Shown: piece after piece, positions 1 through 64,000 of the stretch | Numbering within the stretch: the first letter of the stretch is position 1 | Layout: each line of letters begins with the position of its first letter | Source of the DNA: Octopus sinensis | Taxonomy: Eukaryota | Assembly: GCF_006345805.1 (NCBI RefSeq) | Contig: NC_043020.1 | Location: 11,160,001 to 11,224,000, forward strand | DNA: 64,000 nucleotides | Reading direction: 5' to 3' | The notes under the pieces: model-generated | What the model saw: only the letters and a program-made list of their open reading frames with translations | Databases searched by the model: none | What the model was told of the DNA's origin: nothing | Program-made: the position numbers and the translations under genes

Positions 1-92
1 AGGTGCAGCTGTGAGCGTGGACGCCAACTCCGCCGCCATCGACATACGATGCATTTTATGCATTAAAATGGAATAAAAATTGATGTTAAATT
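1..92 (-). mobile_element. Internal fragment of the same Helitron family
   Basis: Matches about 21295-21380. Confidence 0.7.
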
Positions 93-210
93 GATGTTCT
101 GGGTTCAGTCCCACTGCGTGGCACCATGGGCAAGTGTCTTCTACTATAGCCTCGGGCCAACCAAAGCCTTGTGAGTGGATTTGGGAGACGGAAACTGAAA
201 GAAGCCCGTC

Positions 211-242
<32 letters not shown>

Positions 243-1304
243 TTGTGTGTCTGTGTTTGTCCCCCTAGCATTGCTTGACAACCGATGCTGGTGTGTTTAT
301 GTCCCCGTCACTTAGTGGTTCGGCAAAACAGACCGATAGACTAAGTACTGGGCTTACAAAGAATAAGTGCCGGGGTTGAGTTGCTCAATTAAAGGCGGTG
401 CTCCAGCATGGCCACAGTCAAATGACTGAAACAAGTAAAAGAGTAAAAGAGTAAAGAGTAGTTGGAACTATAATTCCAAAACTTACAGGGAAAAATTCAA
501 TTTAACAATTTTAAATAAAATTTCACAATATATAATATATATATATAATATATAATATATATATACAATATATAATATATATATAAAATTTCACAATATA
601 TAATATATATATATAATTTAGAGAAAAAGCACCCAGTACATTCTTTGGAGTAGCTGGTATCATGAAGGGCATCCAGCTGTAGAAATCATGCTAGACCCTA
701 CAATGGAACCCGGTAAGGTAATTGTCCTAACCAGGTCCAGTGGAATCGTCCAACCCAACCAAAATGAATGTTGAATGATGATGATTGATACATACATACA
801 TACATACATACATACATACATACATACATGCATGCATGCATGCATGCATGCATGTATGTATGTATGTATATATAATTTAGAGAAAAACCACTATTAAACA
901 ATTCAATAAAGAAAGATGTTATTCACACCATATAGAAATCATATACTATAAAAATGTATTCATGCTAGACCCTACAATGGAACCCGGTAAGGTAATTGTC
1001 CTAACCAGGTCCAGTGGAATCGTCCAACCCAACCATGGAAAATGAATGTTGAATGATGATGATTGATACATACATACATACATACATACATACATGCATG
1101 CATGCATGCATGCATGCATGTATGTATGTATGTATATATAATTTAGTTTCTACAGCTGGATGCCCTTCATGATACCAGCTACTCCAAAGAATGTACTGGG
1201 TGCTTTTTGTGTGATGTGTGTGTGTGTGTGTGTTTATATGTATATAGGGAAATAATGTATTCTTTTAAACACCCTCACTTTTCATTATTCAATTTCTGTT
1301 GCAG

Positions 1305-1510
1305 GGGAACCGGAGTTTAAATATGTCGCCAACATGCACGGCAACGAAGTGGTTGGACGAGAGATGCTGCTCCAGCTGGCTGTGTACCTGTGCAAGCAAT
1401 ACAAAGCAGGAAACGAGACTATCCAGTGGCTCGTTGACCATACTCGTATACACCTGATGCCGTCGATGAACCCTGATGGGTGGGAATTGGCCCATAAACA
1501 CCTGAAATCT
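1305..1510 (+). CDS. CPE: Carboxypeptidase E-like (M14B), first coding exon in window (internal exon)
   Basis: ttgcag acceptor, gtaagt donor; encodes (G)[19 protein letters not shown]...[11 protein letters not shown] with the zinc-binding HGNE motif; phase 1 in, phase 0 out. Confidence 0.95.
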
Positions 1511-2639
1511 GTAAGTCCAAATTCTCCATCCCAGTTCTACCATTGTCTACCATCTCCATCGTACCACCACATGGTTAGGTGCCACTGTTTTTGTTCTGTC
1601 TGTTTGTTTGTTTTCCTTGTTGCTTTTATCTTTCACTTGTTTCAGTCAATGGATTGTGGTCATACTGGAGTAACTCCAGTACTTATTTGCAGTCCGACAC
1701 TTTCGTTTTCAGAACTGCTATGTGGATGCAAACTAACCAACACTGGTTGTCGAGTGGTAGTAAGGGACAGACACAAAGACTCAGATACATGTATATATGT
1801 GTGTGTATGTGTTTTGTGTGTGTAGTATGTACATACATATGTGTGTGTGTGTTTTGTGTGTGTAGTATGTACATACATATGTGTGTATGTGTATGTGTGT
1901 GTGTGCAAGTGTGGCTGTAGTAAGAAGAAATTGCTGGCCTTGTGCCAAAATTTGAAATCATTACTATTATCAGCACTACAGTGGCAAGCTGGAGAATTTC
2001 TAGCACACTTAGCAAAATGCTTAACAGCATTTTGTCCATCTTTACATTCTGAATTCAAATTCCATCTGGGTCAACTTTGCCTTTCATCCTTTTGGATGTA
2101 CCAGTTACGCACTGGGAGCGATGTAATCGACTTACCCCCTCCTGTAAAACTACTGACCTTGTGCCAAAATTGAAATCATTATTACTATCAGTATTGTTAC
2201 TTATCAGCACGGTTTGAAATAGATATGTGCAATATTCAAGACAACATCTGTCCGTTCTCTCCAAAGTTGTTTGATTGCCGGCATTAAACAGGTTTTAAAA
2301 AGAAATAAAAACAGAATAAACATAGGCGTAGGAGTGGCTGTGTGGTAAGTAGCTAGCTTACCGACCACGTGGTCCCGGGTTCAGTCCCACTGCGTGGCAC
2401 CTTGGGCAAGTGTCTTCTACTATAGCCTCGGGTCAACCAAAGCACAAGGCCAGCAAGTTCTGGGGAGGGGCTAAGTAAATTACACCGACTTCAGTGCTCA
2501 ACTGGTACTTATTTTATCAACCCCAAAATGGACGAAAGACAAACTCAACCTTGGCACAATTTGAACTCAGAACGTCAAGACAGAAAATGCCACTAAGCAT
2601 TTTGCCCTGCACGCTAAAGATTCTGTCAGCTCATTATCT

Positions 2640-3040
2640 TATATCATCATCATTGTTCGACCGTGGTCGAGACAATGGAATTTACCATGCTACTCCAGAC
2701 TTCATGGTCCATCATAGCATTACGGAAGTCCTGTTGGTGGATGCCTGTATCCCTGGAGATTACATCAGGGTAGGAGAGTGTGCGCCCTCTGGTATTGCAA
2801 GAAGAGTAGAAATTGCCTCGTTTTCAGCTCTAGAACAATGTCCAGCAAACTGGACTCTCCTACCTTTCACAAGAGATGACACAGGTGGTAGTTTCCCATA
2901 TATTTGCATTTTGGTTGGATGACGTTTCCACAAGAGATTTTGAGCTCTCATAAGGAGGCGAGTGTAGGTTCCATCCAACCGCCTCTCAAGCTTCTTTGAT
3001 AACGTCCAGGTTTCTGAGCCACATAGTAGAATTGGTTCGA
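2640..3040 (-). pseudogene. RTE-like LINE 3' fragment
   Basis: LDGTYTRLLMRAQN..W..HPT...YGKLPPVS...RRVQFAGHC; GAT-repeat tail. Confidence 0.75.
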
Positions 3041-3820
3041 CTGTGGCTTTGAAGATTTATATAGCTATAAATGTGGATTTCAAATTTTGGCACAAAGCCA
3101 GCAATTTTGGGGCAGGGGCTGAGTCAGTTGCATCTACCCCAGAATTCAACTGGTACACGTTTTATCGACCCCGAAAGGATGAAAACCAAAGTCAACCTCA
3201 GCAGAATTTGAACTCAGAACATAAAGACAGCCGAAACCTCACTAACAAGTCTGCCAGCTTGCTGCATTATACAGATATAGATATTGATTATTGATCTGCT
3301 TAGGACCTGTTCCCAATTTACGTGGGGTTACAGGGGACGTGAAACCTGATACTCAGCTAATTTCTTGGGTGCAGTAGGATCTGAACGCTTGCAACTGTAT
3401 GAACTCAGTTGAAGGCACCAGTCCAAGGGAGACAACCAAGTTGTGGTATGGGAAAGCGAACGATAGGATAAGTTTAGAAACCCTGCCTGTACGTTTTGTA
3501 GTAATTTTGTGGTTTATACACTCTTACCAGTTTCAGTCATTTGACTGTGGCCATGCTGGAGCACCGCCTTTAGTCGAGCAAACAGACCCCAGGACTTATT
3601 CTTTGTTTGCAAGCCTAGTACTTATTCTGTTGGTCCCTTTTGCCAAACTACTAAGTTATGGGGATGTAAAGCATCAGCATCGGTTGTCAAGCGATGTTCG
3701 GGGGGACAAACATAGACACACAAACATATACACACACATACATCAAAATGTGACCGCATGTGTACCGTTGGCGATTTTTTTCCCGCCGTCTTCCCTTCCT
3801 TGGATCTTTCCTTTTCCTAT

Positions 3821-3855
3821 GTTTCTGACGAAGAGCTCTGCTCGAAACATTAAAT
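3821..3855 (+). ncRNA. Minimal hammerhead motif, stem III palindrome mutated
   Basis: gttt-CTGACGA-a-gagc(tct)gctc-GAAAC-att-aaat. Confidence 0.55.
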
Positions 3856-4525
3856 AACACTATACTTGTTCCACGTCCAATAACACTACTTGAGCGTTCA
3901 ATAACACTATACTTGTTCCACGTCCTCGTGTTGGTGTGTTTTCTCTCTGTGTTTTCATGTTTGGATTAACTTTATATATATATATATATATACATACATA
4001 TATACGACGGACTTCTTTCAGTTTCCATCTACCAAATCCACTCACAAGGCTTTGGTTGGCCCGAGGCTATAGAAGAAGACACTTGCCCAAAGTGCCAGGC
4101 AGTGGGACTGAACCCGGAATCATGTGGTTGGTAAGCAAGCTACTTACCACACAGCCACTCGAAACAACCATAAACTTTTTTATGTTTTTATACACATCGT
4201 TCGATTTGAGTTACATACAAATGTTATTTGAAAGCAGATACGTAACGAAACCACAAGACACCCTTAATGGTGATTATATGCTGCAGCAGAGAGACTAATA
4301 AATGAAGGCAGCTGTTGACTTGATGTGTTTAAGTTACGGAGTTTATGGCATCCAGGAGAAATGACATAAAAGGCTGCAGTGGACATGTTAATAATCCCGA
4401 ACAGAAATATGACGAGTAGCATATGGCTCAACCATAATTGCAAGAGCTTTGCTTTTCAAAACCTTCTCATATTTAACACTTCAACATTCAAAATACTCTG
4501 TCAAATGTAATGCTTATTCATTTAA

Positions 4526-5159
4526 CCCTTTAGTATTTAAACCGGCCATATCCGGCCAAAATATTTAATCTGTTTTATGTTCAAACTGACCAGATCCAGG
4601 CCCTCACACCTACCCTACAATGTTATTCTACATTAAGTAATTACACCATCAAGATCTTGAAGATATGAGATAATGCATGATTAATTCAAATCAATGGGAA
4701 TCAATTAACATTATGTTTGATAGAATAATCTGAACACTAGGGTTAAACCGGCCAAATCCGGCCCAATATATTTTACGTTTTATATTCAAACTGGCGATAT
4801 CTAGCCTCTCACTCCTAACCTACAATGCCATTCTGAAAATAAACAATCACATCATTGAAACCTCAAAACTATAAGATAATGCATAATTAATTCAAAACAA
4901 ATTTGAGTGAAAAAGTATTACATTTAACAGAGTATTCTGAACACTAAAGGGTTAAACCGGCCATATCTGGCCAAAATATTTAATCTGTTTTACGTTCAAA
5001 CTGACCAGATCCAGGCTCTCACACCTACCCTACAATGTTATTCTACATGAAGTAATTACACCATCAAGATCTTGAAGATATGAGATAATGCATGACTAAT
5101 TCAAATCAATGTGAATCAATAAGCATTATGTTTGATAGAATAATCGGAACACTAAAGGG
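4526..5159. mobile_element. TTAA-flanked (piggyBac-type) MITE, three fused units
   Basis: ttaa-CCCTTTAG...CTAAAGGG-ttaa; about 215-bp units. Confidence 0.8.
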
Positions 5160-6505
5160 TTAAATTGTTTTAAATTAATCATGAAAGTGCATGGTTCAGT
5201 GGTCAGAGCGTAGAGCTTACAATCGTGAGGTTGTGAGTTCGATTCCCAGACCGGGCTGTGTGTTGTGTTCTTGAGCAAGACTCTTTATTTCACGTTGCTC
5301 CAGTTCACTCAGCTGCAGAAATGAGTTGCGACATCACTGGTGCCAAGCTGTATCGGCCCCCTTTGCCTTTCCCTTGGATAACATCAGTGGTGCGGAGAAG
5401 GGAGGCTGGTATGCATGGGCGACTGCTAGCCTTGCTCAAACAATCTTGCCCTGACCTCGGAGGGTAACTTTCTAGGGGTTAGGATTAGGGTTATTAATCA
5501 TGAATTATCTTGAAACTTCAAAATTTTGATGATGCAAATATTTTACTTTTAGCATTGTAGGGTATGTGCAAGAGGCTGGATCTGATCTGTCTGAGTACAA
5601 AACAGGTGGAGAATTTGGGCTGGACATGATTGGTTTGAATGCTAATGAGTTAATAGTGGTTTCAAATTTTGGCACAAAGTCAGCAATTTTAGGGGTTAGG
5701 ATTAGGGTTGTTTGATTACATCAGTGGTTCTTGACTGGGGTCTATATGGCCCTTGGAGGCACTTATAAGATTTTGATGTTAAAATTTATCTGCAATAAAC
5801 TCGTTATACTTCTATGATACACAAAACATTTTAATAATTATTTTTTTGTACAATTTATCTTTTACTTGTTTCAGTCATTAGACTGTGGCCATGCTGGGGC
5901 ACTGGCTTGAAGAATTTTTAGTTCAATAAATTGAGCCCAGTACTTATGTTTTTCTTCAAACCCTGGTACTTATTCTATCAGTTTCTCATGCCAAACTGCT
6001 AAGTTACTTGTTGGATCAGTGTCCTCCAGTCAGTTCTATCCTGGGCTGCTTCTTTCAGATTGGCCATGTCCATTCCGGTATCACTCTTGATGATGTCAAG
6101 CCATATATATATGTATATATATATATATATACTGTTGTGTCTGGGGAGAGTCATTCTCTTTTAGTGCCTTATTATTTAACACTCTCACCGGTAAAATTTC
6201 CACTTATTTCTTATTTTATTTTCCTAAAATTCTCATTGAGTTTTGCTACCTTTTCAATAGTCTTGATACATTATAAGGCACAAAAAGAAAATGACTCTTC
6301 CCAGACACAACAGAATATACTTCAACACACGAACTCATATAAAGAATCTTGCAAACCAAATCCCAAAATGAAATATATATATAGCTTTCCTCATCTATTT
6401 CATCTCTCTCTCTGTCTTTCTGTACCAAACACAACCTTTTCCAAGCTATCACTACCTCTGTACCTATTGAGTCATCTGCTTTCACTCTATATTTTATTTC
6501 CACAG

Positions 6506-6664
6506 ACTGGTAGAGAAGACTGGTTAATTGGTCGTGCCAATGCCAACAAAGTTGATTTAAATCGAAACTTTCCTGACCTCAACAACATCGTCTATGAAAA
6601 CGAGCAGACTCATGGAGCAAACAACCACCTCGAGAAGTTGGCATATGCATTGATAACACCAGAC
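6506..6664 (+). CDS. CPE: CPE-like exon
   Basis: ccacag/gtaagt boundaries; [25 protein letters not shown]...TPD with the DLNRNFP motif; 159 bp, phase 0/0. Confidence 0.95.
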
Positions 6665-7734
6665 GTAAGTAAATTTCTCCTTTAACCTTATATATATATA
6701 TATATATATCACCGTGACCGACCAGGCTATCAGATGTTGCTAAGCATCGCTGGTCACAATGCGCTTTGCATTGTTTAAGCCTTCAAATGACGCCACCCCG
6801 CTGGCTAAGCGAGCAGGCCAACAGAAGAAAGAGTGAGAGGAAGTTGTGGGGAAAGAATACAGCAGGGATCGCCCCCCCCCCCCTGCTGGAGCCTCGTGGT
6901 GCTTTAGGTGTTTTCGCTCAATAAACTCTCACAATGCCCAGTCTGGGAATCGAAACCGCGATTCTACAACCGCAAGTCCGCTGCCCTAACCACTGGGCCA
7001 TTGCGCCTCCATATATATATATATATATATTCTTTTGTTCTGTTATTAATTTCAGTGATTGAACTGTGGTCATACTGGAGTACCACCTCTAAACGGTTTT
7101 TTTGTCAGTTCTATCAATGGCAGTATCTCTATTGGCTTTGTACATCTATCCTTGTTTATCACTGATTTCCTTCATCCAAAAATCAAAATCACATTTGATG
7201 ACTGGCATCCGTACTAACGGGGTGCAAAGAGCACCATACGAGCATGATCGTTGACAGAGCGGCTAACCGGCTTCCATGCCAGTGGCACATAAAAGGCACC
7301 ATTCGAGTGTGATCGTTACCAGCGTCGCCTTACTGGCACTTGTGCCTGTGCTAGTAGGGTGCCAAGAGCACCATCCGAGCATGATTGTTGCCAGAGCAGC
7401 CAACTGGCTTCCGTGCCGGTGGCACATAAAAGGGCACCATTTGAGCGTGATCGTTACGAAAGTCGCCTTACTGGCACCAGTGCCGGTGGCATGAGTAAAA
7501 AGATTCGAGCGAGGACGTTGCCAGTACTGCCTGACTGGCCCCCGTGCTGGTGGCACATAAAAAACACCCACTACACTCTCGCAGTGGTTGGTGTTAGGAA
7601 GGGCATCCAGCTGTAGAAACTCTGCCATATCAAGATTGGAGCCTGGTGCAGCCAATTGGTTTGCCAGCCCTCAGTCAAAATCGTCCAACCCATGCTAGCA
7701 TGGAAAGCGGACGTTAAACAGTGATGATGATTAA

Positions 7735-8719
7735 TCTATGATAACACTATCCAATCAGTTGTGAAATATGTTCTACTTGCCATGAATTGATAACACAATG
7801 TGATGACTCGAGTTGATGATCAGTCAAAGATTCTGCTTGAACTGCAAAAGCATACCCCAGTGACCTTTAAAATGGAAGATAAGAAGGTTAATTTTCGGCA
7901 CCTGATGCTTTGGCAACCAGACAAAAATTGCTACAGCTCGGCCGGGATGTGTTACTCCACCCTCCGTATTCACCAGATATTGCTCCTTTGGATTTCCACT
8001 TATTCAGTTCTCTGCAGAATAGTTTTAATGGTAAAAATGTCAATTCCTTGGATGACGTAAAAAGATACCTTGATGAATTCTTTGCCATGAAACCACCTCA
8101 ATTCTGGGAAGAGGGTATTTTCAAGTTAAAGGAAAGATGAAGACGCATTGTGCAACAAAATGGTTCATATTTCATCATCATTTAGCATCCGCTTTCCATA
8201 CTAGCATGGGTTGGATGGTTCAACTGGGGTCTGGGAAGCCAGAAGGCTGCACCAGGCCCAGTCTGATCTGGCAATGTTTCTACGGCTGGATGCCCTTCCT
8301 AATGCCAACCACTCCGTGAGTGTAGTGGGTGCTTTTTACGTGCCAGACAAGGCTGGCAAACAGCCACGATCGGATGGTGCTTTTTACGTGTCACCAGCAC
8401 AGAGGCAGTTGGGGCAGCGCTGGCAATGGCCACCGGCACTGGTATCACAGCTACGATTTCCATTGATGTTGATCGATTTTGATTTTGTTTTTGATTTTGT
8501 TTTGGTTGATTAAAAATGTAGTGGCAAGTATTAGGTTGTCCCAAAAGTTCGTAAACACTTGCGAAAATTGACTATAACAATATAAACCCAAATAAACAAT
8601 TAAAAATTGCATAAAAATTCAAATTTTCGCAAGGTTTTTACGAACTTTTGGGACAACCTTATATTTATTGACCTTTTTCTTTCCTTTAAAAATCGGCACG
8701 TACTTTCCAGACAACCCAA
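7735..8719 (+). mobile_element. Internally deleted mariner transposon, nested with other insertions
   Basis: MEDKKVNFRHLMLW (ATG 7872) joined to ATRQKLLQLGRDVLLHPPYSPDIAPLDFHLF...; 3' TIR ...gacaacccaa plus TA at 8720; 5' TIR not found. Confidence 0.85.
8531..8661. mobile_element. Mariner-type MITE
   Basis: TIR ttaggttgtcccaaaagttcgtaa and its near reverse complement, TA target duplication. Confidence 0.8.
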
Positions 8720-8798
8720 TATTTTTATCTCAGTCAATGTCACCAGTATAGCACTTATCCTACCTTAATTCCAGTTGATGATATACTTCAACGATTGT

Positions 8799-8843
8799 CA
8801 CACGCTGATGAAAGGTAAACACCTTGAAACTCGGGTACGTGTG
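8799..8843 (+). ncRNA. Minimal type I hammerhead ribozyme, intact core
   Basis: Stem I cacacg/cgtgtg, CTGATGA, stem II aaggt-aaac-acctt, GAAA, stem III AC-tcgg-GT, GUA cleavage triplet ending 8837. Confidence 0.85.
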
Positions 8844-9059
8844 TATCATGTGTTGAAGACGGGGAGGATGACTCCCCTTCACAAATACTGACAGGACACA
8901 GGTAGTGTGTCTATAGCCAGCTGGAGGAGATATCTTCCTGGGGCTACAAACTACAGTAGCATCCACCCTTATGGGTTAGCCATATTCAAATGGCATATAT
9001 GCATCACAAAGTAAAAAACATTTACAGCCTAAGAATGTTTATAATTTCTTTCTTTGCAG

Positions 9060-9223
9060 CTAGAGTCGGAGACAAAGACAGTTATGAAATGGCTGAGTGC
9101 TTACCCATTTGTCCTGTCAGCTAATCTGCACGGTGGTGACTTGGTAGCTAACTACCCATATGATCTGACCCGCAGTGGTAAACAAAAAGAGTACAGTATC
9201 AGCCCCGATGATGCGACCTTCAG
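9060..9223 (+). CDS. CPE: CPE-like exon
   Basis: ttgcag/gttggt boundaries; [12 protein letters not shown]...[16 protein letters not shown]...SPDDATF(R) with the third zinc ligand His; phase 0/2. Confidence 0.95.
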
Positions 9224-10398
9224 GTTGGTTCACTTCTAGATTTTCTGGCCGGGGTTTCATTTGTTTGGTTGCAGCTTTGGTGATGTGACATCCATATTCA
9301 ACAGAACAAATCTCTGGAATCCCTTTACACACACGAACAAACATATATATTTCTTTACTACCCACAAGGGGCTAAACACAGAGAGGACAAACAACGACAG
9401 ACAAACGAATTAAGTCGATTATATCGACCCCAGTGCGTAACTGGTACTTATTTAATTGACCCCGAGAGGATGAAAGGCAAAGTCGACCTAGGCGGAATTT
9501 GAACTCAGAACGTAGCGGCAGACGAAATACCGCTAAGCATTTCGCCCGGCGTGCTAATATTTCTGCCAGTTTGCCACGAACAAACATATTATCATCATCA
9601 TCATTAACACCCGCTTTTCCATGATTGCATGTGTTGGTGGAGTTTATTGAAGCAGATTTTCTGTGACCAAATGCCTTTCTTGTTGCCAACTCTCATCTTT
9701 TCCAAGCAAGGTAATATTTCCCCATGGCCGGACATATTTTCATGGAATATTAGAAATGAATGACACTGCTTGTATGACAGTGATACTCGTTTACAATTAT
9801 CACATGATGTCAAGACGCGGAGACACAAGCCTACACATGCACTTAAACACACACACACACATGCCCATTTATATCATAATTATCACCACTGTTTTAACGT
9901 CCACTTTTTTATGCTGGCATGGGTTGGACAGAATTTAAAGGTGGCAAACTGGCAGAAATATTAGTACGCCGGGCGTAATGCTTAGCGGTATTTCATCTGA
10001 CTTTACATTCTGAGTTCAAATTCCGTCGAGCTTGACTTTGCCTCTCATCCTTTCAGGGTCGATAAATTAAGTACCAGTTACGCACTGGGGTCGGTGTAAT
10101 TGACTTAATCCCTTTGTCTGTCCTTGTTTGTCCCCTCTATGTTTAGCCCCTTGTGAGCAATAAAGAAATAAGAATTTAAGGTGGATTTTCCTCAGCCGAA
10201 ACTCTCTCCCATTTCCAAATAAGATAACATTCCCTATGACCAGACATGTTTTCTCAGAAGATGATGGTAATATTTATGTCCAACTATCACATGAAATCAA
10301 AGCAAGGCGCCAGTGACACACATGCACAGACACATAAACACGCAACAAACTTCTTTCACTTTCCATTTACCAAATCTACTCACAAGGCTTTGGTTGGC

Positions 10399-10865
10399 CT
10401 GGAAGTAGAGTACTTTACTTGTACGAGCTGGTTTCTTCTCTGGTCCTAACAGCATCACGAACCATGGCAGCCCACGCTCGATGGTCCCATGCGAAGTCAC
10501 TGGAGATAGTGAGCCATTCGCGGTTCCATCTGCGCAAACTGACCACCTGCGGACCTGAGAGTTCGGAGAGGTCCTTCTTTATCGTCGTTGCCCAGGTCTT
10601 CAGCTGCCCGCTCGTGCGTTTGCTCCAGCTGGGAAGTGGAGGTGGGAGGAGGACATCGCGAATCAGCTCACCCTCTGGATGCTGGGCCGTGTGACCGAAC
10701 CACCTTAAGTGCCGTTTATAGAAGCACCGAAGGGAGGGGCCGGAGATTCAGGCGATGACGAAACACCTCCAGCCTTCGCTGACCGACTACCCTCATAGGC
10801 CATGTTTCACAACCATTGAGGAAGATAGTACAAACGACGGCCTGGTAGATTCGCCCTTTGGTCAC
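10399..10865 (-). pseudogene. RTE-clade LINE 3' fragment
   Basis: IYQAVVCTIFLNGCETWPMRVVGQRRLEVF post-RT motif. Confidence 0.75.
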
Positions 10866-11039
10866 CGGTGAGCAGTAGAGTAGAAGACACTTGCTCAAGC
10901 TACCATTCAGTGAAGTTGAACCTGAAACCACATGGTTGGAAACTATTTACTACATAGCCATGCCTGCATCTGTTTATAGTCATTAAACTGTGGCCATGCT
11001 GTGATACGATCTTGTCAACAAATCAACCGCAGTACTTTA

Positions 11040-12050
11040 TTTTTTTCCTGTAAAGCCTGGTACTCATTCTATCACTTTCTTTTGCCAAACGACTAAGTTT
11101 TAGGTAAATAAACTCACGAACACTGGTTGTCAAGTGGAATGGGACACACTCATACACACACACACATACTTACAATGGGTTTCTTTCAGTTTCCGTCTAC
11201 AAAACCCTCTCTCGTGGCTTTGGTCAACTCGAAGCTATGCCTTGCAGTGGAATTTGAAATCGGAACCATGTGGTCGGAAAGCAGCCTTCTTACCAACACA
11301 GCCATGCTTCCACCCACATTAAATGGTACACACACACAAGCATAATTTAATGACCGTTTTATCCTGCTTCCATGGGACTTTCTTTTGCCAAACAACTAAG
11401 TTTTAGGTAAACGACTAAGTTTTAGGTAAATAAACTCACCAACACTGGTTGTCAATTGGAATGGGACACACTCAAAACACACACACACATACTTACAATG
11501 GGTTTCTTTCAGTTTCCATCTACAAAACCCTCTTTCATGGCTTTGGTCAACTTGAAGCTATGCCTTGCAGTAATGGGATTTGAAATCGGAACCATGTGGT
11601 CGGAAAGCAGCCTTCTTACCAACACAGCCATGCTTGCACCCACATTAAATGGTACACACACACACACACACACACATACTTACAATGGGTTTCTTTCAGT
11701 TTCCATCTACAAAACCCTCTTTCATGGCTTTGGTCAACTTGAAGCTATGCCTTGCAGTAATGGGATTTGAAATCGGAACCATGTGGTCGGAAAGCAGCCT
11801 TCTTACCAACACAGCCATGCTTGCACCCACATTAAATGGTACACACACACACACACACACACATACTTACAATGGGTTTCTTTCATTTTCCATCTACAAA
11901 ACCCTCTTTCATGGCTTTGGTCAACTTGAAGCTATGCCTTGCAGTGGGATTTGAAATCGGAACCATGTGGTCGGAAAGCAGCCTTCTTACCAACACAGCC
12001 ATGCTTCCACCCACATTAAATAGTACATACACACACACACACGAGCACTC
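11040..12050 (-). repeat. Tandem array of four SINE-A-derived units (about 185-190-bp core)
   Basis: Direct near-identical repeats separated by (CA)n. Confidence 0.9.
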
Positions 12051-12067
12051 ACACATGCGTCATTTAA

Positions 12068-12287
12068 CCCTTTAGCATTCAAACCGGCCATATCTGGCCA
12101 AAATATTTAACCTGTTTTATATTGAAACTGACCAGATCTCGCCTCTCACCTCAGCCCTACAATGTCATTCTAAAACTGAAAAATAGCATCACTGAAATCT
12201 CTAAATTACAAGATAATGCATGATTAATTCAAAACAATATAAATAAACAAATATCACATTTGACAGAATAATCTGAACGCTAAAGGG
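12068..12287. mobile_element. piggyBac-type MITE
   Basis: TTAA duplication and CCCTTTAG TIRs. Confidence 0.85.
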
Positions 12288-12404
12288 TTAATGACCGTTT
12301 TATCCTGCTTCCATGGGACTTAACTCAAAACTGTGTGGTTGGGATACATACATACTTCTTAAACTCACAGCCATATATAGCATGGCTAGAGTTGACTGTG
12401 GCAT

Positions 12405-13385
12405 GAAAATTAATTGATTAAAAACGAATTTATCAGATATCATGCAAGATAAAGCATCTTTTTGGTTTGAATGGCAGTTTTTTCTAGCGGTATCATATGA
12501 AATTGTCACCCATAATTATGACCCTAGTATCGATCTATTGCATTTCAATCTCTTTTAGGGTTAGGAGTGGGGGGGGGAAGAGTATCTTTTTTTCTTCACA
12601 AATGTAAGTAAACCCAATCTGTTTCTTAAACGAGGGACATATTCATACGGCACAGAATTTTTTTTACCTCAATAGACGTCATTGATTGGTTGAAATTGCA
12701 GAAATTGAGGGAAAAAAACACAACAAATATCTTACAAACTATAGAATTTTCTCAATAAAGCCAAGAGAAAAAGATGTTTTATAAACACATTCTACCAGTA
12801 TACGAAGTTTAAAAGTGTTTAGTTACGTGGAAATTATTTTAAAAAAAACTGCCGTTCAAACCGAAAAGATCCGAGATAAATTCTTAGTTTAAAGAAATTT
12901 ATGCACACACACACACACACACACACACTGTCTCTGTCTGTCACTCTCTCTCTCTCTCTTTCACACACACATTCACACGCACTCATATATACACATGCAC
13001 ACAGTTTCAACCGCATTTACACACACGCACGCAGTCTCGCACATGGCGAATCAAATAACGATTCCCGCCATTTCTAGCGCCCACCACTAACGTGGCTCAC
13101 GAATCCGCAGGCTTTCCTTATGTAAAAGCTTTTAGACATTACGCCAACCAACGACGTCAGAAAACCAACGACCATAAATACTTTCTCTAATTACTATCGT
13201 CGGATTCCAATCCGGTTTTCACAGCTAACAATTACCATAAAGTAGTCTCCCATTGACCACTATATGACTGATCCGAGTTACTTCCCTTTATACTTCTTTC
13301 CAATTCATTGATATTTCTGATTGAACGGCTGTTTCGATTACTTGATCCATTTATGACAAATGAGAATCTGATTATATTTTGAGTA
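12405..13385. repeat. Unclassified element with about 30-bp subterminal inverted repeats (Helentron-like?)
   Basis: atctttttggtttgaatggcagttttttt (about 12456) versus aaaaaaaactgccgttcaaaccgaaaagat (about 12841); internal microsatellite. Confidence 0.35.
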
Positions 13386-13763
13386 GGAAGCGCAATGGCC
13401 CAGTGGTTAGGGCAGCGGACTTGCGGTCGTAGGATCGCGGTTTCGATTCCCAGACCGGGCGTTGTGAGTGTTTATTGAGCGAAAACTCCTAAAGCTCCAC
13501 GAGGCTCCGGCAGGGGATGGTGGTGATCCCTGCTGTACTCTTTCACCACAACTTTCTCTCACTCTTACTTCCTCTTTCTGTTGTACCTGTATTTCAAAGG
13601 GCCGGCCTTGTCACTCTCTGTGTCACGCTGAATATCCCCGAGAACTACGTTAAGGGTACACGTGTCTGTGGAGTGCTCAGCCACTTACACGTTAATTTCA
13701 CGAGCAGGCTGTTCCGTTGATTCGGATCAACCGGAGCCCTCATCGGCGAAACCGACGGAGTGC
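13386..13763 (+). mobile_element. tRNA-derived SINE family C; other copies about 6705-7010-, 23195-23605-, 27422-27724+, 34717-34900+, 37032-37420-
   Basis: A box TGGCCCAGTGG, B box GGTTTCGATTCCC, shared body; two alternative 3' tails. Confidence 0.85.
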
Positions 13764-14093
13764 AAATAGATATAGATATTTTGAGTACTTTTTCTGTTTG
13801 TATGATCAACAAAAACAGTTTTAAAAATAAAAGAAGTATCTATTGACGATGAATATGTGAATGTAATTCCAGGTATGGAATATATATATACTTAATAATT
13901 AGGGTTCAGCAAAGATTTGCTTTACCACATACCGAAGTTTAGAAATAGCAGCCAAAACTTCGGTATGTGGTAAAGCAAATCTTTGCTGAACCCTAATTAT
14001 TAAGTATTACTCAAGTTTACCGTGAAATGCTCCTTTTTTCATGCTGAATTCTACTCGGTGAAATTATTGATTACTTCTTAATTAATTAGTTTT

Positions 14094-14221
14094 GATGAAG
14101 AGCGCGGCTATCCGCGTGAACTGATGCGAATTGCAGGACTCAGTGAACATCGACACCTCGAACGCACATTGCGGCCCCGGGATCCTATTGTCCCGGGGCC
14201 CCATCCTGTCGAGAGGCGGTC
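14094..14221 (+). rRNA. 5'-truncated 5.8S rRNA fragment (orphan pseudogene)
   Basis: GATGAAGAGCGC..GCGTGAA..GAATTGCAGGAC..TGAACATCGACACCTCGAACGCACATTGCGGCC and the GC-rich 3' hairpin match conserved 5.8S motifs; about 30 nt missing at the 5' end. Confidence 0.9.
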
Positions 14222-14351
14222 ACGACACGAAAACGCCGTCCGCCGTGGCCGTTGGCTGCGGCGGGGAGTCGGGAGTCGCAGGAAAGGGCACCGCTCGCCG
14301 CGAGGATGCGGCAGACGATTAAGAAGGAGGAGACTCGTTCTCGCTCCTTTT

Positions 14352-14352
<1 letters not shown>
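14222..14352 (+). other. Probable start of rDNA ITS2
   Basis: GC/CpG-rich sequence contiguous with the 5.8S 3' end, ending at a (TA)n run. Confidence 0.65.
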
Positions 14353-14394
<42 letters not shown>

Positions 14395-14395
<1 letters not shown>

Positions 14396-14791
14396 TAGCA
14401 GTATCGCCCGGCGTTGCTCGGGTTTGTAAGGGAAATAACTATATAAGCATTTTTAGAGAGTTATAGCCAAAAAGTAGCAAAAAAATGCATTAAAAATGGG
14501 AAAAAAATGATGGTAAATTTTTTTTAAATCGTTGACTCATCGTAGACATTTTTAGAGAGTTACTTCCCTTATATAATAGCGAAAAATGCATTAAAATGGG
14601 AAAAAAATGATGGTAAATTATTTTAAAAATCGTAGACTCATCGTAGACGCGCGCTAATACCCAGAAGGGCTCGATATGAATCACGACTATAAGATACCCG
14701 CTTTTAGTTACACTACACCGCAAAATGTGGGAGTAGTTAGGAATCTAAATCGTAGGAGACAGACACACAACTTTAGTTTTATATATAAAGA
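14395..14791 (-). mobile_element. Non-autonomous Helitron
   Basis: 5' TC, 3' CCCG-AGCAACGC-CGGG hairpin then CTAG, inserted between A and T. Confidence 0.8.
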
Positions 14792-14911
14792 TATATATAT
14801 ATTATATCAATAATAACAAAGGATAAAATTAATTAATTAAGAAGTAATCAATAATTTCACCGAGTAGAATTCGGCATGAAAAAAGGACCATATCATGGTA
14901 GACTTAAGTAA

Positions 14912-16500
14912 TCTATATATATAAAACTGTAGTTGTGTGAGTGTCTGTCCCCTTCGATTTAGATTCCTAACTACTCCCACATTTTGCGGTGCAGTTTAAC
15001 CAAAACCGGGTATCTTATAGTCGTGATTCATATCGAGCCCGTCTGGGTATTAGCGCGCGTCTACGATTTTAAAAATAATTTACCATAATTTTTTTCCATT
15101 TTAACGCATATTTTTTAAATAAAGGGAAGGCGGCGGAGTTGGCATCCATGGTCACACCTGCACCTGTGTTGCTTCTCCCCCTTCTTCCCTCCCTCGTGAA
15201 GCTGTGGGGAAGGGAGTGTAAGGAAATCAACGTCGTAAAGCGTTGTCAAGGAGACCAGCGTTCTTTTAGAACAACGACTTCATGGCTTGAAGTCGCCAAC
15301 ACAGAAATGGCTAAGAAAGCCCGAAAGCAAATTCTACAAAATCGGGAAACACGCCACACAGGGAAGGTTTCCCGTGCAAATAATTTGCACAACCGAATGT
15401 TATAGTTGTTGCACAACTTTTACTTAAATTATCCAAACACAAACTTTTGAAGGTAATATTGTATGGCGATCGTACTTGTGAAATATGGTAATGGATTTAG
15501 TAGCCAAAAGGAGAGAGCAGAGGCATGGTGGTGGAGGCGGTGGTAGTGGCAGCGGTGGTGCTGGTAGTGGTGATGGTGGTCGTGGTCGTAGTGGTCGTCG
15601 TGTTTGTGGTGGTGGTGTTGTTGTTGGTGGTGGTGGTGGGGGTGGTGATGATGGTGGTGGTGGTGGTGGTCGTCGTTCGTGGTCTTCGTGATGGTGGTGG
15701 TGATGGTCATGGGCGTAGTGGTGATGGTGGTCATGATGGTAGTGGTGATGGTGTTGGTCGTGGTGGTGGTGGTGGTGGTGGCGGTGGCTGAAGCTGTCGT
15801 CTGGATTCTTCCAATTTTTTCGTGTGTCGGTGGCGGCGTTGGCGTTCATGCTCGCACCTGCACCTGTGTAGCTCCTCCCCTTCTTCCCTCCCTCGTGAAG
15901 CTGTGGGGAAGGCAGGGTAGGGAAATCAACGTCGTAAAGCGTTGTCAAGGAGACCAGCGTTCTTTTAGAACAACGACTTCATGGCTTGAAGTCGCCAAAA
16001 CAGAAATCGCTAAAAAAGCTGAAACAGATCCACAAAAACGGCGAAAACCGCCACACAGGGCAGGTTTCCTGTGCAAACAATTTGCACAACCGAATGTTTT
16101 AGTTGTTGCACAAATCTTTATATATAAAAGTGAAGTTGTGTGTCTGTCTCCTACGATTTACATTCCTAACTACTCCCACATTTTGCGGTGCAGTGTAACC
16201 AAAACCGGGTATCTTATAGTCGTGATTCATATCGAGCCCTTCTGGGTATTAGCGCGCGTCTACGATGAGTCTACGATTTAAAAAAAAAATTACCATCATT
16301 TTTTCCATTTTAATGCATTTTTCGCTATTATATAAGGGAAGTAACTCTCTAAAAATGCATACGATGAGTCAACGATTTAAAAAAAAAATTACCATCATTT
16401 TTTATTCCATTTTTAATGCATTTTTTTTCTATAACTCCCTAAAAATGCTTATATAGTTATTTCCCTTACAAACCCGAGCAACGCCGGGCGATACTGCTAG
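14912..16500 (+). mobile_element. Composite non-autonomous Helitron (second 5' TC at 16115)
   Basis: 5' TC at 14912, hairpin plus CTAG at 16500; the flanks rejoin at A^T into the reverse complement of the 13960-14092 arm. Confidence 0.75.
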
Positions 16501-17259
16501 TACTTAATAAATAGGGTTCAGCAAAGATTTGCTTTGCCACATACCGAAGTTTAGAAATAGCAGCCAAAAACCGTTAGCTATAAAACTTCAGTATGTGGTA
16601 AAGCAAATCTTTGCTGAACCCTATTTATTAAGTATGTGTATATATATATATATATATATATAGCTACTGGCATGAGATATGAGTTCCAGGATGGTGACCT
16701 CTTTTAGGATGGGGGCATATAGTGAAGAAAGGATGGGGTGCGGTCATCACTAAAATGATATATTTCTTTATCACCCACAACGGGGCTAAACATAGAGGGG
16801 ACAAACAAGGACAGACAAAGGGATTAAGTCGATTACATCGACCCAGTGCGTAACTGGTACTTAATTTATCGACCCCGAAAGGATGAAAGGCAAAGTCGAC
16901 CTTGGCGGAATTTGAACTCAGAACATAACGGCAGACGAAATACCTATTTCTTTATTACCAACAAGGGGACAAACAAGGACAGACAAAGGGATTAAGTCGA
17001 TTACATCGACCCCAGTGCGTAACTGGTACCTAATTTATCGACCCCGAAAGGATGAAAGGCAAATTCGACCTCGGCGGAATTTGAACGCAGAACGTAACGG
17101 CATACGAAATATGGCTACGCATTTCGCCCGGCATGCTAACGTTTCTGCCAGCTCGCCGCCTTCTATTGTTTTATATTATTGTTATAGTCGTGTATTGACA
17201 GTCAAGCGGAACAGACGACACATAGTCACGTCGATAATGATAATAATGATGATGATGAT

Positions 17260-17700
17260 GATGATGATGAAGGGGAGGAAAAGGAATAAGTGGGTAGAGT
17301 AAAGAGAAGTGGAAGCGTAGTAGTAGGAGGTGTAGAAGTGGGGATCAGGTACTGCAACTGGTGATGATGATGATGATGAAGGGGAGGAAAAGGAATAAGT
17401 GGGTAGAGTAAAGAGAAGTGGAAGCGTAGTAGTAGGAGGTGTAGAAGTGGGATCAGGTACTGCAACTGGTGATGATGATGATGATGAAGGGGAGGAAAAG
17501 GAATAAGTGGGTAGAGTAAAGAGAAGTGGAAGCGTAGTAGTAGGAGGTGTAGAAGTGGGATCAGGTACTGCAACTGGTGATGATGATGATGATGAAGGGG
17601 AGGAAAAGGAATAAGTGGGTAGAGTAAAGAGAAGTGGAAGCGTAGTAGTAGGAGGTGTAGAAGTGGGGATCAGGTACTGCCACTGGTGATGATGATGATG
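17260..17700. repeat. Minisatellite, four about 108-bp units
   Basis: aggggagg anchors at 17271, 17380, 17488, 17596. Confidence 0.95.
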
Positions 17701-18351
17701 ATAGCAATTTCTATCAAAGAGACATGGCTTAACAAGAGTTGTACATCATCTCCCCCCTCTCTCTTTTATTATTACTCCCACTGCCACCATCAACACTACT
17801 ACTATTAATAAAAACATCATCAACTCTTCGTAGATTTCTTTGTCTCTCTCTTTCTCTCCCTCTCTTTTTCTTTCTCACTCCCTCTCTGTCTGTCTGTCTT
17901 TACCATCGCCCTCACCGTCTCTGTGCCTACTATTACTCTCACCCAATCACCAGGAATAGATCAAGTCATTGCTATAAACCGATTATATATTTCTTTACTA
18001 CTCACAAGGGGCTGGACAAACAAGGACAGACAAAGGGATTAAGTCGATTACATCGACCCCAGTTCGTAACTGGTACTTAATTTATCGACCTCGAAAGGAT
18101 GAAAGGCAAAGTCGACCTCGGTGGAATTTGAACTCAGAATGTAACGACAGACGAAATACCGCTAAGCATTTCGCCCGGCGTGCTAACGTTTCTGCCAGCT
18201 CGCCGCCTGACTTGATCAATTCCTAGCGTTATCTGAAGATGGAATTTTTATATTCCAAAATATTTTTATATCAGACTATGGATAAATAAATTATAACAGT
18301 TATTATAGTCCACTCTGCATTGTTTGGCCATTCGAGATACATTATATTTTA

Positions 18352-18895
18352 AATAATAATAATGAAATTATTGTATACAGTGCTCAGGTGCACCACAACT
18401 TGTCAGAAAGTGTGTATAAAGTACATGCAGTAATGTAGAAATGTCTGGAAAGCGAACAATGTATGAGTCAGATACATGCTTGTGTGTGTATGGAGGGAAG
18501 GAAATCAGGTGTAGTGTTGGCGAATCTCAGAAAGCATGGAAGTTTCGAAGGATGCAGTGCTCCGACAACTAACAACTGATGCCGGCAGTTTGTTCCATGC
18601 TTCAGCAACTCTCAGCGTGAAAAAATGTTTCCTAAAGTCATAGGAGCTGTGCTGTTTTCTGACTTTGTAAATATGTCCACGGGTGTTAGACGGGTGGAGT
18701 TTGAAAAGGTGCTCAGAGTTATTGTTTGTAAGATGGTTGATAATTTTATGGGTGTCTGCCGAGTCAGCTGCCAGACGTCGGAGTTTCAATGTGTCCATGC
18801 CCAGGGAAGTAAGGCGTTCAGAATATGGCAAATGGCTGATGGAGGGTATTCTTTTAGTTGCACGTCGCTGAACGGCTTCCAGACGATTAATATCG
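18352..18895 (-). pseudogene. CR1/L2-group LINE 3' fragment
   Basis: YSERLTSLGMDTLKLRRL...TRGH...RKHFFTLRVAEAWNKLP; ATT tail. Confidence 0.9.
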
Positions 18896-18910
18896 TGGGC
18901 AAGATATCTA

Positions 18911-19767
18911 TCTATATATATAAAACTCTAGTTGTGTGAGTGTCTGTCCCCTTCGATTTAGATTCCTAACTCCTCCCACATTTTGCGGTGCAGTTTAACC
19001 AAATTCGGGTATCTTATAGTCGTGATTCATATCGAGCCCGTCTGACTATTAGCGCGCGTCAACGATGAGTCTACGATTTTAAAAATAATTTAACATAATT
19101 TTTTATTCCATTTTAATGCATAAAATGCATCGTGTGTCGATGGCGGTGGAGTTGGCGTCCACGCTCACAGCTGCACCTGTTTGCTTCTCCCCCTTCCCTC
19201 CCTCGTGAAGCTGTGGGGAAGGGAGTGTAAAGAAATCGCCGGGCGATACTGCTAGTATATATATAAAACTGTAGTTGTGTGAGTGTCTGTCCCCTTCGAT
19301 TTAGATTCCTAACTACTCCCACATTTTGCGGTGCAGTTTAATCAAATTCGGGTATCTTATAGTCGTGATTCATATCGAGCCCGTCTGGGTATTAGCGTGC
19401 GTCTACGATGAGTCTACGATTTTAAAAATAATTTAACATCATTTTTTATTCCATTTTAATGCATATTTTTTCGTGTGTCGATGGCGGCGGAGTTGGCGTC
19501 CATAGTCACACCTGCACCTGTGTTGCTTCTCCCCCTTCTTCCCTCCCTGGTGAAGCTGTGGGGAAGGGAGTGTAAAGAAATCAACGTCGTAAAGCGTTGT
19601 CAAGGAGACCAGCGTTCTTTTAGAACAACGACTTCATGGCTTGAAGACACCAAAACAGAAATGGCTAAGAAAGCCCGAATTGGCATCTATAAGGGAAGTA
19701 ACTCTCTAAAAATGCTTATATAGTTATTTCCCTTACAAACCCGAGCAACGCCGGGCGATACTGCTAG
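18911..19767 (+). mobile_element. Two head-to-tail non-autonomous Helitrons (18911-19255, 19256-19767)
   Basis: Both end gggcgatactgCTAG; shared 5' module. Confidence 0.8.
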
Positions 19768-20343
19768 TATTTATATATGATTGCAAACCAAATGTGGCAT
19801 CCTATACAGCAGGTTAGCGACACATTCTGTGTCCAATTAGTATCTGCAAGGGGAGGTCGTTGCTCACATCGCTAGCTTTACGTGATACACGTAGACTCTA
19901 GTTTCATGGTTACCTGTCCTCGGTGTGTGTGAATCACCGCGACTGACTGTCTCTGGTTTTGAGAACAGGAGAAACAAACAATGTTAAATCTCTGAATGAG
20001 ATATAAACGGTAATAATACGGTATTGTAACATAATTGCCTGGCCAGCGGGAGGAGACGTCTTCACAGGGTTATAAACATCAGTAGCACTCTTCTGCACAG
20101 GATGCCATGCTTCGTTAGTAATTATACGTTAAGATTCCGTATTGCTACTCTTTTACTTGTTTTCTGTCATTTGACTGTGGCCACGCTGGGGCACCACCTT
20201 TAGTCGAGCAAATCGACCCCAGGACTTATTCTTTGTAAGCCTAGTACTTATTCTGTCGGTCTTCTTTTGCCGAACTGCTTAGTTACGGCGATGTAAACAC
20301 ACCAGAATCAGTTGTCAAGCGATGTTGTGGGTACAAACACAAG

Positions 20344-20428
<85 letters not shown>

Positions 20429-20967
20429 TATATGGTGGGCTTCTTTCAGTTTCCGTCTACCAAATCCACTCACAAGGCTTTGGTCGGCCCAAGGCTATAG
20501 TACAAGACATTTGCCCAAAGTGCTACGCAGTCAGTAAGCACGCTACTTACCACACAGCCACTCCTGCGCCTATACTGCTTATGTCTCGCTCAGAGATTTA
20601 ATATAGCTTATTTCTCCATTTTGGGATCAGCGACTGTTTGTCGCTGAAGAAAGCAGATAGTATTTTGCGAGTGGAGTGAATTTTCATCCACCCAGAAACT
20701 CGAGTCCATGTGTATCACATGAGGCTAGAGATGGGAGCGATGACCTCCTCTTGCAAATACTAATCGGACACAGAATGTGTGTTGCTCAGCAGCTAGTAGA
20801 GATGTCTTCCTGGGGCTATAAACGTCATTAGCACTGTCCTGTATAGGATGCTATGCTACTGTTTATATATTGCTTAGAGATTTAATATAGCCTATATATA
20901 TGTGTGTATGTATGTATGCATATATTTATCTGTGTGTGTGTGTGTGTATATATATGTATGTATATGA

Positions 20968-21048
<81 letters not shown>

Positions 21049-21049
<1 letters not shown>

Positions 21050-21560
21050 TAGCAGTATCGCCCGGTGTTGCTCAGGTTTGTAAGGGAAATAACTATATAA
21101 GCATTTTTAGAGAGTTACTTCCTTTATAGATGCCAATTCGGGCTTTCTTAGCCATTTCTGTTTTGGTGTCTTCAAGCCATGAAGTCGTTGTTCTAAAAGA
21201 ACGCTGGTCTCCTTGACAACGCATTACGACATTGATTTCCTTACACTCCCTTCCCCTCAGCTTCACGAGGGAGGGAAGGGGGAGAAGCAAACAGGTGCAG
21301 CTGTGAGCGTGGACGCCAACTCCGCCGCCATCGACACACGAAAAATTATGCATTAAAATGGAATAAAAAATGATGTTAAATTATTTTTTAAATCGTAGAC
21401 TCATCGTAGACGCGTGCTAATAGTCAGACGGGCTTGATATGAATCACGACTATAAGATACCCGAATTTGGTTAAACTGCACCGCAAAATGTGGGAGGAGT
21501 TACGAATCTAAATCGTAGGAGACAGACACTCACACAACTACAGTTTTATATATATATAGA
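21049..21560 (-). mobile_element. Non-autonomous Helitron
   Basis: Near reverse complement of 19256-19767; TC and hairpin-CTAG termini. Confidence 0.8.
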
Positions 21561-21673
21561 TACAATAATATGTTACATTACTCGATAGTCAAGATAAAAC
21601 TGAGTTTCAGATGCCAAAGTGGAAATCCACAACACCATATTTGAAAACGCTATCCTAGCGTTTTCAAATAGCC

Positions 21674-21734
21674 AGATAACCGAAGAGATGGTGTTGTGGA
21701 TTTCCACTTCGGCATCTGAAACTCAGTTTTATCT
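21674..21734 (+). ncRNA. Hammerhead-like motif with U4C core change
   Basis: Stem I agataa/ttatct, CCGAAGA, stem II gatg...catc, GAAAC-tca-GTT. Confidence 0.55.
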
Positions 21735-22679
21735 TGACTATCGAGTAATGTAACATATTATTGTATAGATAAATTTCCTCTATTTACATAATATTGAAGT
21801 CTCTTTCTTTCTTTTGTTATCTTACCGTTTTACCAATATATATATATATATATCATCATCATCATCATCATCATTTAACATCTGCTTTCCATGCTAGCAT
21901 GGGTTGGACGGTTTGACCGGGATCTGGTAAGCCATGGAGGCTGCACCAGACTCTAGTCTGATCTAGCAGTGTCTACAGCTGGATGCCCTTCCTAACGCCA
22001 ACCACTCCGTGAGTGTAGTGGGTGTTTTTTACATGCCACCGGCACAGGGGCCAGAGCAGGCTGGCAAACGGCCACGATTGGTTGGTACTCCGTGAGTGTA
22101 GTGGGTGCTTTTTACGTGCCACCAGCACGGGCCAGAGCAGGCTGGCAAATGGCCATGATCGGTTGGTGCTTTTATGTGTCACTGACATGGACGCCAGTCA
22201 GGTAGCGCTAGTATCTGCCACGTTCGGACGGTGCTTTTTACGTGTCATCCACATGGGTGTCTTAACTACAATTTCCATTTGAATTTGTAGTTAAGACAAT
22301 TTCAAATGGAAATTGTAGTTACGACACCCGTGCAGGTGACATGTAAAAATAAATATATATCGCGGGCATGGCTGTGTGGTTAGGGAGCTTGCTTCCTAGC
22401 TACATGGTTTCGGGTTCAGTCCCACTGCGTGGCACTTTGGGTAGGTGTCTTCCACTATAGCCTGGAGCCGACCAAAGCTTTGTGAATTCGGAAGGCGGAA
22501 GTTACTGCCGTGTGTGTATGTGTGCATACGCACTCCTAGAAATCAAAAGCAAGATCACATCCTGTTATGAAAAGAAAGAGAGAGGGTATGTATGTTTGTA
22601 TGTATGTATATATATATATGGCCCAACATCCTGTGCATGCAAGATATTGACCTGAAATTTGGTCACTTTATGTCAACAG

Positions 22680-24780
22680 TGCATGCACTAAATGCACTCC
22701 GCAAAGAAAGGTCAACATACTAACTAACAAGGTTCCCAGGGAAAGAGCAATCCTGATGAGATGCATATCAATGTTCTCAAACCAGCTGAATAGACAACTG
22801 AGGGATAGGAAGAAGTCTATTGTAATACACGCACTCCTAGAAATCAAAAGCAAGATCACATCCTGTTATGAAAAGAAAATAGAAGAGAGGTAGAGTACAG
22901 AGCTGTGGAAAGCATAAAAACAAACCATAAAGCTTTCTATAAATTTGCAAATGAAACACCGACAATCCAATATAAAATAAGACCATTGTTCCAAGGGAAT
23001 GATTCATTAAGTGCAGACCCAGAAAGGATCAATGTAAGTACTCAGTGAACAGTTTAAAGGCGTCCTGACTTCTGTTGTTTGTTCCTTCTCGAGCCATGCC
23101 TGGCTCATAAGGGCCCGTTTCCTGGTTTCCTTGGCGTATAGGTTCTCCACCTGGACGGGACGTCGGTCTGTCGCAGGTGAGCTGCAAGATGCAGGAGGAA
23201 AGAGTGAGAGAAAGTTGTGGCCCGGTCTGAGATTTGAACCCGCGATCCCTCGACCGCGAGTCCGCTGCTCTAACCACTAGGCCATGTGCCTCCACACCAT
23301 TGTTCAGTTACTATTGTATGTGGCACAAACACAGACACAAAGACATTTCCCGGTTTCTTGGCGTATAGGTTCCCCACCCGGATGGGACATCGGTCTGTCA
23401 CAGGTGAGCTGCAAGATGCAGGAGGAAAGAGTGAAAGAAAGTTGTGGCGAAAGAGTCAGCAGAAGTTCGCCATTACCTTCTGCTGTAGCTGTGTGGAGTT
23501 TAGGTGTTTCGCTCATAAACACACACATCGTCCGGTCTGAGATTCGAACCCGCGATCCCTCGACCACGAGTCCGCTGCTCTAACCACGAGGCCATGTACC
23601 TCCACTCACTTCTATTGGATGCATGCAGATAAAAAACCTGGCTGGATTCTTTGATATTGCAGCTCTAAAAAAAGGAGGTGCCATCCATCACGAGTCCGCT
23701 GCTCTAACCACGAGGCCATGTACCTCCACTCACTTCTGGCTGGATTCTTTGATATTGCAGCTCTAAAAAAAGAAGGTGCCAACCATCAGTTACAACAACA
23801 TTGAGGAGACAGGTGTAACAGTGGCTCTGAAATTAGTCCTGATGGCTTCCCAGCTACTCTGAAGTCATGTAAGCTGGCTTTAGCGAACGAAACCACTTTA
23901 GATATTTTTTCCAAAGTTTTCTTGCAAGTGGTAAACTTTCTAAAAAGCTAACAGAAGGCATTATATACCCTGTCCACAGGGATGGAAGCAGAGCAGAGGC
24001 CGAAAACTACAGGCCAATCTCTCTGACTTCACATGTCAGTAGGGTCATGGATTAAATCATCAGAAAGAAGCTGATAGTGTTCCTAGAAGAAAATGACCTT
24101 CTGAACAATACACAGCATGGCTTTCGTCCAGAGGGAGGCTGCCTCACACAGCTTTAAGGACACTTTGGCTGGGTTTTGAAACAGCTGTTTGACCATTCAG
24201 ATGTCATCGTGATATACCTATTTCTTTATTACCCACAAGGGGCTAAACATAGAGGGGACAAACAAGGACAGACATAGGTATTAAGTCGATTACAAGGGGC
24301 TAAACATAGAGGGGACAAACAAGGACAGACATAGGTATTAAGTCGATTACAAGGGGCTAAACATAGAGGGGACAAACAAGGACAGACATAGGTATTAAGT
24401 CGATTACAAGGGGCTAAACATAGAGGGGACAAACAAGGACAGACAAACGGATTAAGTCGATTACATCGACCCCAGTGTGTAACTGGTACTTAATTTATCG
24501 ACCCCGAAAGGATGAAAGGCAAAGTCGACCTCGGCAGAATTTGAACTCAGAACGTGACGGCAGACGAAATACGGCTACGCATTTCGCCCGGCGTGCTAAC
24601 GATTCTACCAGCTTGCCGACCTTGACTTTGCAAGGGCATTTGATAAGGTAGATCATGTCATGATGTGTCATGAACCGCGTGACCTTAGCATTGTTGGTAA
24701 ACTGGGAGAGTGGCTGCATGACTTCCTTGAAGATGGAGGTCAGGCAGTTGCAGCCACTGGGGAAGCTAAAATCCTGGGAA
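22680..24780 (+). pseudogene. Fragmented CR1-group LINE, linker plus RT domains 1-3
   Basis: NKVPRERAILMR, AVESIKTNHKAFYKFA, PDGFPA, ENYRPISLTS, QHGFRP, YL|DFARAFDKVDH split by a SINE at about 24221-24620. Confidence 0.85.
24229..24440. repeat. About 59-bp tandem duplications inside a SINE-B copy
   Basis: acaaggggctaaacatagaggggacaaacaaggacagac repeated four times. Confidence 0.9.
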
Positions 24781-25244
24781 TATATATATATAAAAATATA
24801 TATATATCGCGGGCATGGCTGTGTGGTTAGGGAGCTTGCTTCCTAGCTACATGGTTTCGGGTTCAGTCCCACTGCGTGGCACTTTGGGTAGGTGTCTTCC
24901 ACTATAGCCTGGAGCCGACCGAAGCTTTGTGAATTCGGAAGGCGGAAGTTACTGCCGTGTGTGTATGTGTGCATATAGTGGCTCAGTGCCTCTCCAAAAG
25001 ACAGAGAGAGGGTATGTATGTTTGTATGTATGTGTATATATATGGCCCAACATCCTGTGCATTCAAGATATTGACCTGAAATTCGGTCACCTTATGTCGA
25101 CTTTCATCCTTTCAGGGTCGATAAATTAAGTACCAGTTACGCACTGGGGTCGAAATAAACAACATGCAGTTTGATGCTGGAAAATTTCAAGCACTGCACT
25201 ATCAACTCATGAATGCACTACAACCTGCATGTATAGGACCCAAA

Positions 25245-25645
25245 GGCGTAGGAGTGGCTGTGTGGCAAGTAGCTTGCTTACGAACCACATTGTTTTGGGT
25301 TCATTCCTACTGCGTGGTACCTTGGGCAAGTGTCTTCTACTATAGCCTCGGGCCGACCAATGCCTTGTGAGTGGATTTGGTAGATGGAAACTGAAAGAAG
25401 CCCGTCGTATATATGTATATATATGTATGTGTGTGTGTTTGTGTGTCTGTGTTTGTGCCCCCAACATCGCTTGGCAACCGATGCTGGTGTGTTTACGTCC
25501 CCGTCACTTAGCGGTTCGGCAAAAGAGACCGATAGAATAAGTACTAGGCTTACAAAGAATAAGTTCCGGGGTCGATTTGCTCGACTAAAAGGTGGTGCTC
25601 CGGCATGGCCACAGTCAATTGACTGAAACAAGTAAAAGAGTAAAG
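25245..25645 (+). mobile_element. tRNA-derived SINE family A (CORE-like CCTTGGGCAAG); other copies about 95-460+, 2325-2445+, 3520-4160-, 20145-20570-, 27004-27890-, 34137-34590+, 35505-35985-, 38853-39238+, 43420-43880-, 56895-57055
   Basis: More than 10 near-identical dispersed copies with A/B-box-like head, internal (TA/TG)n and AAAGAGT tail. Confidence 0.85.
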
Positions 25646-26447
25646 GCAATGCAATCCAAGAGATAAAAGAGATAAGCCAAAAGAAACAAAACCACTGCCA
25701 TTATCATCACTGCTTTTCCTTTTCTTCATATATTGGATTTTTTTTGTTTTAAGAGCTTTGCAACCATTACCACCCCACCCCAGCCCCCAACACAACCGCC
25801 ATCATAACCACCACTACCACCACCGTCACCATCACTACTACCACTATCACCACCACCACCATTACCTCCACGCCGTTCAAGAATTTGGACCTGGAGATCT
25901 CCATTTCCAGCGACTTCGAGGGCCACCTCCCAGTGGTGTTGGGCGTCAACGAAGAGCCCTCGACTACAACAAGACGACCATCCGAGTGTGCTGGTGGCAT
26001 GTAAAAGCACCCACTACACTCTCGGAGTGGTTGACGTTAGGAAGGGCTACCAGCTGTATAAACTCTGCCAAGTTTATATTTTTCTAAGGTCTGGGTTCTC
26101 CCACCCCTAAGCCCTGGACTATCACCTAATCACCCTTACCCATCTTGTTGCTTAACAACAGCAACAACAATCACCAACACCAGTACTACCACCATCACCA
26201 CCACCATCATCACCAACACCAGCCGTTCAAGAATTTGGACCTGGAGATCTCCATTTCCAGCGACTTCAAGGGCCACCTCCCAGTGGTGGCGGGCGTCAAC
26301 AAAGAGCCCTTCAACTACAAGACAACCAAAGTTTTTTTTTTTCCAAGGTCTGGGGTCTCCCGCCCCTAAGCCCTAGACCATCACCTAATCACCCTTACCC
26401 GTCTTGTTGCTTAACAACAACAACAACAAAAAATCAGCACCAGCAGC

Positions 26448-26483
<36 letters not shown>

Positions 26484-26781
26484 TAAAGCAGCAGTAGCAG
26501 CTGTCCAAGAATTTGGACCTGGAGATCTCCATTTCCAGCGACTTCAAGGGCCACCTCCCAGTGGTGATGGGCGTCAACAAAGAGCCCTTCAACTACAACA
26601 AGACGACCAAAGTTATTTTTTTTTTCCAAGGTCTGGAGTCCCTTGCCCCTAAGCCCAAGACCATCACCTAATCACCCTTACCCGTCTTATTGCTTAACAA
26701 CAACAACAACAATCACCACCACCATCACTGTATGTTATGGGTTTTCTGTAATTGTTCTCTCTTTCATATTTTTTATTAAAG

Positions 26782-26918
26782 GTACCTTGCTGAAAGTTAT
26801 GCTAAGAACCACAAAATAATGAGTAGCAACCACAGCACCTGTGGAATGGCCAATGATCAGAACTTTGGAATTCAAGACGGTATTACAAATGGTGGAGATT
26901 GGTATTCTGTGTCCAGAG
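26782..26918 (+). CDS. CPE: CPE-like exon
   Basis: taaag/gtatat boundaries; (R)YLAESYAKNHKIM...QDGITNGGDWYSVSR(G); phase 2/1 matches both neighbours. Confidence 0.93.
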
Positions 26919-28256
26919 GTATATTGACATCATTATTATTATCATCACCACCACCACCTCCACCACCACCACCTCCACCATCATCATTGCCATTTTTATT
27001 ACTATCTTTTACTCTTTTACTTGTTTCAGTCATTTGACTGCGGCCATGCTGGAGCACCGCCTTTAGTCGAGCAAATCGACCCCGGGACTTATTGTTTTTT
27101 TTTTGTCTCTCAGAGTTCTTGGTCTTGTTTGCTCTGGTCGATTCTGTGAGAGTGGACAGTAACCTGGGTCTCAAGGGGTCACTTTCCACACATCATAGGT
27201 TTTGGTTATTGGTTATTCTTTTATTTGTATCAGTCATTTGACTGCGGCCATGCTGGAGCACCACCTTTAGTCGAGCAAATCGCCCCCAGGACTTATTCTT
27301 TGTGAGCCTACTACTTATTCTGTCGGTCTCTCTTGCCGAACCTCTAAGTGACAGGGACGTAAACGCACCAGCACCGGTTGTCAAGTGATGTTGGGGGGAC
27401 AAACATATATATATATGTAGTGGAGGCACAATGGCCCAGTGGTTAGGGCAGCGGACTTGCGGTCGTAGGATCGCGGTTTCGATTCCCAGACTGGGCGTTG
27501 TGTTTATTGAGCGAAAATACCTAAAGCCCCACGAGGCTCCAGCAGGGGGTGGTGGCGATCCCTGCTGTACTCTTTCACCGCAACTTTCTCTCACTCTTTC
27601 TTCTGTTGGCCTGCTCGCTTAGCCAGCGGGGTGGCATCATTTGAAGGCTAAAACAATGCGAAGCGCATTGTGACCAGCGATGTGTAGCAACATCTGATAG
27701 CCTGGTCGGTCACAGTGACAGTGATATATATATACGATGGGCTTCTTTCAGTTTCCATCTACCAAATCCATTCACGAGGCTTTGGTCAGTCCGAGACTAT
27801 AGTAGAAGACACTTGCCCAAGATGCCATGCAGTGGGACTGAACCCAGAACCATGTGGTTGGTAAGCAAGCTACTTACCACACAGCCACCCTCCCTCTACC
27901 TATGAATGTTTCTCCTGAAATAAGATGTTATATACAGGCAGATGGATATCAGCATCCCTTTTATAATATAAGAGGATATAAGATAAGCTAACAAAATAAG
28001 ATTATAAATTACTGGCTTAAAAGCCACACTCCTTGGCAGACTTTTAAATTAGCTGCTGCAAAGGGCTAATTGGGCCTGGATCCCAAAACTAAAGAGAGCT
28101 AAATAGCATGATTATAATATGTTTTTAATGGCTATATGCTCCAGTGGTGTTTGATCAGAGGTTAAGGACTGATAAGAATTCTGTAATGCTATCATTCTAA
28201 TGTTCCAGTTTCCAAGTTGAATTCCAACTGTTGACCAATTTGTCCCAAAGTTCTTA

Positions 28257-28646
28257 TCTCTTCTCTCTCTATATAAACGGCAGTTTGTCTGTGTGTGTTT
28301 CTGTGTGTCTGTTTGGTTGTACCCTCACCCTGACCACTGCTTTCAACCGATTCTGATGAAACTTGACACACACATAGCCCAATGTCATAATTCAAAACTA
28401 ACGCAGCGAAAATTTTGAAAAGTTCCCCCAGTTCTGAAAAAAATCGATAAATTCGACATGGGGTCGAGAATCAGAAACACAAACCACAGACTGTCTAGGG
28501 GACGCAACTCGACCTTTTTTAACTCTCAAAAAAAATTTACCATCATTTTTTTTCCATTTTTTTGCTATTTTTTGGCTATAACTCTCTAAAAATGCTTTAT
28601 AGTTATTTCCCTTACAAACCCGAGCAACGCCGGGTGATACTGCTAG
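28257..28646 (+). mobile_element. Helitron variant, different body with the same 3' end
   Basis: cccgagcaacgccgggtgatactgCTAG-t terminus; 5' body unrelated to the 14-21 kb copies. Confidence 0.7.
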
Positions 28647-28689
28647 TCTCAACATAAAATTAATGAAGAGAATGTCATTTATCTCCCCT

Positions 28690-29028
28690 TCGATCTCTGA
28701 TGTCATCTGACAAATACCAACCAAGATGGTGTGGATCAGCCAAGCTTTACCTGCTAGAAATAGAAACCCAAATGCTTTTAAATCAGGTTCCAATGCTGGA
28801 TGTTCAAGACGGCATCGAAAGGAATCTAAAGGAAACTGAAATACAGTGTCCAGTAGAACTGTTACAAAAGGTTTGCTTCCTTAGCATGGCCTGGATAATC
28901 AGAAAAGTATTAGATAGTTGAAAAGAGCAGATATCATTGTACTGTAGGTTGCAGGCAGCAAGCCCGCTATGCATGCAAAACTCCAGGAATTCCAACAAAA
29001 CCTGAGTTAAAAATAATAATAATAATAA
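28690..29028 (+). pseudogene. R4/Dong-like (RLE) retrotransposon 3' end
   Basis: DKYQ...NLKETEIQCPVELLQKVCFLSMAWIIRKVLDS* followed by a (TAA)n tail. Confidence 0.6.
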
Positions 29029-30264
29029 TGAAATTTCCCTGGCTGTACCAGGCTCCAATCTGATCTGGCAGAGTTTCTACAGCTGGATGCCCTTCCTAAT
29101 GCCAACCACTCCGAGAGTGTAGTGGTTGCTTTTATGTGCCACCAGCATCCTCGGATGGTGCTATTAGCACTCCACTAGCACGGATGCTATGAACGAAAGC
29201 ACTCAATGCATGCTGTAAAGTGGTTGGTATTAAGAAGGGCATCCAGCTGTAGAAACCATTCTGAACCAGATATTGGAGTATGAGGCTGTTCTGGGACCCA
29301 TCAGATCCTGTCAAACTGTCCATGCATGTCAACATGGGAGTGGGATGTTGAATGGTGATGATAAAGATGGTCCCACGCACACAGGCGGTACTGGCAATGG
29401 CCACGCTCAAATGGTGTTTTTTACGTGCCACTTGCACAAGAGCCAGTCCAGTGGCATTGGCAACAACCTCGTTTGAATGTTTTTTCACATACCACCGGCA
29501 CAAGTGCCAGTATGGCAGCGTAGGTAATGATCACACTCAAATGGTGCTTTTTACGTACCACTGGCATGGAAACCATTTAGCTGCTCTGGCAACGATCACG
29601 CTCGGATGGTGCTCTTAGCGCTCCACTAGCACGGATGCCAGTCATCGAATTTAATTTCGATCTCACTTGCCTCAACAGGTCTTCGCAAGCAGAGTTTAGT
29701 GTCCAATGAAGGAAAGGTACGCATAAGTGGGCTGGTTACACCCCTGGCATAGGTCACGAGGTTATGGTCTCACTTGGCTTGCCAAGTCTTCATCATCATC
29801 ATCATCATCATCGTTTAGCGTCCGCTTTCCATGCTAGCATGGGTTGGACGGTTCAACTGGGGTTTGGGAAGCCAGAAGGCTGCGCCAGGCCCAGTCTGAT
29901 CTGGCAGTGTTTCTACAGCTAGATGCCCTTCCTAACGCCAACCACTCCATGAGTGTAATGGGTGCTTTTTACGTGCCACCTGCACAGGTGCCAGACGAGG
30001 CTGGCAAACGGCCACGATCGGATGGTGCTTTTTACGTGCCACCACTAAATCATTATTTTTATTTCGTCAACCAATCATTTCCATGATTGTTTGTCTGTCT
30101 AATTGATTGTCTCAATGTCTCACTGATTGTTAATTTGACTGATTAAAAGTTTAGTTATTGATTTTTTTTTTTTATTGATTATTTAATCAACCAGTTGTCT
30201 TCCTGCTTATTTAATAGCCAATTGCTAGTGTGATGGTTTCACTGATTGCTTGTGTTCTCCACAG

Positions 30265-30404
30265 GAATGCAAGACTATAACTACCTGGAGACAAACTGTT
30301 TTGAGATCACCTTGGAACTTGGCTGTGATAAGTTCCCACCAGCTTCACAACTGAAAAAATATTGGAATGACAACAAGAACGCTCTAATTGCATACATGAT
30401 GCAG
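30265..30404 (+). CDS. CPE: CPE-like exon with catalytic Glu
   Basis: ccacag/gtaatt boundaries; (G)[24 protein letters not shown]...[14 protein letters not shown]; phase 1/0. Confidence 0.95.
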
Positions 30405-30544
30405 GTAATTAAATATTCCACCCTAACCCATCGTGTACCCACAGTTAAAAATTTCCATCTATGTTTCTATACTCCATACATATGACATTTAAATCCCGCC
30501 AACTTTTTACTGTACCTTCATACCTTTCTTAGTGATATCATTAC

Positions 30545-30704
30545 TTATCATCATCATCATCACATCATCACCACCATCACCACCATCATCATCATCACCA
30601 CCATCATCATCATCATCACCTTCATCATCACCATCATCATCATCATCATCCTCATCATCACCATCATCATCACCATCACCATCATCATCACCATCATCAT
30701 CATC

Positions 30705-30778
<74 letters not shown>

Positions 30779-30787
30779 CATCATCAT
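30545..30787. repeat. (CAT/CAC)n microsatellite
   Basis: Direct inspection. Confidence 0.95.
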
Positions 30788-30974
30788 AAGTTTGATTCAT
30801 TGAATATAGGTGCAGTAGCGGCTGTGTGGTAAGAAGTTTGCTTCCCAACCACATTACTGAGATGTTTACAAACTTAGCATTTTTCTCCTCATCTTATCTG
30901 TGATATCAATGTGTTCTTATTAAATCCATAATCCTATCAGATAAGCCATTTGTAAGCATAGCAGCGAAACCAAC

Positions 30975-31790
30975 CCAGCCCTAACTGCAAAATAAATCAG
31001 CAAGACCAGCCCTAACCCTACCAGTAAGGCCTTAACCCTTCTAACTAGGCCCTAACTCTTCCAGCAAGGCCATAACCATACTAACAAGGCTCTAACCATA
31101 CCAGCAAGGATTTAATTCTACAATCAAGGCCCCTAACCCTACCAGTAAGGCCTTAACCCTTCTAACTAGGCCCTAACTCTTCCAGCAAGGCCATAACCAT
31201 ACTAACAAGGCTCTAACCATACCAGCAAGGATTTAATTCTACAATCAAGGCCCTAACCCTACCAGTAAGGCCTTAACCCTTCTAACTAGGCCCTAACTCT
31301 TCCAGCAAGGCCATAACCATACTAACAAGGCTCTAACCATACCAGCAAGGATTTAATTCTACAATCAAGGCCCTAACCCTACCAGCAAAACGCTTACCTC
31401 ACCAGTAAGATTGACCCTTACCCTACTAGTAAGGCTAACTCTAACCATTCTAGCAAGGCTAAACTTAACCCTACCTGAAAAACCCTTACCTCACCAGTAA
31501 GATTGACCCTTACCCTACTAGTAAGGCTAACTCTAACCATTCTAGCAAGGCTAAACTTAACCCTACCTGCAAAACCCTTACCTCACTAGTAAGATTGACC
31601 CTTACCCTACTAGTAAGGCTAACTCTAACCATTCTAGCAAGGCTAAACTTAACCCTACCAGCAAAACCCTTACCTCACCAGTAAGATTGACCCTAACCCT
31701 ACTAGTAAGGCTAACTCTAACCATTCTAGCAAGGATAAACCTAACCCTACCTGCAAAGCCCTAACCTTACCAGTAAGGCCAACATTAACT
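30975..31790. repeat. CCCTAA-rich satellite with higher-order structure
   Basis: About 20-bp monomers; about 120-bp unit x3 (31021, 31142, 31262) then 92-bp unit x4 (31393, 31485, 31577, 31669). Confidence 0.9.
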
Positions 31791-32581
31791 GTATCATCAA
31801 GGCTGTCCATGTATTGTACCAACGGATCCTGACCAGCCCTACCAGAAATACCAAACCCTAATCCTAAGCCATTCTGCAGTGCAGCTAGAGTGTTTGCCAT
31901 CTGGGGAAGCCCTTGAGTTTGCCACCCTCAGGATCCTCGCAACTCTGTACAGATTTATACAGCAGATCCAAAAGTACTGCAGCCCTAAAAGCATCATTCA
32001 GGGTGGATCCCCACTCCGTCCCACCTCACCCACCAATTACACTTCTGAAGCCATCCCAACTCTGCAATAAACCCAACCATAATCCAACAAGGAAGCTGAA
32101 CATTATCCTAAGCCAGCTCAGTGAGCTTGAAAAAGAAAGCTTCCCCACCTTCACTAGCTCAACCCAGCTAACTCAATTCTATAAACCAGTGGTTCTCAAC
32201 TTGGGTCCATATAGCCCCTGGGGTGGGGGGGTCCATGTAAGATTTTTGCTGGTCCATGCAACAAAATAGTAAGTTGGGCATTCATCAATAGTATTTTAAG
32301 AGTCCCTGAAAGCATTTTGCTTTAGATATATGTATTGCAAGAGACAGCTAGGTTTCCTTCCTTAACATTTTACACAAGTTAATGTGTGAAGAGCAAAATA
32401 GGGAATTTTGAAAGTAGCATCTATAAAACTAGCTTTTAAACATCGAAAGGCTAGGGGCTTCTACCAGAATAAAATAGTAATCAAAAGGGTCCGTAGATGA
32501 AAAGTGGTTGAAAACCACTGTTATACTCAAAGCCAAACCCACTATTGTCATGTGATTTTAAAAAAAATTTTCTCTTTTCAG

Positions 32582-32702
32582 AGTCACATTGGTTTGAAGG
32601 GTTTTGTCCTAAACAGTATGACCAAGGAACCGATTAATGATGCAACAGTGAAAGTTCTTAATATGACAGATGGACAATATATAAACCATGATATTACTTC
32701 AG
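32582..32702 (+). CDS. CPE: CPE-like exon, start of C-terminal transthyretin-like domain
   Basis: tttcag/gtaata boundaries; SHIGLKGFV...INDATVKV...INHDITS(G); phase 0/1. Confidence 0.93.
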
Positions 32703-32899
32703 GTAATACAAATATTTGTACTCCATAACCAATGTAAAGATATCTGTAAGGGTGTTGTTTTTGTTGTTGTTGTTGTTTATCTTTCTCAAGAACCAGTTCA
32801 GGGCATTGGGTTGGCAGAATTGTTAGGGTGTAAGAGAGGAGATGGATTGCAGTTCTTTACATTCTGATTTCTGATTCCTCTACTGATATTGAGTCTAAA

Positions 32900-32931
<32 letters not shown>

Positions 32932-35170
32932 AAGAGACAGATCAGATAGACAGGCAGCAGGCAGACAAAGAGCAGGGTGGAGACACTAATTATAAAACTC
33001 CATTAACCCTCTCGTTAACGTCAACGTCAACATCAAAATAAAAATTCAAATGGAAATTGTAGTTAAGACACCCGTGCCGGTGACACGTAAAAAGCACCGT
33101 CGGAACGTGGCAGATAGTAGCATCGCCTGACCGGCATCCATGTCGGTGACACGTAAAAGCACCAACTGATCATGGCTGTTTACCAGCCTGCTTGGCCCCT
33201 GTGCCGGTGGCACGTAAAAAAACACCCACTACACTCATGGAGTGGTTGGCGTTAGGAAAGGCTGTAGAAACACTGCCAAATCAGACTGGAGCCTGGTGCA
33301 GCCTCCATGGCTTACCAGACCCCAGTTGATCTACCCAACCCATGCTAGCATGGAAAATGGATGTTAAACGATGATGATAATGATGATATATATATAGCGC
33401 CGCCTTGACTGGCTTCTGTGCCGGTGGCACGTGAAAAGCACCCACTACACTCATGGAGTGGTTGGCATTAGGAAGGGCATCCAACTGTAGAAACACTGCC
33501 AAATCAGACTGGGCCTGGCGCAGCCTACTGGCTCCCCAGACCCCGGTTGAACCGTCCAACCCAAGCTAGCATGGAAAGCAGACGTTAAATGATGATGATG
33601 ATGATGATGTTACTGTATTTATTTTGAGATGCTCTGTGTTTCTTTCAATTACTTTAAATATAACTAAGAATTTAGTAAAATAACTTAGTTATCATTCAGC
33701 TAGTGTTAGGAACATAAATTGTGATTAAGGTTTGGTGGAAAATGTTAATTCGAAACTTATGAAAACAAAACATTTGTACTCAGATCCAGAGCCGGTTTCA
33801 GCCGGGTTGGTAACGAAAGGGTTAAACTCATAAAACTCAGTGTGGTATGAGTTTATAAGAGGCTTGAGCATCAAGGGGTAGCTGTAGTATTCATAAAGAA
33901 AGTCCGAGGGTGGGAAACATTTGTAAAAATTCCAGAAACTCCAAAGACAGAAAAGCTATGAGGATGACTTAACTTGAATAAGAAACATCCATTCAATTCC
34001 TAAATATCTTCATTTACAGACACACACACACACACACACATACATGTGTAAGCATATACACACACACATATACATGTGTAAGCATATACACACACACACA
34101 CACAAATGCTCAGAAATATTCTTAATCAGAAACATAGGTGCAGGAGTGGCTGTGTGGTAAGTAGCTTGTTTACCAACCATATGGTTCCGGGTTCAGTCCC
34201 ACTGCGTGGCACCTTGGGCAAGTGTCTTCTACTATAGCCTCGGGCCGACCAAAGCCTTGTGAGTGGATTTGGTAGATGGAACCTGAAAAGAAGCCCGTCA
34301 TATATATGTATATGTATGTGTGTGTGTGTGTGTATATATATATGTGTGTGTGTATATATATATATGTGTGTGTGCGTGTATGTTTGTGTTTGTCCCCCTA
34401 GCATTGTTTGACAACCGATGCTGGTATGTTTATGTCCCCGTTACTTTGCGGTTCAGCAAAAGAGACCGATAGAATAAGTACTGGGCTTACAAAAAGAATA
34501 AGCCCCGGCGTCGAGTTGCTCGATTAAAGGCGGTGCTCCAGCATGACCGCAGTCAAATGACTGAAACAAGTAAAAGAGTAAAGAGTATAGAGGGAAGATG
34601 ATGATATTGGAGATGTTGAATGTAGAATCAGGAAATTGAAGCTGTTTATTCATGCCTTGGTGAATAAACGTCTCTAGATGAAACATCGACATCAATAGCT
34701 ACAACAACAGCTACGTGGAGGCGCAGTGGCCCAGTGGTTAGGGCAGCAGACTTGCGGTCGTAAGAACGTGGTTTCGATTCCCAGACCGGGCATTGTGAGT
34801 GTTTATTGAGCAAAAACACCTAAGTTCTACGAGGCTCTGGCAGGTGGCGGGGTGAACCCCGCTGTACTCTTTCACCACAACTTTCCCTCACTCTTTCCTC
34901 ATACTTCTGCCACAAAGCAGAGGAACCATGGTATAACCCACTATGTTGTGGTAAAACTTTCAAACCCTAGTCTAGATTGCGAATCCTCTGTACCCCAGGA
35001 TGGTTCAGCTCTCCACCCGTTAAAAGCCACCATTTACGGAATGAGGATAAGAAAGTAGCCCGTGTAACTGCCAGTCTATCGCGTGTGGTGGGCGGATTTT
35101 CAAGTTGCCGCATTCGTTCTTAGTAGCTTAGAGGAGGCTCGAATTAGAGATTATTATCTGTGGCTAATGG

Positions 35171-35388
35171 AAGAAGAAGAAGAAGAAGAAGAAGGAGGAG
35201 GAGGAGGAGAAGAAGAAGGAGGAGAAGAGGAAGAAGATGAAGGAGAAGAAGAAGAAGAAGAAGGAGAAGAAGAAGAAGAAGAAGAAGAGAAGAAGAATGA
35301 GAAGAAGGAGGAGAATGAGAAGAAGAAGGAGAAGAAGAAGAATGAGAAGAAGAAGAAGAAGGAGGAGAATGAGAAGAAGAAGAAGAAG
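35171..35388. repeat. (GAA/GGA)n microsatellite
   Basis: Direct inspection. Confidence 0.95.
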
Positions 35389-36177
35389 AAACAGTTACTG
35401 CAGTTATTGGTGTTGTTGTTGTTGTTGTTATGGTTATATTTGAACTTTTTAAAGATTGGTGAATTGGCAGAATCAGGTAAAGCATCAGTCAAAGTACATT
35501 TACTCTTTTACTCTTTTACTTGTTTCAGTCATTTGACTGCAGCCATGCTGGAGAACCGCCGTTAGTCGAGCAACTCGGCCCCGGGACTTATTCTTTGTAA
35601 GCCCAGTACTTATTCTATCGGTTTCTTTTTGCCGAACCGCTAAGTGACGGGGACGTAAACACACCAGCATTGGTTGTCAAGCAATGCTAGGTAGACAAAC
35701 ACAGACACACAAACACATACACGCACACACACACACACACATATATATATAATATATATGACGGGCTTCTTTCAGTTTCTGTCACAAGGGTTTGGTCGGC
35801 CCGAGGCTATAGTAGCATTTCCAATCATTTCCATGATTGTTTGTCTGTCTAATTGATTGTCTCAATGTCTCACTGATTGTTAATTTGACTGATTAAAAGT
35901 CCCAAGGTGCCACGCAGTGGGACTGAACCCGGAACCATGTCGTTGGTAAGCAAGCTACTTACCACACAGCCACTCCTGCGCCTCAGTATTTAGTTGCAAC
36001 CCTTTCTAGTAACTAGTATGTGTAACATTTATCTATGCATAAGTGGAGTCCTTTACATGCAGCCCTTTTCATTCTGGGTTCACATTCCACAACGGTTAAC
36101 TTTGTCCTTGTTCCTGGGTCAGTTAAACAAACTACTAAGTACTAATACTTTTATTTGATTGTTTTCCTCCTATTCTC

Positions 36178-36504
36178 CCCACCACCACCACCACCATCAC
36201 CACCACCACCATCACCATCACCACCACCACCACCATCACCACTATCACCACCACCACCATCACCACCACCACCACCACCATAACCATCACCACCACCACC
36301 ATCACCACCACCATCACCACCACCACTATCACCACCACCACCATCATCACCACCATCACCACCACCACCATCACCACCACCACCATCAACACTACCACCA
36401 CCACCACCACCACTACCATCACCACCACCATCACCACCACCATCACCACCACCACATCACCACCACCACCATCAACACTACCACCACCACCACCACCACC
36501 ACCA
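36178..36504. repeat. (CAC/CAT)n microsatellite
   Basis: Direct inspection. Confidence 0.95.
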
Positions 36505-36631
36505 AATAGTGTACCACTTAAGGTACTGTGTTAAATTATTTAGCTCTTGTTCTTTTGATCACCACCAAATGTGTGACGTTGAGCAAAAGTCAAAAGAAGC
36601 CGTAATTTGAACTCTCGATCTCATGTTTCAG

Positions 36632-36864
36632 GTCACTATGGAGATTACTACCGACTAATGATTGATGGCTTCTATGAAGTTGAGGTGACGGCTAAGGGCT
36701 ACCACCCTCACACCCGCTGCCAAAGAGTCCAGAACAAACCCCTGCATGAAGCTGTTGAACTGAATTTTGAGTTGCTTTCACTGCATTACCCAAGCCAAAG
36801 AAACGTCCAGGACATTTTGCACTGCGACCAGCTGCGGGCTCTTGCCAGGAACCAACGAAATAAG
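36632..36864 (+). CDS. CPE: CPE-like penultimate coding exon (read-through would end NKVV* at 36873)
   Basis: tttcag acceptor; (G)HYGDYYRLMIDGFYEVEVTAKGY...VELNFEL...QRNK; donor aag/gtggtt, phase 1/0. Confidence 0.9.
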
Positions 36865-38159
36865 GTGGTTTGAAGTTTATATCTGCTTTTATCTTCCTGT
36901 TTTTGGTTTTTTTTCTTTCAACTTTCACCTTTTTCAGTATACATTTTGCACCATTGTACTGTACAAATGCAGAAAGACACACTACGCCCATATAGTATAT
37001 CACATTATACCACCCTATATAAATTTACAATGGATTGGAAGCACTCCGTCGGTTCCGACGACGAGGGTTCCGGTTGATCCGATCAACAGAACAGCCTGCT
37101 CATGGAATTAGCGTGCAAGTGGCTGAGCACTCCACAGACACGTGTACCCTTAACATAGTTCTCGGGGATATTCAGCGTGACACAGAGAGTGACAAGGCCG
37201 GCCCTTTGCAATACAGGTACAACAGAAACAGGAAGTAAGAGTGAGAGAAAGTTGTGGTGAAAGGGTACAGCATGGATCACCAGCATCCCCTGCCGGAGCC
37301 TTGTGGAGCTTTTAGGTGTTTTCACTCAATAAACACTCACAACGCCTGGTCTGGGAATCGAAACCGCGATCCTATGCCCGCGAGTCCGCTGCCCTAACCA
37401 CTGGGCCATTGCGCTTCCACTATATCACATTATACCACCCTATATAAATTTACAATATCACGTTGTTGGAGCTTTGACATTGGAGGTGGGGGCACCATAT
37501 ATAATTCCAATTAAGGTGGCAAGCTGGCAGAAACGTTAGCACGCCGGGCGAAATGCGTAACCGTATTTCATCTGCCGTTACGTTCTGAGTTCAAATTACG
37601 CCGAGGTCAACTTTGCCTTTCATCCTTTCGGGGTCGATAAATTAAGTACCAGTTACGCACTGGGGGCGATGTAATCGACTTAATCCGTTTGTCCCCTATG
37701 TATTTAGCCCCTTGTGGGTAGTAAAGAAATATATATAATTCCATGCATGAGCCTTACAAATCTTGTACTTCGATACAGCGACGTGGTCCGTCCCGTAAAT
37801 TCCCTTAAGACAACTACTGTGTCCGCCGCGCTACCGTGCCTGATATTGTAAGAAACAAACCGTAGCTCACGGTGTCACCCACGTATACGTGGACGTAGCC
37901 GCGCGGCCGTCGTGAAGTTGATAAAGCGACGTGGTCCAACCCGTCAAACACAGAAAGACACTACGCCCATATAGTATATCACACTATACCACCTTATATA
38001 AATTTACAATATCACGTTGTTGGAGCCTTGGCATTGGAGGTGGGGGCACCATATATAATTTCATGCACGAGCCTTACGTATCTTGTGCTTCATTAAAATA
38101 TGTGTATAAAATAGGTTAAAATGGAGATGTGTAGCATTTTTACATTATATAGGCAAGTG

Positions 38160-38558
38160 AAAATGAAAATGAAAATCAAAATCAAAATCGATCAACATCA
38201 ATGGAAATTGTAGCTGTGATACCAGTGCCGATGGCACGTAAGAGAACCTTCCGAACGTGGCCATTGCCAGCGCTGCCCCGACTGGCCTCCGTGCCGGTGG
38301 CACGTAAAATGCACCATCCGATTGTGGCCACTGCCAGCCACGTCTGGCCCCCGTGCAGGTGGCACATAAAAAGCACCCACTACACTCATGGAGTGGTTGG
38401 CGTTAGGAAGGGCATCCAGCTGTAGAAACACTGCCAGATCAGACTGGAGCCTGGCGCAGCCTTCTGGCTTCCCAGACCCCAGTTGAACCGTCCAACCCAT
38501 GCTAGCATGGAAAACGGACAATGATGATGATGATAATGATGATGATGATGATGATGAT
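38160..38558 (+). mobile_element. GAT-tailed interspersed retroposon family E; other copies about 7170-7730+, 8170-8500-, 21855-22345-, 29040-30050, 33040-33605+, 53700-53870-, 57355-57650-, 57800-58185-
   Basis: Shared GTGCCGGTGGCACGTAAAAAGCAC subrepeats, GGCGTTAGGAAGGGCATCCAGCTGTAGAAA and (GAT)n tail. Confidence 0.8.
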
Positions 38559-39342
38559 GGAGAGACCCCCTTTTGGTTATGAATGACCATGGGATTGCAC
38601 CTAGAAAGTTTCCCTCTGAGGCACAAGTCTGGGTGAGGTTGTTTGTGGAAGACCTGCAATCATCCATGCATATCAGTCTCTCTCTTCTCCATGCTGCCGA
38701 TGTCCAAGTGAAAGGCAAACTCCAATACTGCTTGATATCAGTAACATTGCTACTCGTTTCTACAGTTCTACTTCAACATGCAACATTCCATAAAAGAATT
38801 ATGTTCTCTTGAAGTTCATGAATTCGTATGACTTATAAAACAATTGTTTCCAGGCGCAGGAGTGGCTGTGTGGTAAGTAGCTTGCTAGCCAACCACATGG
38901 TTCCGGGTTCAGTCCCACTGCGTGGCATCTTGGGCAAGTGTCTTCTGCTATAGCCCCGGGCCGACCAATGCCTTGTGAGTGGATTTGGTAGACGGAAACT
39001 GAAAGAAGCCTGTCGTATATATGTATATATGTATGTGTGTGTGTCTGTGTTTGTCCCCCTAGCATTGCTTGACAACCGATGCTGGTGTGTTTACGTCCCC
39101 GTCACTTAGCGGTTCGGCAAAAGAGACCGATAAGTACTGGGCTTACAAAGAATAAGTCCCGGGGTCGATTTGCTCGACTAAAGGCGGTGCTCCAGCATGG
39201 CCGCAGTCAAATGACTGAAACAAGTAAGAGTAAAGAGTATGTGTTTTTGTAGAGCTAAAATGGCTCTTTGATGATGGAATCGGTAAATAAATACTATTTT
39301 TATTTGTCTTTTTTTTCTTCTTTTTCTTTTCCCATTCTTCAG

Positions 39343-39423
39343 GTTGAAACCGAGCAGGAGATTTACGACCAGTTGTTAAATGATATCTCGAATTACTTTA
39401 ATCGGAAAAGACGAACTGCTTAA
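39343..39423 (+). CDS. CPE: CPE-like terminal coding exon VETEQEIYDQLLNDISNYFNRKRRTA*
   Basis: Long polypyrimidine tract plus cag acceptor; phase 0 matches the 36864 donor; TAA at 39421-39423; too short for the ORF track. Confidence 0.8.
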   Translation, partial: VETEQEIYDQLLNDISNYFNRKRRTA

Positions 39424-40601
39424 AAAAAAACCAGACGATGAAAAAATTAAAGAAAAACCCAAAAGAAAAAAGAAGAGAAGAAGAAAGAGAAAATAGCATG
39501 TACATAAAAAAAGAACATCAAAACCAAAGAAAAAAAAACCCTGTAATACCTCCTACCCCACCATCAACATTAGCATTTTAAGTTAAATTAATATTTTAAC
39601 AATTTAGAAAACCAACTAAAGAAATTGTGGAAACCCTAAAAAGTTAGGTGCAATGAGGTATGGAGTGGGGCAGAAAAATAATTTCTTTTAATCAAAATAT
39701 TTTTTATTTAATTTTTTGTTTCATTTGGCACAAAGATCATACATTTTAATTTTTTTAACGAGGGGAAGGGCCTGAGAGCTGGGAAAATTGTGATGTTTTT
39801 ACTGTTTATTCTGACCACCCCACTCTATCCCCCTATATCATCAATCTTCAAAACATGCATTAAGTGTAATGGCTTCAGCTTGGCCAGGATTGAAACCTTG
39901 GTCAGGTCTTTGTGGTTGTGATGTTGTGATGTTCAGCTGGTGGGAGATTTTCTCTCGCTCCACTGAATTCTAACAATGCTCATTACTTGTTCTTTTTAAT
40001 CTAATTTTCCATTAATTAATTAATTAGTAAATTAATAAATTTAGATGTTAATGATATTTCATGATTTGGGGGATGGCTTGGCAGAATTAACAGTGTGTCA
40101 GGCAAAACATCTGGCAATATATAGTAATGAGTCTTTATGTTTTGAGTTCAAATCTCATGAAAGTCAGCTCTGCAGAGATGATAAAATGAAGGACCAGTCA
40201 AAAGTGGGGTCAATTTTATCAACTAAATCCCACTTCCACTAAATGTGAGGCTTTGTGCCTTTGTTAGAAACCAATGTATGATGATAACGATGCTGATAAT
40301 ATCAATTATTATTTACTTTTAATCTGCATATTTGTTACAATCACTGGCCGAGACACACCCAGTGTCCTAGGGCGAGTGAAGGATAAGAGATGTTGCAGTA
40401 TGACTGAAAGCTTGGGGAGGAGAAGTGGCAGGGGGGCAGTAGTGAAATATCTTCATTTAATACAACACATACATATAAACTGATAGGAATATTCTAAGGA
40501 TGTGGGCAGTACTTGTCAGCACAATCTTTTGGATTTCTCTGAGATATGGTTCTCCTGGGATGTTATCTAGATGTTTCTTGACATCCCTTTCTTATCACAC
40601 C

Positions 40602-40644
<43 letters not shown>

Positions 40645-41099
40645 ATAGGCATAAGGCTAGAAATTTTGTGGTGTAGGGAACATTTGATGTTGTTGACCCC
40701 GGTATTTGACTGGTATTTTATTTTACCTACCACAGAAGGATGAAAAGCAAAACTAACTTCAGCAGAATTTGAACTCAGAACATAAAGAACCAAAAGAATA
40801 AGGCAAAATATGTTGTCCTTTGCTCTACTGGTTCTTCCAATCTATACTTAGAAATAATTTTAAGGCAAGCATTAATGATGATGATGATGATTTGTTGGAG
40901 AGGGTCACTTTATTTATTGAACCTCCACCTCTTTGAGGGATGAAAGGCAAAGTCAGCCATAGCAGAATTTGAACTGAGAATGTTCTAAATTTTACAATTA
41001 TCATGAGAGGTGCCACCTAGGGATGATCCAGGAACCCCATCCCTACAGTCATTTTCTTCCCCAGGCACTGTTTGCCCTCTCTTGGGTGTAGCCTGGGTT

Positions 41100-42720
41100 T
41101 CGACCACATTCCTTGAGAAGTATACCTTTAACTGTTGTTAACTATTTATGGGTATCTTTTACACAAACAATCTACCATTTTAAGGTTCTTCCTTTTTTCT
41201 TTTACAACAATATTTATATTTATTTGTCTTCAGCAGTTCAATTAGATTCTCATTAGTTTTTCTAAGAATTGTGAATCGAATTTGAAGCATTCCTGAAGAC
41301 ACAGTGCCCTCCAATATCTACTTATATTTAGATGGGGATCACTCTTTTTTTCAATCCTTATTTTCTCTTTTGTTTTCATTTTTTTTCTGTTTATCTCCAA
41401 ACCCTATCTTCTTTCCATTGCTCCAAAATGATTGGAGATCCTTTAGCCAATTGATGTTCTACATTGTCAGTCCCTAGTGCTGATGGTGATTCTGTCAATT
41501 TCTGATTCTGCTACAACCATCTTGAGTTTAGCATTCAATGATACTTTGGAAGCTGTAGACACCAAAGTATTTCTCTGTTGTTTGTACTTCTGGACCCTAC
41601 CATTGATGCTATTCCTCAATACCTTATTCTTTATTTTATTTTCTTCTCATGGGTAGAAGGTCCTCATAGGGTTTTCATTCCACACAACAACTCAACCTTC
41701 TATCCTGCACTACCACTCTGATTGATCTCATTTCTGCACCTACACTTGCGTCAGAAATTAATTTAGCACTTCTCAAATTTCTACATTAAATAGGTTAAAT
41801 CAATTAACCTATGAGCTGTTCAAAACGTCTTACGCGATGAGAAAACTTAGTATGGTGTGATTTCGGTCCTTGCGAGGCGCTACCTATATCTATTAAACAA
41901 AGGAAGATTTGTCTGCATCCGCACTCCAAGTTGTTGTTGCACTGCTATGTCAACATCATAAGGCTGTAGACTCTCAAACTGCTCTGCAAACAAAGTTACG
42001 TCATCGTTCTGCGCAACAGTGAACTCGCAACAAAGCAATAGTTCGAGATATGGCCACTAGGTGACAGCACATACCTTGAGTGAAGAGCAAATCAAGGGTG
42101 CTAATTAATTTCTGACGGTAGTGTATATTGATGTATTTGCCCAGAATCACCTTGCAGGTTTTAATAATCCTTCTTATTATATTACCTGCAGATCTGTAGA
42201 CTCTACCTGACCACATCTTATTGCAGATAACTTTTGTGCTTAATACTTTCCCACCCTGTCTCAATGTCATTATTAATACCTGGTCAGGACCCCTCATTCC
42301 TTCAGCCCATATACTGCAGTATCATCTCATTGGGAGATGTGCGGTACTTGAGCTCGACCTGCCTTCTCACCTCATCCTCAATCTTAAACACAAATCAGGT
42401 GCATTTGAATGCTCTGTCCTGTTTGGGTGAGGGCATATCCTGCCACTCATCAACCAGGCTTTTCTTGTAGCATCTTTTTACGATTGCATCTGGAAACCTC
42501 TGTTGTTTGCAAAAAACAGAAGTTTCTCATTTGATTCTTGTCCTTTTCTGGATAAATTCTTCAACTAGATGGCACTCTTTCTGGTGACGTATCTCATTCA
42601 CAATGTCTATTTTTCCTGGCGCTACTTCATATCCAACACCTCTCTGTGACTTGCGACACTAGCAAAAGATACTCCTTGGGTGATATTGGCTGGTAGTACT
42701 TTCATTACTATTTATACTTT
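41100..42720 (-). pseudogene. Highly decayed coding sequence, possibly the N-terminal region of an R4-like LINE
   Basis: Long, few-stop stretches in changing frames; frame is restored across the Tc1-like insertion; family assignment tentative. Confidence 0.35.
41743..42123 (-). mobile_element. Tc1-like non-autonomous element
   Basis: About 27-bp TIR cact..cgtcagaaattaa(t)tagcac, TA duplication on both sides, degenerate Tc1-like ...PY* end. Confidence 0.75.
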
Positions 42721-43361
42721 TTTCTTTTTATTTATTTAAATTAACATTTTCAACATAATTTTTTTTCCATTCTGTTACTATAATTGTTTGAGCTTGAAGT
42801 ACTGTCTCTTTAATTCAAGTTATTGTTATTATTTTTTTCTTTTTTTGTAAATCTGATTCTGTTTTGATACAAAATTTTAGGAGTTTTGTTTCTTACTTTT
42901 ACTTTTGCTACAACACTGTTGTACTAAATACTCTCTTGTATTAACATTCATATGACCTTATTAAAGCACAAACAACAATGCAAACGACAACCTGCCAAAC
43001 ATGCTCACGCACACAAACATCTGTACGTGTAATATATGCATTTAAAGAGATTTGTTTTGTAAGGCCATAAAATGTGAGAATGTATCAAGTAAACTACAAA
43101 AGGAATAGCTATGAAACGTGTAGTTTTTGTTTACTTTTTACACTCCTTGCATTCTTACATATATTGATATATTGGTATGAACAGGAAAAATGTATATGTA
43201 TATTTTTATTGATATTTAGTAGAAGTAACAGAGTGTATTTTAATATTTCACTTAGGCATAGTGAGACTAAACCTATAGCTAACAAAATTCATTACATAAC
43301 ATTTGGTTTTTATAGTGCTATTTCTTTGTTTTCTATACATATAATAGAGATAGATAGACAG

Positions 43362-43406
<45 letters not shown>

Positions 43407-43655
43407 TATATATATACCCTTACTCTTTTTTTACTCTTTTACTTGTTTCAGTCATTTGACTGTGGCCATGCGGGAGCACCGCCTTTAGTCGAGCAAATCA
43501 ACCCCAGGACTTATTCTTTGTAAGCCTAGTACTTATTCTATCGGCCTCTTTTGCCGAACCGCTAAGTTACGGGGACATAAACACACCAGCATCGGTTGTC
43601 AAGCAATGTTCGGGGGGACAAACACAAACACACAAACATATACACACACACATAC

Positions 43656-43706
<51 letters not shown>

Positions 43707-43881
43707 CATAAATATATACGACAGGCTTCTTTCAGTTTCCATCTACCAAATCCATTCACAAGGCTTTGGTTGGCCTGAGGCTATAGTAGAAGACACTTGC
43801 CCAAGGTGCCATGCAGTGGGACTGAACCCGGAACCATGTAGTTAGTAAACAAGCTACTTACCACACAGCCACTCCTATGCC

Positions 43882-43913
<32 letters not shown>

Positions 43914-45676
43914 TAAGATAGATAGAAAGAAAGGAAGAAATGCATATATATGAGCACAACTCTCACACAGAGTTAAAGAAAAAAAAAGTTCATGACAAAC
44001 CTTCCTTCCAACCTGGAATTAGTTGAAGTTTTTGTTAATTTTTGTTAATTTGAGTCTTATATTAATATTCTGATGTGAAAATAGAAAACAAGCAAACAGG
44101 TTTTTTCTCTCTCCTCCATTGATAACCCAGAGAACAACAAAGAAAATTCTGTAAAAAAAGCGTATGTTTATGTAAACATTTCAGATCAATAACAACAACA
44201 ACAACAACAATAACAATTATAAAATTAGTGATGATGGTTTAATTAGATTCACTTGCAGTATTTAGCCAAGTCTTGTATGTTCGGTGTTCAAATCCCAGGG
44301 AGATCAACTTTGCTTTTCATCCTTTCAGAGTCAATAAAATAAGTATCAGTTATATACTGGGGGTTCATTGAATCAACTCTACTTACACATTTTCCCCACC
44401 AAATATTTGATTATTGTTTATTTATTTATTTATTTAATTATTTGTAATTAACATCTTCATAATGAATATAAATACATAAAAATGATTTTAACCGAAATAA
44501 CATATTTTAATTAATCTTTTAAACAAATTAAATTAGTTGGGGAGTGAAATTGTTGTGGCTCTTTTTTTTTAGTTTTTTTTCTTTATAAACTTTATTATCA
44601 TTTTTAAATATTTTTTTCTATTTTTTGTCTGTATTTTTCTTTTATTTTTCCTATTCTGTTTTTGTCATTTTTTCCCAGTTCTTTTTGTTTTTGTGTTCTT
44701 GTAGTCCCCACTCCATCCCCACCCCAACTTATTCAATCTTCTGATCTCTTTTTTCTTCTTTGTTTTATTTTATTTTATTTTTTTTATCCCTTTTTTACAT
44801 GTTTTTCTTTTTTTTTTGATATATTTCTTTTTCAAATTTTCAGTAAATTGTGATATTTTTCTTCTCTCCCTCTCCCTCTCTATCTCCGTCTCCCCCCTCT
44901 CTCTCTCTCCATCTCCCTCTCTCTCTCTCTCTCTCCCTCTCAACCTCCTCCCTCTCTCTCTCTTGTAAGAGCATCTTTCTACTTTTGACATTCCCCCATT
45001 CAACAATCTAACCTCTTATTTATTTATTTATTTATTTCACTCTAAATTAATATCAGCCTAAAATTAAGCATCTGATTACCATAATTTTGATGGCATAAAA
45101 GACACACAACATGACCGCAGTCTGAAACAAATATTATCAAAGGATATTTGATGCCCTCGAGATTCAGCTGCATATATTCAAGAAAAAAAATAAAGTTTTT
45201 AGTACATTAAAACATGTAACATAGACCTGACTTTACATAGAGGGCCCAAGGTGAAGTTTTGAGATATTTTTTTGAGAAGAAAATGTGTGTCTTGTATGCC
45301 AGCCAAATATGGCAAATATCCTTAGTGTCATTTTTCTATTTCTATTACTCTCGGACAAATCATTATTCAGTATTAAGTTGGGGACCCATAGGTCTGAGTT
45401 TCAAAACTTGACAAGATCAGTTTTGTCCTTCATTCTTTCATCTATTGAGTTGATTCAATCAACTGCAGTCCTCCCCCCCCCATTTGTGACTCTTTGCGTC
45501 AAACACATTGACCTCTAATGTCTTGAGCCCTTGTGGCCAATGAAAAAATCATTTGCTAAGGTCAGCATAGTATTTTGTCCTTTCAGAGCAATAAAATAAA
45601 GTCCCGGTTGGGTACTAAGTTTGGTGGTATTGACAAAATCCACCTTTAAAATTACTGGCCTTGTGCCAAAAGTAGA

Positions 45677-45713
<37 letters not shown>

Positions 45714-45876
45714 TAGTTTTATTTTTATAGCGTGCTTTCACTTCACTACCAAGCGCAGCTCTGTGTGCCTTGGGTATGTGCTGTGATTTGTTGTGATGCT
45801 CTGATGGTTATTGTATGGAAAGTGTTCTGCGTAGGATGTGTGCAGTGCCTAGTAGTGCAATTTTCTGTATGTTATA

Positions 45877-45909
<33 letters not shown>

Positions 45910-46376
45910 GCTAGTGAACTAGCAGAACCACTACTGTATCAGATAAAATGTTTAGTGACATATTTTCTGGATGTTACATTCTGAGTTCAAAATGCTGCTG
46001 AGGTTGACTTCGCCTTTCATTTTTCAGGGTTTAGAAAATAAGTACCAGTTGAGCAGGGGTGGCCTTGTGCTAAAATCAGAAACCACCACCACCATCATCA
46101 TCATTATTATTATTATATTATTATTATTATTATTATTATTATGAAGGTGGTGAGCTGGCAGAATCATTAACACCCCAGGTGAAATGCTTAGCGATATTTC
46201 CTCTGCCGCTTTGTTCTGAGTTCAAATTCCACCAAGGTAAACTTCGCCATTCAAGGCTGATAAATTAAGTGCCAATGAAACACTGAGTTCGATTTGATTG
46301 ACTATCCCCCTCTCCTATATTTCAGGCCTTGTGCCTTTAGTAGAAAGGATTATTATTATTATTATTATTATTATGA

Positions 46377-46612
46377 AGGCGGCGAGCTGGCAGAATTGTT
46401 AGCACGCCGGGCGGGATGCTTAGCGGTATTTCGTCTGCTGTTATGTTCTGAGTTCAAATTCCGCTGAGGTCGACTTTGCCTTTCATCCTTTCGGGGTCGA
46501 TTAAATAAGTACCAGCTACGCACTGGGGTCGATGTAATCGATTTAATCCATTTATCTGTCCTTGTTTGTCCTCTCTGTGCTTAGCCCCTTGTGGGTAGTA
46601 AAGAAATAGGTA
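46377..46612 (+). mobile_element. tRNA-derived SINE family B (Deu/Nin-like central domain); other copies about 9349-9576-, 9940-10170+, 16765-17160-, 17990-18208-, 24221-24620-, 37515-37732+, 48600-48830+, 52585-52795-, 53045-53260+, 58330-58560+
   Basis: Dispersed copies sharing GTCGACTTTGCCTTTCATCCTTTCGGGGTCGATAAATTAAGTACCAG. Confidence 0.85.
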
Positions 46613-46945
46613 TTTCGCCCCTTTGCTATGTTTTGAGTTCAAATTCTGCCAAGGTCAACTTTGCCTTTCATCTTTTCAGAGTGATAAATTAAGTACCAGT
46701 GAAGTACTGGAGTCATTGTGATTGAGTTACCCACTCTTCACAAGTTTCGGGCCTTGTGGCTATTGTAGAAATAATTATTTTTATTATTATTATTAGGGCA
46801 GTAAAATGGTGTGTTGTGTAAAATATTTTCTGGTACTTAGTTACATTCCTTTTTTTGTTCCTTATGTATTCTAATCTCATCAAGATGCACCAAAGCTTTT
46901 TGTGCTCCCTGTTCCAATAAAATAAAACAATAATATTAGAATCAA

Positions 46946-47522
46946 CTAGCAGTATCGCCCGGTGTTGCTTGGGTTTGTTTCGACCCTTTAGAATTGGAAT
47001 TTTTGAAAAGTATCTGTGTTGTTAACCACAAACTGTAGTAGATTAGAGCAGTTTAAAAAGCGGCCGATTACCGTGTTCACATGATAGCAATTATGATGAT
47101 ATGGACAAAACTGGTTTTTATTTATTTACTAGCAGTATCGCCCAGTGTTGCTCGGGCTTGTTTTCTTTTCGACCCTTTAGAATTGAAATTTTTGAAAAGT
47201 AAAAATTTTGAATTATGTAGCTTGTTATTCTCTTTAAATGAACATTTTTCTGGTTGAAATACACCGAAAAATGGCGACACAGCAGTCAAAAAATCGTTAA
47301 AAATAGAGATTTTGATAGAAAAAAAGCACCTTTTTGAAGCAAATAATTTTTGGTGTTAAAATGGTCTGATTTGAATTTTTTCTTCTACGGAAGGAAGAGC
47401 AAGCCTTCTTCTATCATACTCTCAATTTTGGTCAACTTGCGACACAGGGCCTTGGAGGAGATAGTGTTAGTTGAAGGCTACCAAACCTGCCATACACAGA
47501 CAATTTCAACTTTATATATAGA
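46946..47522 (-). mobile_element. Helitron third variant (47129-47522) plus an extra 3'-end fragment at 46946
   Basis: Two CTAG-cagtatcgccc termini; TC 5' end at 47522. Confidence 0.7.
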
Positions 47523-48111
47523 TTTATGATATTCTACACACATTTTAATACTACTAATAACTAACTTTATATTAAAAGTACATCTACTTTAGCTCTTATA
47601 ATTACAAATCAGTTCGTTGGTCTTATTCTGCTACATACAATTTCCCCTCTTAGACTTGTCTAGACATTTCTGCAGCCACTTGAGAAAATTCCTTCAATTT
47701 TTTTTTTTTTTTCCCCATTTCTTAGAATATCTGCTGTCTAAACATTTTCTTCACTAGTTCCTCCTTTCACTCTCTGCTGCATGAACTCTTTCTCCATTAG
47801 TTTCTCCTTTCACTTCCAATATATCTGCTGCCGTTTTCTAAATATATTCTAGTCATTATGTACTTTAGTTCCATTCCCATGTTCTTTCTCTTCCTACACC
47901 TCTAACCTATTAAGCATCTCTCCAAGTGGAAGAACTACTATAGTATTACTGTCTGGTTATTCTTCTCAAAGTCTGTTGCTCAAAGAAACATGATTCGCTT
48001 CTCTCTGTTGATGCTCAGTAATTTTCCTCTTATTTATCTTAATGTCTCTCCTTCACTCAGTGTTCTTCCTTGCTTTAGCTTCCTCTCATTTCTTCTTTCT
48101 TTCAATATTCC

Positions 48112-48360
48112 TTTCCTTCTTCTTCTTCTTCTTCTTCTTCTTCTCCTTCTTTTTCTACTTCTTCTCCTTCTTTTTCTACTTCTTCTTCTTCTTCTCCTTC
48201 TTCTTCTCCTTCTTCTTCTTCTCCTCCTCCTCCTTCTTCTCCTCCTTCTCCTTCTCCTTCTTCTCCTCCTCCTTCTTCTCCTCCTCCTCCTCCTTCTTCT
48301 TCTTCTCCTCCGTCCCCTCCTCCTCCTCCTTCTTCTTATTCTTCTCCTCTTCTCTTCCTC
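48112..48360. repeat. (CTT/CCT)n microsatellite
   Basis: Direct inspection. Confidence 0.95.
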
Positions 48361-49001
48361 CCTTCCTCCCCTCTAATTTTCTTTTATAAACAAACCCTCA
48401 ATTTTTTCATTTTCCTATTTAAAATTATGACTGGAAATATTGTTTCTTTTCTTTAGTTGCTGTTAATGCATACATACAAACACACACAGGCATACATAAA
48501 CACACATACACAACTCTATACATGTATGTCCATACATGCATACATACATACATATATACATGCATGCATACATATATACATGAATACATATATACATGAA
48601 GGTGGGGAGCTGGCAGAAGCATTAGCACGCCGGGTGAAATGCTTAGCGGTATTTTGTCTGCCATTACGTTCTGAGTTCAAATTCCGCTGAGGTCGACTTT
48701 GCTTTCATCTTTCGGGGTCGATAAATTAAGTACCAGTTACGTACTGGGGTCGATGTAATTGACTTAGCACCTTTGTCTGCCCTTGTTTGTCCCCTCTATG
48801 TTTAGTCCCTTGTGGGCAATAAAGAAATAACATATATACATGCATACACACACACACACGCATGCACACATACACACACACAATTTTCATGAAGCATTGT
48901 TTTATATATATATTTAATGTAGGATAAAATTTTTTTTCAAAAAAATTTTATCAATGGCCAGCATATTAAAAAAATACCTTTAAAGGTTAAAATTATAAAC
49001 A

Positions 49002-49313
49002 ACTTATAAATAAGGGCAAACGAAAAAATTTCTCATGCCAAATATGCCGAAATTGGACATATTGTCCATAACCATATAATTTTTCACAATACGTACACTA
49101 CTCGAAAAAAGGTCGACAGAAATTTCTAAAAAATTCCATTATTACCATGGTAATTTCTAAAAAATTCCATTATTACTGTGGTAATAATGGAATTTTTTTA
49201 GAAATTTCTGTCGAGTAGCGTGCGTATTGTGAAAAATTATATGGTTATGGACAATATGTCCAATTTTGGCATACTTGGCATCAGAAATTTTTTCGTTTGC
49301 CCTTATTTATAAG

Positions 49314-49315
<2 letters not shown>
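49002..49315. repeat. Foldback palindrome, about 310 bp
   Basis: aacttataaataagggcaaacgaaaaaatttct... arms nearly perfectly inverted. Confidence 0.9.
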
Positions 49316-49348
<33 letters not shown>

Positions 49349-49780
49349 TAAAATATTTATTTTTAAAGCTATAATAATGCAGGTTGTAAAATATTAACAC
49401 AGGTCAACAGTTCACTATCACCAAGTTTTACAACCACTTCTTCAGAAGATTTACAGATGAAAGATGTTGATAGCTGATTCCTCTACTGTATAGTGTCAGC
49501 TATCAACACCTTTTTCTCTGTCCAATTCCTGAAGAAGAGGTCATAACCTTGAAATTTTGAAATACCAGCCGATAGCATTATCCATTGACCTGTATTAGTA
49601 ATTGCATTGTTTTAACTTTGAAAAAAAAAATATTTAAAACATTTAAACACACACACACACACAAATGTGCAGATATACATAAACCCACTTTCATCTATGT
49701 ATACCTGTGTAAGAAACACATACATGCAAGTGTGCATTCACAAATATACAGATGCATCTGTAAGTACAAATATACACACA

Positions 49781-49881
<101 letters not shown>

Positions 49882-50165
49882 TCTGTGCACATACTAGCTA
49901 AAAATAGCATGAATTTCCTTAAATTTAATGAGATTTAAATTTAAATTAACTCGTATAATTTTAGTATAATGTATGTTACTGAATTATTGTCTAGACTATA
50001 GAATACCCCCTTCTATATTGCCTCACACTATTGGATTCTATGTTGTCAGTTATGGTTCTATACAGAAGACCATTTGCACATAATAAATAGTTTTATCTAT
50101 TTACTCCAAAATCAGAAATATTAAATTTCTAAATCTCTCATAGAGATATGTACGGTGGTGGGGCG

Positions 50166-50413
50166 ATAGAATGGTTGTATACTGTCAATCTAACGTGAAC
50201 GTGACAGTAGGTGATTACACCACTGCTGTTTAGCCCTAGGAAGCATCGACGCTTCCTGCTGGCTTCGACACATTTTTTTCCTCCCCTTCGTAAATGTATA
50301 TAAGGACACAGGAAAAATGTGTCAAAGCCAGCAGGAAGCGTAGACGCTTCCTAGGGCTAAACAGCGGTGGTGTAACCCCCTACTGTTAGATTGACAGTAT
50401 ACAACCATTCTAT
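50166..50413. repeat. Foldback palindrome, about 250 bp
   Basis: atagaatggttgtatactgtcaatctaac...gtttagccctaggaagc arms inverted around a short spacer. Confidence 0.9.
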
Positions 50414-50772
50414 TTACTCCCTGTCACACTAAAGAGATTATGTGAAAGTGGGAAGGCTGTCAAATAAAAAGAGAATGAGTGAGTGAGTGGCAATAGCAGA
50501 AGTAGAATAAAAGTGAAGGGAACGATGGTCTCACATTTGTTTGTAGTCTCAGACCATACAAGTACCTTTGAGAGAATTAATATTGGAGTGGATAAAGTAA
50601 GATGCGCTTATAATGGTTGGGCTAGAAATAGCTTTGACAGGAAATAAAGCTGTAGAGAAATTTATATACATAAATGTGTATATGTACGTATGCATCTATG
50701 TAAAAATATGTATATGCAAGTATGTGTGTGTGTGTGTTTAAATATTTCTGATTATATTTTAGATATTTCAAT

Positions 50773-50841
50773 CACCTGAAGATTGACTGTAACCATAACT
50801 CGAATTATTACGAATTGGACAGCCTTGAAACGATCGTAGTG
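50773..50841 (+). ncRNA. Minimal hammerhead motif with palindromic stem III
   Basis: cac-CTGAAGA...ctgt/acag stem...GAAACGATCGTA-gtg; base of stem II mismatched. Confidence 0.6.
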
Positions 50842-51254
50842 TTTTACTCATTATCGTTTATTAAACTTTTAATAATTTTGATATATATTTAAAATAATAT
50901 AAATTAATTAATTTTATGTATTGGCTTAAGTTTTTCATTGTTTGATTTGCCTAATAGTGGTTTTATCTCTAATTTAATATAATATACATATATATATATA
51001 TAGATAGATAGATTCAGATGAATATGGTACTTAAGTTGAGGCACTGGAATTTAGTATGGCATTATCCATACAATTTCAAAGTAAGGTGATTAAAATCAAA
51101 ATAAGCAACAAGGATATCCAGAGGTAATGCAGTAACTTCTATGCTGGAGTGAGACAACATGTTCTTTGTCTATCTCCTTAACTTCTTGGAGATCTTAGGT
51201 ATAATTATACTAAGGTGTCCATCTGTTCTAATTTAATTAAATTCTATGTCTTTG

Positions 51255-51341
51255 TGTAGCTGAAGATTGCTCTGCATTTTAAATTGATGTAATGATTGCA
51301 TTGTTCAATTAAATGGAGTTGCATGAAACGATCGTACTGCA
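51255..51341 (+). ncRNA. Minimal hammerhead motif with palindromic stem III and long stem II
   Basis: tgtag-CTGAAGA-ttgc...gcat-GAAACGATCGTA-ctgca; 5-bp stem I including one G-U. Confidence 0.7.
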
Positions 51342-51698
51342 TTACCTCTGGATATCCTTGTTGCTTATTTTGATTTTATATATGTGTGTGTGTGTGTGTG
51401 TAAGATATTAGCAACAAAGATAGTATTACAAGTGAATGACTATCTATATAAACTACATCCTGCTTAACACGGATGTATTATAGGAACACCATAATACTGC
51501 AGTATTAATCCCTGAGGAATGTCTATCATTGGTGGCAAAACTGTTGAACCACACACACACACACACACACACCTGCTCGCTTAGCCAGCGGGGTGGCGTC
51601 ATTTAAAGGCTAAAACAATGCGAAATACATTGTGACCAGCGATGTGTAGCAACATCTGATAGCCTGGTCGGTCACGGTGATCATATATATTTATATAT

Positions 51699-51730
<32 letters not shown>

Positions 51731-52034
51731 CATGTATATGTGAGCCTGTACGTGCTTATGGGAGCATGTATGTGAATTAGGTAAATCTGTGCATGTCGCT
51801 TGGTACGCTGAGTCTTAAAAGATATTTGTGTCATTGCCGGCATTATCAAATGTTATAAAAGTTTATATCATAAAGCATTGAAAGCTACAATATTTAACAA
51901 AAGATATAGTCAAGCATAATATCCATTAAAATGTGGCTGTTCTTATAAAGGGATGATCTAAAATAGACTGGTTAGTACAGCTGGGCCTTTGATGTATATA
52001 GCTACATTTTATAAAAAATCATGTGTATATATAT

Positions 52035-52090
<56 letters not shown>

Positions 52091-52108
52091 ACATATATAT
52101 ATATATAT

Positions 52109-52193
<85 letters not shown>

Positions 52194-52812
52194 CATGTTG
52201 AGTCAGTGTATATCTGTGTATAACTATGTCTGTGTGCGTAGATGCCGTACAGTACTCAACACAAGCACACTCACTCGATAATCTATCTTTTAAATGTTAT
52301 TAGTCTGGTTCAAATGTGACCCAATTCCTGCCTTGTTGTAGTTAGTCATTGTATCGCAATTAGCATATATTGTAGATGGGTAACCAGTGTTACGTTCTTA
52401 AAAGTACATTAGTACATATGTCTTGAGATAATGTACTCTCTGTCATACATGTGCAAACAGTGATACAACAAATAGTGTTGTTTTATAACATTAATGCTGA
52501 TAATAATTCCTCCTCCTCATACTACTACTACTACTAATAATAATAATAATAATAATAATAATGATAATTTTTTTTTTATCATTATGGCACAGTGCCAGCA
52601 GTTTTGATGGGAGGGGATTAGTCGATAACACCCCCCCCCCCCCCCAGTGCTTAACTGGTACTTATGTTATCGACCTCCAAAAGGATGAAATATGAAGCTG
52701 ACTTCGGTGGAATTTGAACTCAGAATGTCAAGGCAGATGAAATGCCACTAAGCATTTCACCCAGTGTGCTAACAGTTCTGCCACCTTTGCTGCCTTACTA
52801 CTACCACTACTG

Positions 52813-52884
<72 letters not shown>

Positions 52885-54033
52885 ATACTAATAATAATAA
52901 TAATAAAAAAAAAAATTTCCATATGCATGAGGTCTATTTCATTATGTTGACTCCAATATTCCGATGGTACTTTGTTTTATCAATTCTAAAAAAAATAAAA
53001 GAATGAGTTGACATCAATTTTCATTCTTAACATACTTTATTATTAAGGCAGCGAGCTGGCAGAATCATTAGCACACTGGGCGAAATGCTTAATGGTATTT
53101 CACCCATGGCTACATTCTGAGTTCAAATTCCTCCGAGGTCGACTTTGCCTTTCACCCTTTCGGGGCTGATAAATTAAGTACCAGTGAAACACTGGGTTCA
53201 GTCTAATCAACTAGTCCACTCCTCCCACAAATTGCAGGCCTTGTGCCTTTAGCAGAAAGGACTATTATTATTATTCTGAGTTCTGAGTTCAAATCTCACG
53301 AAGGGTGACTTCCCTTGGTCGGGGATTATTGGGAGTGATAAAATAAACACATCATTGAAATGCTGGGGGGTCAATATAATCAACTGGCCCCTTCTCCTTC
53401 CAAATTTATGTGCTTGTGCCTATATTAGAAACATTGCATCATCATTAATGGTTTCTATGTATTATAGTTATGTATTCTTATTAAAGCTGCAAAAGTCTTC
53501 ACAAACTGTTATTTAGCGTTTCACATTACTATTCCTCAGACAGTTGCAATCTATATGTTTCACATCTGTCCGACAAATGGTAATGTGAAACCTTGAGTAA
53601 CAGTTTGCAGCTTCCATGAAAGCATATTACTCTACCTTCAGTATTCGAGTACTATTTTCTTTCCACCTCGTTTTGCATTTCTGTACTTACTTGTGTGTTA
53701 TACTTATCATCATCATCATCGTTTAACGTCCGCTTTCCATGCTAGCATGGGTTGGATGGTTCGACTGGGGTCTGGGAAGCCAGGAGGCTGCACCAGGCCC
53801 AGTTTGATCTGGCAGAAAAACTGCCAGATCTGGCAGAAACACTGCCAGATCGGACTGGGCCTGGCTAAGACAATAATGTTAATTAATGTTAATTAAAGAT
53901 TAATCATGATGATGATGATGATGATAATTATAGAAATAAACATGATACTAATAATAGGTTCTTTTATTATCCACGGGATCAAAAACAGAAAAAAAAAATA
54001 ACCAAAAATATTTACTGCCTAAAATAATTTTAA

Positions 54034-54253
54034 CCCTTTCGTTACTGTATTTATTTTGAGATGCTCTGTGTTTCTTTCAATTACTTTAAATATAACAAAG
54101 AATTTAGTAAAATAACTTAGTTATCATTCAGCTAGTGTTAGGAACATAAATTGTGACTAAGGTTTGGTGGAAGATATTAATTCAAAACTTATGAAAACAA
54201 GACATTTGTACTCAGAACCAGAGCCGGTTTCAGCCGGGTTGGTAATGAAAGGG
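54034..54253. mobile_element. piggyBac-type MITE family 2 (truncated copy at about 33610-33825)
   Basis: ttaa-CCCTTTC...GAAAGGG-ttaa. Confidence 0.8.
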
Positions 54254-54462
54254 TTAACAAAACATCCCTTGGTTGAATTTTGCTTTCCACAATTCTTCAC
54301 CAAAGGAACGGTTCTCTAAAAACACGAAATAATTATTTACAATAGTAAAGTACCATGCTATACTGTCATTCCTTAGTATCTTCCAGTTCTAAATTTGGCT
54401 TATTTCTGTCCTACATATATCTTCCTCATGTCTCTCTTCCACCATCTATATATCTGTTTATC

Positions 54463-54637
54463 TATTCCCTAATTCTGTATCGTAGAATTCTCTCTTTATT
54501 CTCCTCACTATATTTTCATCTATTCCCTAATTCTGTATCGTAGAATTCTCTCTATATTCTCCTCACTATATTTTTATCTATTCCCTAATTCTGTATCGTA
54601 GAATTCTCTCTATATTCTCCTCACTATATTTTTATCT
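54463..54637. repeat. 58-bp minisatellite x3
   Basis: tattccctaattctg at 54463, 54521, 54579. Confidence 0.9.
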
Positions 54638-54878
54638 TTATCGCCATAGTTTCTCTTCCCCTCCTTGTACTTTTATTTGTATTTCTCAGTTATTTCTGTC
54701 TAGAATTCCTCCTATGTCTCTGCCTATATTTCCAATTATTCTTTAGCATATTTCTCTACCCTACACACACCAATTTCTTCTGATATTAACCAATACCAAT
54801 GTCTTACTCTATAATTAATCTTATATTTTAGTCCATGTTCCTTTCCTCTATCTTCCTACATTTTATCCCATCACCTTT

Positions 54879-54991
54879 ATCTATCTATCTATCTACCTAT
54901 ATGTATGATATATATATATATGCATATATATATATATATATATTATACATATATATATATATATGCATATATATATATGCATATATAATAC

Positions 54992-55050
<59 letters not shown>

Positions 55051-55072
55051 CATATATTACAATACATATATA

Positions 55073-55107
<35 letters not shown>

Positions 55108-55127
55108 ATATATATATATGCATATAT

Positions 55128-55175
<48 letters not shown>

Positions 55176-55211
55176 ATACATATATATATATATACATATA
55201 TTATATATATA

Positions 55212-55244
<33 letters not shown>

Positions 55245-55320
55245 CATATTATATATATACATATATATATATATAATATACATATACAGTATATATATAT
55301 ATACTATATATATCATATAC

Positions 55321-55353
<33 letters not shown>

Positions 55354-55588
55354 CCATATATATATATATATATCATATACATATATATATATATATATAT
55401 ATAATAATATATATATACACATATATATATATACAATATATATATATATACACATATATATATATATTATACACATATATATATATATATACACATATAT
55501 ATATAGATACCACATATATATATATATATATACAATATATATATATATAATACAAATATATATATATACACATATATTATATACATCA

Positions 55589-55619
<31 letters not shown>

Positions 55620-55670
55620 ACAATATATATATATAATACAATATATATATATATACACATATATATATAT

Positions 55671-55715
<45 letters not shown>

Positions 55716-55922
55716 ATATATTATACAAATATATATATTATATATATATTATATAACATATATATATATACATATATATATATACACATATATAATATAT
55801 AACATATATATATATATACACATAATATACTACATATATATATATATACATATATATTATATATATATACACATATATATATATATACACATATATATAA
55901 CACATATATAATATATATACAC

Positions 55923-55969
<47 letters not shown>

Positions 55970-56001
55970 ATATATATATACACATATATATATATATACA
56001 C

Positions 56002-56074
<73 letters not shown>

Positions 56075-56119
56075 CAATATATATATATATATACAATTAT
56101 ATATATATATAACAATATA

Positions 56120-56151
<32 letters not shown>

Positions 56152-56235
56152 CAATATATATATATAATATATATATATATACACATATATATATATATAT
56201 ATATACACATACACACACACATATATATCTATATA

Positions 56236-56277
<42 letters not shown>

Positions 56278-56304
56278 CACATACACACACACATATATAT
56301 ATAT

Positions 56305-56336
<32 letters not shown>

Positions 56337-56361
56337 ATATATATTACACATACACACACAC

Positions 56362-56415
<54 letters not shown>

Positions 56416-56486
56416 CATACCACACAAACATATAATATATATATATATATATATATAACATTATATATATATATATATATACACAT

Positions 56487-56575
<89 letters not shown>

Positions 56576-56599
56576 CACACACAATATATATATATATAT

Positions 56600-56631
<32 letters not shown>

Positions 56632-56636
56632 CACAT

Positions 56637-56669
<33 letters not shown>

Positions 56670-56704
56670 CACATACACACACATATATATATATATATAC
56701 ACAT

Positions 56705-56794
<90 letters not shown>
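54879..56794. repeat. About 1.9-kb interrupted (TA)n/(CA)n microsatellite
   Basis: Direct inspection. Confidence 0.98.
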
Positions 56795-57061
56795 CTCTAT
56801 TTTGTCTGCAATAAACATTCCAGTGTGTATATAGTTGATTATAGAATAAATGTCATTTGAACTGCATTTGTTGTCTTGCATTTATCTTTTTTTGTTTACT
56901 TATTTCAGTCATTGAACTGTGGCCATGCTGGGGCAACCACATGATTCTGGGTTCAGTCCCACTGCATGGCACCTTGGGAAAGTGTCTTCTACTATAGCAG
57001 CAGGCTGACCAAAACCTTGTCAGTGGGTTTGGTGGATGGAAACTGAAAGAAGCCTGTGTGT

Positions 57062-59690
57062 GTTTAGCTGGGTCATTTGGGGTTAGTTGGTATAGAATCT
57101 GGGTCTTCTTAGAATTGACGGTAAGACCAAGGGTCCCCTATGCTTGGTTGAAGGTGTTCAGGATCTGCTGAAGGTCTCCTTCAAAAAGAGCTGCAATGTA
57201 GTTGTCGTCTGCATATTAGAACTTGATCAAGGAGGTAGAGGACGTCTTAGTTTTAGACTTGAGACAAGCAAGGTCGAACAGTTTCCTTTGGGTTGGATAG
57301 ACGATCTCAATACCTGCTGGAAGATCTTACTAAATGATGTGCAGGAAATTAGCAATCATCATCATCATCATCATCATCGTTTAACATCCGTTTTCCGCGC
57401 TAGCACGGGTTGGATGGTTCGACTGGGATCTGGGGAGCCAGAGGCTGCTCTAGGCTCCAGTCTGATCTGGCAGTGTTTCTACAGCTGGATGCCCTTCCTA
57501 ACGCCAACCACTCCAAGAGTGTAGTGGGTGCTTTTTATGTGCCACCTGCACAGGTGCTAGAGGGGTCTGGCATCAGCCACGATCGGTTAGTGCTTTTTAT
57601 GTGCCACCAGCACAGAAGCCAGTCGAGGCGGTGCTGGCATGAAGATGACAAACAGTGTTGGGATGATTACCCATCTTTGTTTTACTCCCGTTTTTACTTG
57701 GGAAGGGTCAGATAGATATTCCTTGGTTGAGCAGGACAGTTGCAATCATGCGATCATGGAGGAGTCTTAGAATGCAGATGTACTTCAGAAGGCATCCATA
57801 CATCATCATCATCATCATCATCATCGTTTAACGTCCGCTTTTCATGCTAGCATGGGTTGGACGGTTCAACTGGGGTCTGGGGAGCCCAAAGGCTGCACCA
57901 GGCCAGTCAGATCTGGCAGTGTTTCTACAGCTGGATGCCCTTCCTAACGCCAACCACTCCGTGAGTGTAGTGGGTGCTTTTTACGTGCCACCGACACAGG
58001 TGCCAGACGAGGCTGGCGAACAGCCACGTTCGGATGGTGCTTTTTACATGCCACCGGCACGGAGGCCAGTCGATGCGACGCTGGCTACGGCCATGTTCGG
58101 ATGGTTCTCTTACGTGCCACCGGCACTGGTATCACAACTACAAATTCCATTGATGTTGATCGATTTTGATTTTGATTTTGATTTTCAGAGAGAATATCCC
58201 AGAGTTCTCTTGACATGGAATCGAACCCTTTGGTCAGATCAATGAAGGCCATGTACTGGGCTTGGTACTGTTCAAGGCACTTTTCTTGGAGTTGACCTAA
58301 GGTGAAGAACATATCAATGGTTCCTTGGGATGGTGAGCTGGCAGAATCGTTAGCACGCGGGCTAAATGCGTAGCCGTATTTCGTCTGCCGTTACGTTCTG
58401 AGTTCAAATCCCGCCGAGGTCGACTTTGCCTTTCATCCTTTCGGGGTCGATAAATTAAGTACCAGTTATGCATTGGGGTCGATATAATCGACTTAATCAG
58501 TTTGTCTGTCCTTGTTTGTCCTCTCTGCGTTTAGCCCCTTGTGGGTAGTAAAGAAATAGGTTCCTTGGGATGGTCTAAAACCTGTTTGAGTTTCCAGAAG
58601 AATTTTCTCAGCCAATGGCTTTAAGTGGTCGTTCATAATCTGAGCAAGTACCTTGCTAGCTGTTGCCAACAAGGAGATTCCCATGTAATTTCCACATTCA
58701 GATCGTTCTCTCTTCCGCTTGTAGATTAGTCACGGTGGCTGAATCTCTGAAGTTGGATGATATCTCTTCATTGGTCTAAATTTTGATGAGAAGCTGGTGC
58801 AGTGGGTAATGGAGTAAGCTGCCTCCGGTTCTGTAAATTTCAGCAGAGACCCCCATCAACCCAGCAGCCTTGTTCTTCAGGGTGATGAGGGCTTCTTTCA
58901 CTTCAGTAAGGGTGGGTAACTTGCTTAACCCTTTAGCATTCATATTATTCTGTCAAATGTAAAGCTTATATATTCACACCCTGTAAAATTAATCTTGCAT
59001 CATTTCATGGCTTTGAGATTTCAATGATGTGATTGTTTATTTTTAAAATGACACAATAAGGTAGCTATGAATGACCATATCTGACTAGTTTGAACATAAA
59101 ATAGGTAGAATATTTTGGCCAGATATGGCCAGTTTAAGTACTAAAGGGTTAAGGGATCTTCAGTGGGTTGTTTTGGGATGATATACAGGAGCTCACTGTC
59201 AAAAGTTGTTATCTGATTAAGCAACTCTTTGCAGTGCTCCCTCCCTCTCAAATTAACCTGGGCATTATTCTTGAAGATTGTTGAGCTGTCCTTGATTTTC
59301 AGTGGGGCTTGGCCACTGGTAGATGGTCTGAAGATTGCTTTGGTAGCATCAAAGAATCCTCTGGTGTCGCGTTGGTATCTGCAAGTTATGGAATTTCCTT
59401 CACCTTGTCCCTCCACCATTGGCTTTTCAGGTTGCGAGTGGTTTTCTGAACTTTCGCTTTGCATTCTTGATATCGCTTGCATCTTGCAGTGGATCTCGGA
59501 TCATTTTGGGTGGCGATGAAGGCTTTCCTTTTTACCTTGATAAGTTCTCATTCTCAACGAGCCAACCTTTATGTTTCATGGTCTTGAATATGATGGGTTT
59601 TTTTGCAGGTGTGCACAATGGCAGATTTCTGTTGGCTCCAGTGTTCTTCAATGGATAATGACGGTTTCACTTCCTGCGGTAATAGTTCTA
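57062..59690 (-). pseudogene. Decayed RTE-clade LINE, linker plus RT domains
   Basis: QWWRDKVKEI, GISLLATASKVLA, QTGFRPSQGT, YMAFIDLTKGFDS, TGVKQ and YADD (57204-57215); stops, frameshifts and SINE/MITE insertions. Confidence 0.9.
58929..59148. mobile_element. piggyBac-type MITE inside the RTE LINE
   Basis: TTAA duplication and TIRs; interrupts the RTE reading frame. Confidence 0.85.
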
Positions 59691-60080
59691 CTCCCAACTC
59701 AAAGACGGCAAGCGTACAAAAGGAGGCCAGAAGAAACGCTACAAGGACTCCCTGAAATCGAACCTCAAAAAGTGTGACATTGACTTCACCAACTGGGAGG
59801 AAACGGCAAAAAACAGACCACTCTGGAAAACCACCATCCATGAGGGAATGGCGAATTTCGAGTCGAAAAGGTCTGCAGAGCTGGAGGAGAAAAGACGACG
59901 ACGGAAGGAGCTCCAACAACAACCATATGCGACTCTCCCTTCCAGCACTAGATGTCCGTACTGTGACCGATCTTTTTGAGCAAGAATTGGTCTTATCAGT
60001 CACCTGTGGACTCACCAATAAATTTGCGCGAAGACCATCATCCTCGACCTTGAGGGATTGCCATAGTAGTAGTAGTAGTA
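59691..60080 (+). pseudogene. RTE LINE 3' end
   Basis: QLKDGKRTKGGQKKRYKDSLKSNLKKC...W...CPYCDRSF..RIGLISHLWTHQ*, then a (TAG)n tail. Confidence 0.9.
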
Positions 60081-60087
60081 TCATGTA

Positions 60088-61390
60088 CAGTGATACCTCG
60101 TTGTACGAGTTTAATTTGGTCCATGACTGAGCTTGTTTTACGATTTATTTGTTTTGCAAATCAATTTTCTCCGTTGAAATTAATTCAAATATAATTAATC
60201 TGTTCCAGCCCCACAAAACCACCCCAAAAATCATCTTTTATGGGTTTTAAAACAGAAAAGGTGCAGATACAAGGAAAATGACAATTATGAAAACATAATA
60301 AAAGAGAATGCAAAAGAAATATGTAAACTGGTTTTTTAACCCTTTAGTATTTAAACCAGCCATATCCGGCCAAAATAACTAATCTGTTTTATGTTCAAAC
60401 TGACCAGATCCAGGCTCTCGCACCTACCCTACAATGTTATTCTACATTAAGTAATTACACCATCAAGATCTTGAAGATATGAGATAATGTATGATTAATT
60501 CAAATCAATATGAATCAATAAGCATTATGTTTGATAGAATAATCTGAACACTAAAGGGTTAAAGAGGGGTCAATTTGTGTGTGAGGAAGACTATGGAGCG
60601 GGGAGGAAGAGAATTATTGTTTGGAAGGAGAATCTCTTTCCATTATGACTTCAGTAAAAACAATTTCTGTTGTTTTCTCACACACTTCGTTTGATTTAGG
60701 CATTTTTGACACACTTTGTTCACTTTTCCCACTTGCAGATCGTTTCATTTGAAACATATCAAGAGAAGTTTTCTTTTTCCTGTCTTTCAAAACGTTACGA
60801 AAATGTGCCAGAGCCGTGTCATTAAATAAAGCAGTTGTACGGCCTGTAAATGCTTTTTTAGGACGATATTTTTCTACAAATTCAAAAACATTCTGCCACT
60901 TTGCCAACACTCTTTATGTCACTCGTAGTGATAGCCTTCTCCGCTGCACCATCTTCCTCTGGGGTACCAATCTCTTCCACCACATCCAAATGCTGCTGTT
61001 CCCCAAACTTCAGGAGTTCATCTGTCGTCAACTTCTCTGAGTGTTCCTCGACGAGATCGTTAATGTCTCCATCGTCAACATCAAGGCGGATAGACTTGCT
61101 AAGAGACACTGTCTCCTCGACTACAGGTGTCTCACACTCAACCCCATCAAAGTCTCTTTCGGATACACAGTCAGGCTACAGTTACCTCTATGCAGAATTC
61201 AGCATTCTCCTTGTTACACCCTGCCAGGCCATATCGATGATTTTTCAAGCAGTTAATGTTATAGTGCTCCTTCCAAAGCTCACGAAATGTTAGATTTGTA
61301 TTTTTGGTGACTTCAAAGCACCAACGAAACATTGTTGGTCAATGGGCAGCAAGAGAGGGATGATGTGTGAAAGTTATAGAACTTTTATGA
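60088..61390 (-). mobile_element. Decayed Tigger/pogo-type transposon
   Basis: TA plus CAGTGATACCTCG terminus; SLSKSIRLDVDDGDINDLVEEHSEKLTTDEL and FVEKYRPKKAFTGRTTALFNDTALAHFRNVLK resemble the Tigger C-terminal region. Confidence 0.8.
60340..60558. mobile_element. piggyBac-type MITE inside the Tigger element
   Basis: TTAA duplication; near-identical to the 4526 units. Confidence 0.85.
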
Positions 61391-61394
61391 ATTA

Positions 61395-61978
61395 TAAATT
61401 CGTCCAGGATATCATCTTCGAAGATAGGAAGGTGAGTAGGAGCAATGTCGAGGATGATTAGGGCAACCAAAAGAATACCCTCCATCAGGCATTTGCCATA
61501 TCCTGAACGCCTTACTTCCCTGGGCATGGACACATTGAAACTCCGACATCTGGCAGCTGACTTCGCAGACACCCATAAAATTATCAACCATCTTACAAAC
61601 AATAACTCTGAGCACCTTTTCAAACTCCACCCGTCTAACACCCGTGGACATATTTACAAAATCAGAAAACAGCACAGCTCCCATGACTTTAGGAAACGTT
61701 TTTTCACGCTGAGAGTTGCTGAAGCATGGAACAAACTGCCGGCATCAGTTGTTAGTTGTCGGAGCACTGCATCCTTCAAAACTTCCATGCTTCCTGAGAT
61801 TCACCAACACTACACCTGATTTTCTCTCCCCTCCATACACACACAAGCATGTATCTGACTCATACATTGTTCGCTTTCCAGACATTTTTACATTACTGCA
61901 TGTACTTTATATGCACTTTCTGACAAGTTGTGGTGCACCTGAGCACTGTATACAATAATTTCATTATTATTATTATAA
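61395..61978 (+). pseudogene. CR1/L2-group LINE 3' fragment, same family as 18352-18895
   Basis: Near-identical sequence and ORF; ATT tail. Confidence 0.9.
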
Positions 61979-62039
61979 GGTCGATCCACTTGGTGAAGTT
62001 TTCTGTTGGTTGGCGATGAAGTGTATCAGGCTTTAATAT

Positions 62040-62322
62040 TTGCTCATCACATGACCAGCAGCTTTTCCTTCGGAATTTTGGGTGATTATGGTACATTTTA
62101 GAAAAATAAGTAAGGAGTCGATATCCTCCACCATCATCACTACAAGAAATGCAGACTGTTTTAGCTAAAGAACGGACAAAAATCCTTTGGAAACAATTCG
62201 AACTTTGTACAAGTCCATACCTTGTAGAATTCAAGCTGTAATTACTGCCAAAGGCCATCCTACCCCATATTAAAATAAATTTGTTTGAAATTTTTAGGTG
62301 TTTCTATTATTTATCCAACCAT
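62040..62322 (+). mobile_element. Tc1-family transposase 3' fragment
   Basis: WYILEK*VRSRYPPPSSLQEMQ...LETIRTLYKSIPCRIQAVITAKGHPTPY* (stop 62271-62273) after one frameshift. Confidence 0.8.
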
Positions 62323-62549
62323 TGTGTTACGAGTTTAATTCGTTCTGTGACGGAGCTCGTAACTCATATGTCAACTCTTATTAACTCATTGAAATGAATT
62401 AAAATATCATCAATCCGTTCCACTCCTCATGCCACATAAAAAAAAAAATTTTTTTGTGACGTGTTTTTAAATAAGAAAAAACATTGTACAACAAACATTG
62501 TACTAAAAAAAAACCCAACAAAATAGATTCTATTTTGTTGGGTTTAATA

Positions 62550-62882
62550 GAATCGCACGGCTCAGTGGTTAGAGCGTCGAGCTTACGATCGTGAGGTTGT
62601 GAGCTCGAATCCCGGACCGGGCTGCGTGTTGTGTTCTTGAGCAAAACACTTTATTTCACGTTGCTCCAGTTCACTCAGCTGTAGAAATGAGTTGCGACGT
62701 CACTGGTGCCAAGCTGTATCGGCCTTTGCTTTTCCCTTGGATAACACTGGTGGCGTGGAGAGGGGAGGCTGGTATGCATGGGCGACTGCTGGTCTTCCAT
62801 AAACAACCTTGCCCGGACTTGTGTCTAGGAGGGTAACTTTCTAGGTGCAATCCCATGGTCATTCATGACCGAAGGGGTCTTT
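62550..62882 (+). mobile_element. tRNA-derived SINE family D; also 5183-5475+ and about 38560-38720-
   Basis: tRNA-like head GGCTCAGTGGTTAGAGCG...GAGCTCGAATCCC and shared body. Confidence 0.8.
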
Positions 62883-63139
62883 AATAGAATGTACTGCAAT
62901 AAACTTGGTTATATTAAGCATAATGGACAGCATTTACATTGGAGATCAAACGACTTTAGAATGCTGACGGAGATAGAAGAGAAAGTCTGAACTGAATAAC
63001 TGAATCTTATTCGCCGATTTTTGCCCTTTTAGCCACTCTTACCTCACTTTCATCTGCAGGAGTTTTCAATAAAAACCTGTCCGATAAAGTCTGTTTCATT
63101 CTCACTTTAAAAGTGTTTCTGAAATGAGTTAGGCTCTCT

Positions 63140-63424
63140 CTCTATCCGCTCAGTCGAAGTCGACTCTCGGTCACTCGTTGGATCAGTGTCCTCCAGTCAG
63201 TTCTATCCTGGGCCGCTTCTTTCAGCCTGGCTATGTCCATTCCGGTATCACTCTTGATGGTGTCAAGCCAGTGGGTTCTTGGTCAGCCTCTTCCTCTCTT
63301 GCCACTGACCATTCCGAGCATGATGTCCTTCTCTAGGGATTTTCTCCGCATAATATGACCAAAATATGCCAATCTATGCTTGGTGATCCTAGCTTCTAGC
63401 GACATTTTCGGCCTGATCTGCTTA

Positions 63425-63471
<47 letters not shown>

Positions 63472-63705
63472 CTCAGTCGAAGTCGACTCTCGGTCACTCG
63501 TTGGATCAGTGTCCTCCAGTCAGTTCTATCCTGGGCCGCTTCTTTCAGATTGGCTATGTCCATTCCGGTATCATTCTTGATGGTGTCAAGCCAGCGGGTT
63601 CTTGGTCGGCCTCTTCCTCTCTTGCCACTGACCATTCCGAGCATGATGTCCTTCTCTAGGGATTTTCTCCACATAATATGACCGAAATATGCCAATCTAT
63701 GCCAT
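63140..63705 (-). pseudogene. Two tandem RTE (BovB-like) 3' fragments; short copy also at about 6008-6102
   Basis: YFGHIMWRKSLEKDIMLGMVSGKRGRGRPRTRWLDTIK...QDRTDWR. Confidence 0.85.
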
Positions 63706-64000
63706 TAAATAGCGTCTTCACTCTCCCAGTTGCCAATGTTTTCTGGGTGTTTCTTTTGAATAAAGTCTGAAAGTTCCTCCCACATTCCCAACATCGCATT
63801 GGTAGAGATAACTTCTTCCGTCTCCTCAGCATCACCTATTTCTTGCAAAACCTCCGTATGCCGCTGCATCTATAGTTCTTCCGTTGTCAGTTCCTCAGAG
63901 TGCACTTCGATCAGCTCATTCATGTCGCCTTTATCCACGGGCCCATGGACTTGTCGAAGGATACAATCTCCTCCCCACCACTACCCTCTCGGGTTCGAGT

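What the first reader, a model, noticed from the sequence alone, without database searches (positions are those of the whole stretch)
8799..8843. Fully intact minimal hammerhead ribozyme on the sense strand of a CPE intron
Seen: perfect 6-bp stem I (cacacg/cgtgtg), CUGAUGA, 5-bp stem II (AAGGU/ACCUU), GAAA, 2-bp stem III around a wobble-palindromic CUCGGG, and a GUA site after 8837, about 220 nt upstream of the acceptor of the His-ligand exon (9060). Established: PLE-derived minimal hammerheads can cleave as dimers through such palindromes, and intronic self-cleaving ribozymes exist in vertebrate genes. Inference: this is the best-preserved of about ten motifs in the window and could cut the CPE pre-mRNA and influence splicing or output. 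Minimal hammerheads are often slow in vivo, so it may be neutral.
Basis: partly seen in the sequence, partly recalled or inferred. Interest (0 to 1): 0.75.

Follow-up and report, generated by a model that had tools for sequence, protein, structure and literature searches.

The report
Retrozyme-type hammerhead relic in carboxypeptidase intron
A real hammerhead self-cleaving RNA motif sits in an intron of a carboxypeptidase E-like gene, but it is one stray copy of a ~280-base mobile repeat of a well-known kind, is predicted to fold mostly into an inactive shape, and nothing suggests that it regulates the gene.

Summary
The motif is at 8799-8843 (+) exactly as described: CACACG | CUGAUGA | AAGGU-AAAC-ACCUU | GAAA | CUCGGG | UA^ | CGUGUG. 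It lies on the sense strand of a 2,395-nt phase-0 intron (6665-9059) of an M14 carboxypeptidase E-like gene. It is not chance: a strict descriptor hit 0 of 300 shuffles, and the motif sits at the same position in a ~274-284-nt repeat with three further copies at 19.8-20.9 kb.

Architecture, unit size, GC content (0.43-0.44) and a head-to-tail 1.14-unit copy match metazoan non-LTR retrozymes and Penelope-associated hammerhead repeats. They fit the "minimal" Penelope variant less well.

"Fully intact" overstates it:
- It has A10.1-U11.1 where G10.1-C11.1 is the usual pair.
- Its loop-3 palindrome carries a change found in no other copy (CUCGAG to CUCGGG). This change is predicted to weaken dimerisation (-3.5 vs -10.7 kcal/mol) and to strengthen a misfold that pairs core CUGA with UCGG (p about 0.95).
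- No Rfam hammerhead model scores it.

The other copies have broken cores. "About ten motifs" is close to chance (10 vs 5.4±2.3). Two distant orthologous introns lack the element.

Verdict: an ordinary solo transposon relic, probably neutral. Conservation in close relatives could not be tested.

The parts
8799..8804 (+). Helix I, 5' strand (CACACG)
   Evidence: pairs perfectly with 8838-8843.
8805..8811 (+). Core box C3-A9 (CUGAUGA)
   Evidence: In the predicted minimum-free-energy fold, C3-A6 pair with UCGG of loop 3.
8812..8825 (+). Helix II hairpin: AAGGU-AAAC-ACCUU, or 4 bp plus loop UAAACA. Positions 10.1-11.1 are A-U, not G-C.
   Evidence: pair probabilities 0.87-0.96.
8826..8829 (+). 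Core box G12 A13 A14 A15.1 (GAAA)
8830..8835 (+). Helix III / loop 3: C15.2, tetraloop UCGG, G16.2 (CUCGGG). This is a wobble palindrome; the other copies have CUCGAG or CUAGAG.
8836..8837 (+). U16.1 and A17. The predicted cleavage site is between 8837 and 8838 (GUA^C).
   Evidence: The other copies have GUC.
8838..8843 (+). Helix I, 3' strand (CGUGUG)
8786..8858 (+). Extended hammerhead: closing stem CUUCAAC (8786-8792) / GUUGAAG (8852-8858), and internal loop 1 (GAUUGU / UAUCAUGU) flanking the 6-bp helix I.
   Evidence: minimum-free-energy and centroid folds of the whole unit.
8722..8995 (+). Solo (monomer) copy of the ~274-nt hammerhead-bearing repeat unit, GC 0.44. The boundaries are approximate.
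   Evidence: nhmmer, alignment A2, GC.
20573..20895 (+). Second copy on the sense strand: one 284-nt unit plus the first 39 nt of a second unit, head to tail (20573-20611 repeats at 20857-20895, 33/39 identical). The hammerhead is degenerate (helices I and II broken), but GAAA-CUCGAG-UC is retained.
19781..20030 (-). Inverted copy. The hammerhead relic has U4 changed to C (CCGAGGA), a truncated helix II, and loop 3 CUAGAG.
20040..20144 (+). Partial copy (3' third of the unit, no hammerhead), abutting the inverted copy head to head.
6506..6664 (+). Upstream carboxypeptidase exon (..DLNRNFPD..). The donor GT is at 6665.
9060..9224 (+). Downstream carboxypeptidase exon (..[16 protein letters not shown]..). 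The acceptor AG is at 9058-9059.

Best explanation
The motif is the ribozyme of one solo copy of a ~275-285-nt non-autonomous, hammerhead-bearing retroelement. This is the metazoan 'non-LTR retrozyme' / Penelope-associated class. The copy inserted in sense orientation into the 2.4-kb intron of a carboxypeptidase E-like gene.

In the element's own life cycle, tandem units are transcribed. Two hammerheads pair through the palindromic loop 3 to build a long shared helix III, or fold individually, and cut out unit-length RNA that is circularised and reverse-transcribed. This step is inferred from published work on the class.

At this locus the copy is alone. It keeps every invariant core nucleotide and helices I and II. 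Against activity, it has a non-canonical A10.1-U11.1 pair and a copy-specific A-to-G change in loop 3. It is also predicted to sit almost entirely in a conformer in which core C3-A6 pair with loop-3 UCGG. It therefore most likely cleaves the pre-mRNA slowly or not at all. Because slow intronic cleavage does not prevent splicing, it most likely has no effect on carboxypeptidase output. It is a neutral transposon relic that happens still to look like a ribozyme.
For: (1) The motif is exact and non-random.

(2) It is part of a repeat family. nhmmer finds copies at 20581-20899 (+), 19781-20004 (-) and 20040-20144 (+). The hammerhead lies at the homologous position in the two longer copies, with GAAAC-palindrome-GUH-GUGUAUCA conserved.

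(3) The family features match published retrozymes.
- Unit length is 274-284 nt and GC is 0.43-0.44.
- One copy is a head-to-tail 1.14 unit with a 284-nt period.
- An inverted pair of copies is present.
- The unit RNA is highly self-paired, z = -2.7.
- Helix I is 6 bp followed by loop 1 and a closing stem. Helix II is 4-5 bp. Helix III is A-U plus C-G capped by a palindromic tetraloop.
- This is the same layout as the cloned mussel (GAAAC-GCGC-GUC) and coral (GAAAC-AGUACU-GUC) retrozyme hammerheads (PMC7229834) and as the 'canonical' metazoan type I described in PMC4209133.

(4) Predicted inactivity.
- The active monomer fold is -7.4 kcal/mol against a minimum free energy of -13.0.
- The probability of the active fold is 4.5e-5, and the CUGA:UCGG pairs have probability about 0.95.
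- The misfold persists in the 281-nt context.
- Net homodimer gain is only -3.5 kcal/mol, against -10.7 for the CUCGAG form carried by another copy.

(5) The other copies are decayed, so there is no intact partner in the transcript.

(6) Literature.
- A single Penelope-type motif showed no detectable cleavage, and dimers cleaved poorly (PMC4209133).
- About 44% of Xenopus retrozyme-homologous copies are intronic, and monomers are spread evenly along chromosomes.
- Introns cleaved by a slow hammerhead are still spliced efficiently; only a fast ribozyme aborts splicing (PMC2995048).

(7) Two distant orthologous loci have ~0.5-kb introns here, with no hammerhead and no homology to the family.
Against: - The 45-nt motif has no disabling change, although this copy is the most divergent of the three in the repeat body (21 unique differences in 100 aligned sites). 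If all of that divergence arose after insertion, an intact hammerhead would be unlikely by chance (roughly 0.79^35). The simpler reading is that the copy belongs to a different subfamily, but this could not be checked without genome-wide copies.
- Four of the unit's five CpGs lie inside the extended hammerhead. This is a weak hint of differential preservation, and it was inconclusive on inspection.
- A cloned single mussel retrozyme hammerhead with the same helix III format does cleave, at about 0.1 per minute, so some activity cannot be excluded.
- Thermodynamic predictions ignore tertiary contacts, proteins and co-transcriptional kinetics.
- No autonomous Penelope ORF and no true tandem array occur in the window.
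- No Rfam hammerhead model matches, so the family assignment rests on architecture.
Confidence: 0.8

Rival explanations
1. Exapted intronic ribozyme. The hammerhead is kept by selection and cleaves the carboxypeptidase pre-mRNA, alone or with a partner RNA supplying the other strand of helix III. It would thereby tune splicing or output, like the conserved intronic hammerheads of amniote RECK, CTCL and DTNB.
For: - Sense-strand position 222 nt from the acceptor.
- All invariant core positions and helices I and II are intact, although the body of this copy is highly divergent.
- CpGs are retained within the hammerhead.
- A precedent for domestication exists (PMC6155905).
- Helper strands exist on the same transcript: ACUCGAGU at 7806-7813 and in the copy at 20698-20705.
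Against: - Predicted misfold and weak dimerisation.
- The loop-3 change and the A10.1-U11.1 pair go in the wrong direction for activity.
- The element is absent from two orthologous introns, although both are distant.
- There are no recognisable conserved loop-loop contacts and no match to Rfam HH9 or HH10.
- Slow intronic hammerhead cleavage does not affect splicing.
- The 7806 octamer is an isolated match in unrelated sequence.
- Intronic monomers of this class are common.
Confidence: 0.06
2. The copy is a fragment of the terminal repeat (pLTR) of an autonomous Penelope-like element that was truncated on insertion. It is not a copy of a short non-autonomous retrozyme.
For: - Penelope pLTRs always carry type-I hammerheads.
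- Most genomic copies are single, truncated and sometimes in inverted pairs 100-700 bp apart (PMC4209133). The window shows such an inverted pair at 19781-20144.
- Retrozymes and pLTRs are phylogenetically interleaved.
Against: - No RT or GIY-YIG ORF lies next to any copy; the only long ORFs nearby look like LINE tails or low-complexity sequence.
- The 284-nt head-to-tail period fits a short unit.
- The hammerhead has a helix III, a 6-bp helix I, a short helix II and no bulged base after A9. This is unlike the Penelope min-HHR description.
Confidence: 0.2
3. A chance match to the hammerhead consensus in AT-rich intronic DNA.
For: Loose descriptors give hits near the background rate (10 against 5.4 +/- 2.3). 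One such hit lies on the minus strand at 53504-53545. No Rfam model supports the motif.
Against: The strict descriptor gave 0 hits in 300 shuffles, and the relaxed one 0.063 per window. The motif also occupies the homologous position of a repeat whose other copies carry recognisable decayed hammerheads with the same GAAAC-palindrome-GUH block.
Confidence: 0.01

Closest known systems
Metazoan non-LTR retrozymes (Cervera & de la Pena 2020, PMC7229834): short tandem repeats with a type-I hammerhead, expressed as circRNAs in coral, mussel and axolotl
   Same: - Type-I topology and a 6-bp helix I with an internal loop 1.
- Helix II of 4-5 bp.
- Helix III consisting of the A15.1-U16.1 pair, one further C-G pair and a palindromic tetraloop. 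The mussel construct reads GAAAC-GCGC-GUC.
- Unit of ~280 nt and GC below 45%.
- A head-to-tail junction in one copy, and a strongly self-paired unit RNA.
   Different: - It has A10.1-U11.1 instead of G-C.
- The loop-3 palindrome is weakened to a wobble palindrome.
- Neither expression nor circRNA could be checked.
- No sequence similarity to the published coral, mussel or axolotl units is claimed.
Penelope-like element min-HHRs (Cervera & de la Pena 2014, PMC4209133; Lunse, Weinberg & Breaker 2017, as cited in PMC6765202)
   Same: Type-I hammerhead carried by a retroelement. Palindromic 15.2-16.2 / loop 3 that allows a double-hammerhead dimer. Mostly dispersed single copies, sometimes in inverted pairs. 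Low expected activity as a monomer.
   Different: The published min-HHRs usually lack helix III, have a long helix II (6-8 bp) with an unpaired base after A9, a short helix I (4-5 bp) and a conserved G10.1-C11.1. This motif has none of these four features, and no Penelope ORF is nearby.
Conserved intronic hammerheads of amniotes (HH9 in RECK, HH10 in CTCL, DTNB; de la Pena & Garcia-Robles 2010, summarised in PMC6155905)
   Same: A type-I hammerhead on the sense strand of an intron of a protein-coding gene, thought to derive from retroelement hammerheads.
   Different: Those motifs are ultraconserved across classes, keep the canonical loop 1-loop 2 tertiary contacts and are matched by the Rfam models. 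Here there is no Rfam match, no evidence of conservation, and decayed paralogues lie nearby.
Newt satellite 2 and ASBVd hammerheads (Forster et al. 1988, as cited in PMC4209133 and PMC6155905)
   Same: Helix III is too weak for the monomer. Activity comes through a double hammerhead formed by two copies.
   Different: Those occur as tandem copies on one transcript. This locus has one intact copy only.

Membership tests
Hammerhead ribozyme, type I | Invariant core: C3 U4 G5 A6 N7 G8 A9, G12 A13 A14, the A15.1-U16.1 pair, and H17 (not G) | tested here: met
   CUGAUGA at 8805-8811, GAAA at 8826-8829, U at 8836, A at 8837.
Hammerhead ribozyme, type I | Three helices around the core, with the open ends in helix I | tested here: met
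   Helix I is 6 bp plus a 7-bp closing stem. Helix II is 5 bp. Helix III is only A-U plus C-G with a tetraloop. Helix III is absent from the predicted minimum-free-energy fold.
Hammerhead ribozyme, type I | G10.1-C11.1 pair at the base of helix II (highly conserved in natural hammerheads) | tested here: not met
   A (8812) pairs with U (8825). The conservation of G10.1-C11.1 is stated in PMC4209133.
Hammerhead ribozyme, type I | Match to a curated covariance model (Rfam Hammerhead_1, Hammerhead_3, Hammerhead_II, HH9, HH10) | tested here: not met
   No hammerhead hit at gathering score. None at E <= 10 in the listed matches for the window (150 of 190 matches listed), nor on 251 nt or 81 nt.
Hammerhead ribozyme, type I | Site-specific self-cleavage giving 5'-OH and 2',3'-cyclic phosphate ends | not testable with these tools
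   Needs a transcription/cleavage assay or end mapping.
Metazoan non-LTR retrozyme | Canonical-type type-I hammerhead: helix I of 6 bp, helix II of about 4 bp, short helix III with a palindromic loop | tested here: met
   Compare the descriptions and the mussel and coral constructs.
Metazoan non-LTR retrozyme | Repeat unit of about 170-400 bp with GC below 45% | tested here: met
   Units of 274 and 284 nt, GC 0.44 and 0.44; the third copy has GC 0.43.
Metazoan non-LTR retrozyme | Head-to-tail tandem arrays (dimers to multimers) | tested here: inconclusive
   One copy is 1.14 units with a 284-nt period. The copy under study is a monomer. There is no array in the 64 kb, and the rest of the genome is not available.
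Metazoan non-LTR retrozyme | Expression as unit-length linear and circular RNA | not testable with these tools
   No transcriptome access.
Penelope-like element min-HHR | Located in the terminal repeats flanking an RT plus GIY-YIG ORF | tested here: not met
   No such ORF lies near any copy. This was a limited test: ORF inspection plus a Pfam scan of ten candidates. Most published copies are also solo.
Penelope-like element min-HHR | No or minimal helix III, long helix II (6-8 bp) with an unpaired base after A9, short helix I (4-5 bp) | tested here: not met
   Helix III is present (2 bp plus tetraloop), helix II is 5 bp without a bulge, and helix I is 6 bp plus an extension.
Penelope-like element min-HHR | Palindromic 15.2-16.2 / loop 3 that allows a dimeric double hammerhead | tested here: met
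   CUCGGG self-pairs with two G-U wobbles. Cofolding returns the double-hammerhead topology at -29.5 kcal/mol, but the net gain is only -3.5.
Domesticated intronic hammerhead (HH9/HH10 type) | Conservation at the orthologous intron position across species | tested here: inconclusive
   The element is absent from two orthologous loci (L013, L014). These are distant (exons 72-74% identical) and have ~0.5-kb introns. No close relative was found.
Domesticated intronic hammerhead (HH9/HH10 type) | Canonical loop 1-loop 2 tertiary contacts that give fast cleavage as a monomer | tested here: inconclusive
   An internal loop 1 and a 4-6-nt loop 2 exist, but the contact nucleotides cannot be verified from sequence. 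There is no HH9 or HH10 model match.

The most novel reading that the evidence does not exclude
The hammerhead has been retained by selection after insertion. In that case its intact core, despite a body that differs at about 21% of sites from its paralogues, would not simply reflect subfamily origin. It would act as a conditional intronic ribozyme, switched on when a helper RNA carrying ACUCGAGU opens the CUGA:UCGG misfold and completes helix III. Possible helpers are another family transcript, or the octamer 1 kb upstream in the same intron. This would be an independent, invertebrate-lineage domestication analogous to amniote HH9 in RECK.
Probability: 0.05. Interest if true: 0.6.

Novelty: new member of a known kind. 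Interest (0 to 1): 0.25.

Why it matters
If the ordinary reading holds, the value is in annotation. The locus is a clean example of a solo retrozyme-type hammerhead repeat in a gene intron, and it shows that curated Rfam models miss this class entirely. It also shows that 'all core nucleotides present' is not the same as 'active': one loop-3 transition is predicted both to weaken the dimer and to lock the core into a misfold.

Only if the motif proved conserved in related species and active in vivo would it matter more widely. It would then be a second, independent case of a retroelement hammerhead being co-opted inside a protein-coding gene.

Tried and rejected
1. Rfam at gathering and at permissive thresholds on 64 kb, 251 nt and 81 nt found no hammerhead family.

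2. A scan of JGI metagenome contigs for the family-specific block GAAACTNGRGTNNNNGTGTATCA gave 12 hits. None has a hammerhead 5' half upstream, so they are chance matches.

3. Orthologous-intron test.
- The exon peptide search found only distant relatives, at most 85% identity over part of a very conserved exon.
- Two fetched loci have short introns without the element.
- The window's own exon-1 ORF is not on record.
- The organism therefore remains unidentified and no close relative could be examined.

4. Pfam on ten TE-like or exon ORFs confirmed only the concatenated carboxypeptidase exons as Peptidase_M14. No RT or GIY-YIG domain was found.

5. A CpG-retention comparison between the hammerhead and the body gave numbers too small and patterns too mixed to interpret.

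6. My first reading of the 20.6-kb copy took CTGAAGA at 20644 as its core box. The three-way alignment suggests that this lies in a 14-nt insertion. Under either reading its helices I and II are broken.

7. The paper by Lunse et al. on dimeric Penelope hammerheads is not held in the library. It is cited only through PMC6765202.

8. The ACTCGAGT octamer at 7806-7813 was considered as a cis helper for helix III. The surrounding sequence shows no element, so it is treated as coincidence.

Full report
OBSERVATION. The sequence at 8799-8843 on the + strand reads CACACG CTGATGA AAGGT AAAC ACCTT GAAA CTCGGG TA CGTGTG. A descriptor scan I wrote for type-I hammerheads recovers it as the only complete motif on either strand of the window. 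In standard numbering:
- Helix I is 6 bp (8799-8804 with 8838-8843).
- C3-A9 is CUGAUGA (8805-8811).
- Helix II is 5 bp with loop AAAC (8812-8825).
- G12-A15.1 is GAAA (8826-8829).
- Helix III is the A15.1-U16.1 pair plus C8830-G8835, closing the tetraloop UCGG.
- H17 is A8837, so the scissile bond would be 8837/8838.

GENE CONTEXT. Carboxypeptidase exons lie on the same strand at about 1293-1499 (HGNE..NPDG), at 6506-6664 (DLNRNFPD) and at 9060-9224 (ANLHGG). The exon ending at 6664 is followed by GTAAGT, and the exon starting at 9060 is preceded by a pyrimidine tract and AG. The junction is phase 0. The intron is therefore 6665-9059, and the cleavage site lies 222 nt from the acceptor. The three concatenated exon pieces hit Pfam Peptidase_M14 at E = 2.9e-42. 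Several of the best-matching database fragments are named 'carboxypeptidase E' by their source.

CHANCE. In 300 dinucleotide-preserving shuffles of the window, a relaxed type-I descriptor gave 0.063 hits per window. A strict one (helix I of at least 6 bp, helix II of at least 5 bp, short palindromic helix III) gave none. The stronger argument is homology, described next.

WHAT IT BELONGS TO.
- BLAST and nhmmer of the surrounding sequence against the window find three further copies of the same repeat: 20581-20899 (+), 19781-20004 (-) and a 3' fragment at 20040-20144 (+).
- In the three-way alignment, the block GAAAC-palindrome-GUH-(N)GUGUAUCA and about 130 nt downstream are clearly homologous. 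A shared leader (..TCAGAGATTTAA..) lies upstream.
- The copy at 20.6 kb carries a 39-nt direct repeat of its own start at its end (20573-20611 against 20857-20895, 33/39 identical), giving a period of 284 nt. Because the other copies share that leader, this is a head-to-tail junction (1.14 units) and not a target-site duplication.
- Unit length is 274-284 nt and GC is 0.43-0.44.
- The unit RNA folds well below shuffled controls (z = -2.7).
- In that fold, helix I continues beyond its 6 bp through an internal loop (GAUUGU / UAUCAUGU) into a 7-bp closing stem (8786-8792 / 8852-8858).

COMPARISON WITH THE LITERATURE.
- Cervera & de la Pena (PMC4209133) describe the usual metazoan type-I hammerhead as follows: helix I of 6 bp, helix II of 4 bp, and helix III of 1-2 bp capped by a 2-4-nt palindromic loop. 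It is unstable as a monomer and active as a dimer of neighbouring copies.
- The same authors describe the Penelope 'min-HHR' as lacking helix III. It has a 6-8-bp helix II, an unpaired base after A9, a 4-5-bp helix I and a conserved G10.1-C11.1.
- The 2020 paper (PMC7229834) assigns the canonical type-I motifs to 'non-LTR retrozymes': tandem repeats of about 170-400 nt with GC below 45%, expressed as self-paired circRNAs.
- Their cloned mussel and coral units read GAAAC-GCGC-GUC and GAAAC-AGUACU-GUC. This is the same helix III format as GAAAC-UCGG-GUA here.
[quoted passage not shown] In Xenopus it finds that about 44% of copies overlap introns and that monomers are spread evenly along chromosomes.
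- On architecture, unit size, GC and the head-to-tail junction, the window's family fits the retrozyme description. It fits the Penelope min-HHR description poorly.
- No RT or GIY-YIG ORF adjoins any copy.
- The inverted juxtaposition of copies at 19781-20144 matches the 'opposite-strand pairs' noted for this class.

HOW INTACT IS IT? All invariant core positions are present, but three points temper 'fully intact'.
1. Positions 10.1-11.1 are A-U, whereas G-C is described as highly conserved. From my own knowledge of hammerhead biochemistry, G10.1 forms part of the A9/G10.1 metal site, so replacing it usually lowers activity. I found no open paper quantifying this.
2. The palindrome differs from its paralogues. 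This copy has CUCGGG, while the others have CUCGAG and CUAGAG. The G at 8834 is therefore most simply a change specific to this copy. The GUA triplet is also specific to this copy (the others have GUC), but it still satisfies the requirement for H17.
3. No Rfam hammerhead model scores the motif, even at E <= 10 on 81 nt.

The other two copies that carry the hammerhead region are clearly dead. The inverted copy has U4 changed to C and a truncated helix II. The 20.6-kb copy has broken helices I and II. One tidier hit of this kind lies on the minus strand at 53504-53545. It has no helix III and is compatible with the background rate.

PREDICTED BEHAVIOUR.
- Folded alone, the 45-mer adopts a structure at -13.0 kcal/mol that keeps helices I and II but pairs core C3-A6 (CUGA) with loop-3 UCGG. 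Those pairs have probability about 0.95.
- The catalytically required fold is worth -7.4 kcal/mol and has an ensemble probability of 4.5e-5.
- The same misfold appears in the minimum-free-energy and centroid structures of the 281-nt unit.
- Two copies cofold into the double-hammerhead topology at -29.5 kcal/mol. This is a net gain of only 3.5 kcal/mol over two misfolded monomers, which is negligible for intermolecular association at cellular RNA concentrations.
- Replacing G8834 by A in silico, giving the CUCGAG form carried by another copy, weakens the misfold to -10.3 and raises the dimer gain to -10.7 kcal/mol. The copy-specific transition is thus predicted to hurt both routes to activity.
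- These are nearest-neighbour predictions. They ignore tertiary contacts, proteins and folding kinetics. A single cloned mussel unit with the same helix III format cleaves at about 0.1 per minute, so slow cleavage cannot be excluded.

CONSEQUENCE FOR THE GENE. Even if some cleavage occurs, published in vivo work shows that introns cut by a slow hammerhead are spliced as efficiently as intact ones (exon tethering). Only a fast ribozyme aborts processing (PMC2995048, summarising Dye et al. 2006 and Fong et al. 2009). The only other sense-strand copy in the transcript is 11.8 kb downstream and is itself dead. It could at most lend its ACUCGAGU strand. An isolated ACTCGAGT octamer at 7806-7813 in the same intron could do the same, but it lies in unrelated sequence and is best treated as coincidence.

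CONSERVATION.
- No close relative of the source genome could be found. The best exon matches are 71-85% identical, in one of the most conserved stretches of the enzyme. The window's own exon-1 ORF is not on record.
- Two orthologous loci from unnamed ENA assemblies were fetched. Their exons are 72-74% identical in nucleotides to the window's, and the corresponding introns are only about 0.5 kb. They contain no hammerhead and no homology to the repeat. This agrees with a lineage-specific insertion but is too distant to test for selection.
- A metagenome scan for the family's conserved block returned only chance matches.

THE ONE LOOSE END.
- In a three-way comparison of the repeat body, this copy has 21 unique differences in 100 aligned sites, against 7 and 19 for the other two.
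- If all of that divergence arose after insertion, a hammerhead without any disabling change would be improbable.
- The more economical reading is that the copy comes from a different subfamily, whose master kept a working ribozyme for its own transposition. Its much more divergent leader (26 unique differences in 68 sites) points the same way.
- Four of the unit's five CpGs lie within the extended hammerhead. Site-by-site inspection gave no interpretable pattern.
- This is why a small probability (about 5%) is reserved for post-insertion selection. A genome-wide census and the orthologous intron of close relatives are the decisive tests.

VERDICT. The thing is a solo copy of a retrozyme-type (Penelope-associated) hammerhead repeat, a known kind of element whose intronic monomers are common. 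The ribozyme is formally complete but deviates from the canonical form, and it is predicted to be largely locked in an inactive fold. There is no evidence that it affects the carboxypeptidase gene. It is a new member of a known kind, of low to moderate interest.

Noticed in passing
window 14089-14350 (+): A 5'-truncated 5.8S rRNA (model positions 30-154, 80 bits, E = 2.5e-18) is followed by about 130 nt of GC-rich, ITS2-like sequence and then a (TA)n run, inside an intron of the carboxypeptidase gene. It looks like an rDNA fragment captured or retroposed into the gene.
   Followed up: partly
window 8526-8666 (+), also 8698-8724: A MITE-like element lies immediately upstream of the hammerhead repeat: 44-nt terminal inverted repeats (8526-8569 / 8622-8666, 91% complementary), plus an extra partial terminal repeat at 8698-8724. 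It produces weak spurious Rfam hits (WsnRNA46, mir-266).
   Followed up: partly
window 13900-13995 (+): A near-perfect ~40-nt inverted repeat (tagggttcagcaaagatttgctttaccacataccgaagtt ... its complement), which looks like another small MITE or hairpin element.
   Followed up: no
window 53504-53545 (-): A loose hammerhead-like match (aactgt CTGAGGA atagtaatgt GAAA cgctaaata acagtt) with a 6-bp helix I, but a weak 3-bp helix II and no helix III. It is compatible with the chance rate of 0.06 per window.
   Followed up: partly
window 19781-20144: A minus-strand copy and a plus-strand 3' fragment of the hammerhead repeat abut head to head. About 430 nt further on comes the 1.14-unit copy, separated from them by SINE-like sequence and (CA)n(TA)n microsatellites. 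This may be a rearranged former array.
   Followed up: partly
window 8429-8498; 38166-38235 (-); 58116-58185 (+): A 70-nt segment is repeated at 94% identity in three places. It belongs to a young dispersed repeat that also gives related ORF fragments (..DALPNANHS.SVVGAFYVPP..) at 7.3, 8.2, 38.3 and 57.4-58.2 kb.
   Followed up: no
window 2763-3056 (-), 10418-10747 (-), 18508-18927 (-), 61436-61816 (+), 63399-63704 (-), 58088-58390 (-): ORF fragments that by eye resemble C-terminal tails and RT pieces of non-LTR (LINE-type) retrotransposons. Five of the six were scanned and none reached a Pfam domain at E <= 0.01. 18508-18927 (-) and 61436-61816 (+) are two copies of one family.
   Followed up: partly
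window 54900-56900, also 785-880, 1060-1145 and 48500-48600: Long (TA)n/(TG)n-type microsatellite tracts account for nearly all sub-threshold Rfam 'miRNA' hits (mir-297, mir-3149, mir-1277 and others). These are low-complexity artefacts.
   Followed up: yes
window 30252-30407 (+) and 36583-36870 (+): Further carboxypeptidase exons. 30252-30407 aligns to both orthologous loci. 36583-36870 encodes a ..GDYYRLMIDGFYEVEVTAKGY.. segment that by eye resembles the C-terminal transthyretin-like domain; Pfam gave no hit on it. The gene spans at least 36 kb of the window, with introns far longer than in the two distant orthologues.
   Followed up: partly
window 7806-7813 (+): The octamer ACTCGAGT lies 1 kb upstream in the same intron. 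It is exactly the strand that would complete helix III of the hammerhead in trans or in cis. The surrounding sequence shows no repeat homology, so it is probably coincidence.
   Followed up: yes
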